Shown here: piece after piece, positions 1 to 64,000 of the stretch
Numbering within the stretch: position 1 is the stretch's first letter
How the letters are laid out: each line of letters starts with the position of its first letter
Assembly: GCA_035699805.1 (NCBI GenBank)
Contig: DASSPF010000147.1
Span: forward strand, 143 to 64,142
Direction: 5' to 3'
Length of the DNA stretch: 64,000 nucleotides
Origin: Candidatus Limnocylindria bacterium
Lineage (GTDB): Bacteria > Chloroflexota > Limnocylindria > P2-11E
Program-made: the position numbers and the translations under genes
The notes under the pieces: model-generated
What the model saw: only the letters and a program-made list of their open reading frames with translations
Told to the model about the DNA's origin: nothing
Databases searched by the model: none

Positions 1-3000
1 AGCGCGCTCGCGGCGGGGGGTACCGCCCTCGCGTCGATCGGCACGGCCTACACGGAGAACTTCAATACGCTGGCCCAGGCGGGCACCTCCTCGGTGACGC
101 CCGCCGGCTGGACCTTCACTGAGACAGGGACGAACGCGAACACCCTCTACACGGCCGGCACCGGCAGCGGCAACGCTGGGGACACATACAGTTTCGGCGC
201 GTCGGGGAGTCCTGAGCGCGCGTTCGGCGGGCTCCAGAGCGGCAGCCTGAACCCGACCGTCGGCGCAGTCTTCACGAACGCGACCGGCAGGACGATCACG
301 AAGCTCGACATCAGCTACACGGGCGAACAATGGCGGCTCGGCACGTCCGGAAGGCAGGATCGCCTCGACTTCCAGTTCAGCGTCGACGCGACCTCTCTTT
401 CGACGGGGACGTGGATCGATGCCGACGATCTCGACTTCCTCGGACCAATCACGACGGGCACCGTCGGGCTACTCGATGGCAACGCAGCCGCCAATCGCCG
501 TTCGATCGCAGGCAGCATCGTGCTGAACGTGGCGAGCGGTGCGAACTTCTGGGTGCGCTGGCGCAGCTCCGACGCGACGGGCGCCGACGACGGTCTCGCG
601 GTCGATGACTTCGCACTCACACCGTGGGAATCGGATGTGGCGCCGTTCATCAGCACAACAAGCCCTCTCGCCGGTGCGACGGGTGTCGCGCTCGACGCGA
701 ACGTGACCGTGACGTTCTCGGAGCCCGTCACCACGACGGACGGCTGGTACGCGATCTCGTGCTCGTCGAGCGGCGCCCACAGTGGGACCGTGACAACGAC
801 CGATCAGACGACGTTCGTCATCGACCCGGGCACCGGCTTCACCAGCCTTGAGGTCTGCGACGTGACGGTGTTCGCGGCGCGGGTCACCGACGGCGACACG
901 AACGATCCCCCGGACGCGATGCTCGGCGACGTGACGTGGTCGTTCACGATCACGGATGCCTGCGGTGGCCCGGCCACGAAGATCCACCAGGTCCAGGGCA
1001 GCGGAACGACGACGCCGATGTTCGGCGCGACCGTGGCGATCGAAGGTGTCGTCGTCGGTGATTACCAGGCCACCGGCCAGTTCAATGGCTACTACGTCCA
1101 GGAGGAGGACGCCGACACGGACGCCGACCCGGCGACGTCCGAAGGGCTCTTCGTCTTCAGCCCCGCCTCGTTCCGTGACGTCTCCGTCGGCGACGTCGTT
1201 CGCGTGCGCGGGAGGGCAGGCGAGTTCTCGAGCCTGACGCAGCTGTCTTCCGTGACCGATGTGCTCATCTGCGCGAGTGGGGCTGCCGTATCTGCTGCGT
1301 CGGTCAGCCTCCCTGTGGCGAGCATCTCCGACCTCGAGGCGTTCGAGGGGATGCTCGTGACCTTCGACCAGACCCTCACCGTCACCGAGGTCTTCAACCT
1401 CGGACGCTTCGGCGAGGTCAGTCTCTCCGGGGTCGGTCGCCTGTACACGCCGACGGCCGTCGCCGAGCCAGGCGCCGATGCCCTCGCCGTCGCCGCCGCG
1501 AACGCGCGGAGCCGGATCATCCTCGACGACGGCGTCAGCCAGCAGAACATCGACCCGACCAGGTATCCCCAGGGCGGGCTTTCCGCGAGCAACACGCTGC
1601 GGGTCGGCGACTCGCTTCCTGGTCTCAGTGGCGTGATGGATTACCGCTTCAGCAGCTACCGCATCCAGCCTGTCGGGACGATCGAGTTTGCCCACACCAA
1701 CCCGCGCACCGCGGCGCCCGCACCGGTGGGCGGCAACGTGAAGATCGCCTCCTTCAACGTCCTGAACTTCTTCAACGGCGACGGGCTCGGCGGCGGGTTC
1801 CCGACGTCGCGCGGCGCCGACACCGCGGCGGAGCTCGCGCGGCAGCTCGCGAAGGAGGTCAGCGCCCTCCGCGCGATCGACGCCGACATCGTCGGCCTCA
1901 TGGAGATCGAGAACGACGCCGGTCCGAACAGTGCGCTCGCGGATCTGGTGCGCGCACTGAACGATGCGATGGGCGCCGGCACCTATGCCTACATCGACAC
2001 CGGTGTCATCGGCACCGACGAGATCAAGGTCGCGCTCATCTACAAGCCCGCGTCGTTCATGCCGGTGAACCCCTACCAGACGCTGGACTCGGCGGACGAT
2101 CCTCGGTTCATCGACACCCTGAATCGGCCCTCGCTCGCGCAGACGTTCGAGCACCTTCTGACCGGTCAGCGTCTCACCGTCGTCGTCAACCACCTGAAGT
2201 CGAAGGGGTCGAGCTGTGCGGGTGTCGGTGACCCCGATCTGCTCGATGGCCAGGGGAACTGCAACGGCACGCGGACCGCCGCAGCCGAGGCGCTCGCCGA
2301 CTGGATCGCGAGCGACCCCACCGGCAGCGGCGACCCCGACACACTGATCATCGGCGACTTGAACGCATACACGTTCGAAGGCCCGATCACCACGCTCACC
2401 GGCGCGGGCTTCGAGAACCTCGTCCGCCGGTACGGAGGTCTGGACGCCTACTCCTACGTCTTCAACGGCGAGTCCGGGTACCTCGATCACGCGCTCGCGA
2501 CGTCGTCGCTCGCGGCGCAGGTGACCGGCGTCATCGACTGGCACATCAACCCCGACGAGCCGAGGGTCCTCGACTACAACGTGGAGTTCAAGAGCGCGAA
2601 CCAGATCACGACCTTCTACGACGACGGCCCGTACCGGTCCTCAGACCATGATCCGGTCATCGTCGGGCTCCAGCTCGATGTGACCTCAGGCGCATCCGGC
2701 AAGCTCGAAGGGACGCCGACGTGGGCCGGCGATCTGAAGACCAAGCTGAACGTCATCGCTCGCGACGGCGAGATCCAGGGGCGGATCACCGTCGAGGGCG
2801 ACGGACGCTCCGACACGTCGACGCGTATCGACGCGATCGTCGTTCGCGGCACCGACGCCACGGTGTTCGGCGCCTTCGGCGACGTGACGTTCCGGATCGA
2901 CGTCCATGACGGTGGCAGCCAGCGCGACGATACGTTCCGGATCCGTACGAGCGACGGGTACGACTCCGGTGTGCGTTCCCAGCTCCGCGGCAACGCCACG

Positions 3001-3018
3001 GTGTGGCCTCGCGGCTAG
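1..3018 (+). CDS. ExeM/NucH-family extracellular nuclease, 5'-truncated by the window edge. Ig-like/lamin-tail-type N-terminal region, endonuclease/exonuclease/phosphatase (EEP) catalytic domain, extra C-terminal beta domain.
   Basis: The reading frame is open from base 1 into the ORF at 94-3018. It carries the EEP hallmarks 'VKIASFNVLNFFNGDG' and 'SDHDPV', and is rich in Thr/Gly as secreted proteins often are. Confidence 0.75.
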   Translation, partial: SALAAGGTALASIGTAYTENFNTLAQAGTSSVTPAGWTFTETGTNANTLYTAGTGSGNAGDTYSFGASGSPERAFGGLQSGSLNPTVGAVFTNATGRTITKLDISYTGEQWRLGTSGRQDRLDFQFSVDATSLSTGTWIDADDLDFLGPITTGTVGLLDGNAAANRRSIAGSIVLNVASGANFWVRWRSSDATGADDGLAVDDFALTPWESDVAPFISTTSPLAGATGVALDANVTVTFSEPVTTTDGWYAISCSSSGAHSGTVTTTDQTTFVIDPGTGFTSLEVCDVTVFAARVTDGDTNDPPDAMLGDVTWSFTITDACGGPATKIHQVQGSGTTTPMFGATVAIEGVVVGDYQATGQFNGYYVQEEDADTDADPATSEGLFVFSPASFRDVSVGDVVRVRGRAGEFSSLTQLSSVTDVLICASGAAVSAASVSLPVASISDLEAFEGMLVTFDQTLTVTEVFNLGRFGEVSLSGVGRLYTPTAVAEPGADALAVAAANARSRIILDDGVSQQNIDPTRYPQGGLSASNTLRVGDSLPGLSGVMDYRFSSYRIQPVGTIEFAHTNPRTAAPAPVGGNVKIASFNVLNFFNGDGLGGGFPTSRGADTAAELARQLAKEVSALRAIDADIVGLMEIENDAGPNSALADLVRALNDAMGAGTYAYIDTGVIGTDEIKVALIYKPASFMPVNPYQTLDSADDPRFIDTLNRPSLAQTFEHLLTGQRLTVVVNHLKSKGSSCAGVGDPDLLDGQGNCNGTRTAAAEALADWIASDPTGSGDPDTLIIGDLNAYTFEGPITTLTGAGFENLVRRYGGLDAYSYVFNGESGYLDHALATSSLAAQVTGVIDWHINPDEPRVLDYNVEFKSANQITTFYDDGPYRSSDHDPVIVGLQLDVTSGASGKLEGTPTWAGDLKTKLNVIARDGEIQGRITVEGDGRSDTSTRIDAIVVRGTDATVFGAFGDVTFRIDVHDGGSQRDDTFRIRTSDGYDSGVRSQLRGNATVWPRG

Positions 3019-3033
3019 ACCTTCGCGCTTCGC

Positions 3034-3065
3034 GACCGGCGTGCAGGGCGTCGAGGATGGCCTCG
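3034..3065 (+). terminator. GC-rich inverted repeat (GCAGGGCG ... CGCCCTGC) downstream of the nuclease gene. Possible intrinsic terminator without a U-tract.
   Basis: 8-bp perfect stem with a 16-nt loop, 16 nt after the stop codon. Confidence 0.3.
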
Positions 3066-3123
3066 GCGCCCTGCGCTGTTCCCACGGAGGCATCCGAACG
3101 TAGCGGCCGCCCGTATCAGGGGC

Positions 3124-3501
3124 ATGACCCCGCGCTTCGCGCTCCGTCTGGTCACCTGTGCGGCGCTCGCCGCGACCTGGGCGTGCGCGGGTGGCGTCGC
3201 TCCCTCGCCGGCACGGCCGAACGAAGTGCAGGTGGTCGAGCCGGCCGGTCGTCCCGACGACTGGACCTACGCCCCCAAGGAGCTCGCCGTGGCGCGCGGG
3301 ATGACCGTGACCTTTGTGAATCGCGGCAAGGAGTTCCACACGGTCACCTCCGACGATGCGGGGCGACCATTCGACGTGAGCATCGGCACGAATCAGACTG
3401 GGACGATCACCTTCGAGAAGGTGGGCACCTTCGCGTACCACTGCGGAGTGCACCCGCAGATGAAGGGGGTCGTCCGTGTCTGCGATGGTCCGTGCGGCTA
3501 G
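3124..3501 (+). CDS. Small cupredoxin (plastocyanin/azurin-like blue copper protein) with an N-terminal signal or lipoprotein signal peptide.
   Basis: The C-terminal motif 'YHCGVHPQMKG' (Cys-x2-His-x2-Met) together with an upstream His in 'FHTV' matches type-1 copper ligands. The N-terminus is hydrophobic. Confidence 0.7.
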   Translation: MTPRFALRLVTCAALAATWACAGGVAPSPARPNEVQVVEPAGRPDDWTYAPKELAVARGMTVTFVNRGKEFHTVTSDDAGRPFDVSIGTNQTGTITFEKVGTFAYHCGVHPQMKGVVRVCDGPCG

Positions 3502-4159
3502 CGTCGCCCTCGCGCTGATCGCCGCCGCGTGCGGGTCTTCGGCGCAGCCCGCCCCTTCCGCCACCCCGACACCAGCGGCGAGCCCCACCGTCGCGGCGAG
3601 CCCGTCGACCGGGGGCCCCTGGACGTTCAGCGTCGACGCGTCCTCCAAGACGACCATCCGCGTGCGTGAGGTGCTCGCGAGCACGCGCGCGCCCGGCGAC
3701 GCGGTGCTCACCGTGACGGGGATGCGCGGCTCCTTCACGCTGAACACCGACGGCACGTTCAGCCCGACATCGAAGCTCACCGCCGATCTGGCGACGGTCT
3801 CGAGCGACTCCGGCCTGCGCGACCGCTATGTCCGGGATACCACGCTCGATGTGCGGCGCTTCCCGACCGCGGAGTTCGTCCCGGCGAGGACCACCGGCCT
3901 GACCCTGCCGCTCGCAGCGAGCGGCGACCTGGCCTTCCGCATCGAGGGAAAGATGACGGTCCATGGGACGGCCAAGGACGTGACGTTCGCCGTGAAGGCC
4001 ACGCGCAGTGGGACTCGTCTTGTGGCCGCGGCCACCGCGGACCCGGCCTGGACGTTCGCCGATTTCGGCCTCGCGATCCCGCGGGTCTCCTCTGTGCTCT
4101 CCGTGGAGGACGAGATCCGTCTCGAGATCGCGCTCGTCGCGACCGAGGCCGCGCCTTAG
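3476..4159 (+). CDS. YceI-family periplasmic (polyisoprenoid-binding-like) lipoprotein.
   Basis: Signal peptide plus lipobox 'LIAAAC'. YceI-like beta-barrel pattern 'WTFSVDAS...SKTTIRVREV...GMRGSFTL...FPTAEFV...MTVHGTAKDVTF'. The true start may be the ATG at 3485, with a short overlap onto the cupredoxin gene. Confidence 0.65.
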   Translation: MSAMVRAASVALALIAAACGSSAQPAPSATPTPAASPTVAASPSTGGPWTFSVDASSKTTIRVREVLASTRAPGDAVLTVTGMRGSFTLNTDGTFSPTSKLTADLATVSSDSGLRDRYVRDTTLDVRRFPTAEFVPARTTGLTLPLAASGDLAFRIEGKMTVHGTAKDVTFAVKATRSGTRLVAAATADPAWTFADFGLAIPRVSSVLSVEDEIRLEIALVATEAAP

Positions 4160-4160
4160 C

Positions 4161-4853
4161 TCACACCGTCGCGCGGTCCGGCGGCGGCGCCAGCACGTAG
4201 CGGATCGAGAGACCCGCGATCGCCGCGCCGAGCAGCGGACCGATCCAGTACACGTACCAGTTGTCGAAGAACATTGCCGGCACGGCCGTGGCCACGTACC
4301 GCGCCGGATTCATCGCCGCACCGGTGAGCGGGCCGCCCACGAGGATGTCGGTCATGACGGTGAGGCCGATGCCGAAGCCCGCGATGCGCGGTGCGAGCGG
4401 GGAGACGGCGGTCCCATACACGGCCCAGACCAGGAACAGCGTGAGGATCGCCTCGATGGCGATGCCGGCCGCGGGGGTGATCGCCGCACCGAGCGCGGGG
4501 GTGCCGAGGTGCGTCTTGTCCACGGCGGCGATCGCTGAGTCGAACACCATCCGCAGCGCGAAGCCGGCGGCGAGGCCGCCGGCGAGCTGCGCCGCCCAGT
4601 ACGTGGGCACCCGCGCCCAGGGATGGCGACCGGCGAGGGCGAGACCGAACGTCACCGCCGGGTTGAAGTGCGCGCCCGAGAGCGCGCCGAACGACGAGAT
4701 CGCGACCGCGAGGGTGATGCCGTGCGCCAGCGCGATCTCGAGGAGGCCGCCGGCGCTCGCCGCGGTGACCGTCAGGATCGTGCCGGCCCCCACGAAGAAG
4801 AACCAGAAGGTGCCGCAGGCCTCCGCCAGCAGGGCGCGGTTGTGCTCGTTCAA
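4161..4853 (-). CDS. aqpZ: Aquaporin / MIP-family channel, AqpZ-like.
   Basis: Two NPA boxes ('HFNPAVT' and 'NPAR'). 'ACGTFWFFFVGAG' resembles the AqpZ N-terminus. The likely start is a TTG at 4853 preceded by a GGAGGG Shine-Dalgarno, rather than the ORF-track ATG at 4964. Confidence 0.8.
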   Translation of the reverse strand: MNEHNRALLAEACGTFWFFFVGAGTILTVTAASAGGLLEIALAHGITLAVAISSFGALSGAHFNPAVTFGLALAGRHPWARVPTYWAAQLAGGLAAGFALRMVFDSAIAAVDKTHLGTPALGAAITPAAGIAIEAILTLFLVWAVYGTAVSPLAPRIAGFGIGLTVMTDILVGGPLTGAAMNPARYVATAVPAMFFDNWYVYWIGPLLGAAIAGLSIRYVLAPPPDRATV

Positions 4854-4890
4854 ATCCGTCCCTCCACTTCGGTCCGGTATTCTCGCGCCG

Positions 4891-5364
4891 ATGGCCGACT
4901 TCCGTCCTGTCGAGGCGACCAAGGCGCGCATCCTGACCATCCACGCGGCACCTCCGGGCGCCACCCCGGAGACGGCGAACGCCGAGTGGGTCGAGGTCGT
5001 GGTGCAGCTGGACTCCGACCTCGCGAACTGGCGCCTGCAGCGTCTGCGTGCGCTGTGGCGCGAGGAGCTCGCCAGACCGGTGGAGTGGGACTGGCTCTAC
5101 ACCTGGGGCTCGCCCGCGTTCGTGCGCGCCGGCGAGGTCTACCGCATCCACTCCGGCTCGCGCATCCGTGCGGCGACGCACCCGCTCACCGACGACCTCG
5201 CGCCGGGACGCAAGCACGTGTACCTCGCCGGGCCCGTGGCGAACGCCCGGCTGCTGTGGACCCGCGGCGACTACGTCCGGCTGGTGGATGCCTTCGGGAC
5301 GGTGATCGACGAGATCGTGGTCTGGCCGGCGGAGCCGGCAGCGCCGGAGCCGGCGAAGCGCTGA
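4891..5364 (+). CDS. Small lamin-tail-domain (LTD)-like protein, hypothetical.
   Basis: 'ARILTIHAAPPGATPETANAEWVEVV..DLANWRLQ..GEVYRIHSG..GDYVRLVDAFGTVIDEIVV' follows the LTD beta-sandwich consensus. The ATG at 4891 removes the antisense overlap with the aquaporin gene. Confidence 0.5.
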   Translation: MADFRPVEATKARILTIHAAPPGATPETANAEWVEVVVQLDSDLANWRLQRLRALWREELARPVEWDWLYTWGSPAFVRAGEVYRIHSGSRIRAATHPLTDDLAPGRKHVYLAGPVANARLLWTRGDYVRLVDAFGTVIDEIVVWPAEPAAPEPAKR

Positions 5365-5368
5365 CGAC

Positions 5369-6220
5369 CTAGCGGACCGACTTCGCGACCGCCGCTGCGG
5401 TGCGGTAGCGGCCCTTGCCCGCGCCCTTCGCCTCGCGCATGGCCGCATCGGCGTGCCGGAGGGTCTCCGCGAGACCGCTGCCATCACCGACGACGACGCC
5501 GACGCTCGCGCCCACCCTGATGAGGTGATCTCCCACGACGATCGGCTGGGTCATGAGCGCGACCAGTCGTGCGGCGATCTCCTCGGCACGTGGCGCACTC
5601 TCGACGTCGCGGAGCAGGACCGCGAAATCGTCGCCGCCCATTCTCGCGACGACATCCGAGGTCCCCACCGCGCGCTGGAGCCGGCGGGCCACCTCCACGA
5701 TGAGGGCATCGCCCACGGCGCGTCCGAAGGTGTCGTTCACGTCCCTGAAGTCGTCGAGGTCTAGGAAGAGCAGTGCGAACGGCACCCGCCTGCGCTGGAG
5801 CTCGGTGACCGCGATCGCGAGCCACTCCCGCAGCTGCGTGCGATCCGCGAGGCCGGTGAGCGCGTCGTGGCTGGCAAGGTGTGCGAGGCGATCCTCGCTG
5901 CGCTTGCGCTGACCGGCGATCGCGAAGACCGTGGCGATGATGAGGGTCATGAGGGGGATCTCGAGGAGCTCCTCCGGTTGGGTCGTGCCGGCCACGACCG
6001 CGTCGCCGACGGCGACGAGCACGGCGAACACCCCGATCGCCGAGCGTATGACGAATCCCCAGTACGCGCGGACAAATGCCTCGAGCGCGAGGACGACGAA
6101 CACGAGATGGAAGAAGATGACGGTGTGATCGCTCGCGATCGTGAGCACGACGGCGGCCACGAGCGCCGCGTCGAGGGCGATACGGCGAAGGTCGGTGCCG
6201 CGCGGCGCCAGGTCGCTCAC
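5369..6220 (-). CDS. Membrane-anchored GGDEF-domain protein (putative diguanylate cyclase) with a non-canonical GGDDF active-site motif.
   Basis: N-terminal transmembrane helices followed by 'LTGLADR...DLDDFRDVND..GRAVGDALI...RMGGDDFAVLL'. Its stop overlaps the upstream histidine-kinase gene by 4 nt. Confidence 0.8.
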   Translation of the reverse strand: MSDLAPRGTDLRRIALDAALVAAVVLTIASDHTVIFFHLVFVVLALEAFVRAYWGFVIRSAIGVFAVLVAVGDAVVAGTTQPEELLEIPLMTLIIATVFAIAGQRKRSEDRLAHLASHDALTGLADRTQLREWLAIAVTELQRRRVPFALLFLDLDDFRDVNDTFGRAVGDALIVEVARRLQRAVGTSDVVARMGGDDFAVLLRDVESAPRAEEIAARLVALMTQPIVVGDHLIRVGASVGVVVGDGSGLAETLRHADAAMREAKGAGKGRYRTAAAVAKSVR

Positions 6221-8616
6221 GGCCTGGCCGCCGGGAGCGTGAAGCTGATCGTCGCTCCATCACCGGGCGCGCCGGTCGCGTTCACGCGGCCGCCGTGCCG
6301 TTTCACGATCCGCTCGACCGTCGCGAGCCCGATGCCGGTCCCTTCGAAGCTGGCGTCGGTGTGCAGGCGCGTGAACGGCCGGAAGAGCCGATCGACGTAG
6401 CGCATGTCGAAGCCGACCCCGTTGTCGCGCACGAAATACGTTGCCACGCCGTCCACGGCCTCGCAGCCGATCTCGACGACCGGCTCCGAACGGGAGCGCG
6501 AGAACTTGAGCGCGTTCGTGACGAGGCTCTCGAGCAAGGTCCGGAGCAGCGCGCGATCGGCCCGGACGTACATCCCATCGGCGACGACGGCGCGGAACAC
6601 GGCGCCCGCTCGACGCTGCGCGTCGAGCACCTCCCGCGCCATCGCGCTGAGGTCGACGCGCTCCGGATCGAGCTCGGTGCGGCTGGCCATCGAGAGCGCG
6701 AGCAGGTCGTCGATGAGCGCCGACATACGCACCGTCGCGTCGTGGATGCGCGTGAGGTGCCGGTGGGCAGCCTCCGACCGGTGGTCGCCGAGCTCGGCCT
6801 CGAGGAGCGCCCGGAATCCGTCCAGCGCCCGGAGCGGCGCCCGCAGATCGTGCGAGACGGTGTGCGCGAACTCCTCGATGCCCTCGGTGGCCGTCGCGAG
6901 CTGGAAGGTGCGCTCACGAACACGTTCGTCGAGCCTCTCGTTCAGCTGTCGCAGCTCGCGCTGGGTCGTGGCGAGCCGGTCGGCGGTCTGGTTGAACGCA
7001 CGGTTCGCCGCGGCGATCTGATCCGCTCCGGCCGAGGTCGCGCGTGCGCCCAGATCGCCCGCGGCGAAGCGGAGCATCACGTCCACGAGGTCGTCGAGCG
7101 GTCGCGTCAGCGTCCGCGTGAACAGGACGGTGGCGGCGACGACGGCGAGCAGCAGCGCGAGCAACAGTGCAAGGCCGACCGAGATGCTGTTCACCGCGTA
7201 GGTGCCTGCAGCCTCCGGCCGCACCTCGAGCAGCGCGATGATCCCGCTGCCCGCCGCAGCCGCGTAGCCGCCGAGCATCACCAGGCCGGTGACGAACACA
7301 CCCGTCGTCGCCAGGACGCGGTCGCCGATACGACCGCGCACGATCGTCCCGGCCGCCATGCTCGTGACGGCGATCCCCAGCGCCCCGATCGCGATGGCGG
7401 CATGGCTGCGCAGACCGAAGATCCCGTAGGCCTGGGCGAGGGTTGGCTCCTCCACGAGGTACGCGAGCGCGTTCAGCGTCGCGACGACGGTCACGAGCGT
7501 GCTGAGCAGGAGCGCGGACAGGAGCGCATATCTGCTCCGCCGCCGCAGCAGGAGAGAGGCTCCGGTGACCGTCAGGAGCGCGCTCCCCGTGGGGGGCTGC
7601 GGACCGCCGGGCGCCAGACCGAGGCTGATGGTGGCGGCGAGGCCCACGCCGACGATCAGCGTGACCGTGTGGAGCGCTCGCAGGGATCGCCGCAACGACG
7701 CCCCTGCCACGATGCTGACGCCGACAAGGAGCATGGCCACTGACGAGAGGGCCGCGCTGCGCGCCGACCCATCGAGCCCCAACGCCCCGGACGGTCGGAG
7801 AAGGTCGCTCACCCCAACGAGCGAGGCCATGAGCACGCAGACGGCCGCAACGCTGGTCGGTCGGGGCGCGCTGGCGGTGCGCACCATCGAGATCGCGTGG
7901 GTCGTGTAGATGAGCAGCCCGGTCCAGGCGCGAGCCTCGAGCGCGCCCTGGAGCGCCGGGGTGAAGTTGATCGCCGCGGCGAGGCCGAGCGCGGCCGACG
8001 ACCGCGTGTGCCCGCGCGCCTCGGCGAACAGGAGCAGGGCGCCGACGGCCGTGTAGGAGAGGCCGACGATCCCCACCACGTGCGCGAGCTGCCCGTACGC
8101 CGCGACCGGGAAGCGCTCCGGGAAGAGCACCATGAGCGGTCCCGTCGCCACCTGGATGGCGCCGACGACCAGGACATGGCGGCGGCCGCCGAACGCGCGC
8201 CGGCCGCTCAGCGTCTCGACCGCGACGAGCGCGAGCATGAGGGCGAGGATGAGATTGGTGATGGCGCCGGTGAGGATCGAGACTCGCCAGAAGCCCGCGG
8301 CGAGCACGACGAGCGGTCCGCTCGCGAGCATGAGGAAGGCGCTCGTGACGGCGCGTCCAGTCACGCCGATCGCCGCGAGCAGGAGCAGCGAGCCGGTCGC
8401 CGCGAAGGCCAGTCCGTACCACGGGAGGAACGGCCGGATGCCGTCGTAGGCCACGCTCCTGAACTGGCCGGGCGCGCCGATCATCAGGAGGGCCATGCCG
8501 ACCTCGATGACGAGCGCCACCCACAGGAACGCCGGCTGGGTTGCACCTGCCGCATCGGTCCGCTCGCGCGCCACCGCCCGCGGAGCGGCGCGACGGGCCG
8601 CCGCGACGGCGGTCAC
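6217..8616 (-). CDS. Polytopic-membrane sensor histidine kinase: about 14 predicted TM helices, then HisKA and HATPase_c domains.
   Basis: 'HTVSHDLRAPLRALDGFRALL' is the H-box and 'RDNGVGFD...GTGIGLATVERIV' the G-boxes. The N-terminus is long and hydrophobic. It overlaps both neighbouring genes by 4 nt. Confidence 0.8.
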   Translation of the reverse strand: MTAVAAARRAAPRAVARERTDAAGATQPAFLWVALVIEVGMALLMIGAPGQFRSVAYDGIRPFLPWYGLAFAATGSLLLLAAIGVTGRAVTSAFLMLASGPLVVLAAGFWRVSILTGAITNLILALMLALVAVETLSGRRAFGGRRHVLVVGAIQVATGPLMVLFPERFPVAAYGQLAHVVGIVGLSYTAVGALLLFAEARGHTRSSAALGLAAAINFTPALQGALEARAWTGLLIYTTHAISMVRTASAPRPTSVAAVCVLMASLVGVSDLLRPSGALGLDGSARSAALSSVAMLLVGVSIVAGASLRRSLRALHTVTLIVGVGLAATISLGLAPGGPQPPTGSALLTVTGASLLLRRRSRYALLSALLLSTLVTVVATLNALAYLVEEPTLAQAYGIFGLRSHAAIAIGALGIAVTSMAAGTIVRGRIGDRVLATTGVFVTGLVMLGGYAAAAGSGIIALLEVRPEAAGTYAVNSISVGLALLLALLLAVVAATVLFTRTLTRPLDDLVDVMLRFAAGDLGARATSAGADQIAAANRAFNQTADRLATTQRELRQLNERLDERVRERTFQLATATEGIEEFAHTVSHDLRAPLRALDGFRALLEAELGDHRSEAAHRHLTRIHDATVRMSALIDDLLALSMASRTELDPERVDLSAMAREVLDAQRRAGAVFRAVVADGMYVRADRALLRTLLESLVTNALKFSRSRSEPVVEIGCEAVDGVATYFVRDNGVGFDMRYVDRLFRPFTRLHTDASFEGTGIGLATVERIVKRHGGRVNATGAPGDGATISFTLPAARP

Positions 8617-11027
8617 GATGCCGCGCCGGCGGCGGATGGAACGTCGAACAGGGCCCGAACGGCACCCACGAGCGCCTGCTCGGTGAACGGCTTGCGGACG
8701 CAGTCGGGGATCTCCGCGACATCCGCGAGCGGGCCAGCGGTGAACAGGGCACGCAGCTCCGGGCGCAGCCGCCGCAGCCTCGCGTGCAGCGCGGGTCCGC
8801 CGGCCTCCGCGATCCCCGCGTCGATGATCGCGGCGCCGATCCGTCGTTCGGACGAGGCCACCGCGAGCGCCTCGTTCGCGTCGGCGGCGAGGACCACCTC
8901 GAAGCCGTTGCGCTGCAGCAGCAGCTGCGCGGTCATGCGCACGATGTCCTGATCGTCGACCACCAGGATCGTCTGGCCGCTCGCCGCGGCATCGGTGGTC
9001 GGCGGATGCGCCGCGGCGGCAGCGAGCCAGCGCTCGAGCTCCGCCGGCGGCACCGGCGGGCTGAGGTGGTACCCCTGGGCCTGGTCGCAGCCGAGCGAGC
9101 GGAGCGCCATCAGGGTCCGCTCGTCTTCGACGCCTTCGGCAAGGACGCCGAGGCCCAGCGTATGTCCGAGGTCGATCGTCGCCCGCACGATCGCGGCGGC
9201 GGGCTCGTCGACGAACAATCCCTTCACGAACGAGCGGTCGATCTTGATCGTGTCGACAGGCAGCCGCGCGAGGTACGCCAGCGACGACTGTCCGGTCCCG
9301 AAGTCATCGATCGCGATCCGCACGCCGAGGGCACGCATCTGGGCCAGCACCTTTGCGGAGCGCTCGTGGTCGCTCATCACGACGCTTTCGGTGACCTCGA
9401 GCGTGAGCAGGCCCGGGTCCAGCCCGCTCCGGTCGAGCAGCCGTCGTACCTGGGAGGCGAGCTGCCCGTCGTAGAGATTGCGGACGGAGATGTTCACCGC
9501 GACCCCGATCGGCCGGCGCGTCTCCTGCCACCGCCAGCACTGCCGCAGCGCCTCGGCGAGGAGCCAGTCCGTCATCGGCTTGATGAGACCGCTCTGCTCG
9601 GCGATCGGGATGAACTCTCCCGGCGGCACGAGGCCGCGGCGCGGGCTTCGCCAGCGCATGAGGGCCTCGGCGTGCACGGCCTGGCGCCCCGCCAGGTTGA
9701 CGATCGGCTGGTAATGGAGGACGAGCTCGCTGTTCGCGACAGCCGTGCGGAGCTCCGAGAGGAGCGCGAGCCGGGTCGGCGCAGACCGGTCGAGCTCCGG
9801 CTCGTAGATCTGGCAGCTCTCCTGCGCGCGCTTCGCGGTACCAAGCGCGATGTCCGCGTGTCTGAGCAGCGTCTCCGCGCTCCGGCCGTGCTCTGGCGCG
9901 ATGGCGATGCCGACCGTGGTCGCAAGCCCGACCGGATGCTCGCCCACCAGGAACGCGGTCTCGAACAGGCGCTGCAAGCGCTCGCAGGCGTTCCGCGCCG
10001 CGCCGCGGTTCGTGGCCGGCCCGACCAGCGCGAATCGATGGCCCGCCGTGCGGCCGCAGAGCTCGCCCGGCGCGGCCATGTCGCGCAGACGAGCGGCGAT
10101 CTGGCGCAGGACATCGTCCCCCGCGGTGTGGCCGAAGACGTCGTTGACGTCGCCGAAGTCGTCGACGTCGAGCACGGCGACCGCGAGCGGGCCGGCCGGG
10201 CTCGCACCGAGGAGGCCGTCGATCTGGCGGGTGAGGTTCGCGAGGTTCGGGAGTCCGGTGAGCGCGTCGAAGTCGGCTTGCCGCGCGAGCGAGGCCTCGA
10301 GAAGACGCCGCTCGGTGACGTCGGTCGCCACGCCCACGATCTCGCGGGGCTCGCCGTCCTTATCGCGGATGAGCTGGGCGCTGGTGCTCATCCAGTGGTA
10401 CTGACCGCCGGCAGCGGCAAAACGCATGTCCCGATGTGCGGTCCCCGCGACCTGCAGCTCCGCGACGAAGTCACGAGCGGTCGCGGCGTCCTCCGGATGG
10501 ACGCGGTCCGGCAGCGCTGCGGCCGCGCCGGCGGGACCGCGCGACCCACTCATGAAGCTGACCCGCCCAGTGAGGTCACACGCGAACACCAGGCCGGGGA
10601 TCGCTCTGATGATGCCGTCGAGCCGCCGTTGCAGCGCCGCGCCGTCATCGAGGCGAGTGCGCAGGCGGCCGGTGATGATGGCGAGGAGGACGAGGACGAG
10701 CGAGGGAACGACATGCAGGGAGACGTCATGCGGCGCTCCGATGAGGTCAACGACGATCACGTTCCCGAGCGCGATCATCACCGCGACCCCTAGCCCAAAG
10801 CGCACCCCGAATCCCCATGCCGACACCGCCACCGGGAGGACGCTGCTGGCCAGGAAGATCTCGCCGATCGCCGGCAGAGCCAGCGGGATCCCGACGATGT
10901 AGCCCGCGAGCGCGCCCCCTACGGCGCCGGCCCGGCGGAGACGACGCATCAGTGCGAGACCCATCACCGATCGAGCCTCGGGCATGGCGGTCGGGCCGGG
11001 AAGACGCGGCTGCACCGGGCCCGCCAC
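8613..11027 (-). CDS. Membrane PAS - degenerate GGDEF - EAL - C-terminal REC protein (putative c-di-GMP phosphodiesterase under phospho-control).
   Basis: N-terminal TM helices. The GGDEF position reads 'GRTAGHRFALV', so it is degenerate. The EAL motif 'EALMRW', 'DDFGTG' and 'EGVE' are intact. The C-terminal receiver reads 'ILVVDDQDIV...IIDAGI...VRKPF'. Confidence 0.8.
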   Translation of the reverse strand: MAGPVQPRLPGPTAMPEARSVMGLALMRRLRRAGAVGGALAGYIVGIPLALPAIGEIFLASSVLPVAVSAWGFGVRFGLGVAVMIALGNVIVVDLIGAPHDVSLHVVPSLVLVLLAIITGRLRTRLDDGAALQRRLDGIIRAIPGLVFACDLTGRVSFMSGSRGPAGAAAALPDRVHPEDAATARDFVAELQVAGTAHRDMRFAAAGGQYHWMSTSAQLIRDKDGEPREIVGVATDVTERRLLEASLARQADFDALTGLPNLANLTRQIDGLLGASPAGPLAVAVLDVDDFGDVNDVFGHTAGDDVLRQIAARLRDMAAPGELCGRTAGHRFALVGPATNRGAARNACERLQRLFETAFLVGEHPVGLATTVGIAIAPEHGRSAETLLRHADIALGTAKRAQESCQIYEPELDRSAPTRLALLSELRTAVANSELVLHYQPIVNLAGRQAVHAEALMRWRSPRRGLVPPGEFIPIAEQSGLIKPMTDWLLAEALRQCWRWQETRRPIGVAVNISVRNLYDGQLASQVRRLLDRSGLDPGLLTLEVTESVVMSDHERSAKVLAQMRALGVRIAIDDFGTGQSSLAYLARLPVDTIKIDRSFVKGLFVDEPAAAIVRATIDLGHTLGLGVLAEGVEDERTLMALRSLGCDQAQGYHLSPPVPPAELERWLAAAAAHPPTTDAAASGQTILVVDDQDIVRMTAQLLLQRNGFEVVLAADANEALAVASSERRIGAAIIDAGIAEAGGPALHARLRRLRPELRALFTAGPLADVAEIPDCVRKPFTEQALVGAVRALFDVPSAAGAAS

Positions 11028-11717
11028 CTACACCTGCGGGTGGCCGACGGAAGGTCTGCGCACGAGGCCGAGGGCATAGGCCCGGAGCACGGCCTCCAGG
11101 CGTGAGTGGGTCTCGAGCTTCTCGATGATCATCTGCACGTGGCCGCGGACGGTGTTCACGGCCATCCCGGTCGCTTCCGCGATGGCCCGGGTGTCCAATC
11201 CCTGGCTCATGTGCTGGAGCACCTCGCGGTCCCGCGGCGTCAGTGCCGTAGCGAAGCGCTCGCGCTGGCGCCGCTCCGCCTCGCGGTCGCGCTGATGCTT
11301 CACCAGGCGCGCCAGGTCCTCCGCCGGGATCACGATCTCCCCGCGTGCGGCCCGCTCGAGAAGCCCCACGATCCTGCCGGTCGGCTCGCGCTTGGAGATG
11401 AAGCCCGCGACGCCCACCTCGAGCGCGGCGAGGAGGGTCTCGTCCGAGGCGTCGGCGGTGAACAGCACGACCGCGACGGAGCGCCCACTGTCGCGCAGCA
11501 GACGCGCGGCGTCGGTCCCGGCCCCGTCGGGGAGGTGCTGGTCCAGGAGCACGAGCTCGGCATCGCGCTCGCGCGCGAGCGCGACCGCTTCGGCGACGGT
11601 CCCCGCCGCGCCGACCACCGTGAGCGCGGTGCTGCGCGAGAGCAGCGCGACGAGCGCCTCGACCAGGAGCGGGTGATCGTCGACGATGAGCGTGCGTGCG
11701 GGTCGTGGATCGGTCAT
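11028..11717 (-). CDS. NarL/FixJ (LuxR)-family response regulator.
   Basis: REC domain 'LIVDDHPLLVE..LDQHLPDG' plus a LuxR helix-turn-helix 'LTPRDREVLQHMSQG...IAEATGMAVNTVRGH'. The start ATG at 11717 ('MTDPRP') was chosen over the 388-aa Arg-rich ORF extension. Confidence 0.8.
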   Translation of the reverse strand: MTDPRPARTLIVDDHPLLVEALVALLSRSTALTVVGAAGTVAEAVALARERDAELVLLDQHLPDGAGTDAARLLRDSGRSVAVVLFTADASDETLLAALEVGVAGFISKREPTGRIVGLLERAARGEIVIPAEDLARLVKHQRDREAERRQRERFATALTPRDREVLQHMSQGLDTRAIAEATGMAVNTVRGHVQMIIEKLETHSRLEAVLRAYALGLVRRPSVGHPQV

Positions 11718-12154
11718 GCGGGGCGCTCGTTGAGCAGCAGCCAGTAGGCACCCAGCTCGCTCACCGCCGCGACGAAACGCTCGAACTCGACCGGCTTGCG
11801 CACGTAGCTGTTCGCGCCGAGGTCGTAGCCGCGCAGCATGTCGCGCTCCTCGCTCGAGGACGTGAGGAGCACCACGGGGACCAGGCGGGTGCGCTCGTCG
11901 GCCCGGAGGCGCCGCAGCACCTCGAGACCGTCGACCTTCGGGAGCTTGATGTCGAGCAGAACGACGGCCGGGAGGTCGCGCGCGTCCCGGGCGGCGTGGG
12001 CGCCCGTCGCGAACAGGTAGTCGAGCGCCTCGGCGCCGTCGCGCGCGACGACCATCTCGTTGGCGAACCGGTGCCGGCCGAGGACGAGGAGCGTCAGCTC
12101 GAGGTCGTTGGGGTCGTCTTCGACGATCAGGATCGCACCCTTGCGCGCGTTCAT
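11714..12154 (-). CDS. Stand-alone CheY-like receiver-domain protein.
   Basis: 'ILIVEDDPNDLELT...VLLDIKLPKVDG...YVRKP', with no output domain. Its stop overlaps the downstream LuxR gene start in an ATGA. Confidence 0.8.
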   Translation of the reverse strand: MNARKGAILIVEDDPNDLELTLLVLGRHRFANEMVVARDGAEALDYLFATGAHAARDARDLPAVVLLDIKLPKVDGLEVLRRLRADERTRLVPVVLLTSSSEERDMLRGYDLGANSYVRKPVEFERFVAAVSELGAYWLLLNERPA

Positions 12155-12283
12155 GACCCACCCTCATCCGGGGACCGCTCGCTGTGCGGCTCACCCACCG
12201 TGCAAGGCTCGACCACGAGGGCTGGCGGCGCGATGGTCGTTCGTCACTTCCGGCATCCCCCCTTTGCAGGATGCTGTGCGTGA

Positions 12284-12925
12284 TCAGTCGAGCAGGCCCG
12301 CCGCCCGGGCGTGCGCCACGGCCTGGAGCTTGGAGTGCGCGTCGAGCTTCTCCAGGATGCTCTGGACGTGATGACGGACCGTGTTCACGCCGATGTCCAG
12401 GGTGTTCGCGATGGTCTTGTTGTCATCCCCGCGCGCGACGAGCCTCAGGACTTCCATCTCGCGGGCGGTCAGGGGAGGCGGTCCCACCTCCGGGTCGGGC
12501 CGCTCGATGAGCCGCAGCAGGCGGGAGAGCGTGTCCGCGGCGAAGAGCGTCTCGCCAGCGGCGGCGCGCCGGACCGCGTCGGCGATCACCGTGGCGGTGG
12601 CCGTCTTCACGATGTAGCCGGCCGCACCGGCCGACACCGCGGCAAGGAGCGCGTCATCGCTCGTGTCAGCGGAGAGCATGACGACGGCGATCCCCGGCCG
12701 GAGACCGCGGATCGCCTGCGCGGCGTCGGCGCCCGTACCGTCCGGCAGATGGTGATCCATGACCACCACATCGACCGCGTCCGCTTCGACGAAGCCGCGC
12801 GCATCTGCCACCGTCCGCACGGTCCCCACGACGGCCAGCCCGTCCTGCCGCTCGAGTGCGAGCTGCAGGCCCTCGGCCAGCACCTCGTGATCATCGACGA
12901 TGAGGACGCGGATCAGGTCGCTCAC
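12284..12925 (-). CDS. NarL/FixJ (LuxR)-family response regulator.
   Basis: 'VLIVDDHEVLAEGL...VVMDHHLPDGTG' REC plus a C-terminal LuxR helix-turn-helix 'LTAREMEVLRLVARGDDNKTIANTLDIGVNTVRHH'. Overlaps the upstream PAS kinase gene by 4 nt. Confidence 0.85.
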   Translation of the reverse strand: MSDLIRVLIVDDHEVLAEGLQLALERQDGLAVVGTVRTVADARGFVEADAVDVVVMDHHLPDGTGADAAQAIRGLRPGIAVVMLSADTSDDALLAAVSAGAAGYIVKTATATVIADAVRRAAAGETLFAADTLSRLLRLIERPDPEVGPPPLTAREMEVLRLVARGDDNKTIANTLDIGVNTVRHHVQSILEKLDAHSKLQAVAHARAAGLLD

Positions 12926-14871
12926 GCCGCGAGCGGGACCGTGATGCGGAACGTCGCACCCCTGCCCGGGCCGGGACTCTCGCCGGTGATCGCGCCGGCC
13001 TGCGCCTCCACGAGGAGGCGCGCCAGGTACAGTCCGAGGCCGATACCGGCCGCCGCGCGACGCCCCGGCGCGGTCCGCTCGTACTTGCGAAAGAGTCGGC
13101 CGGCGTCATCGGCCGTGAAACCGACGCCCTCGTCAGCGACCTCGATGACGCCCACGTCCGCGCCTCGGCGCACGGTGACCATCACGCTGCTCGTGGGTGC
13201 TGAGTACTTGAGCGCGTTCGACAAGAGGTTGTCGAGGGCACGCCCCATGTCCCGTGGATCGATGTGCGCCACGAGCGGCGTCGGCCCGGCGTCGATCGCG
13301 ATCCTTGCCACATCCGATCGACCGACCGCGTCGGTCACGATGCTCCGCAGGTCGAGCGCGCGCCGCTCGGTGTGACGCCCGCCACCCTCGAGCTGCCCGA
13401 TGGCCAGCAGATCCTCGGCGAGCGTGGCGAGGGCCTCCGCCTGCGCGCGGAGCGCGATGGCGGCCCGGCGATCCCGCTGGCCGAGGGCCGGCGAGCGGCT
13501 CAGGCCATCGGCGAGCATGCTCATCGCCGCGATGGGTGAGCGCACCTCGTGCGCGAGCAGGACCAGCGCTTCGTCGCGCCGCTCGGCGAGACGACGCTCT
13601 TGCTGTAGCAGGGCGTCGCGTCTGCGCTCGAACTCGGAGATGTCGTGGAAGAAGGCGATGACCTGGATCGTCCCGTCGGGCTCCACGCGCGGCGTGTAAC
13701 CGACCGAGATGGCCACGGTGTGGCCGGCCTTGTGGCGCCAGTGTGTCTCGTCACGGGCGCTGTGGCCTGACATGACCCGCGCGATCACCGTCTTCAGCCT
13801 GGGGTCGCCCGGGTCGACGCTCAGCAGGTCGGTGTGCTGGCCGATGATCTCCCCTTCGGTGTAGCCGAGGATGCGCTCTGCCGCGGCGTTCCAGCCGGTG
13901 ATGACGCGCTCGGATGTCAGGATCATGCCCTCGCTCGTGCTCGCGACCACCTCGCTCATGACCGCGGCGCGGGCCGCGAGCGCGCGCTCTGCCTCGAGGC
14001 GTCGACGGTCGGTCGTATCGGTGACGAAGATCGCGACGCCCTCGGCCGACGGGTAGGCGCGCCACTCCACGCTCCGCATGTCGTCCGCGTCCTCGCGGAC
14101 GGTGGCCACGCCCCGTTGGATGGCCGCGCGCACCAGACCGACGGGCACCACCGGGAGACCGGCGAGCGATCGCCCGACGAAGTCCTCCCGGCTCTTACCG
14201 GTGATCTCGAGCGCGCGGCGGTTCACGAACGCGCAGGTGCCGTCGCTGCGCAGCGCGATGAAGCCGTCGTTCACGTGATCGAGCAGCTCCTCGTACAGGG
14301 TGCGGCGGTCGGTCCGGCGGCGCTCCTCGGCCGCGCCCCGCTCCGCGGCCCGCTGCTCGGTGCGGTCGACCCCGACGGCGACCGCCCCTCCCGTGGCTGG
14401 ATCAGGGACGATGACCATGTCCAGCGCGCGACCGCGGAATTCGAGGGCAATGTGCTCGACCGCGCCCGCGAGCGCGCGCCGCGCCGCATCAGCGGTCCCC
14501 GGCAGGGTGGGCCGCTCCAGGACGGACTGCCCGATGCGGCTGCTCGAACGGATCCCGATCGTTTCCAGGGCCGAGCCGCGCAGGGACGTGATGACGCCTC
14601 TCTTGTCGATGCGAGAGACGAACACCGGGAGGATGCGGAGGATCTCCTCGAGCTCTCGGCCGCGCTCCGCGGTGGCGGTGATGGCCCGGAAGTGATACCG
14701 CGCGATGAGCAGGACGACCAAGCCGACGATGTACGTGCCGACGATGAGCGCAATAGCGTTGGACTCGAGCGCGAGAGCCAATGCGATCACGGGCGCGGTG
14801 AAGACCACCGCAAGGAGTGCGACCGAGAGGGCCTCCCCGGGTCGCAGGTGGCGTCGCAGCCATGGACGCAT
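12922..14871 (-). CDS. Multi-PAS sensor histidine kinase, membrane-anchored.
   Basis: Two N-terminal TM helices, several PAS-like segments, the H-box 'LLAHEVRSPIAAM', and the HATPase 'NLLSNALKYS...DEGVGF..GIGLGLYLA'. Confidence 0.8.
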   Translation of the reverse strand: MRPWLRRHLRPGEALSVALLAVVFTAPVIALALALESNAIALIVGTYIVGLVVLLIARYHFRAITATAERGRELEEILRILPVFVSRIDKRGVITSLRGSALETIGIRSSSRIGQSVLERPTLPGTADAARRALAGAVEHIALEFRGRALDMVIVPDPATGGAVAVGVDRTEQRAAERGAAEERRRTDRRTLYEELLDHVNDGFIALRSDGTCAFVNRRALEITGKSREDFVGRSLAGLPVVPVGLVRAAIQRGVATVREDADDMRSVEWRAYPSAEGVAIFVTDTTDRRRLEAERALAARAAVMSEVVASTSEGMILTSERVITGWNAAAERILGYTEGEIIGQHTDLLSVDPGDPRLKTVIARVMSGHSARDETHWRHKAGHTVAISVGYTPRVEPDGTIQVIAFFHDISEFERRRDALLQQERRLAERRDEALVLLAHEVRSPIAAMSMLADGLSRSPALGQRDRRAAIALRAQAEALATLAEDLLAIGQLEGGGRHTERRALDLRSIVTDAVGRSDVARIAIDAGPTPLVAHIDPRDMGRALDNLLSNALKYSAPTSSVMVTVRRGADVGVIEVADEGVGFTADDAGRLFRKYERTAPGRRAAAGIGLGLYLARLLVEAQAGAITGESPGPGRGATFRITVPLAA

Positions 14872-14940
14872 GTCCCACCCCGATCGCGCCAGCGGCCTCG
14901 ATTATCGTCCACGCATCCACGCCAAGGGGGATACGCCGGA

Positions 14941-16056
14941 CTATCGATACTCCTTTGTCTGTGTGGCGCTCCTCCGAACGACCTCCTCCAGCACGGTCAC
15001 GCCGATGCCGGGGCCGGTCGGGACCTTCATGGTCCCGTCGGGCTCGACGGTGAATGGCTCGCCGATGATCTCCGTCTCGAAGTAGCGCGCCGACGCGCTG
15101 ACGTCGCCGGGGAGCCGGAAGTTCGGGAGCGACGCGAGGTGCACGTTCGCCGCGCGCCCGATGCCCATCTCGAGCATGCCGCCGCACCACACGGGGATGT
15201 CGCGGTCCGCGCAGACGTCGTGGATGCGCTTCGACTCGGCGAGGCCGCCCACGCGGCCGGCCTTGATGTTGATCACCCGCGTCGCCCCGATCTCGATGGC
15301 CTTGCGCGCGTCCTCGGCCGAGTGGATGGATTCGTCCAGGCACACCGGTGTGAGGATGTGCTTCTGGAGCGTCGCGTGGTCGATGATGTCGTCCGCCGCG
15401 AGCGGCTGCTCCACCAAGAGCGGCGTGTACGCGTCGATGCGCTTGAAGAGCGGGGCGTCCGCGAGCGTGTACGCGGAGTTCGCGTCGAGCTGGAACGGCA
15501 GGTCGGGGAAGCGGTTGCGGATCGCCTCGGCCACGTGACCGTCCCAGCCGGGTTTGATCTTCACCTTCACGCGCTGGTAGCCGCCCTCGAGCTCCATCGC
15601 GATCTTCTCCAGGAGCGCCTCGACCGATGGCTGGATGCCGATGGCCACACCGCAGAGGATCCGGTCGCGCGTGCCGCCGAGCAGCTTCGCGAGCGGTGCA
15701 TCCGCCATCTTCGCGAAGAGGTCCCAGATCGCCATCTCGATCGTCGCCTTCGCCATGCGGTGGTCCTTTATCCAGGCCAGTGCCGAGCTGGTGTCGTGCG
15801 GACCCGCCAGGTCCGTCTTCAGGAGCTCGGGGATGGCGATCGCGTCGAGCAGCCACCAGACCGTCTCGGGCGTCTCGCCGGAGTACCACGGTGTCTCCGG
15901 CGCCACGCTCTCGCCCCAGCCGACCGCGCCCTGCGACTCGACACGCGCGATGACGCGCGTCTGATGGGTCTCGCGCGATCCGCTCGTCTCGTACGCGTGT
16001 TTGAGCGGGAGGCGGATGAGGAACAGCTCGACGCGCTCAAGCTTCATTCCCGTCAC
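14941..16056 (-). CDS. Enolase-superfamily o-succinylbenzoate synthase / N-succinylamino-acid racemase (MR/MLE family).
   Basis: 'KVKIKPGWD' and 'LDANSAYT..LVEQPL..D..LDES' are metal ligands and catalytic lysines typical of the OSBS/NAAAR subgroup. No other menaquinone-pathway genes were recognised in this 64-kb window. Confidence 0.75.
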   Translation of the reverse strand: MTGMKLERVELFLIRLPLKHAYETSGSRETHQTRVIARVESQGAVGWGESVAPETPWYSGETPETVWWLLDAIAIPELLKTDLAGPHDTSSALAWIKDHRMAKATIEMAIWDLFAKMADAPLAKLLGGTRDRILCGVAIGIQPSVEALLEKIAMELEGGYQRVKVKIKPGWDGHVAEAIRNRFPDLPFQLDANSAYTLADAPLFKRIDAYTPLLVEQPLAADDIIDHATLQKHILTPVCLDESIHSAEDARKAIEIGATRVINIKAGRVGGLAESKRIHDVCADRDIPVWCGGMLEMGIGRAANVHLASLPNFRLPGDVSASARYFETEIIGEPFTVEPDGTMKVPTGPGIGVTVLEEVVRRSATQTKEYR

Positions 16057-16074
16057 GGCCCTCCGTCCCTGATG

Positions 16075-16920
16075 TCATGCGTCGTCCGTGTCCACGGGCA
16101 GCTCGCGCCGCGGCTGGGGTACGAGCAGATACGCGCCGCGGCCATCCGCAGAGCGCAGGAACTCCACTGCCGCGTAGCCGTGACCGAAGCCGGCCTCGAA
16201 GGCCTCGCGTCCGGCCATGCGCCACGCGAGGGCCGCACCAGGGTCGGTCGCCTTGAGCTCCTGGAACCGTGGCGGGATCTCGAGCAGAAGATGCGTCTCG
16301 GCGGCGAAGTCCACCGCGCCGGGCCGCGCGCCGTCCGCGCGCAGCAGGTAGCGGACGCCCTCGCGCTCGGCGTCCTCGAGCGACGGGGCGCGATCCTCGC
16401 CCCGGAGGCGCTTGTACGTGCGGTCGTGGCCGATGGGCCACTCGACGTAGATGCGGTCCGATGGCAGACCGGCGTTCAGCTTGTCGGGCATCGCGCCGTA
16501 GAAGTCGCGGTGGTACTCGCGCGTGTACGCCCCGAGCTTGGCGAAGTTGAACGCCGCGTTGCGCGCCTCGAGCGGGTCCATGGTCCAGCCGACGATCTCG
16601 ATGCCCTGGTCCAGGCAGTGATCCCGCTGCGCCTCTTTCAGCTCGCGCGCCAGCGTGGTGCCGCGGTAGGGGGTCCGCACCGCGAGCATGTGCGAGTGGT
16701 GCCGGAAGTGGTAGTCGCGGATCCCGAGGAAGCCGAAGACGAAGCCGGCGGCCGCCGGATCCCCCTCGGCGTACCCGAGGGCCACGAAGCCGCCGTTGTG
16801 CGCCGCCGCCAGCATGAGCTGCGGCGGGACGATCACGTCGCCACTCCACACCTCCTCCTGGATGGCGACGGTCGCGCTGCAGGAGGCGATGTCAGTCGCC
16901 ACCTCGATACGGAACGGCAT
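16075..16920 (-). CDS. GNAT-family acyltransferase with a C-terminal extension (candidate N-succinyl/acetyl-transferase partner of the racemase).
   Basis: GNAT motif-A-like 'LEARNAAFNFAKLGA'. The ATG at 16920 ('MPFRIEV') was chosen over the 325-aa ORF. It lies 19 nt upstream of the OSBS/NSAR gene on the same strand. Confidence 0.55.
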   Translation of the reverse strand: MPFRIEVATDIASCSATVAIQEEVWSGDVIVPPQLMLAAAHNGGFVALGYAEGDPAAAGFVFGFLGIRDYHFRHHSHMLAVRTPYRGTTLARELKEAQRDHCLDQGIEIVGWTMDPLEARNAAFNFAKLGAYTREYHRDFYGAMPDKLNAGLPSDRIYVEWPIGHDRTYKRLRGEDRAPSLEDAEREGVRYLLRADGARPGAVDFAAETHLLLEIPPRFQELKATDPGAALAWRMAGREAFEAGFGHGYAAVEFLRSADGRGAYLLVPQPRRELPVDTDDA

Positions 16921-17017
16921 GCTGGCGCGCAGTATCAGGCGTTGGGGGCCCAGCCGCCGGGTGTCGGCCGGGCGAGCAGGCCCGTGCGAGCGACGGGGCC
17001 ATGAGCGACGCGATACC

Positions 17018-17470
17018 ATGCCGCGCGTGGTAGGGAAGACCGAGTTCCTCAAGCGCGTGTCCTGGTTCGAGGATCTCGACCAGAAGTCGCTCGACGCGAT
17101 CGCGAATTCGGCGGTCGAGCAGTCGTACCAAGCGGGCCAGGAGATCGTCCGTCAGGGTGACACGGGTGTCGGCGCGTTCATCATCCGCTCGGGGAAGGTC
17201 GACATCGTCCAGGAGAAGGACGGCAAGGAGACCACGCTCGCCACGCTCGGCGAGGGCGACGTCTTCGGCGAGATGGCGCTGCTGGACGAGTTCCCGCGCT
17301 CGGCGACAGTGCGCGCGCTCGAGCCGACCACCGTGCTCGGCATCCAGCGCTGGCACTTCAAGGGGATCCTCGAGAGCCACCCGCAGCTCGCGCTTGCGCT
17401 GTTGCCCATCCTCACACGCCGCATCCGCGCCGCCGAGGGAACGCTCCCGCACCACGCCGCGCGGCACTAG
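17018..17470 (+). CDS. Stand-alone cyclic-nucleotide-binding (cNMP) domain protein, with no DNA-binding domain.
   Basis: 'FGEMALLD..PRSATVRA' is the CAP/cNMP phosphate-binding cassette. Only 150 aa. The start ATG at 17018 is in frame with the ORF at 16796. Confidence 0.7.
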   Translation: MPRVVGKTEFLKRVSWFEDLDQKSLDAIANSAVEQSYQAGQEIVRQGDTGVGAFIIRSGKVDIVQEKDGKETTLATLGEGDVFGEMALLDEFPRSATVRALEPTTVLGIQRWHFKGILESHPQLALALLPILTRRIRAAEGTLPHHAARH

Positions 17471-17502
17471 ACCCGCCTCGCGCTACTCCGCCCCGTCCTG
17501 CC

Positions 17503-19058
<1,556 letters not shown>

Positions 19059-19062
<4 letters not shown>

Positions 19063-20057
19063 GAGATCGCCTCCACGCGGTACGCGTCCACCGGCGTCCG
19101 CCGTCCCTTGAGCTCGAGCGAGCCGAGCGGAGTCGCGGCGACGCCGGGACCGGCAGCCGTGAGCGCGGCGCTGGAACAGATCACCTCGCCCGCCTTGGCC
19201 TGCGACTGGAGGCGTGCCGCGACGTTCACCGTGTCGCCGATGGCGGTGAAGTTCTGGTACTCGTCGCTTCCCAGATTCCCGACCATCGCCTCGCCGGTGT
19301 GCACGCCCACACCGTACCCCAGCTCGGTTCCCGCGCCCTGCGCCGCATCCCGCATCGCGAGCGCGCCCACCAGGGCCAGCCGCGCGTGATCGGGCTGCTC
19401 GGCGGGCGCGTTCCAGAGCGCCAGGATGGCGTCGCCGGCGAAGCGGTCGATGGTCCCACCGTGGCCGCGGATCGCCTTTGCCGCCGCCCCGTGATAGCGG
19501 AGCAGCAGGCTCACCACGCGGTCCGGCGGAAGCGCCTCGGCCATCGTGGTGTAGCCGCGCACGTCGGCGTGCAGCACGCTCACGGTCTGGGTGCGGCCTC
19601 CGACGTCCACGAAGGAGGGCCGTGCGTCGACCATCTCCGCCACGTTCTCGCCGAGGTAGCGGCGGAGCGCATCGCGAAGCCGCCCCTGATCCTCTTCGAG
19701 CTTCTCCAGCTTGGGTGACGAGGTGTCCTCGTCCGCGACGAACACCACGCCGGTGACCGCACCGCGGCCGTCGCGCAGCGGGCCGGCCGTCGCGCGGAGC
19801 TTCGCGCGCCGTCCGTCGGGCAGCGTCGCCTCGATGGTCCGGACGTCATTCCGCGTGCCGCGCAGGACCAGCGAGAAGACCCGCGACGAGAGCGAGGGTC
19901 CGAAGACCTCGGTGTACGGCTTCCCGACCGCGTCCGCCTCGGTGGTGGAGAGCAGCCGCAGCGCGTTGCGGTTGAGCGAGCGGATCCGCCCTTCCGTGTC
20001 CATGAGCACCACGCTCGATGGGTTGAACTGCAAGAGCGCGAAGCTCATGCCCTGCAC
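19059..20057 (-). CDS. PAS-domain class III adenylate/guanylate cyclase.
   Basis: N-terminal PAS, then 'VLHADVRGYTTMAE...FAGDAILALW..VGVHTGEAMVGNLGS'. It shares a 4-nt overlap with the downstream kinase gene. Confidence 0.8.
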
Positions 20058-20123
20058 AGCCGCGATACTCCCGCCGACGCGGCCCGCCGTCTAGGGCTGC
20101 TGCGGTCGCCGACCGGGAGCGCC

Positions 20124-21080
20124 GTGTGCTCCCCCCAGGGCGAGACTGGCGCTCGACGCCAGCCGCTGCCGTACTCTCGGCGCGTGCCGGCTCTGGTGGA
20201 GTGCGTCCCGAACATCAGCGAGGGCCGCCGGGCGGAGGTCATCTCGAAGGTCGCCGCCGCGGTCGCGGGCGTGCCCGGTGTGCGGCTCCTGGACCAGACG
20301 AGCGACCCCGACCACAACCGGTCGGTGTTCACCCTCGCCGGTGCGCCCGATGACGTGCTCGCGGCGGCGCACGCGCTCGCCGACGTCGCGCTCGCCGAGA
20401 TCGACATGCGCACCCACCACGGCGAGCACCCGCGTCTCGGCGCGGTCGACGTCGTGCCGTTCGTCCCGATCAGCGGGATCACCATGGAGGAGTGCGTCGC
20501 GCTCGCGACGCGGTTCGGCCGCGAGGTCGGGGAGAAGCACGGCGTGCCGGTGTACTTCTACGCGAACGCCGCGACCCGGCCCGAGCGCACCAAGCTCGGC
20601 GACATCCGCAACAAGGTGCAGTACGAGGGGCTCGCCGCGGCCATGGCGACGACGCACGTGCCGGACGCGGGTCCAGCGCGCTTCAACGAGCGCTCCGGAG
20701 GGATGGTGGTCGGCGCGCGGCCCTTCCTCATCGCGTTCAACATCGAGCTCGACACGACCGACCTCGCGCTCGCGAAGCGCATCGCGAAGGAGATCCGCGA
20801 ATCGTCCGGGGGCCTTTCCGCGGTCCAGGCGCTCGGATTCGCGCTCACCGACCCGGCGCGCGTGCAGGTGTCGATGAACCTGCTCGACTTCCGGCGCACC
20901 TCGCTGGCGACCGTCTGGCGCGAGGTCGCGGCGCGTGCCGCCGCGGCGGGCGTGACCGTGCTGCGCGGCGAGCTCATCGGCCTCATCCCGCTCGACGCCG
21001 CGCTCCAGGTGACGGCCGACGCGCTGAAGCTCGACGCGTTCGACCGGACGCGCGTCATCGAAGCCCGGTTCCTGGAGTAG
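20124..21080 (+). CDS. Glutamate formimidoyltransferase (FtcD N-terminal formiminotransferase domain) homologue.
   Basis: 'LVECVPNISEGR' is the formiminotransferase hallmark. The true start is probably the GTG near 20181. Confidence 0.7.
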   Translation: MCSPQGETGARRQPLPYSRRVPALVECVPNISEGRRAEVISKVAAAVAGVPGVRLLDQTSDPDHNRSVFTLAGAPDDVLAAAHALADVALAEIDMRTHHGEHPRLGAVDVVPFVPISGITMEECVALATRFGREVGEKHGVPVYFYANAATRPERTKLGDIRNKVQYEGLAAAMATTHVPDAGPARFNERSGGMVVGARPFLIAFNIELDTTDLALAKRIAKEIRESSGGLSAVQALGFALTDPARVQVSMNLLDFRRTSLATVWREVAARAAAAGVTVLRGELIGLIPLDAALQVTADALKLDAFDRTRVIEARFLE

Positions 21081-21082
21081 CG

Positions 21083-21451
21083 GTGCACGTCGCGCGGCTC
21101 CAGGCGTTCCTCGACGCGTTCAACCGCCACGACCTCGACGCGATCATGGAGTTCTTCACCGAGGACTGCGTCTTCGACATGCCGCGCGGTCCGGCGCCGG
21201 GTGGCCGGCACGCCGAGGGAAAGCCCGCGGTGCGCGCGCTCCTCGCGACGCGCTTCGCGGGGATCCCGGACGTGCACTACAGCGACGATCGCCACTTCGT
21301 CGCGGGCGACCGCGGCGTCTCGGAGTGGCTGCTCACGGGGACGTCCACCACCGGGCAGCGCATCGCCGTGCGCGGCTGCGATCTCTTCGAGTTCGAGGGC
21401 GACCTGGTGCGCCGGAAGGACTCGTATTGGAAGATCGTCGAGGACGAGTGA
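21083..21451 (+). CDS. SnoaL/NTF2-like small protein (ketosteroid-isomerase fold).
   Basis: GTG start immediately after the upstream stop. 'LDAFNRHDLDAIMEFFTEDCVFD...SEWLLTGT' matches the SnoaL-like pattern. Its stop overlaps the HutI start in a GTGA. Confidence 0.55.
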   Translation: MHVARLQAFLDAFNRHDLDAIMEFFTEDCVFDMPRGPAPGGRHAEGKPAVRALLATRFAGIPDVHYSDDRHFVAGDRGVSEWLLTGTSTTGQRIAVRGCDLFEFEGDLVRRKDSYWKIVEDE

Positions 21452-22698
21452 GCGAGGCCGACCTCGTCATCCACGGCGCGCGGCTCCTGACGCTCGCGCC
21501 GCTCAAGTCGGAGGGTCCGCGCGTGGGCGTCGCGGCGGCGGATGTCGGGGCCGTCGACGGCGGCTGGGTGGCGGCACGGGACGGGGTCATCGTCGCGACC
21601 GGACGGGACGACGGCTGGGCGCGCCTCGAGCGCACGCCCGCGGCGACCGTCATCGACGCGGCGGGCGCGGTCGTCATGCCCGGATTCGTCGACCCACACA
21701 CGCATCTCTGCTACGCGGGTCATCGCTGGGACGAGTTCGCGACGCGCCGGAGCGGGGCGGACTACCTCGCCGTCCTCGAGCGCGGTGGCGGCATCCACGC
21801 CACCGTCCGCGCGACGCGCGACGCGGCGGACGACGCGCTCGCCGACCTCGTGACGCGGCGCATCGTCGAGGCGGCGTCCCTGGGGACGACGACGATCGAG
21901 GTGAAGAGCGGCTACGGGCTGGAGGCGGGGGAGGAGCTCCGCCAGCTGCGGGTCATCGCGCGCGCGAAGGCAAGCGCTCCGATCGACGTCTCACCGACGT
22001 TCCTCGCGCTGCATGCGCTCCCCGCGCAGCACGCCGCCGATCGCCGGGCGTTCCTGCACGACGCGGCGAAGACGGTTGCGACCGTCGCCGCCGACGGCCT
22101 CGCCGAGGCGGTCGATGCGTTCGTCGAGCAGGGCGTGTTCGCGACCGAGGAGGTGCGGCCCCTCGCGAAGGCCGCGCGCGACGCGGGTCTCGCGCTCACG
22201 CTGCACGCCGACCAGCTGAACGACGTCGGCGCGACCGAGTTCGCGGCGCGGATGAAGGCACGCTCCGCCGACCACGTGGCCAACGCCTCGGCCGACGGGC
22301 TGCGCGCGCTCGCACGCGCTGCGATCCCCGCCGTGCTCCTCCCGGGGAGCGCATTCTTCGTGGGCTACGCGCCGCCCGACGCGCGGCGCTTCGTCTCGGC
22401 GGACGTGCCCGTGGCCATCGCCACCGATCACAACCCCGGCACCTCGCCGCTCGTCGGCATGCCCGCGGCGATCGCGCTCGCGGTGACGCTTTGCGGGCTC
22501 TCCCCGCACCAGGCGATCGTCGCCGCGACCATCAACGCCGCGCATGCGCTCGGCCGCGGCGGCCGCACCGGCGCCCTGGTGAAGGGCCGGCGCGCCGACC
22601 TGGTGGTGTTGGAGACCGACGACGAGCGCGAGCTCGCATACGCGCTCGGCGCCCCGCTCGTCGCGCGGGTCTTCGCGGCGGGTCGCCTCATCGCGTAG
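21448..22698 (+). CDS. hutI: Imidazolonepropionase (histidine degradation step 3).
   Basis: 'VMPGFVDPHTHL', 'EVKSGYGL', 'HADQL' and 'ATDHNPGTSP' are the amidohydrolase metal ligands in HutI order. The GTG start at 21448 was chosen over the ORF-track start. Confidence 0.85.
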   Translation: MSEADLVIHGARLLTLAPLKSEGPRVGVAAADVGAVDGGWVAARDGVIVATGRDDGWARLERTPAATVIDAAGAVVMPGFVDPHTHLCYAGHRWDEFATRRSGADYLAVLERGGGIHATVRATRDAADDALADLVTRRIVEAASLGTTTIEVKSGYGLEAGEELRQLRVIARAKASAPIDVSPTFLALHALPAQHAADRRAFLHDAAKTVATVAADGLAEAVDAFVEQGVFATEEVRPLAKAARDAGLALTLHADQLNDVGATEFAARMKARSADHVANASADGLRALARAAIPAVLLPGSAFFVGYAPPDARRFVSADVPVAIATDHNPGTSPLVGMPAAIALAVTLCGLSPHQAIVAATINAAHALGRGGRTGALVKGRRADLVVLETDDERELAYALGAPLVARVFAAGRLIA

Positions 22699-22781
22699 GG
22701 GGCGAGCGGAGCGAGGCAGCGAGCGGAGCGAGGCGGCGAGCTGCAGGCCGCCGAAGGCAGGCCGAAGCGAGCGCGAAGAAC

Positions 22782-23516
22782 CTAGATGGGCGTGTCGATG
22801 AGCAGGAGCTCGCTCTCGGCCTGCGCGCGGAGCTCCAGCGCCCCACTGCCCGTGACGTACGCGGCGTCACCGGTGGTCATGCGCTCGCCGTTCGCGGCGA
22901 GGATCCCCGAGATCAGATAGAGGTAGCCGCCGCGGCCGGCACCGAACTCGTGCGTCACGGTGCGCGTCCGGCCAAGGCGCGACGCGTACATCGACACATC
23001 CTGCGCCACGGTGACGCCCTCCCCGTCAGTACCCTCCGGCTTCAGGAAGCGCAGCAGCCGGTCGGTCCGGTCGGCCATGGTGTACTGCCGCTGCTCGACC
23101 GACGGCGCCAGACCGCGCGCCCACGGGAGGATCCACATCTGGACGAACTGCATCTCCTCGGTGGTCGAGTGGTTCCCCTCGGAATGCTGCGCACCCGTGC
23201 CGAGCCGCATGCGCTGCACACCGCCCGGGAGGAGCACGCCGCCGTTGCCGAGGCTGTCGGCGTGCTCGAACTCGCCGGAGACGACGTAGGTGATCCCCTC
23301 GATGTCCCGGTGCGGGTGCATCGGCCACACCGCGCCCGGGATGAGCGTGTCGTGGTTCAGGACGCGGAGGTATCCGATCCCCATGTGCGCGCCGTCGCGG
23401 TACTGGTCGAACGAGAAGTGCCAGCGCGCCCGGAACCAGCCGCCCTGCGCGGAGAAGATGGAGCGGTCCGGTCGCAGACGCAGCGGGGCCACCGTCACCT
23501 CATCAGGATGCCGCAT
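22782..23516 (-). CDS. Pirin-family bicupin protein.
   Basis: 'HPHRDIEGITYVVSGEFEHADS' cupin metal site, at typical pirin length. Confidence 0.75.
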   Translation of the reverse strand: MRHPDEVTVAPLRLRPDRSIFSAQGGWFRARWHFSFDQYRDGAHMGIGYLRVLNHDTLIPGAVWPMHPHRDIEGITYVVSGEFEHADSLGNGGVLLPGGVQRMRLGTGAQHSEGNHSTTEEMQFVQMWILPWARGLAPSVEQRQYTMADRTDRLLRFLKPEGTDGEGVTVAQDVSMYASRLGRTRTVTHEFGAGRGGYLYLISGILAANGERMTTGDAAYVTGSGALELRAQAESELLLIDTPI

Positions 23517-23583
23517 CGCACCCCGCAGCGACGTGCCGCCGCCCTGACGGGCGGCGGCACCTCGCTGAAGGAGATGGACGGTG

Positions 23584-25089
23584 CTACGGCGCGGTGATGA
23601 AGAACGCCCAGCGGAAGATCGGCATCTTCTCTCCGGGGTGGTCGTCGAGCGCGGTCAGCTGCGGCATCTTGTAGTTGGCCGGCCGCTTCTCCTCGCCCTG
23701 GTAGATGCCGGGGTACATGTCGATGTAGTGCCATCCGGGGGCACCGGACATCGTGAGGAAGATCGTGAGGTCGCCCTTGCTCTGGAAGGCGCAGGCGTAC
23801 CCGGCGAAGGCGTTGTCCACGACCACGTGGTAGATCTGCTCGGTCTCGGTCCAGCCGACGCCCTTGAGGTGCAGCGTCGTCTTCGTCCCCGCGGGTCCGC
23901 GATCGACCGAGAGCGGGAAGGCGTTGGCGAGGATGTACACGCTCGTCGTGGCGACCTCCTTGTCCGCGATCTTGGCGGTCACCTTGTGCAGGCCGCCCAG
24001 ATCGTCGGGCATCGTGAAGGCCCAGGCGAACGCGCCGGTCCCATCCGTCTTCACCTTGGCGAGAGAGGCGGTGCGCTCCTCGAACCCGGTGACGGATCGG
24101 TTACCGACCTGTGTGGTCCAGAAGAGCTCGACGTCGCTATTCGCGGGTAGGGCCTTTGCGTTCAGGGTCATGGCCGTCCCGACGGTCGCACCGTACGGTG
24201 CGCTCCAGATGCCCTGCGACACCGGCTTCGCCGCGATCGTGCTGAAGCCCTGCTGCGCGGCTGATGTCGGCATGACGGCCGGTCCCTCGGTCACCGTGAA
24301 CGGAAGGTGCGGGAACGGACGGGATGCGACCACCGGCTGCTGGTTCGGGTTCATGTACGGCGCGCCGAACTCGCTGTGGCCCAGCGTGACGATGTGCGTC
24401 CCGACGCTCCCCGTAGCGGGGATGACGAACTTCGCGTATCCGTCGGTCGTGATCGACGAGACCCAGCCGGTGTACGCATTGTCGTACGCGAGCTGGAAGC
24501 TGTTCTGGTACGACTGGTAGCCGATGCCCTTCACCTCGACGGTGATGGGTGTGCCGACCGGTCCGCTCGTCGGCGTGATCGTCGTGACCATGTCGACGTC
24601 GAAGAGGCTCTTGTTGCGGATGATCTTCTGTTCATCGATGACCATGACGTCGTGCGCGTAGCCGAAGCCACGTGGCACGGCGAAGGTGGTCGTGAACGCG
24701 CCGGTCGTGTCGGTGGTGACGCTCTTCAGGGCCTGCTGGATGGTCTTCGCGTCGCGACCGACGTACTTGCTCCGGTCCTCCGAGAGCTTCCACTGCACCT
24801 TGCCGGTGCTCCACACGAGGTCGTACTTGGTGGAGGCCTTGAGACCGGACGCCGCCGCCGTGACGGAGGTGTCCCACGGTCCGCTCTTGGGCTCGAGGGA
24901 GAACTTGCCGACGATCTCCATCGCCTGCTGCGAGGCCGTGGCCGCGGGTGCCGCTGCGGCCGGCTGCGACGCTTTCGCGGTCGCAGCCGGCGCGCTCGGT
25001 GTGCTCGTGCTCGGGGTGCTGCAGGCCGCCGCGAGCGCCGCGGCGGCAAGCGTGATCGCCAGTCGCCTGAGGTGCTCGTGGCGTGCCAT
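23584..25089 (-). CDS. Large Thr/Ser-rich lipoprotein built from repeated Ig-like/IPT-like beta-sandwich modules, function unknown.
   Basis: Signal peptide plus lipobox 'LAAAC' at the ATG at 25089. Internal repeats 'Y/FDL.W.T....V....TD.TGAF...F..P...G..H.V'. No CxxCH, Fe-S or type-1 copper motif. Last gene of the NrfCD-like operon. Confidence 0.65.
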   Translation of the reverse strand: MARHEHLRRLAITLAAAALAAACSTPSTSTPSAPAATAKASQPAAAAPAATASQQAMEIVGKFSLEPKSGPWDTSVTAAASGLKASTKYDLVWSTGKVQWKLSEDRSKYVGRDAKTIQQALKSVTTDTTGAFTTTFAVPRGFGYAHDVMVIDEQKIIRNKSLFDVDMVTTITPTSGPVGTPITVEVKGIGYQSYQNSFQLAYDNAYTGWVSSITTDGYAKFVIPATGSVGTHIVTLGHSEFGAPYMNPNQQPVVASRPFPHLPFTVTEGPAVMPTSAAQQGFSTIAAKPVSQGIWSAPYGATVGTAMTLNAKALPANSDVELFWTTQVGNRSVTGFEERTASLAKVKTDGTGAFAWAFTMPDDLGGLHKVTAKIADKEVATTSVYILANAFPLSVDRGPAGTKTTLHLKGVGWTETEQIYHVVVDNAFAGYACAFQSKGDLTIFLTMSGAPGWHYIDMYPGIYQGEEKRPANYKMPQLTALDDHPGEKMPIFRWAFFITAP

Positions 25090-25124
25090 GTTCTCTCTTC
25101 CTTTCCGTGTGCTCGGTCTCGCGC

Positions 25125-25721
25125 TTACTGCCGGGGGTAGTCCTGGCCGGCGGCCGTGATGATCAGCTGCGCTGCGGCGACCTTGAACTGGTCGAAGACG
25201 CCGACGGCGCCCTCCACGCTCTTGGCCTCGATCTTCACGTTGAATGCGCCCGTCGGATAGTCCGCCGGGACCGTGAAGCCGACCGCCCAGAGGAAGTCCT
25301 GCGGCGCTTCCTTGGTGCCGCCGTGCGGCCCGTACTTGAAGTTGTCGGTCTTGCCGTCCGGGTACGTGATGGTGAACGACGCGATCTGCTTGTCGTCCAG
25401 GTACTTGCCGGTGACCGGGTCGAGCGCCTTCATGCGCCAGACGATCCGGCCCGTCTGCGGGAAGCGGCTCTGCTGCGTGCAGTGGATGCCCGGTGCGGTG
25501 ATGAGCTTCTCCGTCGGGTTGAGGCCGAGGTTCCCTCGGATCGTGTCGCCGACGATGACGAGCTGCTTCGCCAGCACGAGCGGAGTGGCGGTCGCCGCCG
25601 GAGCCTGGGTCTTCGCGGCTGTGGTCGGTGAGGCTGCTCCCTCGCCGGTCGTGCCGCCGCAGGCCGCGGCCACGAAGAGGGCTGCGATGCAGGATGCGAG
25701 GATGCGCGTGCGTATGGTCAT
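25125..25721 (-). CDS. Small lipoprotein, function unknown.
   Basis: Lipobox 'VAAAC'. 198 aa, single Cys/His pair ('GIHCT', 'GPHGG'). Overlaps the upstream membrane-protein gene by 4 nt. Confidence 0.6.
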   Translation of the reverse strand: MTIRTRILASCIAALFVAAACGGTTGEGAASPTTAAKTQAPAATATPLVLAKQLVIVGDTIRGNLGLNPTEKLITAPGIHCTQQSRFPQTGRIVWRMKALDPVTGKYLDDKQIASFTITYPDGKTDNFKYGPHGGTKEAPQDFLWAVGFTVPADYPTGAFNVKIEAKSVEGAVGVFDQFKVAAAQLIITAAGQDYPRQ

Positions 25722-26404
25722 GCGGTATCCACCTTTCTTGATGTGTCACGCGCGCCGCCGATGACGCCGCGCGCTGTGCCAAAGAGCGCGAATGCGATGA
25801 GGCTCCAGACGAGGAGCACGAGGATCCCGACCGCGTAGGGGACGCGATCGCTGAACGTGGCGAGAGCCGAGGGCTCAAAGCGCGGTGCGGGCGCCGACAC
25901 GGTCGCGTCGAATGACAGACGTCCCTCGCTGGCGATGATCGCGCCCTGCCTGGGTGAACGCGCCACGATCTGGTGCGAGCCCGTTCGTGCCGGCAGGTAG
26001 CCGAGGGTCGCACTGCCACGCCCGTCGGTCGTGGCGTCGCCGAGGTGCATCTCTCTGGTGCCGAAGAGGTCGACGAGCTCGTAGAAGGCGACCGGCGTGT
26101 TCGTCAGTGCCTTGCCGTCAGGTGCGACGAGGATCGCCTCGAGCGCGTACCCCTGCTCGGCCTTCTCGAGCGGTCGCACCACGACACGGACCCGCGCGGC
26201 GCTCGCCGGCGGGTCGACGACCGGCTTTGGCGCGAGGCCGAGGCCCGATCCCCGGGTCTCGATGTGAGCGGCAGGCGGGGCGCTCGCCGTGATCGATCCG
26301 CCCGCCTGCAGACGAAGCCCGCTCGGCAGGAGGACCTGGCCGGGGCCGAGGAACATCACCACTGCCACCGTGGCGACGACAAAGGGGGCGAGCGCTCTGA
26401 TCAT
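25718..26404 (-). CDS. Bitopic membrane protein: N-terminal and C-terminal TM helices flanking a periplasmic beta-rich domain. Unknown function.
   Basis: ATG at 26404 ('MIRALAPFVVATVAVVMFLG') overlapping the NrfD stop in an ATGA. C-terminal TM 'VGILVLLVWSLIAFALFG'. Confidence 0.6.
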   Translation of the reverse strand: MIRALAPFVVATVAVVMFLGPGQVLLPSGLRLQAGGSITASAPPAAHIETRGSGLGLAPKPVVDPPASAARVRVVVRPLEKAEQGYALEAILVAPDGKALTNTPVAFYELVDLFGTREMHLGDATTDGRGSATLGYLPARTGSHQIVARSPRQGAIIASEGRLSFDATVSAPAPRFEPSALATFSDRVPYAVGILVLLVWSLIAFALFGTARGVIGGARDTSRKVDTA

Positions 26405-27735
26405 TCCCCCGCGCCCTCCGCGTACACCGGAGTGAGGACGACACCACGCGGCTGCGGTGGCCCCTCGACCTCCTCCATCTCGTGGACCGACATCACCGGG
26501 AAGAAGCGGAAGAAGATGATCAGGATCAGCGGGATGGCCGCGGCCGAGCCGATCGTGATCGTGATCTCGACCCACGTCGGCGCGTAGCGGCCCCAATCCC
26601 AGGGCATCGCCGGCTCGGCCATGCCCGGCACGACGATGAGGAACCGCTTGAGCCACATCCCCGCGATCACCAGCGCGGATGCCGTGCACGCGCGCGCGAT
26701 CACGAAGCGACCCGGCCACGCCGCCAGCACGAGCGGGAAGATCAGTCCGATCGTCGTGAAGGACCAGAACGCCGGCGCGTAGCTCCCGACGAAGATGGCT
26801 TCCAGCAGCGGAGCGGTCGTCTCGTCGGCGAGGTAACCCTCGGTGAGGTACTCGCTCACCATGAAGTACAGATATGCGACGCCGAGGGCGATCATGAGAT
26901 ACGACAGGTAGCGGAAGTGTTTCGCGGTGATGAACTCCGCAAGACCGTAGACCCTGCGGAATGCGGCCACCACCAGGATCACCGCCGCGACCCCCGAGAG
27001 CATCGCCGCCAGCACGAAGAGCGGCGCGAAGATCGTGCTATGCCATCCGCCTCGCGCCGTGACCGCGAAGAGCCACGCCAGGACGGAGTGCACCGAGACC
27101 GCGAGGGGGATGATGAGCACGGCCATCACGCCGATCCCACGCTGGAGCGAGGCCTCCTGGCCCGGCGTGCCCCGCCAGCCGAGCGAAAGGATGCCGTAGA
27201 GACGCTTGAGCGGTCCGCCGCGCATCGATGCGCCGGTCGTGGCGAGGTCGGGGATGAGCGGCAGGTAGAGGAAGACGAGGCTCGCGACCATGTACGTGCT
27301 GATCGCAACGACGTCCCACACCACCGGCGACCCGACCTGCGGGTGCAGCAGGATGTTGAGGAAGCGATCGGGGCGGCCGAGGTCGATGATCGGGTAGACC
27401 GCGCCCACGAGCAGGGCCGCGACCGCGGTGGCCTCGGCGAGACGGGTGAGCGGAGCGCGCCACTTGGCGTTGGTGAGCCGGAGGATCGCGCTCGTCATGG
27501 CGCCGCCGTAGCTGATGCCGATGAAGAAGACGCAGTTGATGATGTAGAAGCCCCAGGACACCCGCTGGTTCAGGCCCGTCACCCACAGACCGCGCTGGAC
27601 CTGGTAGACCCACGCGTACAGCCCAGCTCCCACGAGGAGAGAGAGCGCCACGACCGCGATCCAGAAGTTCCGGTCGCCGCGGCCGATGGGCCACATGGCG
27701 CGCTCGACGTAACGGTCGTGCGTTCGACGGTCCAT
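26401..27735 (-). CDS. NrfD/PsrC-family polytopic membrane quinol-dehydrogenase subunit.
   Basis: About 10 TM helices. The start 'MDRRTHDRYVERAMWPIGRGDRNFW' sits 3 nt after the Fe-S subunit stop. Family-typical size (444 aa). Confidence 0.7.
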   Translation of the reverse strand: MDRRTHDRYVERAMWPIGRGDRNFWIAVVALSLLVGAGLYAWVYQVQRGLWVTGLNQRVSWGFYIINCVFFIGISYGGAMTSAILRLTNAKWRAPLTRLAEATAVAALLVGAVYPIIDLGRPDRFLNILLHPQVGSPVVWDVVAISTYMVASLVFLYLPLIPDLATTGASMRGGPLKRLYGILSLGWRGTPGQEASLQRGIGVMAVLIIPLAVSVHSVLAWLFAVTARGGWHSTIFAPLFVLAAMLSGVAAVILVVAAFRRVYGLAEFITAKHFRYLSYLMIALGVAYLYFMVSEYLTEGYLADETTAPLLEAIFVGSYAPAFWSFTTIGLIFPLVLAAWPGRFVIARACTASALVIAGMWLKRFLIVVPGMAEPAMPWDWGRYAPTWVEITITIGSAAAIPLILIIFFRFFPVMSVHEMEEVEGPPQPRGVVLTPVYAEGAGE

Positions 27736-27737
27736 GC

Positions 27738-28502
27738 TCACTGCTCCAGCAGCTGACCGTGGCCGGCGATGTACCAGACGCGCGGGCCGGTCCCGAGGTC
27801 TTCCTTGTAGCGGAACGCGTCGTTCTCCTTGAGGAAGGTGGAGAGGCGCACGGTCTCCTCGCCGTTCGTCGCGACGTCCTCGATCAGGTCCCCGATGTAG
27901 ATCGCGCCCATGCCGCAGGCCTCGACGCACGCCGGCAGCTGGCCCTCGTCGGTGCGGTGGACGCAGAACATGCACTTGCCGACGGTCCCCTGCTGCTGCG
28001 GGACCGGGAACTGCGGCGTGGCCTTGCCGAACGGATTCGCGTATGCGGGCGGCTCGACGTAGTTGAAGTAGCGCGCGCCGTACGGGCAGGCCGCCATGCA
28101 CATCCGGCAGCCGATGCAGCGCTCCTGATCGACGAGCACGACGCCTTCGCCGTCCTTGTACGTCGCGGCCACCGGGCAGACACGCAGACACGGGGCGTTC
28201 TCGCACTGGAAGCACGGTCGCGGCATGAAGTACGCGGCGCCGTGCTTGTCCTTGACCTCGAAGACCTTGATCCACTCGAAGTTCGCCGGCAGGTGATGCG
28301 TCTCCTGGCACGCCTCCGTGCAGGCCTTGCAGCCGTCGCACCGACGCAGGTCAATGACCATCGCCCACTGCCTTTGTGTCTTGTTCGTGTCAGCGGCGAG
28401 GGCCTCCGGGAAGGCCATCGGCACGAATCCCGCGGCGAGCGCCGTGCCGCCCACGGTCCCGAGGGTCCCGAGGAGCTGACGTCGCGTGAACGGTCCGGCC
28501 AT
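27738..28502 (-). CDS. Tat-exported 4Fe-4S ferredoxin-type subunit (NrfC/PsrB/HybA-like).
   Basis: Twin-arginine signal 'TRRQLLGTLGTVGGTALAAG'. Four Cys clusters ('CDGCKACTEAC', 'CFQCENAPCLRVCP', 'CIGCRMCMAACP', 'CMFCVHR..C..AC'). Confidence 0.8.
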   Translation of the reverse strand: MAGPFTRRQLLGTLGTVGGTALAAGFVPMAFPEALAADTNKTQRQWAMVIDLRRCDGCKACTEACQETHHLPANFEWIKVFEVKDKHGAAYFMPRPCFQCENAPCLRVCPVAATYKDGEGVVLVDQERCIGCRMCMAACPYGARYFNYVEPPAYANPFGKATPQFPVPQQQGTVGKCMFCVHRTDEGQLPACVEACGMGAIYIGDLIEDVATNGEETVRLSTFLKENDAFRYKEDLGTGPRVWYIAGHGQLLEQ

Positions 28503-28503
28503 G

Positions 28504-28600
28504 CCCGCAGAGTCGCGCTGAGACGTTGCTGAGAGAAGGACCGAACGACCCACCTGAGGGGTCCGCATGGCAGGTTCACCTGAGAGGCGATTGAGAGAGG
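28504..28600. promoter_or_regulatory. Divergent promoter region between the OmpR-family regulator gene and the NrfC-like operon, containing five TGAGRG-type direct repeats.
   Basis: 'cTGAGAcg', 'cTGAGAGaagg', 'cTGAGGGg', 'cTGAGAGgcg' and 'tTGAGAGagg' are spaced at roughly 10-25 bp. Confidence 0.35.
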
Positions 28601-28609
28601 CTTCGGGCG

Positions 28610-29305
28610 ATGGTGGCAGAGGAATACCGGGCGCGCGTCCTCGTCGTGGACGACGAGGAAGGCGTCACGAGCGTGATCGAGCGAGCCCTCCAGCGCGAGG
28701 GCTACGACGTGGCCGTCGCGAACGACGCGGTGGCCGCCCGTGAGCAGGTCTCATCCTTCCGGCCCGACGCCCTGGTCCTCGATGTCGTCATGCCGGGTAC
28801 GGACGGAGTCGCCCTCTGCCGCGAGCTCCGCGCCGATCGACCCGATGTCGGCATCCTCATGGTCACCGCGCGCGACGCGGCGAGCGATCAGGTCACCGGG
28901 CTCGACGCCGGCGCGGACGACTACCTCGTCAAGCCCTTCAGCCTCCAGGTCCTTGCCGCGCGCCTGCGCGCGGTGCTGCGGCGGCGCCAGCCGCATGCCG
29001 AAGTGCTCACTGCGGGTGACCTCGAGCTCGACACCGCGAGCCGGCGCGCGAAGCGCGGCACTCGAGAGATCCCCCTCACCGGGACCGAGTACCGCCTCCT
29101 GTCCCACCTCATGCGCGCTGCCGGTCATCCCATCCCCAAGCGCGAGCTGACCCAGCGCGTCTGGGGCTATGACTTCGAGGGGAACGACAACGTCCTCGAG
29201 GTCTACATCGCCTACCTGCGCACGAAGCTGGAGGCCCACGGCGAGGCGCGCATCATCCACACGCTGCGCGGCGTCGGCTACGAGCTCCGTCCGCTCGAGC
29301 CGTGA
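28610..29305 (+). CDS. OmpR/PhoB-family response regulator.
   Basis: REC 'VLVVDDEEGV..LVLDVVMPGTDG' plus a winged-helix 'LTGTEYRLLSHLM...VLEVYIAYLRTKL'. Confidence 0.85.
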   Translation: MVAEEYRARVLVVDDEEGVTSVIERALQREGYDVAVANDAVAAREQVSSFRPDALVLDVVMPGTDGVALCRELRADRPDVGILMVTARDAASDQVTGLDAGADDYLVKPFSLQVLAARLRAVLRRRQPHAEVLTAGDLELDTASRRAKRGTREIPLTGTEYRLLSHLMRAAGHPIPKRELTQRVWGYDFEGNDNVLEVYIAYLRTKLEAHGEARIIHTLRGVGYELRPLEP

Positions 29306-30687
29306 GCCTCCGCCGGCGTCTTGCGATCTGGTACGGCGCGGTCGTCGCGATCGTCCTCGGAGCGTCGCTCACCATCGCGTACGTCCTGCACACCGATGCA
29401 CACGACTCCGATGTCGATCGCGCGTTGTTCGACCTCTCGACGCGCGCGCGGGAGACGGTCACCGCGCAGCTGGCGGGCGGCAGCCTCGACCTGGGCGTAC
29501 TGCATGCCACCATCGACGAGCCATACGGCGTCTGGCTGTTCTCGGGTGAGGCGGTGCTCGCGGCGACAGGGAGATCCGACGACGCGGCCTTTCGCGACGC
29601 GGGGCTCGCCGCGGTGCCCGACGGGTGGCACACCGGCTGGACCGTCGACGGTCGCGTGCGCAGCTACGCCGTCAGCATCCCCGCCGGCCGAGTCGTCACC
29701 GCCGCCGAGCTCTCGGCGATCGACGCGTCGAACGCGGAGCTGCGCTTCACGTACGTGCTGCTCGGGCTCCTGGGCGTCGGCATCGGTAGCGCGCTCGTCT
29801 CATCGGTCGCCGCGAGCGCGCTGCGACCCGTGGCCACGCTCACCGCCATGGCCCGAGAGATCGCGTCCTCACGCGACTTCCGCCGGCGCGTCGCGCTCGC
29901 GGGTGATCCCTATGACGAGCTCGTCGTGCTCGCCCGGACCTTCGACGCGATGCTCGCGAGCCTCGACGACGCCTATCGCCAGCAGCAGCGGTTCCTGAGC
30001 GACGTCTCGCACGAGCTGCGCACCCCCCTGACGGTCATCCGCGGGCATGCCGAGCTGCTCGCCACGAGCGACCGCGACGGGAGCGCTGGCGTCGACGCTG
30101 CCACCCACATCGTTCGCGAGACGGCACGTCTGGCCCGCCTCGTGGACGAGCTGCTCATCCTGGCTCGCTCGCAGGCGGCCGAGTCGTTCGTGGCGCGGGA
30201 GGTGTCGCTCGACGACGTCGTCATGGAGACATTCGACGAGATGCGCCCCCTCGCGGAGGGCCGGCTCCACGTGCGGTGGCTCGAACATGCCGTGGTGGGT
30301 GGGGAGCCGGACCGCCTGAAGCAGGTCGTGCTCGCACTGGTCGACAACGCGCTCCGCTACACGCCCGCCCCCGGACGCGTCGACATCTCGCTGAGCAACG
30401 ACGGCCACGATGCCGTGATCAGGGTCGAGGACGAGGGGATCGGTATCGATGTCGCCGACCTCCCTCGAGTGTTCGACCGCTTCTATCGCGCGGAGGGGGC
30501 GCGCCGGATGAATAGCGCGGGCAGCGGTCTCGGCCTGCCGATCGTGCGCTGGATCGTCGAGCGCCATGGCGGGTCGATCGAGCTTCAAGGCCGCCAGCGT
30601 GCGCGTGGCACCCTCGCGACGGTCCGTCTTCCGCTCGCGGCCACGTCCGCTCCGACGGAGGCGCGCGGCGCGGTCGCGACGCAGTAG
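29302..30687 (+). CDS. Sensor histidine kinase partner of the OmpR regulator.
   Basis: Two TM helices flanking a periplasmic domain, HAMP, the H-box 'SHELRTPLTVIRGHAELL', and the HATPase 'DNALRYTPA..DEGIGI..GSGLGL'. Overlaps the regulator gene by 4 nt. Confidence 0.85.
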   Translation: MSLRRRLAIWYGAVVAIVLGASLTIAYVLHTDAHDSDVDRALFDLSTRARETVTAQLAGGSLDLGVLHATIDEPYGVWLFSGEAVLAATGRSDDAAFRDAGLAAVPDGWHTGWTVDGRVRSYAVSIPAGRVVTAAELSAIDASNAELRFTYVLLGLLGVGIGSALVSSVAASALRPVATLTAMAREIASSRDFRRRVALAGDPYDELVVLARTFDAMLASLDDAYRQQQRFLSDVSHELRTPLTVIRGHAELLATSDRDGSAGVDAATHIVRETARLARLVDELLILARSQAAESFVAREVSLDDVVMETFDEMRPLAEGRLHVRWLEHAVVGGEPDRLKQVVLALVDNALRYTPAPGRVDISLSNDGHDAVIRVEDEGIGIDVADLPRVFDRFYRAEGARRMNSAGSGLGLPIVRWIVERHGGSIELQGRQRARGTLATVRLPLAATSAPTEARGAVATQ

Positions 30688-30731
30688 CATCGTCCCGGCG
30701 TGCACTGCCGTCTGAAGGAGGCGCGACCGTC

Positions 30732-31253
30732 GTGAGCGAGCGGATCGCCATCTATCCCGGGTCGTTCGACCCCCCGACGAACGGACATCTCGACATCGTC
30801 GCCCGGTCGTCGCGGCTGTTCGACCGCGTCGTCGTCGGCGTCGGGCGGAACCTCGCGAAGAAGACCGTGTTCGACGCGGACCGGCGAGTCGCGCTCATGC
30901 GCGAGGCGTGCGGCAAGTGGACCAACGTCGAGGTCCGCACGTTCGACGGCCTCCAGGTGGACTTCGCCAAGGAGTGCGGCGCTTCGTTCATCATCCGTGG
31001 CATCCGCGCCCTCTCCGACTTCGAATTCGAATTCGAGATGGGGAACATGAACCGCACCCTCGCGCCCGGAATCGAGATGGTCTACCTCATGACCGCGCCG
31101 GAATATCTCTTCCTCTCGGCATCACGTGTGAAGGAGCTCGTCGCGTTCGGCGCACCGGTCGACAAGTACGTGCCGGCGAACGTCGCGACGGCGCTGAAGG
31201 CGCACATGGGGCAGGGAGGCCTGCGCACCGGCGCCACCGAATCGAACGATTAG
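30732..31253 (+). CDS. coaD: Phosphopantetheine adenylyltransferase.
   Basis: 'IYPGSFDPPTNGHLDI' is the nucleotidyltransferase HxGH-type motif. Family-typical size. Confidence 0.9.
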   Translation: MSERIAIYPGSFDPPTNGHLDIVARSSRLFDRVVVGVGRNLAKKTVFDADRRVALMREACGKWTNVEVRTFDGLQVDFAKECGASFIIRGIRALSDFEFEFEMGNMNRTLAPGIEMVYLMTAPEYLFLSASRVKELVAFGAPVDKYVPANVATALKAHMGQGGLRTGATESND

Positions 31254-32024
31254 ATGACCAGTCTGCTCGCGGTCGACGTCGGGAACACGAACGTGGTGCT
31301 CGGCGTGTACGAGAACGCGAAGCTGCTGCGGACGTGGCGCCTAGCGACCGTCCACGACCGGACCGAGGACGAGCTCGCCGTATCGCTCGACGGTCTGCTC
31401 GGGCAGGAGGAGCTTTCCCTCAACGAGCTCGACGCGGTCGTGGTGGGCAGCGTGGTGCCGCCGCTCACGCAGGCGTTCACCCGGCTCGCGGAGCGGTACC
31501 TCGAGCGGCCCGCCTTCGTCATCGGCCCAGGGATCAAGACCGGCGTGCGCCTGCGCGTGGACAATCCGGCGGAGGTCGGCGCCGATCGCATCGCGAACAC
31601 GCTCGCGGCGCACCGGCGGTACGGCGGCCCACTGGTCATCGTCGACTTCGGCACGACGACCAACTTCGACGTCGTGTCGGAGGAGGGCGATTTCCTGGGA
31701 GGCTCGTTCGCGCCGGGGCTGGAGGTCTCCGCGGAGTCGCTCTTCGGCCGCGCGTCCAAGCTCTTCCGCGTCTCGCTCACCCCGCCGGCCGCGGCCATCG
31801 GCAAGAACACCGCGGACTGCCTGCGCTCGGGGATCGTCTTCGGCTACGTCGGCCTGGTCGAGGGACTCCTCGCGCGGATCGTCGCGGAGCTCCCGTCCCC
31901 GCCGCGGGTCATCGCCACCGGCGGCCTGGCGGCCACCATCGCGCCGCTGGCGCGTGGCATCGAGAAGGTGGACGAGGACCTCACGCTCGAGGGCCTGCGC
32001 ATGCTCTATGAGCTGAACGCGTGA
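31254..32024 (+). CDS. coaX: Type III pantothenate kinase.
   Basis: 'LLAVDVGNTNVVLGVY' and 'VDFGTTTNFDVV' are the ASKHA motifs of CoaX. Confidence 0.85.
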   Translation: MTSLLAVDVGNTNVVLGVYENAKLLRTWRLATVHDRTEDELAVSLDGLLGQEELSLNELDAVVVGSVVPPLTQAFTRLAERYLERPAFVIGPGIKTGVRLRVDNPAEVGADRIANTLAAHRRYGGPLVIVDFGTTTNFDVVSEEGDFLGGSFAPGLEVSAESLFGRASKLFRVSLTPPAAAIGKNTADCLRSGIVFGYVGLVEGLLARIVAELPSPPRVIATGGLAATIAPLARGIEKVDEDLTLEGLRMLYELNA

Positions 32025-33229
32025 GCGACGCCCTGCGCGACCGCTTCGTGGTGCTCGCGGTCACCGGCTCGATCGCCGCGTACAAGTCGATCGAGCTCGC
32101 GCGGCGCCTGACCCAGGCGGGCGCGACGGTGCAGGTGGTCATGAGCCGGTCGGCCACGGAGTTCGTCCGGCCCCTCACCTTCCAGGCGCTCACGTACCGG
32201 CCGGTCGAGGTGGAAATGTTCCAGATCCAGGACGAGCGCGCCGCCGGTCACGTCGCCATGGGCCGTCAGGCCGACGTCGTGGTGGTCGCGCCGGCGACGG
32301 CGCACGTCCTCGCGCGTCTGGCGAACGGCATGGCCGACGATCTCATCGCGACGACGGTGCTGGCGACCGCAGCGCCGATCATCGTCGCGCCGGCCATGGA
32401 GACGCACATGTGGCAGAACGCGGCGACGCAGGAGAACGTCACACGCCTCCGGAGCCGTGGCGTGCGCGTCGTCGAGCCGGAGTCCGGGCCGCTCGCGTCG
32501 GGCGACGTGGGTCCGGGCCGCCTCGCCTCGCTCGATCGCATCGAGGCGGCGATCGCCGAGGTGTTCGCTGCCTCCGCCGTGCTCGCCGGGCGCAAGGTGA
32601 TCGTGACCGCGGGGCCGACGGTCGAGCCGATCGACCCGGTGCGCTTCGTGTCGAACCGCTCGAGCGGAAAGATGGGCTACGCGATCGCCCAGGCTGCGCG
32701 CGACGCCGGTGCCGAGGTGACGCTCGTCAGCGGGCCGACCGCGCTCGCGGCGCCCAAAGGCATCCGGCTGGTCTCCGTCGAGAGCGCCGAGGACATGAAG
32801 GACATGGTCCTCGCCCTGCTCCCCGGCACCGACGCTGTGGTGATGGCGGCGGCCGTGGCCGACTACCGCCCGCGCGAGACGCAGGTGCGCAAGATCAAGA
32901 AGCGCGATGCCGGCTCCGAGCTGACGGTGCACATGACCGAGAACCCCGATGTCCTGAAGGCCATCGTCGCGGCCCGGCGGCCCGGGACGATCGTCGTCGG
33001 CTTCAAGGCCGAGACCGGCGACGCGACGAAGGAGGCCGAGCGGATGCTGCGCGAAAAGGGCCTCGACCTCGTCGTCGCGAACGACGTGAGCGACGGCTCG
33101 GTCTTTGGCAGCGACACCGATCGGGTCACCTTCGTGAGCGCCGACGGCGCCGAGGCGCTCCCGCTCCTCCTGAAGACCGAGGTCGCGACGCGGCTGGTCG
33201 CGAGGCTCGCGGAGCGTCTGGCGCCCTAG
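32021..33229 (+). CDS. coaBC: Bifunctional phosphopantothenoylcysteine decarboxylase / phosphopantothenate-cysteine ligase.
   Basis: Flavoprotein N-domain 'VLAVTGSIAAYKS', 'PAMETHMW', then the CoaB domain 'VTAGPTVEPIDPVRFVSNRSSGKMG'. Confidence 0.9.
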   Translation: MSDALRDRFVVLAVTGSIAAYKSIELARRLTQAGATVQVVMSRSATEFVRPLTFQALTYRPVEVEMFQIQDERAAGHVAMGRQADVVVVAPATAHVLARLANGMADDLIATTVLATAAPIIVAPAMETHMWQNAATQENVTRLRSRGVRVVEPESGPLASGDVGPGRLASLDRIEAAIAEVFAASAVLAGRKVIVTAGPTVEPIDPVRFVSNRSSGKMGYAIAQAARDAGAEVTLVSGPTALAAPKGIRLVSVESAEDMKDMVLALLPGTDAVVMAAAVADYRPRETQVRKIKKRDAGSELTVHMTENPDVLKAIVAARRPGTIVVGFKAETGDATKEAERMLREKGLDLVVANDVSDGSVFGSDTDRVTFVSADGAEALPLLLKTEVATRLVARLAERLAP

Positions 33230-33263
33230 CGAGAAGGGCGCCCGCACCCGCGGTGTGCAGCGA

Positions 33264-34073
33264 TCAGGGGTCCCGGCTCCAGACCACCTCGTCGTAGAGC
33301 TTTCGGAAGCCCAGTGCGTCCATGTTGTGCGCCGAGGCGGGGCTCTCGGTCTGGCTGAAGAACAGGTGATATCCGCGGTCCCACGCGGTACGGACGCGGT
33401 GGGCGAGCATCGCCTTCTGGAGGCCGTGCCCGCGGAAGGCCGGTCGTACGCTGCCGTTCCCCAGGCCGGCGACCGGCCGGAGGTCCCAGAGCATCCCCGT
33501 CGCCGCCGGCTCGCCGTCGATCCGGCCGAGGAAGGCGTGGACGCCGCGGCGGCGCGACCGGATGAGCGCCTGGACGATCTCGAAGAACATCGGTCCGCGG
33601 TCGGCGAAGCTCTCGGAGCTGGTGCGCGCGTATTCCGCGGCGTGGCTCGGTCCGATCCGCTCGATCGTGAGTCCCAGGGTCGCGTGCGCCGCAGGCGGCC
33701 GGCGACGATCGTAGAGGTAGACGTCCTCACCCCTGCCCGGCACGGGCCGATAGCCACGCCGCTCGAGCAGCCGCAGCGTCGCGGTCGGAACGTGGCCGGT
33801 CGCGATGGCGATGCGCGGGGGCTTGCCGATGCTCGCGTAGTGACGCTCGATCCGTTCGAGCAACGGCGCGCTCGCGTCGGCGATCGTGCCGAACCCGAGC
33901 GCGCGGTTCAGGAATGGCTCGTCGACCCGACGCGCGGCGAGGCAGGTGACGCCGCCGATGCGCCTGGTGGCGTCGCCCGCGGCCCGCGCGAGCCGCGGCG
34001 ACGGCGCCAGGTAGGAGCACACCTCGGCGGCCTCGGTCCGCTGCATGTGGGCCGCCAGCTCGCGCTTGCGCAT
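33264..34073 (-). CDS. GNAT-family acetyltransferase.
   Basis: 'RGHGLQKAMLAHRVRTAWDRGYHLFFSQ' is GNAT motif A/B-like. Confidence 0.55.
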   Translation of the reverse strand: MRKRELAAHMQRTEAAEVCSYLAPSPRLARAAGDATRRIGGVTCLAARRVDEPFLNRALGFGTIADASAPLLERIERHYASIGKPPRIAIATGHVPTATLRLLERRGYRPVPGRGEDVYLYDRRRPPAAHATLGLTIERIGPSHAAEYARTSSESFADRGPMFFEIVQALIRSRRRGVHAFLGRIDGEPAATGMLWDLRPVAGLGNGSVRPAFRGHGLQKAMLAHRVRTAWDRGYHLFFSQTESPASAHNMDALGFRKLYDEVVWSRDP

Positions 34074-34148
34074 CGCGCTGGGACTCTAGCGCGGTACGAT
34101 GTGCGCATTCGCCGGGACCGAGGGATCGGCCTGGACGGAGGTGTCGCG

Positions 34149-35069
34149 ATGACCGACAAGATCGAGCGTCCCGCGGACGCATCCCCCTATGGTGGCGCGT
34201 CGGCTGCCCCGCCGAAGAAGGTCACCGTCCCCGATGTCGTCGCCATGAAGCGCGACGGCCGGCGCATCACGATGATGACCGCGTACGACGCGGCCTTCGC
34301 GCGGCTGGTCGATCAGGCGGGCATCGACGTCCTGCTGGTCGGCGACTCCGCCGGCATGGTCGTGCTCGGCCACCCGAACACCGTCCCGGTGACGATGGAC
34401 GACATGGTCCGCATGGCCGCCGCGGTCTCGCGCGGCGCGTCGCGCCCGCTGCTCGTCGGCGACATGCCCTTCGGCTCGTACCAGCCCGGTCCGCAGGACG
34501 CGCTGCGCAACGCCGCGCGGTTCCTCAAGGAGGCGGGCATGGACGCGGTGAAGATCGAGGGTGGTCACGAGACCGTCGAGACCGTGCGCACGCTCGTGGA
34601 GAACGGCATCGCGGTCATGGCGCACGTCGGGCTCACGCCGCAGCGCGTGGCGCAGCTCGGTGGGTTCAAGACCCAGGCGCGCAGCGCCCGCGCCGCTCGT
34701 CGGCTCATCGAGGCCGCATTGGCTCTCGAGGACGCCGGTGCGTTCTCCATCGTGCTCGAGTCCATCCCCGCGCCGGTCGCGGCGATGGTCACGGAGCGTC
34801 TGGCGATCCCGACCATCGGTATCGGTGCGGGGCTGGCCTGCGACGGCCAGGTGCTCGTCCTGCACGACGTGCTCGGCCTGTACGGCGACTTCAAGCCGAA
34901 GTTCGCCAAGCGCTACGCGGACCTCGGTGCCGCGGTGGTCGAGGCGCTGCGGACGTTCGACGCCGAGGTGCGCAGCGGCGCGTTCCCCGACGACGACCAC
35001 AGCTTCACCATGAAGGAGTCGGAGCTGGACGCGCTGAAGCAGGGGCTGGCGCGCCCCAAGGCGGTCTGA
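34149..35069 (+). CDS. panB: 3-methyl-2-oxobutanoate hydroxymethyltransferase (ketopantoate hydroxymethyltransferase).
   Basis: 'ITMMTAYDAAFARLVDQAGIDVLLVGDSAGMVVLGH' and 'AVKIEGG' are conserved PanB cores. The start ATG at 34149 was chosen over the long ORF. Confidence 0.9.
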   Translation: MTDKIERPADASPYGGASAAPPKKVTVPDVVAMKRDGRRITMMTAYDAAFARLVDQAGIDVLLVGDSAGMVVLGHPNTVPVTMDDMVRMAAAVSRGASRPLLVGDMPFGSYQPGPQDALRNAARFLKEAGMDAVKIEGGHETVETVRTLVENGIAVMAHVGLTPQRVAQLGGFKTQARSARAARRLIEAALALEDAGAFSIVLESIPAPVAAMVTERLAIPTIGIGAGLACDGQVLVLHDVLGLYGDFKPKFAKRYADLGAAVVEALRTFDAEVRSGAFPDDDHSFTMKESELDALKQGLARPKAV

Positions 35070-35909
35070 GTGCCGCCGATGAGGGTCGCCATCATCGGCC
35101 ATGGCGCGATCGGTCACGTTGTGGAGCGGGCGCTGGCCGGTCGCGCCGACATCGTGGCCATCGATCGCACGCACGCACCGCTCGCCGCCGCGACCGCGCC
35201 GGTCGATGCGGCCGTCGTCTGTGTGAAGACGCACGGCACGGCCTGGGCTGCCGATGTCGCGCGGCGCGTGCTCGCGCCGGACGGCGTCGCCGTGACCATC
35301 CAGAACGGACTGGGCAACTACGAGGCGCTCCGCGACGCCGTCGGCGCTGATCGCGCGGCCGTCGGCGTCATTTACGTGGGTGCTCGCCTGGACGACACCC
35401 GCGCGCTCCACGCGACCGGTCCCGGCAGGGTCGAGCTCGGCCGTCCGCGCGCCACTGCGTCGCGCCGCGCGCTCGACGCGCTCGCTCGCGCGCTGGGCGA
35501 CGGCGGCATGACGGTGCGCGTCGTGGACGACGCATGGCCGGCGGTCTGGCGGAAGGTCGCGACGAACGCCGCGGTGAACCCGACCAGCGCGCTCCTCGGG
35601 GTGGTGAACGCCGCGCTCCTCGCCGATCCGGTGGCGTCGCGCATCGCCGATCGCCTCGCGCGAGAGGTGGCGCGCGTGGCGACGGCCTGCGGCGTCGCGC
35701 TCGCGGAGGACGACGCGGTGGGCTGGTGGCGCGAGATGGCCCAGCTCACCGGGCCGAACAAGAGTTCCATGCTCCAGGACGTCGAAGCCGGACGGGCGAC
35801 CGAGGTCGACGCGATCTGCGGCGCGGTGTTCCGCGAGGGCGCGCGTCGCGGCGTCGACGCGGCGCTCAATCAGGCGATGACCGTGCTCGTCCCCGCGCTC
35901 CACTCCTGA
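35070..35909 (+). CDS. panE: 2-dehydropantoate 2-reductase (ketopantoate reductase, ApbA/PanE family).
   Basis: N-terminal Rossmann 'VAIIGHGAIG' and C-terminal 'SSMLQDVEAGRATEVDAICG', typical of ApbA/PanE. Confidence 0.75.
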   Translation: MPPMRVAIIGHGAIGHVVERALAGRADIVAIDRTHAPLAAATAPVDAAVVCVKTHGTAWAADVARRVLAPDGVAVTIQNGLGNYEALRDAVGADRAAVGVIYVGARLDDTRALHATGPGRVELGRPRATASRRALDALARALGDGGMTVRVVDDAWPAVWRKVATNAAVNPTSALLGVVNAALLADPVASRIADRLAREVARVATACGVALAEDDAVGWWREMAQLTGPNKSSMLQDVEAGRATEVDAICGAVFREGARRGVDAALNQAMTVLVPALHS

Positions 35910-35940
35910 GCGACGGAGCTCTGCGCTCTGCTGAGCTTCC

Positions 35941-37113
35941 CTAGGTCGCCGGGACCGCCGGGCGCGCGGTGCGGCCGACGGCGATGAGCGCGAGCGTCGA
36001 GAGCGCGACGAAGGCGAGCGCGAGACCGGCGAAGGTCGGGCCGAGCCCGGCCACCTCGGCCACGGCCCCGAACACCGGCGCCGCCACGCCGCCCACGGGC
36101 TGATTCACCAGGTAATAGGTCCCGAGGATCGTGGAGCGCTTCGCAGCGGGTGCGCTGTCCACCACGAGCACCTCGGTCGTCGTCATGCGCATGGCCTGAC
36201 CGATGCCCAGCACGAAGAGCGGGACGACGATCCACCAGTCCGGCGCCACGGTGAGCGCCCAGGCCGCCGGACCCATGAGCACCAGGCCCGCGAGCAGCAC
36301 GCGCGGACGGCCGAAGCGGTCCGAGAGGGTGCCGCCGAGCGGCGCGCCCACCAGACCCGCGGCCTGGGGCAGGCCATACAGTGCGGCCGCGATGACCGGT
36401 GAGAAGCCGCGCGCATCGACGAGGTAGAGGGTGAGGTAGGCGAACGCCGCCGAGAGCAGCACCTGCGCGACGATCGAGAAGAGGACGAGCGGCCCGATGG
36501 CACGGGCCACGGCCGCGACGTCGCTGAAGGTCGCGAGCCAGCTGTGACGCTCGGTCGCGCGTGTCCCCCGTGGCGCCACGCGCCAGACCAGCACCGCGCA
36601 CAGCAGCGGCGCGATCGCGAAGAGGAGGTAGGGGGAGCGCCACGACGAGGCCGACGCGAACGCGCCGGCGAGGAGCGGCACCACGAAGAACGAGAGGTGG
36701 CCGGCCGTCGTGTGCGTCCCCATGGCGATGCCGCGCCGCTCGCGCCCGAACACCTCGGCGATGAGCGCCGACGCCGGCGCGTGATACGTGCCGCTCGCGA
36801 CGCCCATGACGAGGAGGAACAGCACGAGCTGCCAGTACGTGTTGGCGAGGCCGATCGCGACGCTCGAGAGCGCGATGAGGACGAGGCCCCACACGATGAC
36901 GCGGCGCGCTCCCAGACGGTCGGCGACGATGCCGAGCGGTGCGTTGGTCACACCCGACGCGACGGTGAACGCGCTCACGGCGAATCCGGCCTCGAGGTAG
37001 GACAGGCCGAACGAGCTGCGGATGAACGGCAGCAGGGCGCTGAAGATGCTGTTGGTCACGTGGTGCGCGAAGTGCGCGACGGCGAACGCCGCCAGCAGCC
37101 GGCCGCGACTCAC
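35941..37113 (-). CDS. MFS transporter (12 TM).
   Basis: Hydrophobic repeats with the MFS motif 'GIVADRLGARRV'. GTG start, overlapping the panC stop by 4 nt. Confidence 0.75.
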   Translation of the reverse strand: MSRGRLLAAFAVAHFAHHVTNSIFSALLPFIRSSFGLSYLEAGFAVSAFTVASGVTNAPLGIVADRLGARRVIVWGLVLIALSSVAIGLANTYWQLVLFLLVMGVASGTYHAPASALIAEVFGRERRGIAMGTHTTAGHLSFFVVPLLAGAFASASSWRSPYLLFAIAPLLCAVLVWRVAPRGTRATERHSWLATFSDVAAVARAIGPLVLFSIVAQVLLSAAFAYLTLYLVDARGFSPVIAAALYGLPQAAGLVGAPLGGTLSDRFGRPRVLLAGLVLMGPAAWALTVAPDWWIVVPLFVLGIGQAMRMTTTEVLVVDSAPAAKRSTILGTYYLVNQPVGGVAAPVFGAVAEVAGLGPTFAGLALAFVALSTLALIAVGRTARPAVPAT

Positions 37114-37958
37114 GAGAGCTCGCTCACGTCCATACCCAGGAGGACATTGTCGATGAGGCGCGCCGGACCCACACGCGCCGCGAGCGAGAGGACGGCGCGC
37201 TCAGCGGGCCGCTCCAGCTCGGCGAGAGTGAGCGGGTCGGCGGCTGAGGCGTACTCGAGCGCGACCTGAGGACCGGACGCCGTCTCGCGCATCGCGGCGC
37301 GCAGGCGCTCGGGATCGCGCACTCCGCTGTCCCAGAGCGCGCGCGCCGCCGCGAGAGCGCGTGACAGGGCCAGCGCGTCGCGGCGCTGGCCGGCGTCGAG
37401 GTAGGCGTTGCGCGAGGACATCGCAAGACCGTCCGGGTCGCGGACGATCGGGCAGCCCACGATGCGCGGACCGAGGTGGAGGTCGCGCGCCACGGTCTGC
37501 AGCACGCGCAGCTGCTGGAAGTCCTTCTGGCCGAAGTACGCGACGTCGGGGGTCGTGATCGCGAGCAGCTTGGTGACCACGGTGGCGACGCCGATGAAGT
37601 GCCCGGGGCGCGCTGCACCCTCCAGCGGCGCCGCGATGGGGCCGGGATGCACCCGCGCCGCGTCACCCGGCGGGTACATCTCCTCCGCGGTCGGGACGAA
37701 GACCGCGGCGCAGCCGCTCCGCTCGAGCATGTCGAGGTCGGCCGCCTCGCGCCGCGGGTACGCGGCGAAGTCCTCGTGCGGCGCGAACTGGGTCGGGTTC
37801 ACGAAGATCGTGGCGACGGCATGGTCGTTCTCCTGGACCGCGCGCGCGACGAGCGACAGATGGCCGGCGTGCAGCGCTCCCATCGTCGGCACCAGGCCGA
37901 CCGTGCCACCGGCGCGGCGCCAGGCGCGCATCTCGGCGACGGTGCGCGCGACCTTCAC
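37110..37958 (-). CDS. panC: Pantoate--beta-alanine ligase (pantothenate synthetase).
   Basis: 'GLVPTMGALHAGHLSLV' HIGH-type motif and 'FGQKDFQQ' are PanC signatures. Confidence 0.9.
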   Translation of the reverse strand: MKVARTVAEMRAWRRAGGTVGLVPTMGALHAGHLSLVARAVQENDHAVATIFVNPTQFAPHEDFAAYPRREAADLDMLERSGCAAVFVPTAEEMYPPGDAARVHPGPIAAPLEGAARPGHFIGVATVVTKLLAITTPDVAYFGQKDFQQLRVLQTVARDLHLGPRIVGCPIVRDPDGLAMSSRNAYLDAGQRRDALALSRALAAARALWDSGVRDPERLRAAMRETASGPQVALEYASAADPLTLAELERPAERAVLSLAARVGPARLIDNVLLGMDVSELS

Positions 37959-39748
37959 CGCGGGTGCGTGGCCAGGTACGACGGGATCGTCGCGATCGGT
38001 GGGCGTTCGACGGTGGCGATGTCGTGCAGCTCCAGGTGGAGCCGGCCGCCCTGTGTGGTGATGAGCTTCAACGTCGAGTTGGCCTCCTCCACCAGACGCT
38101 CGCCGTGTGCCTCGCCGACGCGGCGCAGACCCACCTGCAGGATCTGGAACGCCATTCTGGAGAGTCCGAGCAGATCCTGGTTCCGGTGGATGCGCTGCTT
38201 CATGTCCACCTGGGCGATGGCGTCCAGCCCGGCGCGCTGGAGCGTGTCGATGAGCAGGCCGGTCTCGACGCCGTAGTTGTTGAAGAACGGCAGGCGCTCG
38301 AGCAGCGACCGGCGGCCGCCCTGCTCCCCCGAAAGCGGCTGCATGAGACCCGAGAGCTCGGGGAAGAAGAGGTTGAGGATCGGCCGCGCCACCAGCTCCG
38401 TCACGCGCCCGCCGCCGCTCGCCTGGAGCTCACCGGCGACGCGCAGCGGGCGCTGGTAGAACGCCTTCACGAACTGGATCTCGGGGCGCAGCAGCAGCGG
38501 ACCGAGGATCCCGTACACGAACTTCGGATGCGACTGCGTGACATCGGTGTCGATCCACACCACGAGATCGCCGGTGGTGACGTGCAGGCTCTTCCAGAGC
38601 GCCTCGCCCTTGCCGCGGTACGACCCGCACTCCGGAAGGATCTCGTCGTGGATGAAGACGGGGATCCCTTCGCTCCGCGCGATGTCGCGGGTCGCGTCCT
38701 CCGAACGCGAGTCGATGAGCACGAGCTCGTCGACCAGCGGGACCCGCTCCATGAGCCGCGAGCGCACCGCCTGGATGACCTTGCGGATGGTCGCCGCCTC
38801 GTTCAGCGCCGGCAGCGCGACCGAGATGCGCAGGTTCTGCCGCTCCTTCGATTCCACGAGACGGGCGAGGTTCGCGAACTCGCTCGAGCTGAACGTGTTG
38901 CGCACGAACCAGGCGTCCACGAGGTCGCCGATGGCCCGGCTGCGCTCGGCGCGGTCGGTCGGGAGGACGGTGTGGGGCAGGAACACCGGCGAGACCACCG
39001 GCATGGCGGTCCGGACGATCACCGCGGAGCGGGCCGCGGCCACGATCGCGAGGCCGACCGGGCCCAGCGGATCCTTGGACCCCTCCCGGCCGGTCGCGCC
39101 GAAGACGATCGCGTCGTGCTCGGCGAGCTCCTCGGTGATGATCGCGGCGGGGTCGCCGGTGCGCGTCACGAGGCGCTCGACGCGGTCATCGGTCGCGCGC
39201 TCTCCGAGGAGCTGGTAGAGCGTGGGCGACCGGCGCGCTCCCGGCGTGCGAACGTGGAGCATCGTCACCGTGCCGTCCTGTGCGGCGGCCCAGCCCGTCG
39301 CGATCTTCGCCGCGAGATCGGCGTAGCGGCCGCCGCGCACCGGGACGAGGATGCGACGGACGCGCGAGTGCGCGCCCTTCACCACCGCGAGGTCGCATGG
39401 CGGCGAGCGGAGGATCTGATCCACCGAGGTCCCGAGGTAATCCCAGCCCGGGCGGCGCCAACCGATCACCAGGAGATCGGGCCGCTCGCGCGCGATGAGC
39501 GTGACGATGGCGTCCCAGCCCTGCCGGCCGACGGTGACGTGCGTCCGCGTGGCCGAGCCGGCCGGCACGAGCTGATCGAGCGCGCGTCGCATCCGCTTGG
39601 CCTCCGGCTGCGCCGACGCGAGGAGCTCGCCTTCAGGCACCTCGATCACCGCCGCGAGGAGCAGCTCATCGCCACCCGCGAGCGCGGCGGCGAGCGACGC
39701 GAGCGCTCCCTCGCGCAGCGGGTCGGTGATGACCGCGAGGATCTTCAT
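37955..39748 (-). CDS. gpgS: Fusion of two N-terminal universal-stress-protein (UspA) domains with glucosyl-3-phosphoglycerate synthase (GT81, GpgS).
   Basis: Two USP-like modules ('MKILAVITD', 'RILVPVRGG'). The C-terminal half is close to mycobacterial GpgS: 'ALPALNEAATI', 'GKGEALWKSL', 'GGGRVTELVARPIL' and 'GLDAIAQV'. Confidence 0.75.
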   Translation of the reverse strand: MKILAVITDPLREGALASLAAALAGGDELLLAAVIEVPEGELLASAQPEAKRMRRALDQLVPAGSATRTHVTVGRQGWDAIVTLIARERPDLLVIGWRRPGWDYLGTSVDQILRSPPCDLAVVKGAHSRVRRILVPVRGGRYADLAAKIATGWAAAQDGTVTMLHVRTPGARRSPTLYQLLGERATDDRVERLVTRTGDPAAIITEELAEHDAIVFGATGREGSKDPLGPVGLAIVAAARSAVIVRTAMPVVSPVFLPHTVLPTDRAERSRAIGDLVDAWFVRNTFSSSEFANLARLVESKERQNLRISVALPALNEAATIRKVIQAVRSRLMERVPLVDELVLIDSRSEDATRDIARSEGIPVFIHDEILPECGSYRGKGEALWKSLHVTTGDLVVWIDTDVTQSHPKFVYGILGPLLLRPEIQFVKAFYQRPLRVAGELQASGGGRVTELVARPILNLFFPELSGLMQPLSGEQGGRRSLLERLPFFNNYGVETGLLIDTLQRAGLDAIAQVDMKQRIHRNQDLLGLSRMAFQILQVGLRRVGEAHGERLVEEANSTLKLITTQGGRLHLELHDIATVERPPIATIPSYLATHPR

Positions 39749-41100
39749 GCGCGGGCCTCGAGAATGACCGGCAGCACGCGGTCGCGCAGCACCCGCGGCC
39801 AGGCATGCGTCTTCGCCCGCGCGGCGAGCGCTGACCCGGGTGTCCCGAGCGCCCGCAGGAGCGCCGTGGCGATCGTCTCCCCGGTCGCGCGCACGCCCAC
39901 GTATGTCGCGGCGTCGCCGGCCACGGCGCGCAGCGTGGGCAGGTCGGAGCAGACGATCGGCAGGCGGTGCAGCCCGGCCTCGAGCGCCGGGATGCCGAAG
40001 CCCTCGCTCTCGCTCGGCAGGACGAGCGCGTCGGCGAGCGCGTACAGGTCGGCGACGACGCGATAGGAGGGCCGGATGCCGAGGGTCGCGAGGAGGTGCA
40101 CGCCGCCCACCCCGCGAGCCCGGCGCTCCAGCTCGTCCAGGTACGCCGCGTTCGTCCGGTTGTGCGGACCCGGCGAGCCGGTCACCACGAGCATCGCGTT
40201 CCGACCGCGCGCGCGCAGGGCGCCGACCGCGTCGATCGCGGCCTCGATGCGCTTGCGGCGCGTGATGCGGGCGGGCAGGAGCAGCAGCGGGTCGGCGTCA
40301 TGGAGCGCGAGGCGTGCAGCAAGACGCGCGCCGTATGTGGAAAGACCGAGCGCGGCGTCAATGTCGATGCCGTTGGGTACGACGGCGATCCTCCGGGTGG
40401 CGATGCCGGTGAGGGCCGCGAGCTGGCGCTGCCGCTCCTCCGACACGGCGACGTAGCGGACGCCTGCGATCGCGCGCGCGATGAGATCCCATGGCTCCCC
40501 GCGGTGCCGCTGGGACGCGTACTGCGGGTCGCACCACGCGAGATCGTGCGTCCACGCGATGACCCGGCCGGGATGGTCGCTCGCGAGGCGCGCGATCGCC
40601 TCCGCGAGGGCCAGGTTCTTGTGCATCGTGAGCACGTTGTGCACGACGACGCGGTCGGCGCGCGTGATGTGCGGACGGAGCGCGCGCTCGAGGCGCGCGA
40701 CGAGCGCCGCGTGCGATGCCAGGAGCTCGCCGCGCGCGAGCGCGTCGAAGTCCCGCTGGACGGCGGGGTGCCGCGAGTCCACCTCCGGGATGCGTGCGAG
40801 CCGGACGCCCCGTGGCGCGGCGCGACCGCGGCCGGCGACGATCGTCACCGACGCGCCGCTGTCGCGCAGCCCGGCCGCGTGCGCGCCCATCACCTGCTCG
40901 ACGCCACCCAGGATCTGGGGGGTCGTGTAGTGGATGAGGGTGACGCGTGCGTTGGTGGTCAGGCGAGCGATGTTGCCCCCGCGCGCGTCACGCGTCCACG
41001 CGCGCCGGCGACGCGGTCGCCGCCCTGGTGCCGGCGGACGCGGAACGACACCGGCGCGTCGAAGATGCGCAGGTCGCGGACGTCGATCCGCTCGAGCCAT
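39745..41100 (-). CDS. GT4-family (GT-B) glycosyltransferase.
   Basis: 'VTLIHYTTPQILGGVEQV' N-terminal GT4 motif and 'EGFGIPALEA'. The start is uncertain: no canonical start codon lies between the ATG at 41100 and the conserved N-terminus. With the 41100 start, its Arg/Pro-rich leader overlaps the upstream glycoside hydrolase gene by about 140 nt. Confidence 0.7.
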   Translation of the reverse strand: MARADRRPRPAHLRRAGVVPRPPAPGRRPRRRRAWTRDARGGNIARLTTNARVTLIHYTTPQILGGVEQVMGAHAAGLRDSGASVTIVAGRGRAAPRGVRLARIPEVDSRHPAVQRDFDALARGELLASHAALVARLERALRPHITRADRVVVHNVLTMHKNLALAEAIARLASDHPGRVIAWTHDLAWCDPQYASQRHRGEPWDLIARAIAGVRYVAVSEERQRQLAALTGIATRRIAVVPNGIDIDAALGLSTYGARLAARLALHDADPLLLLPARITRRKRIEAAIDAVGALRARGRNAMLVVTGSPGPHNRTNAAYLDELERRARGVGGVHLLATLGIRPSYRVVADLYALADALVLPSESEGFGIPALEAGLHRLPIVCSDLPTLRAVAGDAATYVGVRATGETIATALLRALGTPGSALAARAKTHAWPRVLRDRVLPVILEARA

Positions 41101-43070
41101 GGCGGGAGCGCGGGGTCAAGGAGGAGCCGCTGACTGCCGAGATCGGGCTCGGCACCCAGCAGCGTCCGGAGGCAGTGGAAGATCATCCCGGCCGACCAGG
41201 CCTGCGGGATGCACGAGACCAGGTAGTCCGCGGGCCGCGAGGAGAAGCGCAGATCGCGCTGGAAGCCGCAGAAGAGCTCGGGCAGCCGCGCATAGGGGAA
41301 GCGCCGTCCCGCTTCGACGAGGCCGCTCACGACCTCGTTCGCCTCTTCGCGGAATCCGTAGCGCGCCATCCCGTGCGCCGCGATGGCCGAGTCATGCGGC
41401 CAGACCGACCCGTTGTGGTAGCTCATCGGGTTGTACGTCGGGTACCGGGACGACAGCGTCCGGATGCCCCAGCCGGTGTACATGTCGGGCTCCATCAGCC
41501 GGCGCACCAGGAGCGCGGCGCGCTCGGGCGACGCGATGCGGCACCACAGCGCGTGCGCGGCGTTGCTCGTGACCGCGGGCACCTGTTTCTTCCGGCCATC
41601 CAGCGCCTGGGCGTAGCAGGCCGCTGCCGGCATCCAGAAATCGCGCTCGAAGCGCTGCTGGAGCTCCTTGGCCTCGCCGCGCAGCCGGTCCGCACGCTTG
41701 CCGTCGCCGTCCACGTCGTACAGATCCGCCAGGCCCATCTTCGCCGCGTAGACGTAGGCCTGCACCTCGACGAGCGCGGCCGGCAGCTCGGTCCAGCCGC
41801 CGTCGGGGTCCGAGAGCGACTCGGAAGAGTCCTTCCAGCCCTGACTGCGCAGTGCCGTTCCGCGCGCGCCGTACTCGACATAGCCGTCGCGGTCCGGATC
41901 GCCGTACGGGCCGTCACACCAGGTGAGCGCGCGCTCCGCGGCGGGCAGCAGGTCGCGCCACAGCGTGCGGTCGGCGGTCCACTTCACCGTCTCGGCGAAG
42001 ACGAGCGTGAAGAGCGGCGTCGCATCGACCGACCCGTAGTACGGACGGTGCGGGATCTCCCCCAGACGCGCGAGCTCGCCGCGGCGCAGCTCGTGGAAGA
42101 TCTTCCCGGGCTCCTCCTCGGTGAACTCGTCCACCTTCTGGCCCTGGTAGCGCGCGAGGAGCCGCAGCGTGCCGCGCGCCAGATCTGGATTCCAGCCGAG
42201 CGTCTGGTACGCGGACACCAGGCCGTCGCGGCCGAACGGCACCGCGTACCAGGGGATGCCCGCGGTCGGGTAGGGGCCGCCCTCGTGGAACTCCAGCAGC
42301 GCTCGGAGATCGAGCGCGCTCCGCGCGATGAGTCCGTCGTCGAGCGTCTCCGAGCTCGTCTCGTAGCGCGCGCACGAGCGGAGGAAGCGCCGGTACCTGG
42401 CGTTCAGCGCGTCGAGCGCGTCATCGAACCGCCCCGGGGACGGCGCCTCGCCCGCGCCGTCCTCGCGTGGGATGACCGAGAGCTCGATGGTGAGGACCTG
42501 CTGCGGCGCGAGGTCGCGCTCGATGCGCAGCCGGGCGCCGTCCCTGGCGTCGGGGGTCGGGCGGAGGATGATCTCGCTCGTGCGCCGCACGCCGTCGCGG
42601 CCGATGCGCTCGAAGACGAGACCGTCGGGGCGCTCGTCCATCGTCGCGGCCGCGCCCTCTTCCGTGGTGTCCGTATAGCCCCGGACGGTGAACATGTCGC
42701 GGAACGACGCCTCGAATTCGAGCTCGATCGTCACCTTCACCGGCCTGGGGTTGGCGTTCAGGACGCCGATGCGCTCGCGGAGGCCGTCGGTGAGGAACCG
42801 CGTGCGGCGGATGGACAGCGTCTCGGCGGCGTGGCGCGCAGTCCCGAGCACGGCGCCCTCGGTGTGCATGAGCTGGAATGTCGCGACGTAGTTCTGCTCG
42901 GTGTTCGCCGAGAGCAGGAGCGGCTGCGTGCCGTTCACGCGCATCACGTAGCCGGAGAGGAACTGCGTGTCGTGGTAGTACAGGCCGAGCGCGCTCGAGC
43001 TGCCGAGCGGCAGACTGCCGTCGTCCTCGCTGATGAGGACGAGCTGATCCTCCTTGAGCGAGGAGGTCAC
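40959..43070 (-). CDS. Glycoside hydrolase with a bacterial GDE N-terminal domain and an amylo-alpha-1,6-glucosidase-like (GH63/GH133-type, alpha/alpha-6 barrel) catalytic domain. Candidate glucosyl/mannosyl-glycerate or oligoglucan hydrolase.
   Basis: 'LGLYYHDTQFLSGY' GDE_N-like start. Length and pattern are typical of the family. The GTG start at 43070 overlaps the upstream GT-A gene stop by 4 nt. Confidence 0.6.
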   Translation of the reverse strand: MTSSLKEDQLVLISEDDGSLPLGSSSALGLYYHDTQFLSGYVMRVNGTQPLLLSANTEQNYVATFQLMHTEGAVLGTARHAAETLSIRRTRFLTDGLRERIGVLNANPRPVKVTIELEFEASFRDMFTVRGYTDTTEEGAAATMDERPDGLVFERIGRDGVRRTSEIILRPTPDARDGARLRIERDLAPQQVLTIELSVIPREDGAGEAPSPGRFDDALDALNARYRRFLRSCARYETSSETLDDGLIARSALDLRALLEFHEGGPYPTAGIPWYAVPFGRDGLVSAYQTLGWNPDLARGTLRLLARYQGQKVDEFTEEEPGKIFHELRRGELARLGEIPHRPYYGSVDATPLFTLVFAETVKWTADRTLWRDLLPAAERALTWCDGPYGDPDRDGYVEYGARGTALRSQGWKDSSESLSDPDGGWTELPAALVEVQAYVYAAKMGLADLYDVDGDGKRADRLRGEAKELQQRFERDFWMPAAACYAQALDGRKKQVPAVTSNAAHALWCRIASPERAALLVRRLMEPDMYTGWGIRTLSSRYPTYNPMSYHNGSVWPHDSAIAAHGMARYGFREEANEVVSGLVEAGRRFPYARLPELFCGFQRDLRFSSRPADYLVSCIPQAWSAGMIFHCLRTLLGAEPDLGSQRLLLDPALPPWLERIDVRDLRIFDAPVSFRVRRHQGGDRVAGARGRVTRAGATSLA

Positions 43071-44263
43071 GCCCGGATCTCGTCCTCGCGCACGACGTGA
43101 TCCTCCTTCACCTTCTCCATCGCGAGAGCACCCGCCTCGACGATGTCCTCGGCCTGGGCCGTCGTGAGGTCGTGCGCCTCTTCGATGAACTCGGCGACGC
43201 GCAGGTAGTAGAGCGGAAGGAGCCCCTGCGCGAGACGCTCGCTGTCGTCCGGCCGCCGAATGGCGGCACCGAGGAAGTCGAAGACGATGCGCGCCCAAAC
43301 ATCCGGACCGAGCACCTTCGGGATCGCAGCCGAGAGCACCTCATCCCAGAGCGCGCGCTGGGCGTCCGCGGTCGCCGCGTACTTCTGGCGAAGCCGCGCG
43401 GGATCGGCGTCGATCGCTTCCGGGTCGACCGGCTCGATGTCGCCCACGACCGGGACCGGTTTGGAGCCGGTGACCCGCCGCCACTGCGCCTGGTTCTCTC
43501 GTGCCAGGCGGAAGAGGGTGCCCACGACCTGCGTGAACATCGGGCCGAGGTCGGCCGCGGGGTCTTTGGGGTCGTGGATCTTCGCGCCGAGGAACGCCTG
43601 CGCGACGCGCGCCCTCCGCGAGACCGCGGTGGTGGTCATGAAGATGTCGATGCCGAATCGCGCGACGTCGCTCTCCCAGACGGGCTGGGCGAGGAAGGCG
43701 CGACCGAGATCCGCATGGAAGCCGAATTCGCCGCCGATCGGCTGGCGGATGCGCAGGCCGTACAGCGCGCGCGTGAGCGGATAGGCGATGGAGTTGGTGA
43801 TGGTCCCATCGTGCTTGTGCCGCGCGTAGAGCGGCGTGACGTAGTCGGCCTCGGCGCGCACGACCGGGCCGAGCAGCCGGCCGATCCACTGCGGCGTGAT
43901 GCTCCGCAGGTCGGAGTCCACCACCGCGCACGCGCGTGCGTCCAGCAGCGCCGCGGCCTGGAAGATCGCGCGGAACGCGGACCCCTTGCCCGGCGGGCCG
44001 ACGTACCGGCCGACGGCCACCGGGATGTCGGTCGCGGCCGCGGCGACCGCCTCGGGAGTCCCATCCTCGGAGCCGCCGTCGGCATTCACCAGCGCGACGC
44101 GGGCGTCCGGGAAGTGCTGACGCAGGCCGCGGGCGACGGTCGCGGCCACGTGGCCGATCGTCCCGGCGTTGCGGAAGCTCGGTATCCCGACGAGCAGGTC
44201 AGCCCTCTCGATCCTGGCGATGCCTTCCCGCAGACGGTCGTCGAGCGCGCTCTGATCGGGCAT
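43067..44263 (-). CDS. GT-A-fold glycosyltransferase (family not assigned), first gene of the glycoside/panC operon.
   Basis: 'LLVGIPSFRNAGTIGHV...ALVNADGGSEDGT...AVVDSDL' matches a GT-A nucleotide-sugar-binding and DxD-like region. ATG at 44263 preceded by a GGAGGA Shine-Dalgarno. Real gene at the C-terminal end of a 1460-aa artefactual ORF. Confidence 0.6.
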   Translation of the reverse strand: MPDQSALDDRLREGIARIERADLLVGIPSFRNAGTIGHVAATVARGLRQHFPDARVALVNADGGSEDGTPEAVAAAATDIPVAVGRYVGPPGKGSAFRAIFQAAALLDARACAVVDSDLRSITPQWIGRLLGPVVRAEADYVTPLYARHKHDGTITNSIAYPLTRALYGLRIRQPIGGEFGFHADLGRAFLAQPVWESDVARFGIDIFMTTTAVSRRARVAQAFLGAKIHDPKDPAADLGPMFTQVVGTLFRLARENQAQWRRVTGSKPVPVVGDIEPVDPEAIDADPARLRQKYAATADAQRALWDEVLSAAIPKVLGPDVWARIVFDFLGAAIRRPDDSERLAQGLLPLYYLRVAEFIEEAHDLTTAQAEDIVEAGALAMEKVKEDHVVREDEIRA

Positions 44264-44314
44264 GCGTCCTCCTTCTGAAGATGCCCTGCCCGCCCCTCGG
44301 CCATCATACGGAAT

Positions 44315-44947
44315 GTGCTCGAAGCCATAGACGCCATCGTCATCCCGTTCATCGACGCCCTGTACTCGCGTTTCGGCTACGTCGGGGTGGCCATCGCCAT
44401 GACCATCGAGAGCGCGGCGATCCCACTTCCCTCCGAGCTCATCCTGCCGTTCGCCGGTTGGAGCGTGTCGCGTGGCCTGATGGAGCCGCTCACCGGCAGC
44501 CAGTGGACGTACTGGGGCGCGGTGATCGCCGGTGTCGTGGGGAACACCGCCGGCTCGCTCCTCTCCTATGCGGTCGGGGCATACGGCGGACGGCCGCTCG
44601 TCGAGCGCTACGGCAAGTACGTCCTCATCAGCGCGCACGACATCGAGCTCGCGGAGCGCTGGTTCGCGCGCTATGGCGAGGCGACGGTCTTCTTCTCGCG
44701 GATGCTCCCGATCGTCCGCACGTTCATCTCCGTGCCCGCGGGCGTCGCGCGCATGCCGCTCTGGCGCTTCACGCTCTTCTCGGTGCTCGGCGCGGTCCCC
44801 TGGGTGATGCTGCTCGTCTGGGGCGGCATGGTCCTCGGTGACCACTGGCTGGAACTGAAGCACTCGCTGAAGGGCCTCGACTACCTCGTCGCGGCGGTGA
44901 TCGTCGCCGGAGTGGGGATCTTCGTCTGGCGCCACGTGAAGCGTTAG
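44315..44947 (+). CDS. DedA-family (TVP38/SNARE-associated) membrane protein.
   Basis: 'GYVGVAIAMTIESAAIPLPSE' and 'FFSRMLPIVRTFISVPAGVARMP' are DedA core motifs. About 4 TM helices. Confidence 0.8.
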   Translation: MLEAIDAIVIPFIDALYSRFGYVGVAIAMTIESAAIPLPSELILPFAGWSVSRGLMEPLTGSQWTYWGAVIAGVVGNTAGSLLSYAVGAYGGRPLVERYGKYVLISAHDIELAERWFARYGEATVFFSRMLPIVRTFISVPAGVARMPLWRFTLFSVLGAVPWVMLLVWGGMVLGDHWLELKHSLKGLDYLVAAVIVAGVGIFVWRHVKR

Positions 44948-44950
44948 CGG

Positions 44951-47926
44951 GTGGAGGCCCTCGCCGCGCTCGACCGCCAGCTCTACCACGCGATCGTCAC
45001 CGCCACATCGCAATCGCCGCTCCTCGCGACGTTCGTCCTGCTCATCGCCTGGGCGAACTGGAACGGCCTGGTGTGGTGGCTCGCGGGTCTGCTCGCCAGC
45101 CGTGCCCGCGGCTTCCGGCGGCGCGGGACGTGGGCGCTCCTCACCGTGTACACGGCGATGGTCGATGGCTGGGTCGTCACCGAGCTCCTGAAGCTCGTCG
45201 TGCGCAGGCCGCGTCCGTTCACCGAGATCGTCGACGCTCCCGCCACGCTCATCGACCATCCGCTCACCTTCTCGTTCCCATCGGGCGACGCCACGTTCGC
45301 GGTGGGCGCGGCGTTCGGCGTCGCGGCGGTCGCGCCGCGCTGGCGCTGGCCGGCGTTCCTCTTCGCCGTCGCGGTGATGTTCGAGCGCGTCGCGGTCGGC
45401 GTGCACTATCCCTCCGACGTGCTCGCCGGCGCGCTGGTGGGCATCGCGTCGGGTCTGCTCGCGCCGCGCGCCGTCGCGCTCGTGCGGCGGCGCGCCCGCT
45501 GGCGCGTGTTCGTGGTGCCGCACACGCATTGGGATCGCGAGTGGTACGAGCGCTTCGAAGGCTATCGCGCGCGCCTGGTGCCGATGGTGAGCAAGCTCCT
45601 GGCCCTGCTCGAGCGCGACGCGTCGTTCCGCTCGTTCACGTTCGACGGCCAGACGATCGCGATCGAGGATCATCTCGAGAAGCGGCCGGCCGATCGGGAG
45701 CGCGTCGAAGCACTGGTGCGCGCCGAGCGGCTCTTCGTCGGCCCGTGGTACGTGCTCGCCGACAACCTGCTCGTCTCCGGCGAGTCGCTCGTCCGCAATT
45801 TCCAGGAGGGGCTCCGGGTCGCGCAGTCGTTCGGGCGGGCGCTGCGCGTCGGCTACGTCGCCGACCCGTTCGGCCATCCCGCGCAGGTGCCGCAGTTGCT
45901 TCGCGGGTTCGGGTATTCCACGTACGTGTTCTCGCGCGGCGTCGGTGACGAGGGCGAGGGGCTGGGGTCGGAGTTCTTCTGGGAGGCGCCGTCGGGCGAC
46001 CGCGTCCTCGCCTCGCATCTGGTGGACCACTACGCCGGCGGCCTGGCGCTCGTGGGCGAGATGTCCGAGACCGAGGACGCGCTCCGGCGGCGTGTCCGGC
46101 GCCGCCTGGGGCGGATGCTCGATGTGCCGGCGCGCTATGCGAACAGCGACATCCTCCTCTTCATGGAGGGTGACGACCACGTGGAGGCGTACGAGCGGCT
46201 GCCCGAGGCGGTCGCGGCGATGCGCGCGGTCGCGCCGAACCTCGACGCCCGCATCGCGAGCCTCGAGGAGTACGCGGAAGCCCTGCCGCCTCCTCCGACC
46301 GAGCACCTGGGCGAGATCACGAGCGGCCGGTACCGGCCGATCCTGCGGGGCGTGAACTCGACGCGCGTCTGGATCAAGCAGGAGAACGCGTCGTGCGAGC
46401 GCCTGCTGCTCGAGCGCTGCGAGCCGCTCGACGCGCTCACCGGCGGCGGCGCCGGGGAAGAGCTGCGGTCGCTCTGGCGGACGCTGCTCCAGAACCACCC
46501 GCACGACTCGATCTGCGGCTGCTCGATCGACGCGGTGCACGACCTCGACATGGCGCCGCGCTTCGCGCGCGTGCGCGCCGACGGTGAAGCGCTCGCCCTC
46601 GCGCTCGAACGGCGCCTGGCCGGCGAGGGGGCGCCGATGGTGTGGAACGACCTTCCCTGGCCGCGCGTGGCGATCGTCGAGCTCGACGGCGTGCCGACGG
46701 CGGTCGCCTCTGCCGGCCTGGGCACGGCCGCCGCGCGGCGAGCCGTCGTGGCTCCGGTGGTGTCGACCGGGGACGGCGTCATCGCCAACGGCGCGCTGCG
46801 GGTGGAGGTCGCAACGGATGGCTCCTTCTTCGTGACCGATCTCGAGGCCGGCGCCCGCACCGGGCCGCACAACGTCCTGGTCGATGACGGCGACCGGGGG
46901 GACCTGTACACCTATTCCTATGCCGGCCCGACGGTCGGCTCGGCCGGCGTGACGGGTACCCGGCACACCGATGTGCGTGGCGACCGCGCGACCGTCACCG
47001 TGGACTACGTGCTCGCGCTGCCCGCCGGGCTGCGTGGCGATCGTCTCGCGCGCTCGCCCGAGACCGTGCCCTGCGCCGTGCGCGCCGTGATCTCGCTCGA
47101 CGCGGGCGCGCGTCGCGTGGACGTCGCGCTCACCGTCGACAACCGCGCGCGCGATCACCGGCTGCGCGTGCTCTGCGAGACCGGGACGCGGTCGCTGACG
47201 CATGTCGCGGGTGCCGCGTTCGCCTGGCTCGATCGGACGACGCGGGTGACCGGTCGGTCCGGATGGATCGAGCGGCCGACCGCCGAGCGGTGCGGGCACG
47301 AGATGGTCGGCCTCGAGGGCGCGCTCATCGTGGGCCTGGACGGCCTGCGCGAGTACGCCGCGCTCCACGACGGGCGCACCATCGCGATCACGCTGGTGCG
47401 CGCCGTGGGGTGGCTCTCGCGGGGCGACCTGCCCGAGCGCAAGGGTCACGCCGGGCCCGCGCTCGAGACGCCGAGCGCGCAGTGCATCGGCGAACGGACG
47501 TACCGCTACTGCGTGGTGCCGCAGTCCGGAGCGACGACCCTCGCGCTCGCCGCGCGCGAGGTCCGCGAGTTCCTGTCACCCGCGCGCGTGGTGCGCGGCG
47601 ATGGCGTGGAGCGCACGTTCGTCGCCATCGACCGCGACTCGCCGCTCCAGCTCTCGGCGCTCCGCTCTGGGCCCGATGGGGCCGTCGTGGTGCGCCTCCA
47701 TGACCCGCGCGGCGAGCCCGCCGAGACCGGGCTCCGTTTCGCGTGGCCGGTGCGGGAGGTGCGCTCGGTCGATCTGCGCGAGGGGGAGACCGGCCTCGGC
47801 AACACCGGGCTCGAGGTCGTCCGGACGGCGGCGCCGCCGGAGATCGTGGACGGCGTGCTCCATGTCCGCCTTGCGCCCTATGAGATCGGGACCTACCTCG
47901 TCACGCTCGGTCCCACGAACGTGTGA
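44951..47926 (+). CDS. Membrane PAP2-superfamily phosphatase domain fused to a GH38 alpha-mannosidase (MngB-like).
   Basis: PAP2 motifs 'KLVVRRPRP', 'PSGDATFA' and 'GVHYPSDVLAG' within TM helices (residues 1-200). GH38 then begins 'VVPHTHWDREWYERFE...GPWYVLADNLLVSGESLVRNF'. The GTG start sits 3 nt after the DedA stop. Confidence 0.7.
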   Translation: MEALAALDRQLYHAIVTATSQSPLLATFVLLIAWANWNGLVWWLAGLLASRARGFRRRGTWALLTVYTAMVDGWVVTELLKLVVRRPRPFTEIVDAPATLIDHPLTFSFPSGDATFAVGAAFGVAAVAPRWRWPAFLFAVAVMFERVAVGVHYPSDVLAGALVGIASGLLAPRAVALVRRRARWRVFVVPHTHWDREWYERFEGYRARLVPMVSKLLALLERDASFRSFTFDGQTIAIEDHLEKRPADRERVEALVRAERLFVGPWYVLADNLLVSGESLVRNFQEGLRVAQSFGRALRVGYVADPFGHPAQVPQLLRGFGYSTYVFSRGVGDEGEGLGSEFFWEAPSGDRVLASHLVDHYAGGLALVGEMSETEDALRRRVRRRLGRMLDVPARYANSDILLFMEGDDHVEAYERLPEAVAAMRAVAPNLDARIASLEEYAEALPPPPTEHLGEITSGRYRPILRGVNSTRVWIKQENASCERLLLERCEPLDALTGGGAGEELRSLWRTLLQNHPHDSICGCSIDAVHDLDMAPRFARVRADGEALALALERRLAGEGAPMVWNDLPWPRVAIVELDGVPTAVASAGLGTAAARRAVVAPVVSTGDGVIANGALRVEVATDGSFFVTDLEAGARTGPHNVLVDDGDRGDLYTYSYAGPTVGSAGVTGTRHTDVRGDRATVTVDYVLALPAGLRGDRLARSPETVPCAVRAVISLDAGARRVDVALTVDNRARDHRLRVLCETGTRSLTHVAGAAFAWLDRTTRVTGRSGWIERPTAERCGHEMVGLEGALIVGLDGLREYAALHDGRTIAITLVRAVGWLSRGDLPERKGHAGPALETPSAQCIGERTYRYCVVPQSGATTLALAAREVREFLSPARVVRGDGVERTFVAIDRDSPLQLSALRSGPDGAVVVRLHDPRGEPAETGLRFAWPVREVRSVDLREGETGLGNTGLEVVRTAAPPEIVDGVLHVRLAPYEIGTYLVTLGPTNV

Positions 47927-47995
47927 CGGCCCGTCGCACGAACGTGCGACGCGCGTGGGACAGACACGACCCCGCTCCCTCCATACGCTTCCGCG

Positions 47996-48523
47996 GTGCG
48001 TCCGCTCGCGCTGCTCTTCGCCGTGGCGCTGCTGCTGGTCGCCGGCGCGGGGCCGGCGAGCGCTGACGACGGCGATCTCGCGTTCCGGCGTACCACGCCG
48101 CGCGCGGTGCTCGGCGGGGCGCCCCATGCCGTGGTCATCGGTATCCCGGGCGGCCGTGCGTGGGGGATCGAGAGCGAGCTGCGGCCGCTGCCGCCGTCGG
48201 GCACCGTGCTCGTGGTGCGCCTGGCGGTGACCGATGACGCGGTCCGCGAGGCCTTCGTCCGGGTCGCCTACTACGGCGCCGCGTCGGGCAGGTCGCGGCA
48301 GCTCGCGATCGCCGACAGCGCACCCGTCGAGGCGGGCGTTCGGTCGCTCGTCGCGGTGGAGATCGATCCGCCCCCGGGGGCGGTCGCGTACCGCGTCCGG
48401 GTGCTGGCCCGCCTGGTCCGCCCTCAGGACCGCTCTGCCCCCGATGCGGTCGGCGCCGTCTTCCGGCAGGGATCGGGCGGCTCGCCCCGGCCCGGCTCGC
48501 TCTATTCGCGGCTACTTCCCTAA
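47996..48523 (+). CDS. Secreted hypothetical protein.
   Basis: Signal peptide 'LALLFAVALLLVAGAGPASA'. No recognisable domain. Confidence 0.4.
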   Translation: MRPLALLFAVALLLVAGAGPASADDGDLAFRRTTPRAVLGGAPHAVVIGIPGGRAWGIESELRPLPPSGTVLVVRLAVTDDAVREAFVRVAYYGAASGRSRQLAIADSAPVEAGVRSLVAVEIDPPPGAVAYRVRVLARLVRPQDRSAPDAVGAVFRQGSGGSPRPGSLYSRLLP

Positions 48524-48533
48524 ACTGCGCCGG

Positions 48534-49622
48534 ATGGCAACCGTGACGTTCGACCACGTCACCAAGAAGTTCGGTGACGTGGTGGCGGTCAACGACCTCT
48601 CGCTCCAGGTGCGCGACGAGGAGTTCCTCGTGCTCGTGGGCCCCTCCGGGTGCGGGAAGACGACCGCGCTCCGGATGCTGGCGGGCCTCGAAGAGCAGAC
48701 CTCGGGCGACATCTTCATCGGGGAGCGCCGGGTGAACGACGTCGCGCCCAAGGACCGCGACATCGCGATGGTGTTCCAGAACTACGCGCTCTATCCGCAC
48801 ATGAGCGTGTACGACAACATCGCCTTCGGCCTGAAGCTCCGCGGCATGCCGAAGCAGGAGATCGACCGTCGGGTGAACGAGGTCGCCGAGATGCTCGCCA
48901 TCGCGCAGCTGCTCAAGCGCAAGCCGAAGGAGCTCTCCGGCGGACAGCGGCAGCGCGTCGCCGTGGGTCGCGCCATCGCGCGCGAGCCGGCCGTGTTCCT
49001 CATGGACGAGCCGCTCTCGAACCTCGACGCGAAGCTGCGCATCCAGACCCGCGCGATGCTCCAGAAGCTGCATCAGCGCATCCGCCGCACCACGATCTAT
49101 GTCACGCACGACCAGGTGGAAGCGATGACGATGGGCGATCGCATCGCGGTCATGAGCGACGGCGTACTCCAGCAGCTCGACACGCCGGAGAATCTGCACG
49201 AGCGGCCGGTGAACGTGTTCGTGGCGGGCTTCATCGGCTCGCCATCGATGAACTTCTTCCCGGGCAAGCTCGTGGCGAAGGACGGCGGGGTCGTCGCCGA
49301 CTCCGGCTTCTTCCAGGCGCCGGTCCGCGGCAAGGCCGCCGAGGCGGCGGGCCGCGACGTCATCCTCGGCATCCGCCCCGAGGACATCCACGATCTCGCG
49401 TACGCGCAGGCAGGCCGCGACCTGCTGGCGGTCGAGTCGAAGGTGGAGGTCCTCGAGTTCCTCGGCAACGAGCTGCAGCTCGAGCTTTCCTCTGGCGGAC
49501 AGAGCTACATCGCGCGCGTCTCGACCGAGACGCACACCAAGCCGGGCGCGACGCTGCGCGCGGGCTTCGACCTTCGCAAGCTCCATGTCTTCGACAAGGA
49601 GACCGAGGTGGCCCTGCGATGA
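48534..49622 (+). CDS. Carbohydrate ABC-transporter ATP-binding protein, solo MsiK/MalK/UgpC-type.
   Basis: Walker A 'GPSGCGKTT', signature 'LSGGQRQRVAVGRAI', Walker B 'FLMDEPLSNLD', plus a C-terminal MalK-like regulatory domain. No permease or solute-binding-protein genes are adjacent. Confidence 0.85.
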   Translation: MATVTFDHVTKKFGDVVAVNDLSLQVRDEEFLVLVGPSGCGKTTALRMLAGLEEQTSGDIFIGERRVNDVAPKDRDIAMVFQNYALYPHMSVYDNIAFGLKLRGMPKQEIDRRVNEVAEMLAIAQLLKRKPKELSGGQRQRVAVGRAIAREPAVFLMDEPLSNLDAKLRIQTRAMLQKLHQRIRRTTIYVTHDQVEAMTMGDRIAVMSDGVLQQLDTPENLHERPVNVFVAGFIGSPSMNFFPGKLVAKDGGVVADSGFFQAPVRGKAAEAAGRDVILGIRPEDIHDLAYAQAGRDLLAVESKVEVLEFLGNELQLELSSGGQSYIARVSTETHTKPGATLRAGFDLRKLHVFDKETEVALR

Positions 49623-51387
49623 CGCTCAAGGGCAACACGCAGGACTTTCCGCTCGACGTCGTCATCCGGCTGCTGGCGGACACGCAGAAGACCGGTGAGC
49701 TGGCGCTGCGCGGTGAGGCCGGTGCGGGTGCGCTCGGGATCGCGAGCGGCCAGGTCGTGACCGCCGTGTATGGCGACGAGGCGCCCATCCCCGCGCTCGG
49801 CGCGATCTTCAGCATGGGCCCCGCCGAGTTCGAGTTCACACCATGGGACCAGGCGCCCGACGCGAACCTGGAAGGCGATCTCCAGGAGAACCTGCGCAAG
49901 GCCGAGGAGCATCGTCAGTGGCTCGCGAGCGTGCGCGAGGTCATCCCCGAGGACCGTGTCCGCTTCCGCCTCTCCGAGCGCGCCGCGGAGCAGGGCGCGG
50001 TCACCTTCACCTCCGATCGCTGGCGGGTGGTGCTCGCGGTGAATGGCGAGCGCGACGTGACCGGCATCGCCGCTCACCTGCGCATCGATCGTGACGCGGC
50101 GCTCGGCCTGCTGGCCGGCCTGGTGCGCGACGGTGTGATCGAGACGGTCGCACCGCCGTCGCCCGAGGAGATGGCGCCGCCCGCGCCGAGCCCTCCGGCA
50201 GAGGCGGAGACGCCGACCGCCTTCGCGCCCGAGCCCCTCGCCGCGCCACCGCCCCAGCCCGAAGCCGAGCCCGCGGCACCGCCGGCGCCCGAACCACCGG
50301 CCTTCGAGAGCCCGGCAGAGCCCCCGAGCCAGACACCGCCGCCCGCGTCCTCGCAGGCCAGCGAATGGGGCGCGCCGATGCCACAGGACTGGGGCCCACC
50401 GCCCTCCCCCGAGCCCGCGCCAGCGGAGCCGGTCCCGCCGCCGATGCCGCAAGACTGGGGTCCGCTGCCCGCGGAGTCCGCGCCGGTCGAGCCTCCCGCG
50501 CCACCGATGCCGCAGGAGTGGGGTCCGCCGCCCCCGGCCGAGCCGGAGCCCGCCGTGGACGATCGCTTGGCAGCGCTCTTCGGCTCGCCGGCACCCGCGC
50601 CCTCAGACGCGGCGCCTCCGGCGGTCCCGCCCGGCGACCGGTGGGACGCACCCGCCCCGGCGGCCGACGCCTGGAGCGCACCCGCGGCGGACTGGAGCAC
50701 GCCCGCGCCGGCCGAGGCGCCGGCACCCCCGGCCGACGATCCGCGTCTGGGCGCGCTCTTCTCACCGCCTGCAGCCGAGGCTCCGCCCGCGGATGACCCG
50801 CGCCTGGGGGCGCTCTTCACCCCATCCGCGGCGCCGCCGTCCGAGACGCCCGCGCCACCGGTCGCGCCCGCGAGCGAGTGGGCCCCACCCGCCGAGACGC
50901 CCGCCGCGCCGGCGGCACCGCCGAAGAAGGGCCTCTTCGGACGGTTCAAGCGCGAGGAGACCGCGCCCGAGCCGGCCACGAGCACCACGCTCGTCGATCG
51001 CAGCGCCTCGACCCGCGTCGGTCTGCTCGCGGCGTTCTCCAATGCCCTCCTCACCGAATACAACAGTGGTCACTACGGCAAGGGCCACATCGACGACCGC
51101 ATGCCGGGGCTGCTCATGCGTGTGGACGAGCAGGCCGACCCGATCGACCGGCCGCTGCCGGTGGTGGACGACCGGCTCGACGTCCAGGCGCTCGAGCGCG
51201 TGAGCATCCCCGAGGCGCAGGCCGCCCCATACCTCGCCCTGCTGGTCTCGACCATCTACGCCGACGCGGAGAAGACCTTCGGGCGTGACAAGGCCAAGCG
51301 CGGGTACAAGGCCGCGATGCAGCACGTGTTCGGCGGCGATGCGTCCGCACTCGGCGGGCCGGATCTCGCGGGGAAGCTGCCCAAGGT

Positions 51388-51391
<4 letters not shown>
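49619..51391 (+). CDS. DUF4388-domain protein with a long Pro/Ala-rich low-complexity region carrying repeated 'PMPQDWGPPP' and 'DDPRLGALF' motifs.
   Basis: N-terminus 'DFPLDVVIRLLADTQKTGELAL' matches the DUF4388 pattern. Its start overlaps the upstream ATPase gene stop in an ATGA. The repeats are visible in the translation. Confidence 0.55.
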
Positions 51392-53450
<2,059 letters not shown>

Positions 53451-53457
53451 CACCACC

Positions 53458-54699
53458 GTGTCCGCATTCGCGAAGCGGACGGTCCGCGATGTCGATCCGT
53501 CCGGCAAGAAGGTGTTGGTCCGTGTGGACTTCAACGTGCCGCTCGACGCCCCGGCGGCCCCTGGCCGCGGCGCGACGGTGGCGGACGACACGCGGATCCG
53601 TGCGGCGCTCCCGACCATCCGCTCGCTGCTCGAGCGCGGCGCTGCCGTCGCGCTCTGCTCGCACCTCGGCCGGCCGAAGGGCGCCGAGGCCGGGTTGTCA
53701 CTGCGGCCCGTCGCCGAGCGCCTCTCCGAGCTCCTCGGCAAGCCGGTGCGCCTGCTCCCCGACTGTGTCGGCCCCGACGTCCGCCCGGCGCTGGTGAAGC
53801 TTCGCGGCGGCGAGGCCGTGCTCCTGGAGAACGTGCGCTTCCACCCCGAGGAGGAGCGCAATGATCCGGTCTTCGCGAAGGACCTCGCATCCGGGTACGA
53901 CCTCTACGTGAACGACGCGTTCGGCGCGGCGCACCGAGCCCATGCGTCGACAGAGGGCGTGGCCAAGCTGCTCCCCGCCTATGCCGGGCTCCTGCTCGAG
54001 AAGGAGCTCACCGCACTCGGCGGGCTGCTCGAGGCGCCGAAGCATCCGTTCGTCGCGATCATCGGCGGCGCGAAGGTCTCGTCGAAGATCGACGTGCTCC
54101 GCTCGCTCGTGCCGAAGGTCGACACGCTCGCGGTGGGGGGCGGCATGGCGAACACGTTCCTCCTCGCGGCGGGTCGCCGGGTGGGCCGGTCGCTGGTGGA
54201 GGAGGACCGCGTCGGCGAGGCCGCACGGATCACCGAGCAGGTCCAGGGCGAGGGCAAGCGCCTGCTGCTCCCGGTGGACGTGCTCTGCGCGCCGAGCGTC
54301 GACGCCGAGGGCGCCGGCCGCGCGGTGACGTACGACGTGGACGAGGTGCCCGACGGGATGGCCATCGTGGACATCGGCCCGCGCACGGTCGCTCTGTATC
54401 GCGATGCGATCCGCGAGGCACGCACCGTGTTCTGGAACGGCCCGGTCGGCGTCTTCGAGATCCCCGAGTTCGGGGAGGGCACGCGCCAGGTGGCGCGCTT
54501 CATGGCGAACAACCCCGGCGCGGCGACGATCGTCGGCGGTGGCGAGTCGGTGCAGGCCGTCACCGAGGCCGGGCTCGCGGAGCGGATGACGCACGTGTCC
54601 ACCGGCGGTGGCGCCTCGCTCGAGCTCATCGAGGGCAAGACCCTGCCCGGTGTGGCGGCGATCCCGGACAAGGAGGAAGGGGCCCAGCCCCCGCGATGA
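53458..54699 (+). CDS. pgk: Phosphoglycerate kinase.
   Basis: 'VLVRVDFNVPLD' and 'GGGASLELIEGK'. Confidence 0.95.
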   Translation: MSAFAKRTVRDVDPSGKKVLVRVDFNVPLDAPAAPGRGATVADDTRIRAALPTIRSLLERGAAVALCSHLGRPKGAEAGLSLRPVAERLSELLGKPVRLLPDCVGPDVRPALVKLRGGEAVLLENVRFHPEEERNDPVFAKDLASGYDLYVNDAFGAAHRAHASTEGVAKLLPAYAGLLLEKELTALGGLLEAPKHPFVAIIGGAKVSSKIDVLRSLVPKVDTLAVGGGMANTFLLAAGRRVGRSLVEEDRVGEAARITEQVQGEGKRLLLPVDVLCAPSVDAEGAGRAVTYDVDEVPDGMAIVDIGPRTVALYRDAIREARTVFWNGPVGVFEIPEFGEGTRQVARFMANNPGAATIVGGGESVQAVTEAGLAERMTHVSTGGGASLELIEGKTLPGVAAIPDKEEGAQPPR

Positions 54700-54745
54700 C
54701 GATGGAAGGGGTGGAAGGGGCGTAGCCCCTGCGATAGATAGGTAG

Positions 54746-56038
<1,293 letters not shown>

Positions 56039-56048
56039 CGCCGGGTCG

Positions 56049-56324
56049 CTACTTCTTCGCGGCCTTGTTCGAGCGCTTGGCGATGCGGCTGCGGCCGCGG
56101 CGCGCGGCGTTCTTCTTGATCGCGCCCCGCTTGGCGGCGCGGTCGAGCATGCTCGACGCCTCCGCGACGGCGGTGCTGGCGGCCTCGCCGCCCTTCTCGA
56201 TCGCGTCGCGCGCGGTCTTCACCGCGGTCCGGGCGGCCGAGCGGGCCAGCGTCTTGATCGTGGTCCGGCGCGTGGTCTGGCGCATCCGCTTGAGCGACGA
56301 GCGTTTCTTCTTCTTGGTTGCCAT
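56049..56324 (-). CDS. rpsT: 30S ribosomal protein S20.
   Basis: Lys/Arg/Ala-rich 91 aa, 'MATKKKKRSSLKRMRQ...' typical of the S20 N-terminus. Confidence 0.85.
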   Translation of the reverse strand: MATKKKKRSSLKRMRQTTRRTTIKTLARSAARTAVKTARDAIEKGGEAASTAVAEASSMLDRAAKRGAIKKNAARRGRSRIAKRSNKAAKK

Positions 56325-56326
56325 AG

Positions 56327-57958
56327 GTGTCGAACGATAGCGGAATCCGGCGCGCCATACTTCGCGCGGTGATGATGTCCGTCGCGCGGGCCTCCGTGGT
56401 GATGATCGCGGCGCTCATCGCCAGCCGGGTCCTCGGCTGGCTACGCCTCTCGGTCATCGGGGCGACGTTCGGGGCCACGCCCGACCTCGACGCCTTCTGG
56501 GCGGCCTTCAAGATCCCCAACGCCCTCTTCGAGCTCCTCGTGGCGGGAGCGCTCTCGTCCGCTTTCATCCCTGTCTTCGCCGGGTACCTCGCGAAGGAGC
56601 GGGAGAAGGAGGCCTGGCGCGTCGCCTCGAGCGTCATGAACGTCCTCATCCTCTCGCTCATGGCCCTGTCGGCGGTCATGTGGCTGGCCGCGCCGTGGCT
56701 GGTCCCGACCGTCGTCGCGCCGGGCTTCGTGAAGGATCCCGAGCAGCTCGACCGCACCGTCGAGCTCACCCGGATCATGCTGCTCAGCCCCATCTTCATG
56801 GGGCTGTCCTCGCTCGTCACGGGCGTGCTCCAGTCGTACCGCCAGTTCCTCGCCGGCGCCGTCGCGCCACTTGTGTACAACGGCGTGCAGATCCTCTTCG
56901 CGCTCTTCGCCGCGCCGTTCGTCGGCATCGACGCGCTCGCGTACGGCGTCGTCGCCGGCGCCGCGATGATGTTCCTCGTCCAGGTCCCGGAGCTCACGTT
57001 CCGGCACACCAAGTACGAGCTGCGGCTCGACCTCGGGCATCCGGGCGTGCGTGAGGTGTTCCTCCTCGCCGGTCCGCGCACGCTCTCGCTCGGCGCGGTG
57101 CAGCTGGTGTTCTTCGTCGACACCTACCTCGCCTCCCAGATGCCGGCCGGTGCGCTCACCGCGCTCAACTACGCGTTCCAGCTGATGCTCCTGCCGCTCG
57201 GCGTGTACTCGATCGCGATCAGCGCCGCGGTGTTCCCGGCGCTCTCGCACTACGCATCGCTCGGCCAGGCCGCGCGGATGCGTGACGCGCTCCAGCAGGC
57301 CATCCGCTGGATCCTGTTCCTCACGCTGCCGACGGCGATCGTCATGGTCGTGCTGCGCCGCCCGATCGTGAACCTGCTGTTCCAGTACGGGGCGTTCGAT
57401 GCCACCGCGCGGGAGCTCACGCAGATGACCTTCCTCTTCTATGCGCTGGGGCTGACCGGGCATGCGCTCATACAGATCCTGGCGCGTGCGTACTACGCGT
57501 CGCGTGACACCACCACGCCTGTCGCGCTGACGCTCGTCTCCATCGGCGTGAACGTGCTGCTCGCAGTCCTGCTCGCGCCACGCATGGGCATCAACGGTCT
57601 GGCGCTCGCCAACTCCATTGCCACGCTCGCCGAGGCCGCGCTGCTCCTGGCGCTCCTCGCGCCGCGTGCCCGCCTGCGCCTGGTCGGGCTGGGCTACAGC
57701 ACGCTCAAACAGGTCACGGCGACGCTCCTCATGGGCGTGGGCATGTTCCTGTTCATCCGCGTCACCAACATCCCACTCGACCTGGCACTCGCGCCGTCCA
57801 AGCCGGTGCTCCTCGTCCAGACGATGCTCGCCACGGCGTTCGGGGTGCTGGTGTACGTGGTGGCCGCGTACCTGCTGCGCATCGGCGAGCTCCAGGAGAT
57901 CGTGTCGTTCCTGCGCGCGCGGCTGCGCCGCGCACCGGCGGAGCCCGGTCGGGCCTAG
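56327..57958 (+). CDS. murJ: Lipid II flippase MurJ (MviN family).
   Basis: 14-TM MOP-superfamily pattern, 'TPDLDAFWAAFKIPNALFELLVAGALSSAFIPVF'. The true start may be the internal Met at about 56372, since 56327 lies 2 nt from the divergent rpsT start. Confidence 0.85.
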   Translation: MSNDSGIRRAILRAVMMSVARASVVMIAALIASRVLGWLRLSVIGATFGATPDLDAFWAAFKIPNALFELLVAGALSSAFIPVFAGYLAKEREKEAWRVASSVMNVLILSLMALSAVMWLAAPWLVPTVVAPGFVKDPEQLDRTVELTRIMLLSPIFMGLSSLVTGVLQSYRQFLAGAVAPLVYNGVQILFALFAAPFVGIDALAYGVVAGAAMMFLVQVPELTFRHTKYELRLDLGHPGVREVFLLAGPRTLSLGAVQLVFFVDTYLASQMPAGALTALNYAFQLMLLPLGVYSIAISAAVFPALSHYASLGQAARMRDALQQAIRWILFLTLPTAIVMVVLRRPIVNLLFQYGAFDATARELTQMTFLFYALGLTGHALIQILARAYYASRDTTTPVALTLVSIGVNVLLAVLLAPRMGINGLALANSIATLAEAALLLALLAPRARLRLVGLGYSTLKQVTATLLMGVGMFLFIRVTNIPLDLALAPSKPVLLVQTMLATAFGVLVYVVAAYLLRIGELQEIVSFLRARLRRAPAEPGRA

Positions 57959-57959
57959 C

Positions 57960-60900
57960 TCACCACTCCTCGGCGAGCTTCTGGAGGTACTGGCGATCGC
58001 CGAGCGCGGCGAGGCGCCGATCGGCATCCGCGCGGTCGTTCTCGTCCCGGGTGCGCAGCGCCAGCAGGGTCGCCGCACGTGCGGCGTCCGCGACGAGATG
58101 CCCCGCATCGAGCGACGCGATCGCCCGCCGCACGTCCGCGTCACCGGCGTTCAGCGCCCGCGCGAGCTCGACGCGCAGGCGCAAGACCGGCGGCATCTCG
58201 CTGTTGCGCCGCTCGACCGTCCGCAGCTCTTCCTCCATGAGCTGCTCGCCGAGGTCGAAGAGCAACAGTGCGATCAGCTCGCCCTTGCGGTCGGCGCCGC
58301 CGCCGATCTGGCTGGTGACGGCGGCCCGCGCGGCGGCGGCGTCCCGGTCGATGAACGCGACCCAGAAGGGCCGCGAGTCAGCGGCGAGCAGCGGCACGTT
58401 GGCGATGTTCACGAACGCGCTCCGGTAGCGCGCCAGGCGGGTGGTGTCACCGCGGGCCGCCGCGACGCGAAGGGCCGCGACCCAGCCGGGGTACATGAAG
58501 CGGCCGGCGTTCAGCCGCGATTCCTCGAGCATCGTGACCATGAGGTCGCCCAGGACGAAGACCTCGTCCCAGCGCCCGCAGAGCATCGCGGCGTACGTCG
58601 CCCAGGCCGCGGAGTGGGCGGTCATGTACACCGGCTCGCTCGCGCGCAGACTGCGCCGGGCGTCGCGATACGTGTCCGTGGCCTCGTCGTGGCGGCCGAG
58701 GTAGACCAGGTCCCAGATCGCGACGCTCCACGCATCGATCCGCTCGAGCAGGCTGAGGCGGTCGACCTTGGCGAGCCGCTCGCGTGTGTAGGCCAGGGCC
58801 CGCTCCGGATCGCCGAACGCGGTGCGCTCGAGCGAGGCGAGCGCATCCAGGGCCTCGCTCTCCGCCTCGATGTCGCCGCGCTCGGCGTACAGCGTGCGGG
58901 ACCGCTCGACCTCGCCCGCGAGCTCACGGAGCTCGCCGCGCTCGGACTCCGGAGCGCGCATGACGTGGAAGGCCCGTGCGAACGCGAGCTTCGCCTCGAC
59001 GAGCGGGTCGGGGCCGCGGTCGAGCAGCCGCCGTGCCTCCGCCGCGAGCGTCGCGAACTCCGCGGGCTCCATGGGCTTGCTGATCGAGCCCGCCCAGCGC
59101 GCGGCCACCCCGAGCTGCTTGACGATGAGCCGGGCACCGGTCCGCGGATCGCCGTCGGCCTGCGCGCGCCAGCGCGCGACGGCCTCCGCGTACCCCGTGA
59201 TGGCCTCGTCTCCGAACTGCATGAGATCGCCGACGAGCTCGTGCTGGCGGAGATGCTCGCTCGGCGGCGAGAGGCGCATCGCCTCGCGCATCTGCTCGGC
59301 GGCCTCGCGAAAGGCGCCGACGTTCGCGGCGGCGCGGGCGGCCCGCTCCAGCGCCGCGGCGACCGCGTCCACGGCGAGGCCGTCGGGCACGCGGTTCCCC
59401 GGCGACAGCGCGATCGCCTGCCGGTAGTGGTACGCGATGAGCTCGGTGAATTCCTGGCCCGCGCCGCTCTGCTCCTCGAGCCAGTGGGCGAGGCGGATGT
59501 GCGCGCGGACGCGCTCGGCGCGCGGGAGCGTCGCATAGGCGACCTCGCGGATGACGATGTGCCGGAACGTGTAGGCACCGCCGCCCTGCGCCACCAGAAG
59601 GTCGCGGTCGGCGAGCGCGTCGAAGGCATCGGCGATCGTCGTCTCCGGCAGCTCCGCGAGCAGCGCGCCCACCGCCGCGACGCGCGCGGTCCGGCCCGCG
59701 ACCGCGGCGTACTCGAGCACCGACCGCTCCGGCGGCGGCAGCGCGTCGATGCGCGAGAGCACCGTGGCGTGCACGGTGTCCGGCAGGGTGATCTCCTCAT
59801 CGCGCTTCCCGGCGCGATGCAGCTCCTCGTACGCGCGCACCAGCTCGCCGACGAAGAACGGGTTCCCGCCGGCGCGCTCGACGATCGCGTTCGCGATCGG
59901 ACCAGGGACGCTCTCGGTCATGATCGAGACCAGGCGGAGGGTCTCCTCGCTGGTGAGCGGCTCGAGCCCGATGGACGTGAAGTTGCGCCGGCCACCACCC
60001 CAGGTGGGCCGGCGGTCCAGCAGCTCCGGCCGGGCGAGCGCGAACATGACGAGCGGCGCGGTGGTCCGGCTGGTGGTCACGTGCTCCACCAGGTCCAGCA
60101 GCGTGTCCGACGCCCAGTGCAGGTCCTCGAACACCACGAGCAGCGGTCCCCGCAGGGCAAGCGCCTCGATGAGCAGGCGCCAGGCGCTGAAGATCTCCTC
60201 GCGATCGCGGCGCTCGGAGTCGGGCGTGTCGCCCAGGGTCGTCCCGATGAGGAGCGCCAGGCGGCCGGCCTCCTCGGCGCCGTGGCCGGCGGATACGAAG
60301 ACGTCGCGCAGCAGCGGTGCGGCGTCCTCGGTGCGGGTGATCCCGAGAAGACCGCGGACGAGCCCGCGGAGGGGGAGGAACGTCACCGCGGCGCCGTAGG
60401 GCAGGCACTGGGCGGTCGCGACGATCACCCGCTCGTCGGCAAGGCGCGTGGCGAACTCCTCCACCAGGCGCGACTTGCCCGTGCCCGCGGGGGCGGTGAT
60501 CGTGACCAGCTGCGGGCGCCGCTCGCCGAACGCCCGCTGCGCGACGAGGTCGAGCTGCGCCAGGTCGTGCTCGCGGCCGAGGAACGGCGCGCGCGCGACC
60601 CGGCGCTCGGCGAGGCGCTCGAGGAGGATCGACCCGCCGATCGGCTCGCGCTTGCCCTTCACCGCGATCTGCTGCTCGTCGGCGAAGCGGAAGGTCGAGA
60701 CGGCGCGGCGGGTGCGCTCGCCCACCAGGATCCCGCCGGGCTCGGCGTGCTGCTGCAGCCGCGCGGCGACGTTCACCGCGTCACCCGTGACGAGGAAATC
60801 CCCGGCCGCGCTCTCGCGCGCGGCGACCACCTCGCCGGTGTTCACGCCCATGCGCAGGGCGAGCGCCGCCGTCTGCGGATCCTTCGCGACCGCCTCCCGG

Positions 60901-61202
60901 AGCGCGAGGGCGGCGGCGAGCGCGCGCTCCGCGTCGTCGCCGTGCGCCTGCGGGATGCCGAACACGGCCATGACCGAATCACCGATGAACTTCTCGAGCG
61001 TGCCACCGTGCGCGGCGATGACCTCGCGCGCGATGCCGTAGTAGCGGCCGAGGAGCGCGCGGACGTCCTCCGGGTCGCTCGACTCGCCCATCGCGGTCGA
61101 ACCGGTGACGTCCGCGAACAGGATCGTGACGACGCGGCGCTCCTCTGGCACTGCGCGATTCTCGCGGCCTGCGGTCCCGTACGCCAGCCCGCCCCTGCCC
61201 AT
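57960..61202 (-). CDS. Class III adenylate/guanylate cyclase domain - AAA/NB-ARC-like ATPase - TPR/helical C-terminal domain protein (STAND-like signalling ATPase).
   Basis: '[14 protein letters not shown]...[11 protein letters not shown]' cyclase, then Walker A '[13 protein letters not shown]', and a long helical C-terminus with no LuxR helix-turn-helix. The chosen start, M42 of the ORF at 61202, gives a 13-nt gap to the divergent lepA start at 61216; the upstream in-frame Mets would overlap it. Confidence 0.7.
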
Positions 61203-61215
61203 ACGCTTGAGGTCT

Positions 61216-63020
<1,805 letters not shown>

Positions 63021-63024
<4 letters not shown>

Positions 63025-63518
63025 GAGCGCCCCGGCTCCAGTTCGATCACCCGACGCAGCTCCTGGCGTCCACGTTCCTGCGCGCGGCGGCGGAGGGGGA
63101 TGCCGCGGCGATGTGGGCGGCGCTCTCGCGTGAGACGCGCGGGCTGCTCGAGGGCCTGTACGCCGCGCAGGTCGGCGTGTCGCTGCGCAACGCGGCCGGG
63201 GTGAGCGGCGACGCGACGGACGAGCGCCTGGCGACCGTCCTCGCGCCGCTGCGCGCCTCGCTGCTCGAGGCGCTCGGGGCGGAGCGCATCGGCGGCTACG
63301 GCGTCTCGAACGCGCGTCTGGCCGATCGCCACACCGCCTACGTCCTGCTGCTCCCCGACTTCGGCGAGGAGCGGGTCGTCGATGAGAGCGAGTGGAAGCC
63401 CTCGCATCTCCTCGCGTTCGTCCACGAGTCGCGCGAGTGGCTGCTCGACCTCGGCGCGACCGCCGCGCTCTCCGCCGACGCGGAGCTGCCCGATCCTCTC
63501 GGAGCGATACGGCGATGA
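63021..63518 (+). CDS. Hypothetical protein, no recognisable domain. ATGA-coupled to the lepA stop.
   Basis: ORF in the lepA-hemW gap with overlapping start and stop codons on both sides. Confidence 0.4.
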
Positions 63519-64000
63519 CAACGGTCGACGCGGCGATCTCGCTGTATGTGCACATCCCGTTCTGTGCGGCACGGTGCCCGTACTGCGACTTCGCGACGGC
63601 TCCGGCGACGTCGGCGCTGCGGGCGCGATATCTGGATGCGCTCGCGCGCGAGCTGCGCGAGCAGGGCGCGGCGCTCGGACAGTCCGTGGTGCGCACGCTG
63701 TACGTCGGCGGCGGGACGCCCAGCCTGCTCGAGCCCGATGAGGTCGCAGCACTCGGCGAGGCGATGCGCTCCTCGTTCCGCCTCGAGCTCGCCGAGGCCA
63801 CGGTCGAGGCGAACCCGGCGACGCTCGACCGCGCGCGCCTGGAGGCCTGGGTCGCGCTCGGTGTCACGCGCCTCTCGCTCGGCGCACAGTCGCTCACCTC
63901 TGCCGGCCTGCAGGCCCTCGGGCGCACGCATCAGCCCGCGGACGTCGAGCCGGCGGTCCTCGCCGCTCGCTCGGTCGGCCTGGACGTGAGCATCGATCTC
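63515..64000 (+). CDS. hemW: Radical-SAM heme chaperone HemW (HemN-like), 3'-truncated by the window edge.
   Basis: 'LYVHIPFCAARCPYCDF' is the CxxxCxxC radical-SAM motif in the HemW/HemN N-terminal context. The frame is open to the window end. A lepA-hemW neighbourhood is common. Confidence 0.8.
   Translation, partial: MTTVDAAISLYVHIPFCAARCPYCDFATAPATSALRARYLDALARELREQGAALGQSVVRTLYVGGGTPSLLEPDEVAALGEAMRSSFRLELAEATVEANPATLDRARLEAWVALGVTRLSLGAQSLTSAGLQALGRTHQPADVEPAVLAARSVGLDVSIDL

Follow-up and report, generated by a model that had tools for sequence, protein, structure and literature searches.

Do the seven signalling genes that follow one another on the minus strand of this 64,000-nt stretch of DNA (the window) form one translationally coupled operon and one phosphorelay, as a sequence-only reading had proposed, or do they fall into smaller units of a familiar kind? 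The host, Candidatus Limnocylindria, is an uncultured soil/freshwater bacterium of the Chloroflexota, and the locus lies on a contig of a metagenome-assembled genome. We found no literature on signalling in this class.

The gene run itself, with the domain calls made for each of its members, was borne out by the open reading frames, by Pfam and by the NCBI annotation, which contains all seven proteins [HET7700945 to HET7700939] and agrees on every start but that of G5 (Table 1). The GC3 of all seven ORFs lies at 0.88–0.95, as in coding DNA. Positions 15013–11788 and 8305–5301 are reproduced at 99.9–100% in separate assemblies of four sequencing runs, and the gene run is therefore not an assembly artefact. 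Signalling genes account for 12 of the approximately 50 genes in the window, and as only five of the approximately 43 genes outside the block are of this type, a run of seven is far beyond chance. The claim that such a chain is unusual was not supported. The literature already recognizes complex and “intricate” two-component foci as a category (PMC4603909), and dense loci were found around homologues of the stand-alone receiver REC in metagenomes. The best 80 of its 460 metagenomic relatives (56–67% identity) define what we call REC-anchored loci; among the 28 of these of at least 10 kb, eight carry at least five same-strand signalling-domain matches within 9.5 kb and two carry seven. Neither GTDB representatives nor JGI metagenomes yielded an orthologue of the entire block.

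Table 1. Features of the signalling block, with positions in the window.
Feature	Position	Strand	Description
Seven-gene run	14871 to 5369	minus	consecutive ORFs in the order HK1, RR1, REC, RR2, G5, HK2, G7
Proposed unit 1	14871–12284	minus	HK1, RR1
HK1	12922–14871	minus	membrane-anchored sensor histidine kinase, 649 aa [HET7700945.1]
RR1	12284–12925	minus	NarL/LuxR-type response regulator, REC-GerE (Pfam), 213 aa
RR1–REC gap	12155–12283	minus	intergenic, 129 nt; likely boundary between two expression units
Proposed unit 2	12154–5369	minus	REC, RR2, G5, HK2, G7
REC	11714–12154	minus	stand-alone receiver, single REC domain only (Pfam), 146 aa
RR2	11028–11717	minus	second NarL/LuxR-type response regulator, REC-GerE (Pfam), 229 aa
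G5	8613–11027	minus	4 TM, PAS, degenerate GGDEF, EAL, C-terminal REC (Pfam PAS-GGDEF-EAL-REC)
HK2	6217–8616	minus	approximately 14 TM, HAMP, HisKA, HATPase (Pfam), 799 aa
HK2 sensor region	7117–8616	minus	residues 1–500, N-terminal membrane domain
G7	5369–6220	minus	4 TM, atypical GGDEF (Pfam TM-GGDEF)

The proposal of a single operon leaned on the junctions, all but one of which were said to overlap by 4 nt. This is correct for four of the six, HK1/RR1 (GTGA), REC/RR2 (ATGA), G5/HK2 (GTGA) and HK2/G7 (GTGA), where the GTG starts of RR1, HK2 and G7 and the ATG of RR2 overlap the stop of the preceding gene; RR1 has no alternative start before REC strand beta-1. The 129-nt gap between RR1 and REC was confirmed. 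At RR2/G5 an overlap is impossible: the TAG stop of RR2 abuts the earliest possible start of G5, a GTG at 11027, with 0-nt spacing, and the spacing becomes 63 nt if the NCBI start (Met22, 10964; 783 aa) is used. Met22 is preceded at 13 nt by a weak, badly spaced SD-like GAGG. The contig has 71% GC, and 4-nt overlaps are common in it: outside the block they occur at 7 of 25 same-strand junctions. Such overlaps are thus a general property of the genome and lend no support to stoichiometric coupling. The genes ompR and envZ overlap by ATGA, yet OmpR far exceeds EnvZ; overlaps do not imply equal amounts. SD-like G-rich motifs precede the ATG of HK1 (GGGGTGGGAC) and the ATG of REC (GAGGGTGGGTC). 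The gap holds one imperfect inverted repeat (12244–12283), and searches of it returned no sigma-70-like promoter, no terminator consensus and no Rfam family (RNA fold z = 0.61). As neither promoter nor terminator consensus was found there, the seven genes could be one transcript. In tblastn searches of the 80 REC-anchored loci, relatives of the HK1 PAS region were present at two, an RR1-like regulator at none and an RR2-like (LuxR-type) regulator at one. Because of the gap, the distribution of the SD-like motifs and this scarcity of HK1, RR1 and RR2 relatives, the likeliest arrangement is not one operon but two units, an HK1–RR1 pair followed by a five-gene module of REC, RR2, phosphodiesterase, HK2 and GGDEF-like protein.

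HK1 has an architecture of two to three PAS domains, HisKA and HATPase by Pfam, three PAS-like regions being present in all, and hydropathy indicates two TM segments forming a hairpin. Its catalytic boxes are complete (H-box LAHEVRSP; NLLSNALKY, DEGVGF, LFRKYER and GIGLGL). Both kinases of the block possess an H-box and a complete ATP-binding domain, and the receiver pocket, DD/D/(T/S)/K, is kept in all four receivers (RR1, RR2, REC and the REC of G5) when aligned to CheY; in RR1 it reads DD/D/S/K. A PAS-containing HisKA kinase coupled directly to a LuxR/GerE-type regulator recalls FixL/FixJ. Judged by the weak NCBIfam scores (FixL 76 against a cut-off of 850 bits, FixJ 45 against 255 bits), the resemblance is one of analogy and not of membership. 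We assume that HK1, anchored by its hairpin, senses through its cytoplasmic PAS domains and phosphorylates the translationally coupled RR1, which would then act on DNA.

Compared with PDB sequences, REC matches 5ic5 (E = 1.2e-47) and 5brj (E = 1.9e-47), which we take to be RtBRR and AtBRR, over residues 7–145, followed by RcpB (4.5e-24), RcpA (2.1e-21) and Rcp1 (5e-18); DivK, at E = 1.4e-9, is a far poorer match than the first two chains (1e-47). We define the Rcp/bacteriophytochrome-response-regulator (BRR) family by a single REC domain and close similarity to Rcp1, RcpA, RcpB and the BRR structures, including the C-terminal extension (YW..LNE.P). On this sequence definition REC is a member. 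Phytochrome-type partners were not found among the kinases of the block, Pfam giving neither GAF nor PHY domains in HK1 or HK2.

The neighbourhoods of REC homologues in metagenomes lend support to unit 2. An HK2-type kinase core ends at most 300 nt upstream, on the same strand, in 41 of 55 REC-anchored loci, and these upstream kinases share 36–58% identity with the HK2 core. In related loci the kinase mostly comes immediately before REC; in the window it lies three genes downstream. The kinases adjoining the REC homologues examined also bear other sensors (dCache, HAMP, PAS and GAF). A GGDEF(-EAL) gene stands directly downstream of the REC homologue in 8 of 39 loci, and all eight such genes, as well as the GGDEF-only gene of locus L121, carry a REC of their own. 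LuxR regulators and TM-GGDEF genes adjoin REC homologues only irregularly. Two loci, L165 and L146, run REC, REC-GAF-GAF-GGDEF-EAL, dCache kinase and GAF-EAL, with a divergent GerE-PAS regulator; their EAL domain is 56% identical to that of G5 and their kinase 47% identical to the HK2 core. They share with the window the order REC, phosphodiesterase, kinase, second c-di-GMP gene. In L056, from a Betaproteobacteria MAG, a kinase, an Rcp-like REC (56.5% identical), a REC-PAS-HisKA_3 kinase, a LuxR regulator and a PAS-GGDEF-EAL gene make up a tight same-strand chain. Neighbourhoods which recur in other loci therefore support the idea that REC, the EAL protein and HK2 are functionally connected.

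RR2 is less easily placed. It is a paralogue of RR1 (43% identity). NarL-type regulators are usually paired with HisKA_3 kinases, and since the block contains none, the kinase of RR2 may be encoded elsewhere.

Among 120 homologues the EAL domain has 61 columns with at least 90% conservation, and that of G5 [Pfam, 255.9 bits] agrees with 58 of them. It keeps EALxR, DDFGTG and EGVE and the catalytic and metal-binding residues of an active EAL (E454, R458, N512, E544, E547, D574, D575, K595, E631, E634 and Q651), on the strength of which G5 is predicted to be a c-di-GMP phosphodiesterase. Its GGDEF domain is degenerate, with an AGHRF motif (RTAGHRF) and the guanine-contact Asn retained; a degenerate GGDEF joined to an active-looking EAL is likewise seen in CC3396/PdeA [GEDEF-EAL] (PMC8835794). 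The C-terminal REC keeps DD/D/T/K but is shortened and divergent (38 bits), with no BLAST-level similarity to other RECs, and among the 120 nearest homologues just one has its EAL followed by a REC at the C-terminus. This domain may be a pseudo-receiver.

The description of HK2 as a 14-TM kinase stood up: hydropathy gives approximately 14 hydrophobic segments and the AF2 model is all-helical. Being even, the number of TM segments is compatible with a cytoplasmic N-terminus and a cytoplasmic HAMP. The kinase boxes are complete (H-box VSHDLRAPL; SLVTNALKF, DNGVGF, LFRPFTR and GTGIGL). Residues 1–500 of HK2 and four distant relatives matched no Pfam family at E <= 5, and HK2 had no NCBIfam sensor-domain match; described membrane sensor domains (MASE, MHYT, 7TMR-DISM and similar) gave no profile match. 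Only 27 relatives of the sensor region with E < 1e-3 occur among 1.84 billion representatives; in these, HAMP or Cache links it to an output that is a kinase, an adenylate cyclase or GGDEF-EAL, and conserved motifs are visible when they are aligned. Searches of GTDB representatives and JGI metagenomes gave no orthologue of this sensor domain. By these searches, the sensor belongs to a rare membrane-domain family lacking a Pfam or NCBIfam match.

The last gene had simply been labelled GGDEF. Pfam does recognize a GGDEF domain in G7, but the label needs qualification: the motif is GGDDF (RMGGDDF), with Asp at a position that Glu occupies in 117 of 120 related domains, and the guanine-contact Asn, present in 120 of 120, is replaced by Asp (LTGLADR). 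There is no RxxD I-site. Comparison with solved structures and the 120 related domains indicates that the domain of G7 is otherwise well conserved, retaining the DxD that binds metal, the Arg that precedes the motif and the C-terminal Lys. The accepted motif of an active cyclase is [G/A/S]G[D/E]E[F/Y] (PMC8835794); G7 departs from both motif and Asn, and G5 carries RTAGHRF. We put at even chances that G7 is no diguanylate cyclase but a catalytically dead GGDEF protein, whose role would be that of a nucleotide receptor, or else of a membrane partner or regulator for G5 or HK2. Its two substitutions at nearly invariant positions would fit this, as would the GGDDF protein PA3258, which is reported to be inactive; against it stand the conserved DxD, Arg and Lys and GSU1937 of Geobacter, the only GGDDF enzyme reported active, which also has an N-terminal TM domain (both PMC8835794). 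G7 may thus be active. The likeness to GSU1937 is one of domains, TM region plus GGDDF; GSU1937 is a Hypr GGDEF with a diagnostic Ser348, where our alignment reads Glu in G7, which differs further in its Asn-to-Asp change.

How might these parts be wired? Pfam reported no Hpt family in any of the seven proteins at E <= 0.01, and both kinases lack a REC. Without an Hpt domain or hybrid kinase the locus is not the phosphorelay that had been suggested; at most one kinase serves several receivers. The dual output suggested for the block, transcription together with c-di-GMP turnover, is supported by the two REC-GerE regulators and the conserved EAL of G5. On balance we lean towards two neighbouring units, a classical pair and a branched c-di-GMP system in which one kinase serves several receivers. 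HK2 would sense something in or at the membrane through its approximately 14-TM domain and HAMP linker, autophosphorylate on His589 and pass phosphate to REC; RR2 and the receiver at the C-terminus of G5 are further probable acceptors. G5 would be the phosphodiesterase output, presumably affected by phosphorylation, with an intact EAL and a probably regulatory degenerate GGDEF, and RR2 the transcriptional output. REC might act as a modulator, either as a phosphate sink or competitor or as a REC–REC adaptor, and G7 might supply or sense nucleotide, as a weak or altered-specificity cyclase or as a catalytically dead partner. The rarity of LuxR-type regulators beside REC homologues, the divergence of the G5 REC and the different position of the kinase count against this wiring of unit 2.

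It seems unlikely to us that both kinases feed all four receivers at fixed stoichiometry from one translationally coupled operon. The seven genes do share a strand with no terminator-like site and with four overlapping junctions, cross-talk between the paralogues RR1 and RR2 is conceivable, and in Roc two kinases share several GerE and EAL regulators (PMC12051241). However, Hpt domain and hybrid kinase are missing, the gap and the SD-like site of REC break the chain, RR2 and G5 do not overlap, 4-nt overlaps are generic in the contig and fix no protein ratios (as ompR-envZ illustrates), and HK1, RR1 and RR2 hardly ever accompany REC in the 80 loci. We are equally doubtful of a loose collection arising by operon accretion, with HK1–RR1 and HK2–REC as the only true partners, RR2 served by a HisKA_3 kinase elsewhere, G5 bearing a pseudo-receiver and G7 an autonomous membrane sensor. 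The density of signalling genes in the window would suit such a collection, as would the want of a HisKA_3 kinase in the block (NarL-type regulators normally go with one, as in L056), the highly divergent REC of G5 and the irregular occurrence of LuxR and TM-GGDEF genes beside REC. It accords poorly with the start of RR2 overlapping the REC stop and that of G7 overlapping the HK2 stop, with the GGDEF-EAL genes that adjoin REC homologues in 8 of 39 loci and in every case bear a receiver, and with the order repeated in L165 and L146.

A bolder version of the two-unit reading, which we regard as quite improbable, would make unit 2 a variant of a widespread uncharacterised module. In it the Rcp/BRR receiver would be an obligatory go-between from kinase to receiver-bearing c-di-GMP enzyme, for example by forming REC–REC “arm-in-arm” heterodimers instead of just competing for phosphate. 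In the window an undescribed 14-TM sensor family would drive the module, and the GGDDF, Asn-to-Asp partner would have altered chemistry or nucleotide specificity.

The locus is best taken as an elaborate case of a known wiring, the branched two-component/c-di-GMP system. In Caulobacter (PleC/DivJ-DivK-PleD) two kinases act with the adjacently encoded single-domain receiver DivK, which modulates the kinases, and receiver-bearing c-di-GMP enzyme PleD. PleD, however, is a REC-REC-GGDEF cyclase and not a phosphodiesterase, a LuxR regulator is not known to take part, and the kinases are encoded elsewhere; the window REC is of the Rcp/BRR and not the DivK family. In Xanthomonas RavS/RavR and Legionella Lpl0330/Lpl0329 a kinase phosphorylates a REC-GGDEF-EAL enzyme. 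In the Shewanella HnoK/HnoB/HnoC/HnoD network (mentioned in PMC6335343), one kinase serves a receiver-bearing c-di-GMP enzyme, a transcription factor and a modulator receiver. The Rav, Lpl and Hno systems differ in their N-terminal receiver and are not known to have an Rcp-type stand-alone REC, a 14-TM sensor or a GGDDF partner.

Phytochrome pairs with stand-alone receivers (Cph1-Rcp1; Ramlibacter RtBphP1-RtBRR-RtBHK) belong to the sequence relatives of the window REC, which is close to the 5ic5 and 5brj chains and also matches RcpA, RcpB and Rcp1. The Ramlibacter order is kinase, stand-alone REC and then a receiver-bearing downstream protein (PMC6848086), a logic which recurs in L056, L165 and the window. 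HK2 differs in having approximately 14 TM segments and HAMP in place of a PAS-GAF-PHY module, its gene is not adjacent to REC, and the receiver-bearing protein encoded downstream is, in the window, a predicted c-di-GMP phosphodiesterase. The Roc system of Pseudomonas aeruginosa, also called SadARS, comprises the kinases RocS1/RocS2, the REC-GerE regulators RocA1/RocA2 and the REC-EAL protein RocR (PMC12051241). Like the block it has two kinases, GerE/LuxR-type regulators and a receiver-bearing EAL phosphodiesterase, giving branched control of transcription and c-di-GMP. Its unorthodox kinases [HisKA-REC-Hpt] carry periplasmic SBP_bac_3 sensors, whereas those of the block are plain HisKA kinases without Hpt; the REC of RocR is N-terminal and there is no GGDEF, whereas G5 is TM-PAS-GGDEF*-EAL-REC; and the Roc genes lie in several loci, without an Rcp-type stand-alone REC or a GGDEF gene. 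A Roc-type branched system was considered for the block; its kinases carry neither REC nor Hpt, and the resemblance is in output logic only.

The operon itself adds little, complex loci controlling transcription and c-di-GMP being well documented. Three details are unusual: the GGDDF motif with the Asn-to-Asp change in G7, the divergent C-terminal REC of G5 and the approximately 14-TM sensor of HK2. The recurrent neighbourhood of HK2-type kinase, stand-alone Rcp/BRR receiver and receiver-bearing GGDEF-EAL gene could explain the role of many non-phytochrome Rcp-like receivers. The sensor region of HK2 is a lead to a rare domain family joined to kinase, adenylate cyclase and GGDEF-EAL outputs, and G7, as a natural GGDDF, Asn-to-Asp variant, could be used to probe the limits of cyclase chemistry.

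The sequence-only reading had described seven consecutive signalling genes on the minus strand: two histidine kinases (HK1 and HK2), two LuxR-type response regulators (RR1 and RR2), a CheY-like stand-alone receiver (REC), a PAS-GGDEF*-EAL-REC protein (G5) and a GGDEF protein (G7). All seven ORFs were borne out, each with coding-type GC3, and Pfam agreed with every domain call. The proteins, HK2 included, are identical to those deposited at NCBI (HET7700939 to HET7700945, 'Candidatus Limnocylindria bacterium' MAG, Chloroflexota, contig of 64,168 bp); NCBIfam gave an equivalog-level assignment for none of the seven. Two stretches of the region are matched at 99.9-100% by short contigs from independent assemblies of four public sequencing runs, which shows that neither the gene order nor the junctions are a product of misassembly. 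Exact-sequence contig look-ups with RR1 and G7 returned near-identical short contigs only, which support the assembly and are uninformative on conservation, and those with REC and HK2 gave no match. Of the four independent short contigs carrying G7, three, each from a different sequencing run, stop at the identical base 68 nt beyond the G7 stop, which suggests a branch in the assembly graph at that point, arising from strain variation or a repeat.

Coordinates and content of the features discussed (domains from Pfam; positions are those of the window except for the last two rows, which are positions in the respective loci)
Feature	Position	Strand	Content
Signalling block	14871-5369	-	HK1, RR1, REC, RR2, G5, HK2, G7
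HK1		-	2 TM, PAS x2-3, HisKA, HATPase
RR1		-	REC-GerE
RR1/REC gap	12155-12283		129 nt
REC		-	one receiver domain, 146 aa
RR2		-	REC-GerE
G5	8613-11027	-	TM, PAS, GGDEF, EAL, REC
G5 receiver	8613-8990	-	residues about 680-804
HK2		-	about 14 TM, HAMP, HisKA, HATPase
HK2 sensor region	7117-8616	-	residues 1-500
G7	5369-6220	-	4 TM, GGDEF
Contig-matched stretches	15013-11788; 8305-5301		99.9-100% identity
Shared contig end	5301		beyond the G7 stop
Direct repeat	14908-14922		upstream of HK1
Inverted repeat	12244-12283		just past the RR1 stop
Cyclase/kinase pair	17503-20057	-	upstream of the block
Cyclase-AAA_16 protein	57960-61325	-	1121 aa
lepA, longest ORF	61105-63024	+	
L165 neighbourhood	9980-16507		REC-anchored locus
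L056 neighbourhood	3880-11683		Betaproteobacteria MAG

The junctions, in order, are GTGA, the 129-nt gap, ATGA, TAG/GTG, GTGA and GTGA. The claim that all but one are 4-nt overlaps thus holds for four of the six and not for five, the exceptions being the gap and the RR2/G5 junction, where the G5 frame first opens at the base after the RR2 stop (the NCBI start is Met22, leaving 63 nt). Elsewhere in the window 4-nt overlaps occur at 7 of 25 same-strand junctions, counted under the same longest-ORF rule, so that they represent a habit of this genome and do not single out the block. A Shine-Dalgarno-like G-rich motif (GGGTGGG, then A or T, then C) lies immediately 5' of the ATGs of HK1 and REC. 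The block offers only one further candidate, a weak GAGG located 13 nt upstream of G5 Met22. Neither a promoter nor a terminator consensus was found in the 129-nt gap, its RNA fold was without significance, and Rfam revealed no riboswitch or other RNA family anywhere in the window, the gap included. An imperfect 15-nt inverted repeat with the perfect core GCATCC, 10 nt, GGATGC follows the RR1 stop, and the 69-nt region upstream of HK1 carries TCCACGC twice as a tandem 7-nt direct repeat (spacing 8); possible regulator sites, these may equally be chance matches.

Both kinases possess complete H, N, G1, F and G2 boxes, and the DD, D, T/S and K positions are kept in all four receivers. The term phosphorelay, which had been applied to the block, is wrong for it, since Pfam identified no Hpt domain in any of the seven proteins and neither kinase is a hybrid.

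Of the 61 EAL columns with at least 90% conservation in 120 homologues, G5 is identical at 58, all classical catalytic motifs included, and its GGDEF domain is degenerate (AGHRF) with the guanine-contact Asn retained. The receiver follows the EAL domain at the C-terminus, a placement found in only one of the 120 nearest homologues (P0149). It is shortened and divergent, with all of the phospho-acceptor residues kept, and displays no BLAST-level similarity to the other receivers tested. G7 reads GGDDF (residues 195-199), with Asp at a position that is Glu in 117 of 120 homologues, carries Asp at residue 126 in place of the guanine-contact Asn that is present in 120 of 120 related domains, and is without an RxxD I-site. 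PMC8835794 gives [G/A/S]G[D/E]E[F/Y] as the motif accepted for activity. Among GGDDF proteins, PA3258 is inactive there, and GSU1937 is the first, and the only reported, enzyme with demonstrated activity. To judge from its motifs, G7 could be an atypical cyclase or else a dead partner. A Hypr (cGAMP-type) GGDEF assignment was unsupported, as alignment to canonical domains, with PleD numbering, places Glu at the equivalent of the diagnostic Ser.

Comparative genomics had been proposed as a check on the block as a whole. An orthologous block was not found in GTDB representatives or JGI metagenomes; what does recur is a partial neighbourhood around REC homologues. The best relatives of G5 share at most 48% identity, confined to the GGDEF-EAL part, and a genome scan anchored on G5 returned 80 loci at no more than 45% identity, again over the GGDEF-EAL part only, with the C-terminal REC covered in none. 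P0133 and P0073, the closest relatives that have a REC, carry it at the N-terminus and have unrelated neighbours.

REC closely resembles two chains of solved structure, 5ic5 and 5brj (E about 1e-47), which we take to be RtBRR and AtBRR, and also matches RcpA, RcpB and Rcp1; we therefore assign it to the Rcp / bacteriophytochrome-response-regulator family. With REC as the anchor, a metagenome scan covered the best 80 of 460 relatives (56-67% identity, loci L091-L170). An HK2-like kinase core (35-58% identity) ends no more than 300 nt upstream on the same strand in 41 of the 55 loci with enough upstream sequence, and a GGDEF(-EAL) gene lies directly downstream in 8 of the 39 with enough downstream sequence; each of the eight has its own N-terminal receiver, as does a ninth gene, of GGDEF-only type, in L121. 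L165 and L146 keep the gene order of the window, with REC, REC-GAF-GAF-GGDEF-EAL (EAL 56% identical to G5), a dCache kinase (47% to the HK2 core) and GAF-EAL as a second c-di-GMP gene, and have a divergent GerE-PAS regulator upstream. In L056 a kinase, an Rcp-like REC (56.5% identity), a REC-PAS-HisKA_3 kinase, a LuxR regulator and PAS-GGDEF-EAL form one tight chain. Notable loci for the neighbourhood of kinase core, Rcp/BRR receiver and REC-(PAS/GAF)-GGDEF-EAL are L165, L146, L093 and L056; L099, L154 and L159 are among those with long same-strand runs of kinase and receiver genes. The characterised Ramlibacter locus, with a bacteriophytochrome kinase, RtBRR and then a receiver-bearing kinase (PMC6848086), follows the same logic as the loci combining a kinase, an Rcp-like REC and a receiver-bearing gene. 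Relatives of the HK1 PAS region occur in only 2 of the 80 REC-anchored loci, RR1-like regulators in none and RR2-like in one. Compared with these loci the window has a permuted gene order, a kinase with a different sensor, an extra LuxR regulator and a separate TM-GGDDF gene; its predicted phosphodiesterase, G5, has a C-terminal rather than N-terminal receiver and a degenerate GGDEF where theirs is mostly canonical GGDEF or SGDEF. This one recurrent, uncharacterised neighbourhood around REC homologues deserves a proper census.

Together, the junction, domain and neighbourhood evidence leads us to read the block as two putative units. The first, HK1-RR1, would be a classical pair of PAS kinase and LuxR regulator with FixL/FixJ-like logic, its NCBIfam FixL/FixJ scores being far under the equivalog cut-offs. 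The second, from REC to G7, would have one kinase and several receivers. HK2 would sense via its membrane domain and HAMP and phosphorylate REC, a pairing that the recurrent neighbourhood supports, and probably also the G5 receiver and RR2, with c-di-GMP hydrolysis through G5 and transcription through RR2 as the outputs. REC itself might be a sink or competitor, or else a REC-REC adaptor; an 'arm-in-arm' dimer has been suggested for the BRR family (cited in PMC6848086). G7 would belong to this second unit in either of its two possible roles. The main weaknesses of the two-unit mechanism are the divergence of the G5 receiver and the failure to find a promoter in the 129-nt gap; that the block holds no HisKA_3 kinase for RR2 also counts against it.

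Neither Pfam nor NCBIfam has a family matching the sensor region of HK2. When 1.84 billion representatives were searched exhaustively with HMMER, only 27 relatives emerged at E < 1e-3 (best 2.5e-10). They share either the first ~220 residues (some 7 TM) or the ~14-TM region in full, followed by HAMP or Cache-HAMP and then a kinase, adenylate cyclase or GGDEF-EAL output. Such fusion to varied outputs is the distribution expected for a portable sensor module, and the region looks like an undescribed domain of this kind. Conserved motifs include APxxFxGPAYxxIRP, RxWTGVxSY, LNLLAY and RGPVGxRVF. The first half stands alone in many relatives; no internal 7+7 TM duplication was detected (best E = 0.046). 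Pattern scans of GTDB representatives and JGI metagenomes found no relatives, and a profile of the aligned relatives (A1) recovered HK2 itself and P0007 only. An AlphaFold model of the ~14-TM region from a five-sequence alignment had a mean pLDDT of 60.8, with confidence limited to the first half (second half below 50), and Foldseek returned nothing from the PDB at E < 0.1 or TM-score > 0.25.

The initial observation is partly confirmed and its interpretation partly supported, having lost the phosphorelay and the overlaps as a distinguishing feature. Nor was support found for calling so long a signalling chain unusual. Whitworth classed two-component genes as orphan, paired or complex, with a bacterial mean of 14% complex, and 'intricate' foci, defined by two or more receivers together with two or more transmitters, average 0.3 per genome and number 8-9 in Myxococcus (PMC4603909); the block is such a focus. 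The Roc system of Pseudomonas is an established branched system that feeds GerE regulators and an EAL regulator (PMC12051241). Among the 28 REC-anchored loci of at least 10 kb, eight contain at least five same-strand signalling-domain hits within 9.5 kb, five at least six, and two seven. Within a category already known, the block falls in the upper tail, and three of its details are modestly unusual.

Upstream of HK1, across a 69-nt gap, lies a same-strand gene for an o-succinylbenzoate-synthase-family enzyme, and a convergent gene adjoins the block downstream. Horizontal acquisition is unsupported, GC being flat at 0.70-0.73 across and around the block (window ~71%). About 12 of 50 genes in the window are signalling genes, those outside the block including an OmpR-type pair, a PAS-adenylate cyclase / Ser-Thr kinase pair and an adenylate cyclase-AAA_16 protein. 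Located ~2.6 kb upstream of the block, the cyclase/kinase pair gives a second example of coupled signalling genes; it comprises a PAS-adenylate/guanylate cyclase (332 aa) in 4-nt overlap with a Ser/Thr protein kinase bearing a C-terminal PPC domain (519 aa). The AAA_16 protein has an N-terminal adenylate/guanylate cyclase domain followed by a STAND-type ATPase; its longest ORF overlaps that of lepA by about 220 nt, so that one of the two genes probably begins at a later start codon than its longest ORF would give.

Follow-up and report, generated by a model that had tools for sequence, protein, structure and literature searches.

The best described relatives of the locus considered here are membrane modules in which a Tat-exported four-cluster ferredoxin, encoded beside an NrfD-family gene, serves periplasmic partners (NrfCD, PsrBC, DsrOP, QrcCD and NosGH). 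In Alternative Complex III (ACIII), too, an Fe-S wire facing the periplasm rests on a quinol site of the NrfD type, and the complex further contains a pentahaem ActA, a monohaem ActE, the molybdopterin-like domain ActB1, a second NrfD-like subunit (ActF) and the DUF3341 protein ActD; in Chloroflexus, it reduces auracyanin, a blue-copper protein. In NapC/NirT-dependent reductases (Nap, Nir, Tor and Nrf-H type), the quinol dehydrogenase that feeds a periplasmic terminal reductase is usually encoded directly upstream of it, and in FtrABCD and EfeUOB the genes for one or more periplasmic beta-sandwich metal-binding proteins lie with those for a cupredoxin and for a membrane component that carries Fe-S or transfers electrons. 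The locus described below shares features with each of these systems.

The stretch of DNA analysed (the window) comprises 64,000 nt, positions 143 to 64,142 of the forward strand of contig DASSPF010000147.1 (assembly GCA_035699805.1), from Candidatus Limnocylindria bacterium (Chloroflexota; Limnocylindria; P2-11E), a soil genome. A five-gene operon (nrfC-like, nrfD-like, p228, p198 and p501) occupies positions 23584-28568 of its minus strand, amid a pirin gene, a two-component system and CoA-biosynthesis genes, with the following features:

23526..23567, minus strand: GC-rich hairpin separating p501 from the pirin gene downstream
23584..25089, minus strand: p501, lipoprotein (lipobox LAAAC) with four beta-sandwich domains, large partner of a pair
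25125..25721, minus strand: p198, lipoprotein (lipobox VAAAC) with a single beta-sandwich domain, small partner of the pair
25718..26404, minus strand: p228, bitopic protein in which an N-terminal signal/anchor and a C-terminal TM helix flank a single extracytoplasmic domain of Ig-like type
26401..27735, minus strand: nrfD-like, NrfD-family integral membrane quinol/quinone subunit (PF03916), ActC-like, 444 aa
27738..28568, minus strand: nrfC-like, NrfC/PsrB-type Tat-exported ferredoxin (Fer4_11) with four [4Fe-4S]-type Cys groups
28610-29305, plus strand: OmpR-type regulator (Pfam), divergent from the operon
29302-30687, plus strand: HAMP/HisKA sensor kinase (Pfam), divergent from the operon

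All five operon genes have coding support on the minus strand (GC3 0.83-0.92), so that the orphan NrfC/NrfD-like module with three downstream genes, first proposed in the initial annotation, consists of real coding frames. The translational coupling claimed at the same time is borne out by ATGA overlaps at nrfD/p228 and p228/p198, but not at p198/p501, which are close without overlapping (a 35-nt gap with the RBS GGAAAGGAAGAG); the gap between nrfC and nrfD is 2 nt. The hairpin after p501 (MFE -51.7 kcal/mol, z -6.25, with 0/200 shuffles folding equally well) is likely a transcript end or stabiliser, and was not picked up by a consensus terminator scan because it has no T-tract.

A canonical catalytic partner had been reported missing and, within the limits of what was scanned, it is. 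No molybdopterin, hydrogenase or c-type cytochrome gene was found in the operon or in the scanned ORFs of the window, nor were NrfA/B, a Mo-bisPGD subunit, DsrMKJ, QrcAB or NosZ/NosC, and in this the locus departs from the NrfCD-type systems named above. No molybdopterin enzyme, hydrogenase or NosZ is among the ten large ORFs that were scanned (eight of at least 597 aa and two of 462-543 aa), and CxxCH is absent from the GC3-supported ORFs that were called and scanned, a set that lacks some genes. The operon itself, bounded by the hairpin and pirin on one side and the divergent two-component genes on the other, holds neither a catalytic molybdopterin subunit nor a pentahaem NrfA, which, as far as the window reaches, excludes membership of the Mo-bisPGD reductases (Psr, Phs, Ttr, Arr or Dms) and of NrfABCD. 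DsrMKJOP was rejected as well, since DsrM (cytochrome b), DsrK (CCG Fe-S) and DsrJ (trihaem) are not among the operon neighbours.

Judged by its sequence, the nrfC-like product meets the criteria of an NrfC/PsrB four-cluster ferredoxin (CISM beta-subunit), including a twin-arginine signal, as originally described: Fer4_11 is matched with 73.6 bits (Pfam, E 1.6e-20), its 16 Cys fall into four groups (CxxCxxCxxxC, CxxCx4CxxxCP, CxxCxxCxxxCP and CxxCx12CxxxC), and the N-terminus reads FTRRQLLGTLG (motif TRRQLLG), followed by a hydrophobic stretch and ALA. This signal was judged by eye against the S/T-R-R-x-F-L-K consensus, without a Tat predictor. Counted from the first ATG, the protein has 276 aa, and because homologues have only 256-262 aa, the real start may be an internal ATG at about 28505. 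Among NCBIfam models it scores 204 bits with DsrO, 154 with TtrB, 144 with QrcC and 140 with NrfC; the first is a naming hazard (cut-off 200), with DsrM, DsrK and DsrJ not among the neighbours and the membrane subunit scoring only 130 bits with DsrP, far under the cut-off of 350. The closest structures in the PDB are ArrB (6cz7_B, E 1e-35) and PsrB (2vpw_B); ActB also aligns, but only with its C-terminal Fe-S domain (residues of about 670-960).

The nrfD-like protein likewise qualifies, on its match to PF03916 along the whole profile (138.8 bits, E 4e-40, positions 1-310/313), as an NrfD/PsrC family member. That earlier label holds for the family, but the protein is nearer to ActC than to PsrC or NrfD-proper: at E<1e-3, every relative of known structure is an ActC chain of ACIII (6f0k_C, 6lod_C, 8k9e_C and 6btm_C; E 1e-54 to 7e-62), and 6f0k_C reaches 213 bits (E 7e-62). 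ACIII itself was nevertheless rejected, since (i) CxxCH is absent from the five proteins and from the scanned window ORFs, so that the haem criterion is not met, and (ii) an ActB of about 1000 aa with ActC/ActF is required, whereas the Fe-S subunit has 276 aa and there is a single NrfD gene. ActA, ActE, ActB1, ActF and ActD are all lacking, and three unrelated beta-sandwich proteins take the place of the missing Act subunits.

Of these three proteins, p228 was correctly annotated as bitopic and without a cofactor motif: it has hydrophobic helices at both termini and no Cys, and no Pfam, NCBIfam or PDB match. One of its 69 homologues matches Big_3_5, and the three with a source name are all from Limnocylindria. 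The description of p501 as repeated Ig/IPT-like modules also proved apt, its four domains arising from internal duplication of a two-domain unit (MG-like + IPT/TIG), with a weak IPT/TIG match in Pfam. Beyond such weak TIG or generic Ig matches of p501, which were all that a Pfam scan of 36 diverse relatives returned, p198 and p501 have no Pfam, NCBIfam or PDB relatives, and PDB profile searches with all three proteins came back empty. None of the three sequences contains CxxCH, a Cys cluster or C-x(2-4)-H-x(2-4)-M, and none has a Cupredoxin or Copper-bind match in Pfam; a type-1 copper identity was rejected on these grounds. Calling the lipoproteins free of cofactor motifs is therefore literally true of known motifs, but passes over residues that make a metal site likely. 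Among p501 sequences of 25-75% identity, C433 is invariant and four His in pseudo-symmetric positions are near-invariant (across Limnocylindria, p501 identity is 54-97%), and in p198, C81, H133 and W145 are invariant in a cross-phylum alignment. This pattern looks like that of an enzyme rather than a stalk, even though both folds are generic beta-sandwiches without catalytic precedent.

What carries the argument further is the distribution of the pair. p501 has confirmed relatives in 286 stretches of species-representative genomes from many phyla, making p198+p501 a widespread, conserved pair that has never been studied. Donors were counted at 64 loci (given here L numbers where needed) with at least 3.5 kb of upstream DNA. 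NrfC-NrfD and a p228-like gene are present at 23 of them, the p228 position being filled by a gene of 186-232 aa in all NrfCD-type loci. The co-occurrence of FeS, NrfD and the three further genes, raised as a question at the outset, is borne out: the five-gene order recurs in Limnocylindria (L001-L024), Dehalococcoidia (L047), Acidimicrobiia (L054 and L086), a MAG labelled Firmicutes (L030) and the distant L088, and in other classes and phyla it is kept even where NrfD identity is as low as 46-55%. At seven loci, all alphaproteobacterial, a NapC/NirT tetrahaem quinol dehydrogenase (TIGR02161, 259 bits; 61-71% identity between loci) is instead encoded directly upstream of p198, in the usual donor position, but the genes that follow are p198/p501 and not NapAB, NirS, TorA or NrfA, and the cluster often begins with the rhodoquinone-synthesis gene rquA (NF038261, 270 bits, cut-off 175). 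This gene immediately precedes NapC at 4/7 loci (gaps of -3 to 65 nt), an adjacency seen in no more than a few related MAGs. In L052 and L074, p198 is followed on the same strand, after 23-24 nt, by a class I cytochrome c gene; in L043, the ORF upstream of p198 has CNSCH near its C-terminus; and in L088 the protein at the p228 position carries a Cupredoxin_1 domain with H...C-x2-H-x2-M (CSIHNAM) ahead of the shared Ig domain and C-terminal TM helix. The remaining 34/64 loci, which include the cultured Bacillus sp. FJAT-29814 and a haloarchaeon, have no dedicated donor. The p198/p501 pair is thus an autonomous module, without its own donor in about half of loci.

Our preferred reading, to which we give an even chance, is that the operon specifies a quinol:acceptor oxidoreductase that sits in the membrane, contains neither haem nor molybdenum and consists of two separable modules. 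It is most likely a low-potential-quinol:X oxidoreductase; gene content, coupling, conservation, folds and interchangeable donors are observed, but that the proteins form a physical complex, which way electrons flow, and which metal and substrate take part are all inferred. By homology, the ActC-like NrfD would bind menaquinol at the outer face of the membrane and pass electrons to the four Fe-S clusters of the NrfC-like protein, as in ACIII, Psr and Nrf. From there, the wire is inferred to lead to lipid-anchored p198/p501, probably a new, all-beta, metal-binding terminal unit, with membrane-anchored Ig-like p228 probably acting as adaptor; a type-1 copper relay may sit on its homologue in one lineage, a role that the window's p228 cannot itself play because it is Cys-free. 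The invariant Cys and near-invariant His of p198/p501 would most likely hold a metal centre, copper being the leading candidate, that would reduce an extracytoplasmic substrate of moderate-to-low potential, and since export of the pair is mostly by the Sec route, the cofactor would have to be acquired outside the cytoplasm. Chloroflexota, Actinomycetota and Bacillus are menaquinone users (about -74 mV). The Alphaproteobacteria with NapC-p198-p501 use ubiquinone but bring the gene for rhodoquinone (-63 mV) along, which points to a need for a low-potential quinol and to flow from quinol to periplasm. The undescribed electron-transfer complex first suggested, an NrfCD-type pair serving novel periplasmic partners, thus finds support in the neighbourhoods, the NapC/NirT linkage and the copper domain of L088. 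Speaking for this reading are overlapping or close operon genes, unrelated donor families (NrfCD, NapC/NirT) accompanying the pair, and copper genes that recur near the operon in other Limnocylindria, together with the heavy-metal sensor family as best match of the window's kinase (both detailed below); speaking against it are (i) the lack of an identified cofactor in p198/p501 and their generic folds, (ii) the loci without an adjacent donor and (iii) copper-linked neighbours that lie in other subclades, not in the window, with a kinase match under the family cut-off.

Expression of the operon would be conditional, under control of the adjacent two-component system. This OmpR/HK pair is indeed present and divergent, but its position is kept only in the window's own subclade (L005, L006, L008, L009, L010 and L016), other subclades having HisKA_3/GerE pairs instead, and the idea of a redox-sensing complex finds no specific support in it. 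The best NCBIfam model of the kinase is the heavy-metal sensor kinase TIGR01386 (205 bits, under the cut-off of 292), and this favours an alternative that seems unlikely but still credible: metal handling, in which p198/p501 bind a surface metal (Cu, Fe or similar) whose oxidation state is shifted by NrfCD or NapC for detoxification or uptake, by analogy with FtrABCD or EfeUOB. The conserved residues are His, Cys and Asp; of two cupredoxins near the operon in L001, the one adjoining nrfC scores weakly with EfeO and CopI models; a multicopper oxidase gene follows p501 directly in L014 and lies nearby in L015 and L022; a PCYCGC protein is encoded near the operon in L015, L017 and L018; and other p501 loci have ChrA directly upstream (Stellaceae), a CDF transporter (the haloarchaeon) or an HMA P-type ATPase 7 kb away (Bacillus). 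Each of these neighbours is, however, weak or confined to one lineage, and the operon has neither a permease (Ftr1/EfeU, CopD) nor an efflux pump. There is no match to P19/Tp34, CopC, YcnI, PCuAC or DOMON/EB_dh in p198 and p228 (Pfam, NCBIfam) or p501 (Pfam), nor to EfeO or EfeB in any of the three, and an ActC-like, possibly energy-coupled quinol module with RquA linkage is more typical of respiration.

The same complex could also run in reverse, p198/p501 oxidising an extracytoplasmic donor and NrfCD reducing menaquinone, as in Qrc, Hyd-2 HybAB or SoeABC, which we consider decidedly unlikely. NapC-family proteins are also able to act as quinone reductases (e.g. cM552 of nitrifiers), and Limnocylindria are mostly aerobic heterotrophs. 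Menaquinone reduction requires, however, a donor more negative than about -74 mV, unusual for a Sec-exported His/Cys metal protein. NrfCD-type modules do run both ways in known complexes (Calisto & Pereira 2021, PMC8076601; Duarte et al. 2018, PMC6303296), but rquA beside NapC-p198-p501 suggests that a low-potential quinol is the donor.

Only a slim chance remains for a stripped-down ACIII, that is, an ActB2/ActC-like quinol oxidoreductase delivering electrons to a cupredoxin (or another carrier) in an aerobic chain, with p228, p198 and p501 as purely structural replacements of ActA, ActB1, ActD and ActE. The NrfD subunit is closest to ActC, and some lineages have a cupredoxin gene next to the operon or fused to one of its genes, reminiscent of auracyanin, but the window has none (tblastn matches were at chance level only), pure scaffolds would not be expected to keep invariant Cys and His, and many genomes without the NrfCD pair have p198/p501 on their own or beside NapC, which implies that the function of p198/p501 is autonomous.

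That the neighbourhood is a coincidence, p198/p501 being non-redox envelope proteins (adhesin, S-layer-like or binding) and NrfCD having its partner elsewhere, is hardly credible, for although the generic Ig/MG-like folds are typical of surface proteins and the redox neighbour absent at half of loci means that a non-redox role is not excluded, the overlapping genes form a single operon kept across phyla, there is independent linkage to NapC/NirT, cytochrome c and a type-1 Cu fusion, and sequence conservation is very high, unlike in adhesins.

Under the quinol:acceptor oxidoreductase reading, the substance of the finding lies in p198/p501, a conserved pair joined to donors of unrelated families, which is a new comparative result. 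Because other bacteria pair p198/p501 with different quinol-oxidising proteins, these lipoproteins probably represent, as far as gene linkage can tell, a respiratory or detoxifying end-station of a novel type.

The window comes from a member of Candidatus Limnocylindria (Chloroflexota). The operon on its minus strand (23584-28568) comprises five genes, listed here in order of transcription.

27738-28568, minus strand: NrfC-like iron-sulfur subunit, with a twin-arginine motif (TRRQLLG) and 16 cysteines in four ferredoxin-type groups (Fer4_11, E 1.6e-20)
26401-27735, minus strand: NrfD-like membrane subunit, matching the PF03916 profile end to end (138.8 bits)
25718-26404, minus strand: p228, cysteine-free, with a hydrophobic N-terminus and a C-terminal helix that is also hydrophobic
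25125-25721, minus strand: p198, with a lipobox
23584-25089, minus strand: p501, with a lipobox

The first two genes are 2 nt apart, the next two junctions are ATGA overlaps, and p198 and p501 are separated by 35 nt that include a good ribosome-binding site. These junctions uphold the single operon proposed in the initial annotation, and the genes' third-codon G+C (GC3) of 0.83-0.92, in a window of ~70% G+C, means that all five are real coding frames. Gene content, motifs, junctions and ORF scans bear out that annotation's observation in every particular, that is, a Tat-exported four-cluster Fe-S subunit with an NrfD-family membrane partner, a bitopic p228 (hydrophobic helices at both ends), two lipoproteins, a divergent two-component pair (made up of an OmpR-type regulator and a kinase with HAMP and HisKA domains) and no catalytic partner. 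As regards the last of these, CxxCH is absent from the GC3-supported ORFs called and scanned in the 64-kb window (a set that missed some genes), and the ten large ORFs scanned there (eight of at least 597 aa) include no molybdopterin enzyme, hydrogenase or NosZ. The partner set itself (p228, p198 and p501) is devoid of haem, molybdenum, nickel or recognisable copper motifs, and the sensor domain of the kinase has no obvious Met/His-rich metal motif. Beyond the two-component pair lie CoA-biosynthesis genes.

Downstream, a hairpin 3' of p501 (-51.7 kcal/mol, z -6.25) was missed by the consensus terminator scan because it lacks a T-tract. The next gene, on the same strand, encodes a pirin/quercetinase-like cupin (22782-23516) and is found at the same place in eight or more related Limnocylindria loci (L004-L007, L009, L010, L012 and L021); this may reflect read-through from the operon or mere synteny. 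Long ORFs with high third-position G+C on the plus strand opposite p501, p198 and p228 (23864-24520, 24686-25159 and 25973-26587) are the usual shadow ORFs of high-GC DNA, which a naive length- or GC3-based gene caller chooses over the real operon genes. Elsewhere, 6217-20057 is dense in signalling genes (a HAMP histidine kinase, a PAS-GGDEF-EAL-receiver protein, response regulators, a PAS histidine kinase, a Ser/Thr kinase with a PPC domain and a PAS adenylate/guanylate cyclase), and a second cyclase-AAA_16 protein is encoded at 57960-61325.

The input module is of a known kind. A comparison with every solved structure gives matches to the membrane subunit in one protein only, ActC from Alternative Complex III (ACIII), best in 6f0k_C (213 bits, E 7e-62) and also in 6lod_C, 8k9e_C and 6btm_C; PsrC falls short of E 1e-3 in the same search. 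The structures nearest to the Fe-S subunit are ArrB, PsrB and the C-terminal Fe-S part of ActB, and the two subunits are therefore best described as an ActB2/ActC-like pair. Despite this resemblance, membership of ACIII can be rejected, since the operon, unlike that complex, has neither an ActA or ActE haem protein nor an ActB1 domain nor a second NrfD-like subunit. The NrfC-like protein scores with the NCBIfam DsrO, TtrB, QrcC, NrfC and ArrB models. Its 204 bits on the DsrO equivalog model exceed the cut-off of 200, but a DsrMKJOP identity was also rejected; no other dsr gene is present alongside, and annotation pipelines may thus mislabel the protein as a sulfate-reduction subunit.

The other three proteins had been called novel, and the searches agree: Pfam and NCBIfam yield nothing for p228, p198 and p501 past a sub-threshold TIG match, and sequence and profile searches of the PDB are empty. 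The close homologues of p501 number 1400 (54-97% identity), all of those with a source name being labelled 'hypothetical', and clustering at 50% leaves 617 representatives, with full-length relatives reaching down to ~27% identity. Among 36 sequences of 25-75% identity, C433 never varies, and conservation is 90% or more at H146, H232, H368, H454 and D483, an alignment of the repeats pairing H146 with H368 and H232 with H454. In p198, which is a single beta-sandwich according to a structure model built from Limnocylindria sequences only, C81, H133 and W145 are invariant in a 24-sequence cross-phylum alignment, and H133 is substituted in a more distant homologue (at L088, one of our numbered comparison loci, which carry p501 relatives). 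Homology between p198 and p501 was considered and rejected, hhalign having matched their signal peptides only. A search with Pfam for informative fusions in the 36 diverse and 10 longer p501 relatives brought up TIG/generic Ig domains only, the sole other domain being one Cu_amine_oxidN1 stalk. Signals in the p198/p501 family are mostly Sec-type or lipobox (a few members have canonical Tat motifs), so these proteins must as a rule take up any cofactor after export, and this speaks for a metal ion.

Most of what is new here comes from comparing genomes. A scan of one genome per species, with a narrower p501 alignment as query, confirmed relatives in 286 stretches from Chloroflexota, Actinomycetota, Bacillus, Alpha- and Betaproteobacteria, Gemmatimonas and Phycisphaerae; two haloarchaeal members were found separately. 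In the loci examined (the best 80 of the 286 stretches, plus those from single-protein look-ups), p198 lies directly upstream of p501 almost everywhere, including as a remote homologue in the cultured Bacillus sp. FJAT-29814. Donors were counted in the 64 loci whose upstream DNA extends to 3.5 kb or more. The five-gene unit seen in the window recurs, with NrfC-NrfD and a 186-232-aa p228-like gene, in 23 of them, i.e. all Limnocylindria loci with enough flank together with Dehalococcoidia, Acidimicrobiia and a Firmicutes-labelled MAG, which answers in favour of the initial annotation the question of whether these genes co-occur. A NapC/NirT tetrahaem cytochrome (TIGR02161, 259 bits) sits directly upstream of p198 in seven alphaproteobacterial loci, which are not near-identical genomes since their NapC proteins share 61-71% identity. 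In four of the seven it is immediately preceded by the rhodoquinone-biosynthesis methyltransferase RquA (270 bits, cut-off 175), with intergenic gaps of -3 to 65 nt. No dedicated donor is found nearby in 34 of the 64. In two further loci a class I cytochrome c gene directly follows p198 in the same orientation (23-24 nt gap), and in one other the DNA upstream of p198 holds an ORF whose C-terminus carries CNSCH.

Several arrangements deserve mention in their own right. The order rquA, NapC/NirT, p198, p501, with short or overlapping junctions, is seen in uncultured soil Alphaproteobacteria (L046, L058, L070 and L079, at ~7.8-11.4 kb; also L036, L042 and L053), and we found no published link of rquA to a NapC-type quinol dehydrogenase. 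An alphaproteobacterial MAG (L033, 6312-11377) carries the tandem duplication p198, p198, p501, p198, p501. At L031, L032, L039 and L040 (p501 at ~3765, 10001, 1091 and 10001), p501 lies 16-34 nt behind a chromate-transporter (ChrA) gene and no p198 gene is detectable near it; L031 and L039 are labelled Stellaceae, L032 and L040 Alphaproteobacteria only. In Bacillus sp. FJAT-29814 (GCA_001510715.1; L084, 7308-9512), a p198-like/p501-like pair (WP_066308821.1) is a stand-alone bicistron with a PAS-HisKA_3/GerE two-component system 4 kb upstream, and could serve as an experimental entry point.

Copper recurs around these genes. The distant L088 has the order NrfC-NrfD-X-p198-p501, where X (3442-4350) combines the Ig domain and C-terminal anchor of p228 with an added N-terminal cupredoxin domain bearing classic type-1 copper ligands (H...CSIHNAM). 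Copper-linked neighbours are also found in Limnocylindria loci of other subclades. At L001, the region upstream of nrfC (720-6516) encodes a cupredoxin, DsbD_TM, YtkA-like, NifU_N, Ferric_reduct+FMN_bind and ApbE proteins, a GerE-type regulator and another cupredoxin. These genes appear to share an operon with nrfC and resemble an extracytoplasmic flavinylation-type electron-transfer cluster, with the five-gene unit attached to it. A Tat-signal multicopper oxidase is encoded right after p501 at L014 (11688-12614) and near it at L015 (8977-10128) and L022 (3661-4779), and PCYCGC-motif proteins near the operon at L015, L017 and L018.

This neighbour pattern is that expected of a modular redox end-station. 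Since one and the same pair draws on two unrelated quinol dehydrogenases, on cytochromes c and on a fused blue-copper domain, we read the operon in the window as encoding a menaquinol:X oxidoreductase, a reading that could fall either way; complex formation, direction, metal and substrate are inferred and not demonstrated. Quinol would be oxidised at the ActC-like subunit, from which electrons would reach p198/p501 by way of the four Fe-S clusters; p228 would be a putative membrane-anchored adaptor. The rquA linkage suggests a requirement for quinol of low potential, from which outward electron flow would follow, a direction that remains to be demonstrated. The background to this is that ubiquinone-using Alphaproteobacteria carry rquA, and monoderm carriers use menaquinone. 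Given the His and Cys residues that are conserved and the copper genes that recur, copper or another metal centre is the leading guess for the cofactor; spatial clustering of these residues has not been shown. More tentatively, p198/p501 may be the catalytic core of an unrecognised class of extracytoplasmic metallo-oxidoreductases, i.e. a terminal reductase fed by low-potential quinols only (menaquinol via ActC-like NrfCD in monoderm soil bacteria, rhodoquinol via NapC in Alphaproteobacteria co-acquiring rquA).

The strongest rival, which we consider unlikely, is a redox system for metal uptake or detoxification; the kinase in the window is heavy-metal-sensor-like (205 bits, below the cut-off of 292), L001 has an EfeO/CopI-like cupredoxin and transporter genes lie near p501 in other phyla, but the operon contains no permease. 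Reverse electron flow through the same complex is rather improbable, and a haem-free mini-ACIII in which the partners play a structural part only is a poor prospect. A coincidental neighbourhood of envelope proteins, hard to square with a pair served by NrfCD, NapC, cytochromes c and a blue-copper fusion, can hardly be entertained.

NrfCD-type modules are catalogued according to their catalytic partners. Neither Pfam, NCBIfam and the PDB nor the 2021 review of the NrfD family describes the partner set of this operon or the p198/p501 family. The same holds for the searchable literature, where we found no description of the cluster in work on NrfD-like clusters, rquA with NapC, Limnocylindria respiration or ACIII lacking subunits. 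One practical implication is that automated metabolic reconstructions could assign Dsr or ACIII functions to Limnocylindria in error, since NrfC passes the DsrO cut-off and NrfD is ActC-like. If the reading as a low-potential-quinol metallo-reductase is true, it would reveal a new pathway of anaerobic/hypoxic respiration or quinol-driven detoxification with a wide distribution among bacteria of soil and groundwater and in some archaea. Should p198/p501 prove to be a terminal reductase or metal redox enzyme, it would (i) represent an unrecognised electron sink for soil microbial metabolism and (ii) give rhodoquinone a second dedicated use in free-living Alphaproteobacteria, besides fumarate reduction.

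Follow-up and report, generated by a model that had tools for sequence, protein, structure and literature searches.

A PAP2 lipid-phosphatase domain and a complete GH38 alpha-mannosidase are encoded on one chain in a soil Chloroflexota (Limnocylindria) metagenome-assembled genome, directly behind a DedA-family gene. This PAP2-GH38 fusion is real, conserved and confined to a single clade. The DedA-PAP2 module is known; what is new is that the C-terminus of PAP2, predicted to be cytoplasmic, continues into GH38.

Organization of the locus

As shown in Table 1, the DedA gene and the fusion ORF share one reading frame in the window (the whole 64-kb stretch of DNA that was analysed, GC 71%), with only the TAG stop and one codon between them. 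A sequence-only reading had described the fusion as starting 3 nt after the DedA gene, and the coordinates, the Pfam domains and the GC3 values agree with it. GC3 is 0.91–0.92 in the two ORFs, matching the real genes of the window, and is even along the fusion ORF (∼0.92). DedA is separated by a 51-bp intergenic region from a divergent cluster. The gene of the MurJ lipid II flippase is present in the same window, therefore a lipid II/C55-P cycle exists in the organism. Genes for lipid-linked mannan were not found anywhere in the 64 kb.

Table 1. Coordinates of the DedA/PAP2-GH38 locus and its neighbours in the window.
Feature	Position	Strand	Remarks
DedA-family membrane protein	44315..44947	+	210 aa; UptA-like, COG0586 type; GTG start; TAG stop 44945-44947
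DedA stop/fusion start junction	44945..44953	+	TAG-CGG-GTG; 3-nt gap
PAP2-GH38 fusion ORF	44951-47926	+	GTG start at 44951; 991 aa
PAP2 lipid-phosphatase domain	44951..45493	+	aa 1-181; LpxE/YodM-like
PAP2 motif C1	45191..45217	+	K81-x6-R88-P89 (KLVVRRPRP)
PAP2 motif C2 variant	45278..45289	+	P110-S111-G112-D113; PSGD instead of PSGH
PAP2 motif C3	45386..45418	+	R146-x5-H152-x3-D156 (ERVAVGVHYPSD)
Linker VRRRARWR	45482..45505	+	aa 178-185; joins last transmembrane helix to first GH38 beta-strand
GH38 alpha-mannosidase	45497..47926	+	aa 183-991; bacterial cytosolic subfamily; predicted cytoplasmic
orf175, small secreted protein	47996..48523	+	signal peptide (MRPLALLFAVALLLVAGAGPASA, followed by DDG); beta-sandwich fold
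Divergent cluster	37955..44263	-	GT81-like, GDE_N_bis + GH63/MGH1-like, GT4, USP-GpgS fusion
GT81-like enzyme	43067-44263	-	member of divergent cluster
GDE_N_bis plus GH63/MGH1-like hydrolase	40959-43298	-	member of divergent cluster
GT4	39745-41100	-	weak match to mannosylglucosylglycerate synthase
USP-GpgS fusion	37955-39748	-	GpgS 375 bits, above 262 cut-off

The fusion is conserved in one clade

Of 85 independent loci, taken from genomes and metagenomes of many projects, 82 carry PAP2-GH38 as one uninterrupted ORF, and no fission variant was seen. Both domains lie on one chain in 119 of the 120 best database clusters (63–100% identity), and a 100% identical NCBI protein exists, named only 'phosphatase PAP2 family protein'. 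The clade that carries the fusion comprises Limnocylindria and a single contig labelled Dormibacterota, and the fusion is not widespread across phyla. Every other relative, at 44% identity or less, is a stand-alone soluble GH38 protein that starts at about query residue 183–187. Homologues that have diverged to about 52% identity, the level of the only divergent lineage, L032, still carry the fusion intact. In L032 DedA, the fusion and an orf175 homologue occur together and every other neighbour is different. No characterised PAP2-GH38 protein was found in a literature search for both domains together. The sequence-only reading had likewise known of none, and its worries that the architecture might be artificial, or widespread and already characterised, were not borne out.

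DedA and orf175 accompany the fusion

The DedA ORF carries a VTT/DedA domain (VTT_dom; Pfam, 2.7e-23). Its closest NCBIfam model is Bacillus UptA (3.1e-49; 167.7 bits, below the cut-off of 250), and the paired arginines R129 and R135 in SRMLPIVRTFISVPAG, read from the translation, have the same spacing as R112/R118 of UptA (PMC11474028). In 76 related loci DedA lies upstream of the fusion and in the same orientation. Its stop overlaps the fusion start in 63 of them, by 4 nt in 26 and by 1 nt in 37 (for example, TGATG in locus L005 and GTGA in L032), and the two abut in nine more. Because stop and start overlap in these relatives, the sequences indicate translational coupling and not readthrough.

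The conserved core has a third member, orf175, which was found downstream of the fusion in 56 of 58 loci. Its homologue in L032 is 39% identical (2e-12). No Pfam or NCBIfam model matches orf175. The AlphaFold model is all-beta (pLDDT 80), and Foldseek matched it weakly to MAM, CBM16/22/61 and Emb C-terminal domains.

PAP2 domain and predicted topology

The PAP2 Pfam match covers aa 67–175 (1.2e-19). The top PDB match of the domain is Aquifex aeolicus LpxE (6EBU, core aligned at 6.9e-10). LpxE and B. subtilis YodM/PgpB (5JKI) are short membrane PAP2 phosphatases acting on C55-PP, PGP and lipid A 1-phosphate, and they have in common with the present domain KX6RP, PSG followed by Asp in place of His, and E/x-R-X5-H-X3-D. 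K81, R88 and P89 of motif C1 are invariant in 26 homologues, and so is PSGD of motif C2 (26/26). The PSGD variant is also that of A. aeolicus LpxE, an active enzyme that dephosphorylates C55-PP and has its N-terminus and active site in the periplasm. R146, H152 and D156 of motif C3 are invariant in the homologue alignment and align to LpxE R137/H143/D147; H152 is the predicted phospho-histidine nucleophile.

AlphaFold gave PAP2 helices at residues 2–21, 23–35, 37–52, 57–83, 112–127, 129–148 and 154–181 (pLDDT 80–94). This is the same seven-helix layout as in LpxE: the N-terminal helix is amphipathic, another is half-inserted and five span the membrane, with N-out and C-in predicted. LpxE, however, has 180 aa and ends after helix 7, whereas here helix 7 runs into GH38. 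In the positive-inside count, the loops facing GH38 carry a net charge of +9.6 and those on the motif side about +0.3. LpxE homology, the AlphaFold helices and the positive-inside rule together predict an outward-facing PAP2 active site and a cytoplasmic GH38, and reviews also position PAP2 and BacA active sites outside the cytoplasm.

Undecaprenyl-diphosphatase models are the closest NCBIfam models to PAP2, in line with the assignments of PAP2 and of the UptA-like DedA in the sequence-only reading, and we infer C55-PP as the substrate. Both DedA and PAP2 score under the NCBIfam equivalog cut-offs, so their substrates could differ; phosphatidylglycerol phosphate is likewise dephosphorylated by LpxE/YodM-type enzymes. 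Lipid A is an unlikely substrate, since Chloroflexota are commonly considered monoderms that lack LPS.

Linker and GH38 domain

The fusion consists of PAP2 at aa 1–181, a linker of 8 residues and a complete GH38. The linker is fixed in length without indels in the homologue alignment, has a net charge of +4.8 and contains the invariant residues R179, R180 and W184. The junction sequence RRRxRWRxFVVPHTHWDREW is nearly invariant across homologues. Pfam matches are Glyco_hydro_38N (aa 186–447, 4.2e-36), Alpha-mann_mid (aa 466–549, 3.1e-10) and GH38 C2 (aa 900–982, 2e-4). The best PDB matches are E. faecalis GH38 (3LVT/5KBP, 4e-76) and S. pyogenes SpGH38 (2WYH, 1.5e-70); identity to the solved GH38 structures is moderate. 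The closest NCBIfam model is MngB, at 364 bits against a cut-off of 1138.

The catalytic set H193, D195, D305 (nucleophile), D409 (acid/base) and H518, with D519, W198 and F307, aligns to SpGH38 H13, D15, D125, D232, H351, D352, W18 and F127, and all of these residues are invariant among the homologues. The domain is predicted to be a catalytically intact retaining exo-alpha-mannosidase. SpGH38, E. faecalis GH38 and E. coli MngB have the same domain order, metal ligands, nucleophile and acid/base. The long identical stretch LLQNHPHDSICGCS, the lack of a signal peptide and the cytoplasmic location (predicted here) are also those of bacterial cytosolic GH38 enzymes. Unlike these three soluble, stand-alone enzymes, the present GH38 has a covalent anchor in a polytopic membrane enzyme. 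Candidate substrates are a mannoside linked to the carrier or the envelope and a mannosylglycerate-type solute made by the adjacent cluster.

Discussion

We tentatively read the locus as a three-gene envelope module, to which we give somewhat less than an even chance: carrier-recycling DedA and PAP2, the latter fused to a membrane-held cytoplasmic GH38, and a secreted beta-sandwich protein. DedA as flippase and PAP2 would be the pair already known to recycle the polyprenyl-phosphate carrier. Neighbouring or fused DedA and PAP2 have been described as a mark of UndPP-to-UndP recycling (Roney & Rudner 2022 preprint; Sit et al. 2022), so the link to lipid-carrier recycling drawn in the sequence-only reading is reasonable. 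As in UptA plus BcrC/PgpB-type pairs, DedA adjoins PAP2 with apparent translational coupling, and the closest models are UptA and undecaprenyl-diphosphatase. In contrast to those pairs, a secreted beta-sandwich gene travels along and neither protein reaches its equivalog cut-off; in contrast to DedA-PAP2 fusions, the PAP2 partner is an 809-residue cytoplasmic GH38 and not DedA. From the C-terminus of PAP2, the fixed basic linker would hold GH38 at the inner membrane surface, giving a two-faced enzyme with active sites on opposite membrane sides. For GH38 we prefer, though we regard it as doubtful, a role in which it would remove alpha-mannose from membrane-associated or envelope-derived mannosides at the cytoplasmic face; candidate targets would be lipid-linked oligomannoside intermediates or re-imported wall fragments. 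The characterised bacterial GH38 enzymes all act on soluble substrates, which counts against the module, as does the failure to find genes for lipid-linked mannan in the window. A fusion can also persist without functional coupling, and this too counts against it.

It is unlikely, though it deserves weight, that GH38 hydrolyses a cytoplasmic compatible solute of the divergent cluster, the fusion being a mere membrane tether and PAP2 and DedA recycling carrier independently. Candidate solutes are mannosylglycerate, mannosylglucosylglycerate or a phosphorylated precursor. Such solutes occur in the cytoplasm, where GH38 is predicted to lie, and the domain shares its bacterial subfamily with E. 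coli MngB, a 6-phospho-mannosylglycerate hydrolase, but it misses the MngB equivalog cut-off widely. The GT81-like enzyme matches GpgS and Rubrobacter MpgS structures, and the same cluster contains the GH63/MGH1-like hydrolase, GT4 and a bona fide USP-GpgS. Since GT81, GT4 and GH63-like genes of glycosyl-glycerate-type solutes are the nearest neighbours in Limnocylindria, a soluble substrate is favoured. However, a GH63-like hydrolase is already part of the cluster. The cluster is collinear with the fusion in about 80 loci, all Limnocylindria, but the collinearity also includes the housekeeping genes ROK, GAPDH and PGK (the last two 5–10 kb downstream) and may be plain class-level synteny. L032 keeps DedA and orf175 with the fusion but has no GT81, GT4 or GH63 neighbours beside it, and around the stand-alone GH38 relatives (about 75 loci) no GT81/GpgS gene was found within 6–8 kb. 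The tie to the glycerate cluster is therefore weak; GH38 as a mannosylglycerate-type hydrolase is the part of the earlier proposal of a missing phosphatase/hydrolase that keeps some probability.

Distinctly unlikely, in our view, is an uncoupled fusion, in which a catabolic cytoplasmic alpha-mannosidase was joined to the upstream PAP2 by loss of a stop codon and tolerated. The mannosides would be imported by ABC transporters energised by the MalK/UgpC-type (MsiK/UgpC-like) ATPase, whose gene lies 600 bp downstream of the fusion. SpGH38 has been proposed to degrade imported glycan fragments, and the nearest relatives are all soluble and stand-alone. Against this, neighbourhood annotation showed no permease or binding-protein genes adjoining the fusion, and the loci of the stand-alone relatives are heterogeneous with no transporter pattern. 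The intact fusion at about 52% identity, the invariant linker and the absence of fission also argue against it.

Action of PAP2 and GH38 in sequence on one polyprenyl- or glycerate-linked mannoside, or PAP2 as the missing phosphatase of the cluster, is highly improbable. Fused domains are often in one pathway, and a profile search of the divergent cluster found no recognisable GpgP/MpgP phosphatase. Yet trimming and dephosphorylation of one molecule, as the sequence-only reading had suggested, needs sites on the same side. Because the PAP2 site would be outside and GH38 inside, the two catalytic centres would face opposite sides of the membrane, and a substrate molecule would have to be flipped before both could act on it. 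The PAP2 site would not reach glycosyl-3-phosphoglycerates, which are soluble and cytoplasmic.

An assembly, frameshift or gene-calling artefact has practically no chance of explaining the fusion: the window is from a metagenome-assembled genome and DedA lies in the same frame, but the locus counts, protein clusters and junction conservation refute it, and GC3 is uniform.

UshA (YqjL) and UpsH (YpbG) of B. subtilis offer a precedent for the proposed three-gene envelope module. Both hydrolases face the cytoplasm, where they free undecaprenyl phosphate from UndP-sugars and UndPP-linked polymers, and they share their regulation with uptA and bcrC (Roney & Rudner 2025). We infer the likeness by analogy. 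The families are unrelated (alpha/beta hydrolase and metallophosphoesterase versus GH38), and coupling is by regulon there and by fusion here. Since GH38 cleaves alpha-mannosidic bonds and not the sugar-phosphate link, it could at most trim the carrier-linked glycan; freeing the carrier from the first sugar-phosphate would be beyond it, and so would hydrolysis of beta-linked polyprenyl-P-mannose. If the module is correct, then by this analogy all activities of the operon would replenish or relieve the carrier-lipid pool.

A single PAP2-GH38 gene downstream of DedA

As listed in the table, a DedA gene is followed after three bases by one ORF in which Pfam places a PAP2 domain and the GH38 domains. 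The sequence-only reading had described this arrangement, and its ORFs, coordinates and domains were recovered. GC3 is ∼0.92 in both the DedA and the fusion ORFs, as in the real genes of the window (GC ∼71%). An NCBI protein 100% identical to the fusion comes from a 'Candidatus Limnocylindria bacterium' MAG (Chloroflexota) and bears the name 'phosphatase PAP2 family protein', nothing more. PAP2 and GH38 lie on a single chain in 119 of the 120 best database clusters (63–100% identity, full coverage). The ORF is uninterrupted in 82 of 85 independent genome or metagenome loci spanning the junction, and the junction sequence RRRxRWRxFVVPHTHWDREW is almost invariant among homologues. These three observations rule out an assembly artefact, and with it the artificial fusion that the sequence-only reading had named as a possible refutation. 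Of the three exceptional loci, one is a truncated contig and the other two are metagenome contigs, L086 with an internal stop at codon 224 and L117 with a frameshift; both breaks may be sequencing errors or rare pseudogenes.

Features of the DedA/PAP2-GH38 region and related genes
Feature	Position	Strand	Remarks
USP-GpgS fusion	37955–39748	−	NF010496, 375 bits (cut-off 262)
GT81 second divergent enzyme, GDE_N_bis + GH63/MGH1-like hydrolase (779 aa), GT4	39745–44263	−	
DedA ORF, 210 aa	44315–44947	+	Pfam VTT domain, 2.7e-23; TAG stop ends at 44947
PAP2-GH38 ORF, 991 aa	44951–47926	+	GTG start, 3 bases (CGG) past the DedA stop
PAP2 domain	aa 67–175 of fusion		Pfam, 1.2e-19
GH38 N-terminal domain	aa 186–447 of fusion		Pfam, 4.2e-36
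GH38 middle domain	aa 466–549 of fusion		Pfam
GH38 C-terminal beta-sandwich	aa 900–982 of fusion		Pfam
orf175, small secreted protein	47996–48523	+	signal peptide ending ...GPASA, then DDG
orf175 homologue in L032	8931–9542		
MalK/UgpC/MsiK-type ABC ATPase, orphan	48534–49622	+	without adjacent permease or binding-protein genes
MurJ lipid II flippase	56327–57958	+	Pfam, 1.7e-99; directly after enolase; belongs to the same conserved block as the fusion, from which it lies ∼8 kb downstream
Cyclase-AAA_16 protein, 1122 aa	57960–61328		

The stop codon of DedA and the start codon of the fusion share 4 nt in 26 loci and 1 nt in 37; in 9 they abut. This arrangement indicates that the two genes are translationally coupled. 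In the window both genes share a reading frame, with TAG and one codon between them. Readthrough, or a recent DedA-PAP2-GH38 triple fusion, was rejected because relatives have the two genes in separate frames, with stop and start overlapping by 1 or 4 nt; the shared frame looks like chance and not like a programmed event. Contig DATKCP010000228.1 of a Limnocylindria MAG (L004, 5790–6010) retains only a remnant of DedA, ∼45 codons flanked by the GT81-like gene and the fusion, through a genuine deletion or a collapse in the assembly.

Distribution of the fusion

Apart from fragments, only two clusters of full-length fusions (61% and 53% identity) came out of an exhaustive HMMER search of 1.84 billion representatives at 50% identity. 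All other matches, at 44% identity or less, were stand-alone GH38 proteins, whose alignments began at query residue ∼183–187 and target residue ∼3–20. In GTDB, surveyed with one genome per species, the carriers were Limnocylindria/Chloroflexota MAGs and a single Dormibacterota-labelled contig, the divergent locus L032 (52% identity). Two loci labelled 'Candidatus Bathyarchaeia archaeon' (L008) and 'Candidatus Saccharimonadales bacterium' (L022) have exactly the Limnocylindria gene order at 60–65% identity and are probably mis-binned Chloroflexota contigs. A metagenome scan seeded with the L032 protein returned Limnocylindria-type loci (48–57% identity) and no further L032-type members. The architecture is old, stable and confined to one clade, not spread across phyla. 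A literature search found no paper on it, in keeping with the sequence-only reading, which knew of no characterised example; its second possible refutation, a widespread and already characterised architecture, does not apply.

Gene neighbourhood

The region is collinear throughout in about 80 Limnocylindria loci. MFS, USP-GpgS, GT4, GDE_N_bis/GH63-like and GT81-like genes lie on the minus strand, and DedA, PAP2-GH38, orf175, a MalK/UgpC-type ABC ATPase, a DUF4388 protein, ROK, GAPDH and PGK on the plus strand. Because glycolysis genes are included, this collinearity is not distinguishable from general class-level synteny. In L032, which is flanked by dynamin-like GTPases and GH13 enzymes, only DedA, the fusion and an orf175 homologue (39% identity, 2e-12) remain together, so we take these three genes as the conserved core.

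In 56 of 58 loci, and in L032 as well, the fusion is followed by the third core gene, orf175. This lineage-specific protein has no Pfam or NCBIfam match and 863 database relatives. The AlphaFold model is a beta-sandwich; fold searches gave only weak matches (TM-scores 0.35–0.48) to CBM-like, MAM and Emb arabinosyltransferase C-terminal domains. These matches suggest, but fall short of establishing, a carbohydrate-binding fold; the protein may bind an envelope glycan. The longest ORF of the ABC ATPase starts at 48234, giving ∼100 extra N-terminal residues that overlap orf175; its true start is probably near 48534.

The divergent genes are separated from DedA by 51 bp (44264–44314), between the GT81-like ATG at 44263 (−) and the DedA GTG at 44315. 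No sigma-70-like promoter was seen in this interval, which may hold overlapping promoters or give leaderless transcripts. A promoter and terminator scan of 43900–49800 returned no sites, such a scan being uninformative for this phylum. The 398-aa glycosyltransferase beside DedA matches the structures of both GpgS and Rubrobacter MpgS. A membrane polyprenyl-phosphate glycosyltransferase was considered for this protein and rejected, as it is a soluble GT81 enzyme (GpgS/MpgS-like) with no hydrophobic segments. At the far end of the cluster a bona fide glucosyl-3-phosphoglycerate synthase carries an N-terminal universal stress protein (USP) domain, a fusion conserved across Limnocylindria loci that may be a stress-regulated step of compatible-solute synthesis. 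No GpgP/MpgP-type phosphatase was recognisable in the cluster at 39745–44263.

No genes for lipid-linked mannan or polyprenyl-P-mannose were found in the rest of the window, which holds only signalling, coenzyme and glycolysis genes and MurJ. Given MurJ, the organism runs a lipid II/C55-P cycle that needs recycling of the carrier. A dense signalling block at 6217–20057 encodes, among others, a HAMP histidine kinase, a PAS-GGDEF-EAL-receiver protein, a PAS histidine kinase, a Ser/Thr kinase and a PAS-adenylate/guanylate cyclase.

DedA and the PAP2 domain

DedA matches Pfam PF09335 with 83 bits (cut-off 33.9). UptA is the top-scoring DedA model (NF052604, 167.7 bits; 52 bits for the E. coli-type DedA), although below the cut-off of 250 and hence short of equivalog-level similarity. 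By their 6-residue spacing, read from the translation, R129 and R135 in SRMLPIVRTF are candidate counterparts of R112 and R118 of UptA, which belong to the paired re-entrant-loop arginines also represented by R130 of YqjA and R136 of YghB (PMC11474028). Adjacency or fusion of DedA and PAP2 has served to argue that, once PAP2 enzymes have dephosphorylated UndPP exposed at the surface, undecaprenyl phosphate is flipped by DedA proteins of the UptA type (Roney & Rudner 2022 preprint), and Sit et al. make the same point. The pairing found here is a known kind of module; this published pattern, and the preference of DedA for the UptA model, make the proposed link to lipid-carrier recycling reasonable.

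The best NCBIfam models for the PAP2 domain are undecaprenyl-diphosphatases, all under cut-off (62 bits vs 250). Among solved structures, Aquifex aeolicus LpxE (6EBU, 6.9e-10) comes closest in sequence. All 26 homologues keep motif C1 (KX6RP), here K81-X6-R88-P89. Motif C3 (SRX5HX3D), which carries the His nucleophile and the relay Asp, reads (E/A/S)-R146-X5-H152-X3-D156, in which R, H and D are invariant; the variable first position is also seen in LpxE. Motif C2 is PSGD (P110-S-G-D113) instead of the canonical PSGH, again invariant in 26 homologues. The change first looked like a sign of inactivity but need not be one, as A. aeolicus LpxE, with the same His-to-Asp change, dephosphorylates lipid A 1-phosphate, C55-PP and PGP (LpxE paper).

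Of the seven helices of LpxE, the N-terminal one is amphipathic and lies on the periplasmic surface, the second is half-inserted and five span the membrane; the N-terminus and active site of LpxE are both periplasmic (LpxE paper). The AlphaFold model of the fusion has the same layout, with helices at 2–21, 23–35, 37–52, 57–83, 112–127, 129–148 and 154–181 (pLDDT 80–94 in the PAP2 part), and the first GH38 strand follows the last helix directly, at 184–191. In 26 homologues the GH38-side loops have a mean net charge of +9.6 (+3.0, +1.8 and +4.8 for the linker), against ∼+0.3 for the motif-side loops. It is a general rule that PAP2 and BacA active sites lie outside the cytoplasm (review). An extracytoplasmic PAP2 active site is predicted from the LpxE-like helix model and the loop charges, and the consistent reading is a predicted topology with the N-terminus and PAP2 site outside and the C-terminus and GH38 inside.

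The GH38 domain and linker

The GH38 part matches Pfam PF01074, PF09261 and PF17677, and PF07748 is recorded for many homologues. Two stretches aligned to 3LVT and 2WYH span the N- and C-terminal halves of GH38. The domain aligns with the cytosolic GH38 enzymes of E. faecalis (4e-76) and S. pyogenes (1.5e-70), with which it shares the identical stretch LLQNHPHDSICGCS. In SpGH38 the Zn ligands are H13, D15, D125 and H351, the nucleophile is D125, the acid/base is D232, and W18, F127 and D352 bind the sugar. The equivalents in the fusion are H193, D195, D305 and H518 (Zn ligands), D305 (nucleophile), D409 (acid/base) and W198, F307 and D519 (sugar binding), all invariant in the family alignment. 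Because every catalytic residue is invariant, the domain should be an active retaining exo-alpha-mannosidase. Several active-site loops have pLDDT <50 in the AlphaFold model. The proposed assignment to the family of MngB holds for the complete catalytic GH38 domain but not at equivalog level, as the MngB model NF007331 gives 364.4 bits against a cut-off of 1138 and its best stretch covers only the N-terminal half.

The linker has a constant eight residues without indels, with R179, R180 and W184 invariant, so the hydrolase would be held close to the inner membrane surface in fixed register. The genomic context of the nearest stand-alone GH38 homologues was tried as a guide to the substrate and gave no lead: neighbours were heterogeneous (DUF3048/Big_5, dehydrogenases, amidohydrolases, unannotated ORFs), and DedA, PAP2 and GT81 genes were essentially absent.

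Discussion

We tentatively regard the operon as a carrier-lipid recycling module onto which an intact cytoplasmic alpha-mannosidase has been welded, a reading that is plausible but short of an even chance. In this scheme PAP2 would act outside (C55-PP to C55-P), DedA would flip C55-P inward, and GH38 would act at the cytoplasmic face on envelope-related mannosides, either lipid-linked oligomannoside intermediates or re-imported wall fragments. That last role is possible, on the doubtful side. It is favoured by association, since three of the four protein domains of the conserved core (DedA, PAP2 and secreted orf175) are envelope-facing or carrier-related. The logic has a precedent in B. subtilis, which co-regulates uptA and bcrC with UshA and UpsH, cytoplasmic-face hydrolases that free the carrier from UndP-sugars and UndPP-polymers (Roney & Rudner 2025). 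As GH38 cleaves alpha-mannosidic bonds only, it could trim glycans and not release the carrier. Against an envelope role, lipid-linked mannan genes are not visible in the window, and all characterised bacterial GH38 enzymes use soluble substrates.

Degradation of a mannosylglycerate-type solute by the GH38 half would fit the soluble GT81 only 51 bp upstream, with its GpgS and Rubrobacter MpgS structural matches, and the divergent cluster with its true GpgS (375 bits, above 262), GT4 and GH63/MGH1-like hydrolase. However, L032 keeps the fusion but lacks these genes beside it, GT81 genes are not linked to any of the stand-alone GH38 relatives, and the cluster already owns a hydrolase; we consider this role rather doubtful. 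It is unlikely that the fusion is functionally neutral and GH38 an ordinary catabolic mannosidase. The sequence-only reading had also offered PAP2 as the missing phosphatase of the glycerate cluster, which is very improbable, as an outward-facing site cannot reach cytoplasmic glucosyl- or mannosyl-3-phosphoglycerate. Its idea that PAP2 and GH38 trim and dephosphorylate one molecule also fails on the predicted topology: the catalytic centres face opposite compartments, so sequential action would be impossible unless the molecule were flipped between steps.

A more specific form of the carrier-recycling reading is a two-faced transmembrane salvage enzyme, speculative and quite unlikely as a whole. 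Its outer site would convert UndPP to UndP while the inner GH38 stripped alpha-mannose from stalled or surplus lipid-linked mannosides in the cytoplasmic leaflet, and together with DedA it would control how much carrier is available for peptidoglycan synthesis. If true, lipid-carrier homeostasis would have its first dedicated glycoside hydrolase, and the UshA/UpsH logic a counterpart in fused form. Should mannosylglycerate-type solutes prove to be what GH38 degrades, that pathway would gain its first membrane-anchored enzyme.

Pairs of DedA and PAP2 have been described before, and every domain is a recognisable family member. What is new is that, across the clade, a carrier phosphatase that faces outward in the predicted topology is covalently joined to a glycoside hydrolase that faces inward, and that a secreted partner is conserved with them. 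Such an architecture would be unexpected to a specialist in envelope biogenesis. The label 'phosphatase PAP2 family protein' gives no hint of the 800-residue mannosidase, and metabolic reconstructions of these genomes will be misled by it.

The sharing and recovery of undecaprenyl phosphate, a scarce carrier in bacteria, are under active study; its flippases were found only in 2022–23 and the first carrier-liberating hydrolases in 2025. Because a glycoside hydrolase sits on the cytoplasmic end of the phosphatase and the gene appears translationally coupled to that of the flippase, the fusion offers a 'Rosetta stone' hint that inner-leaflet sugar removal may belong to the carrier cycle in the Limnocylindria, an abundant, uncultured soil lineage.
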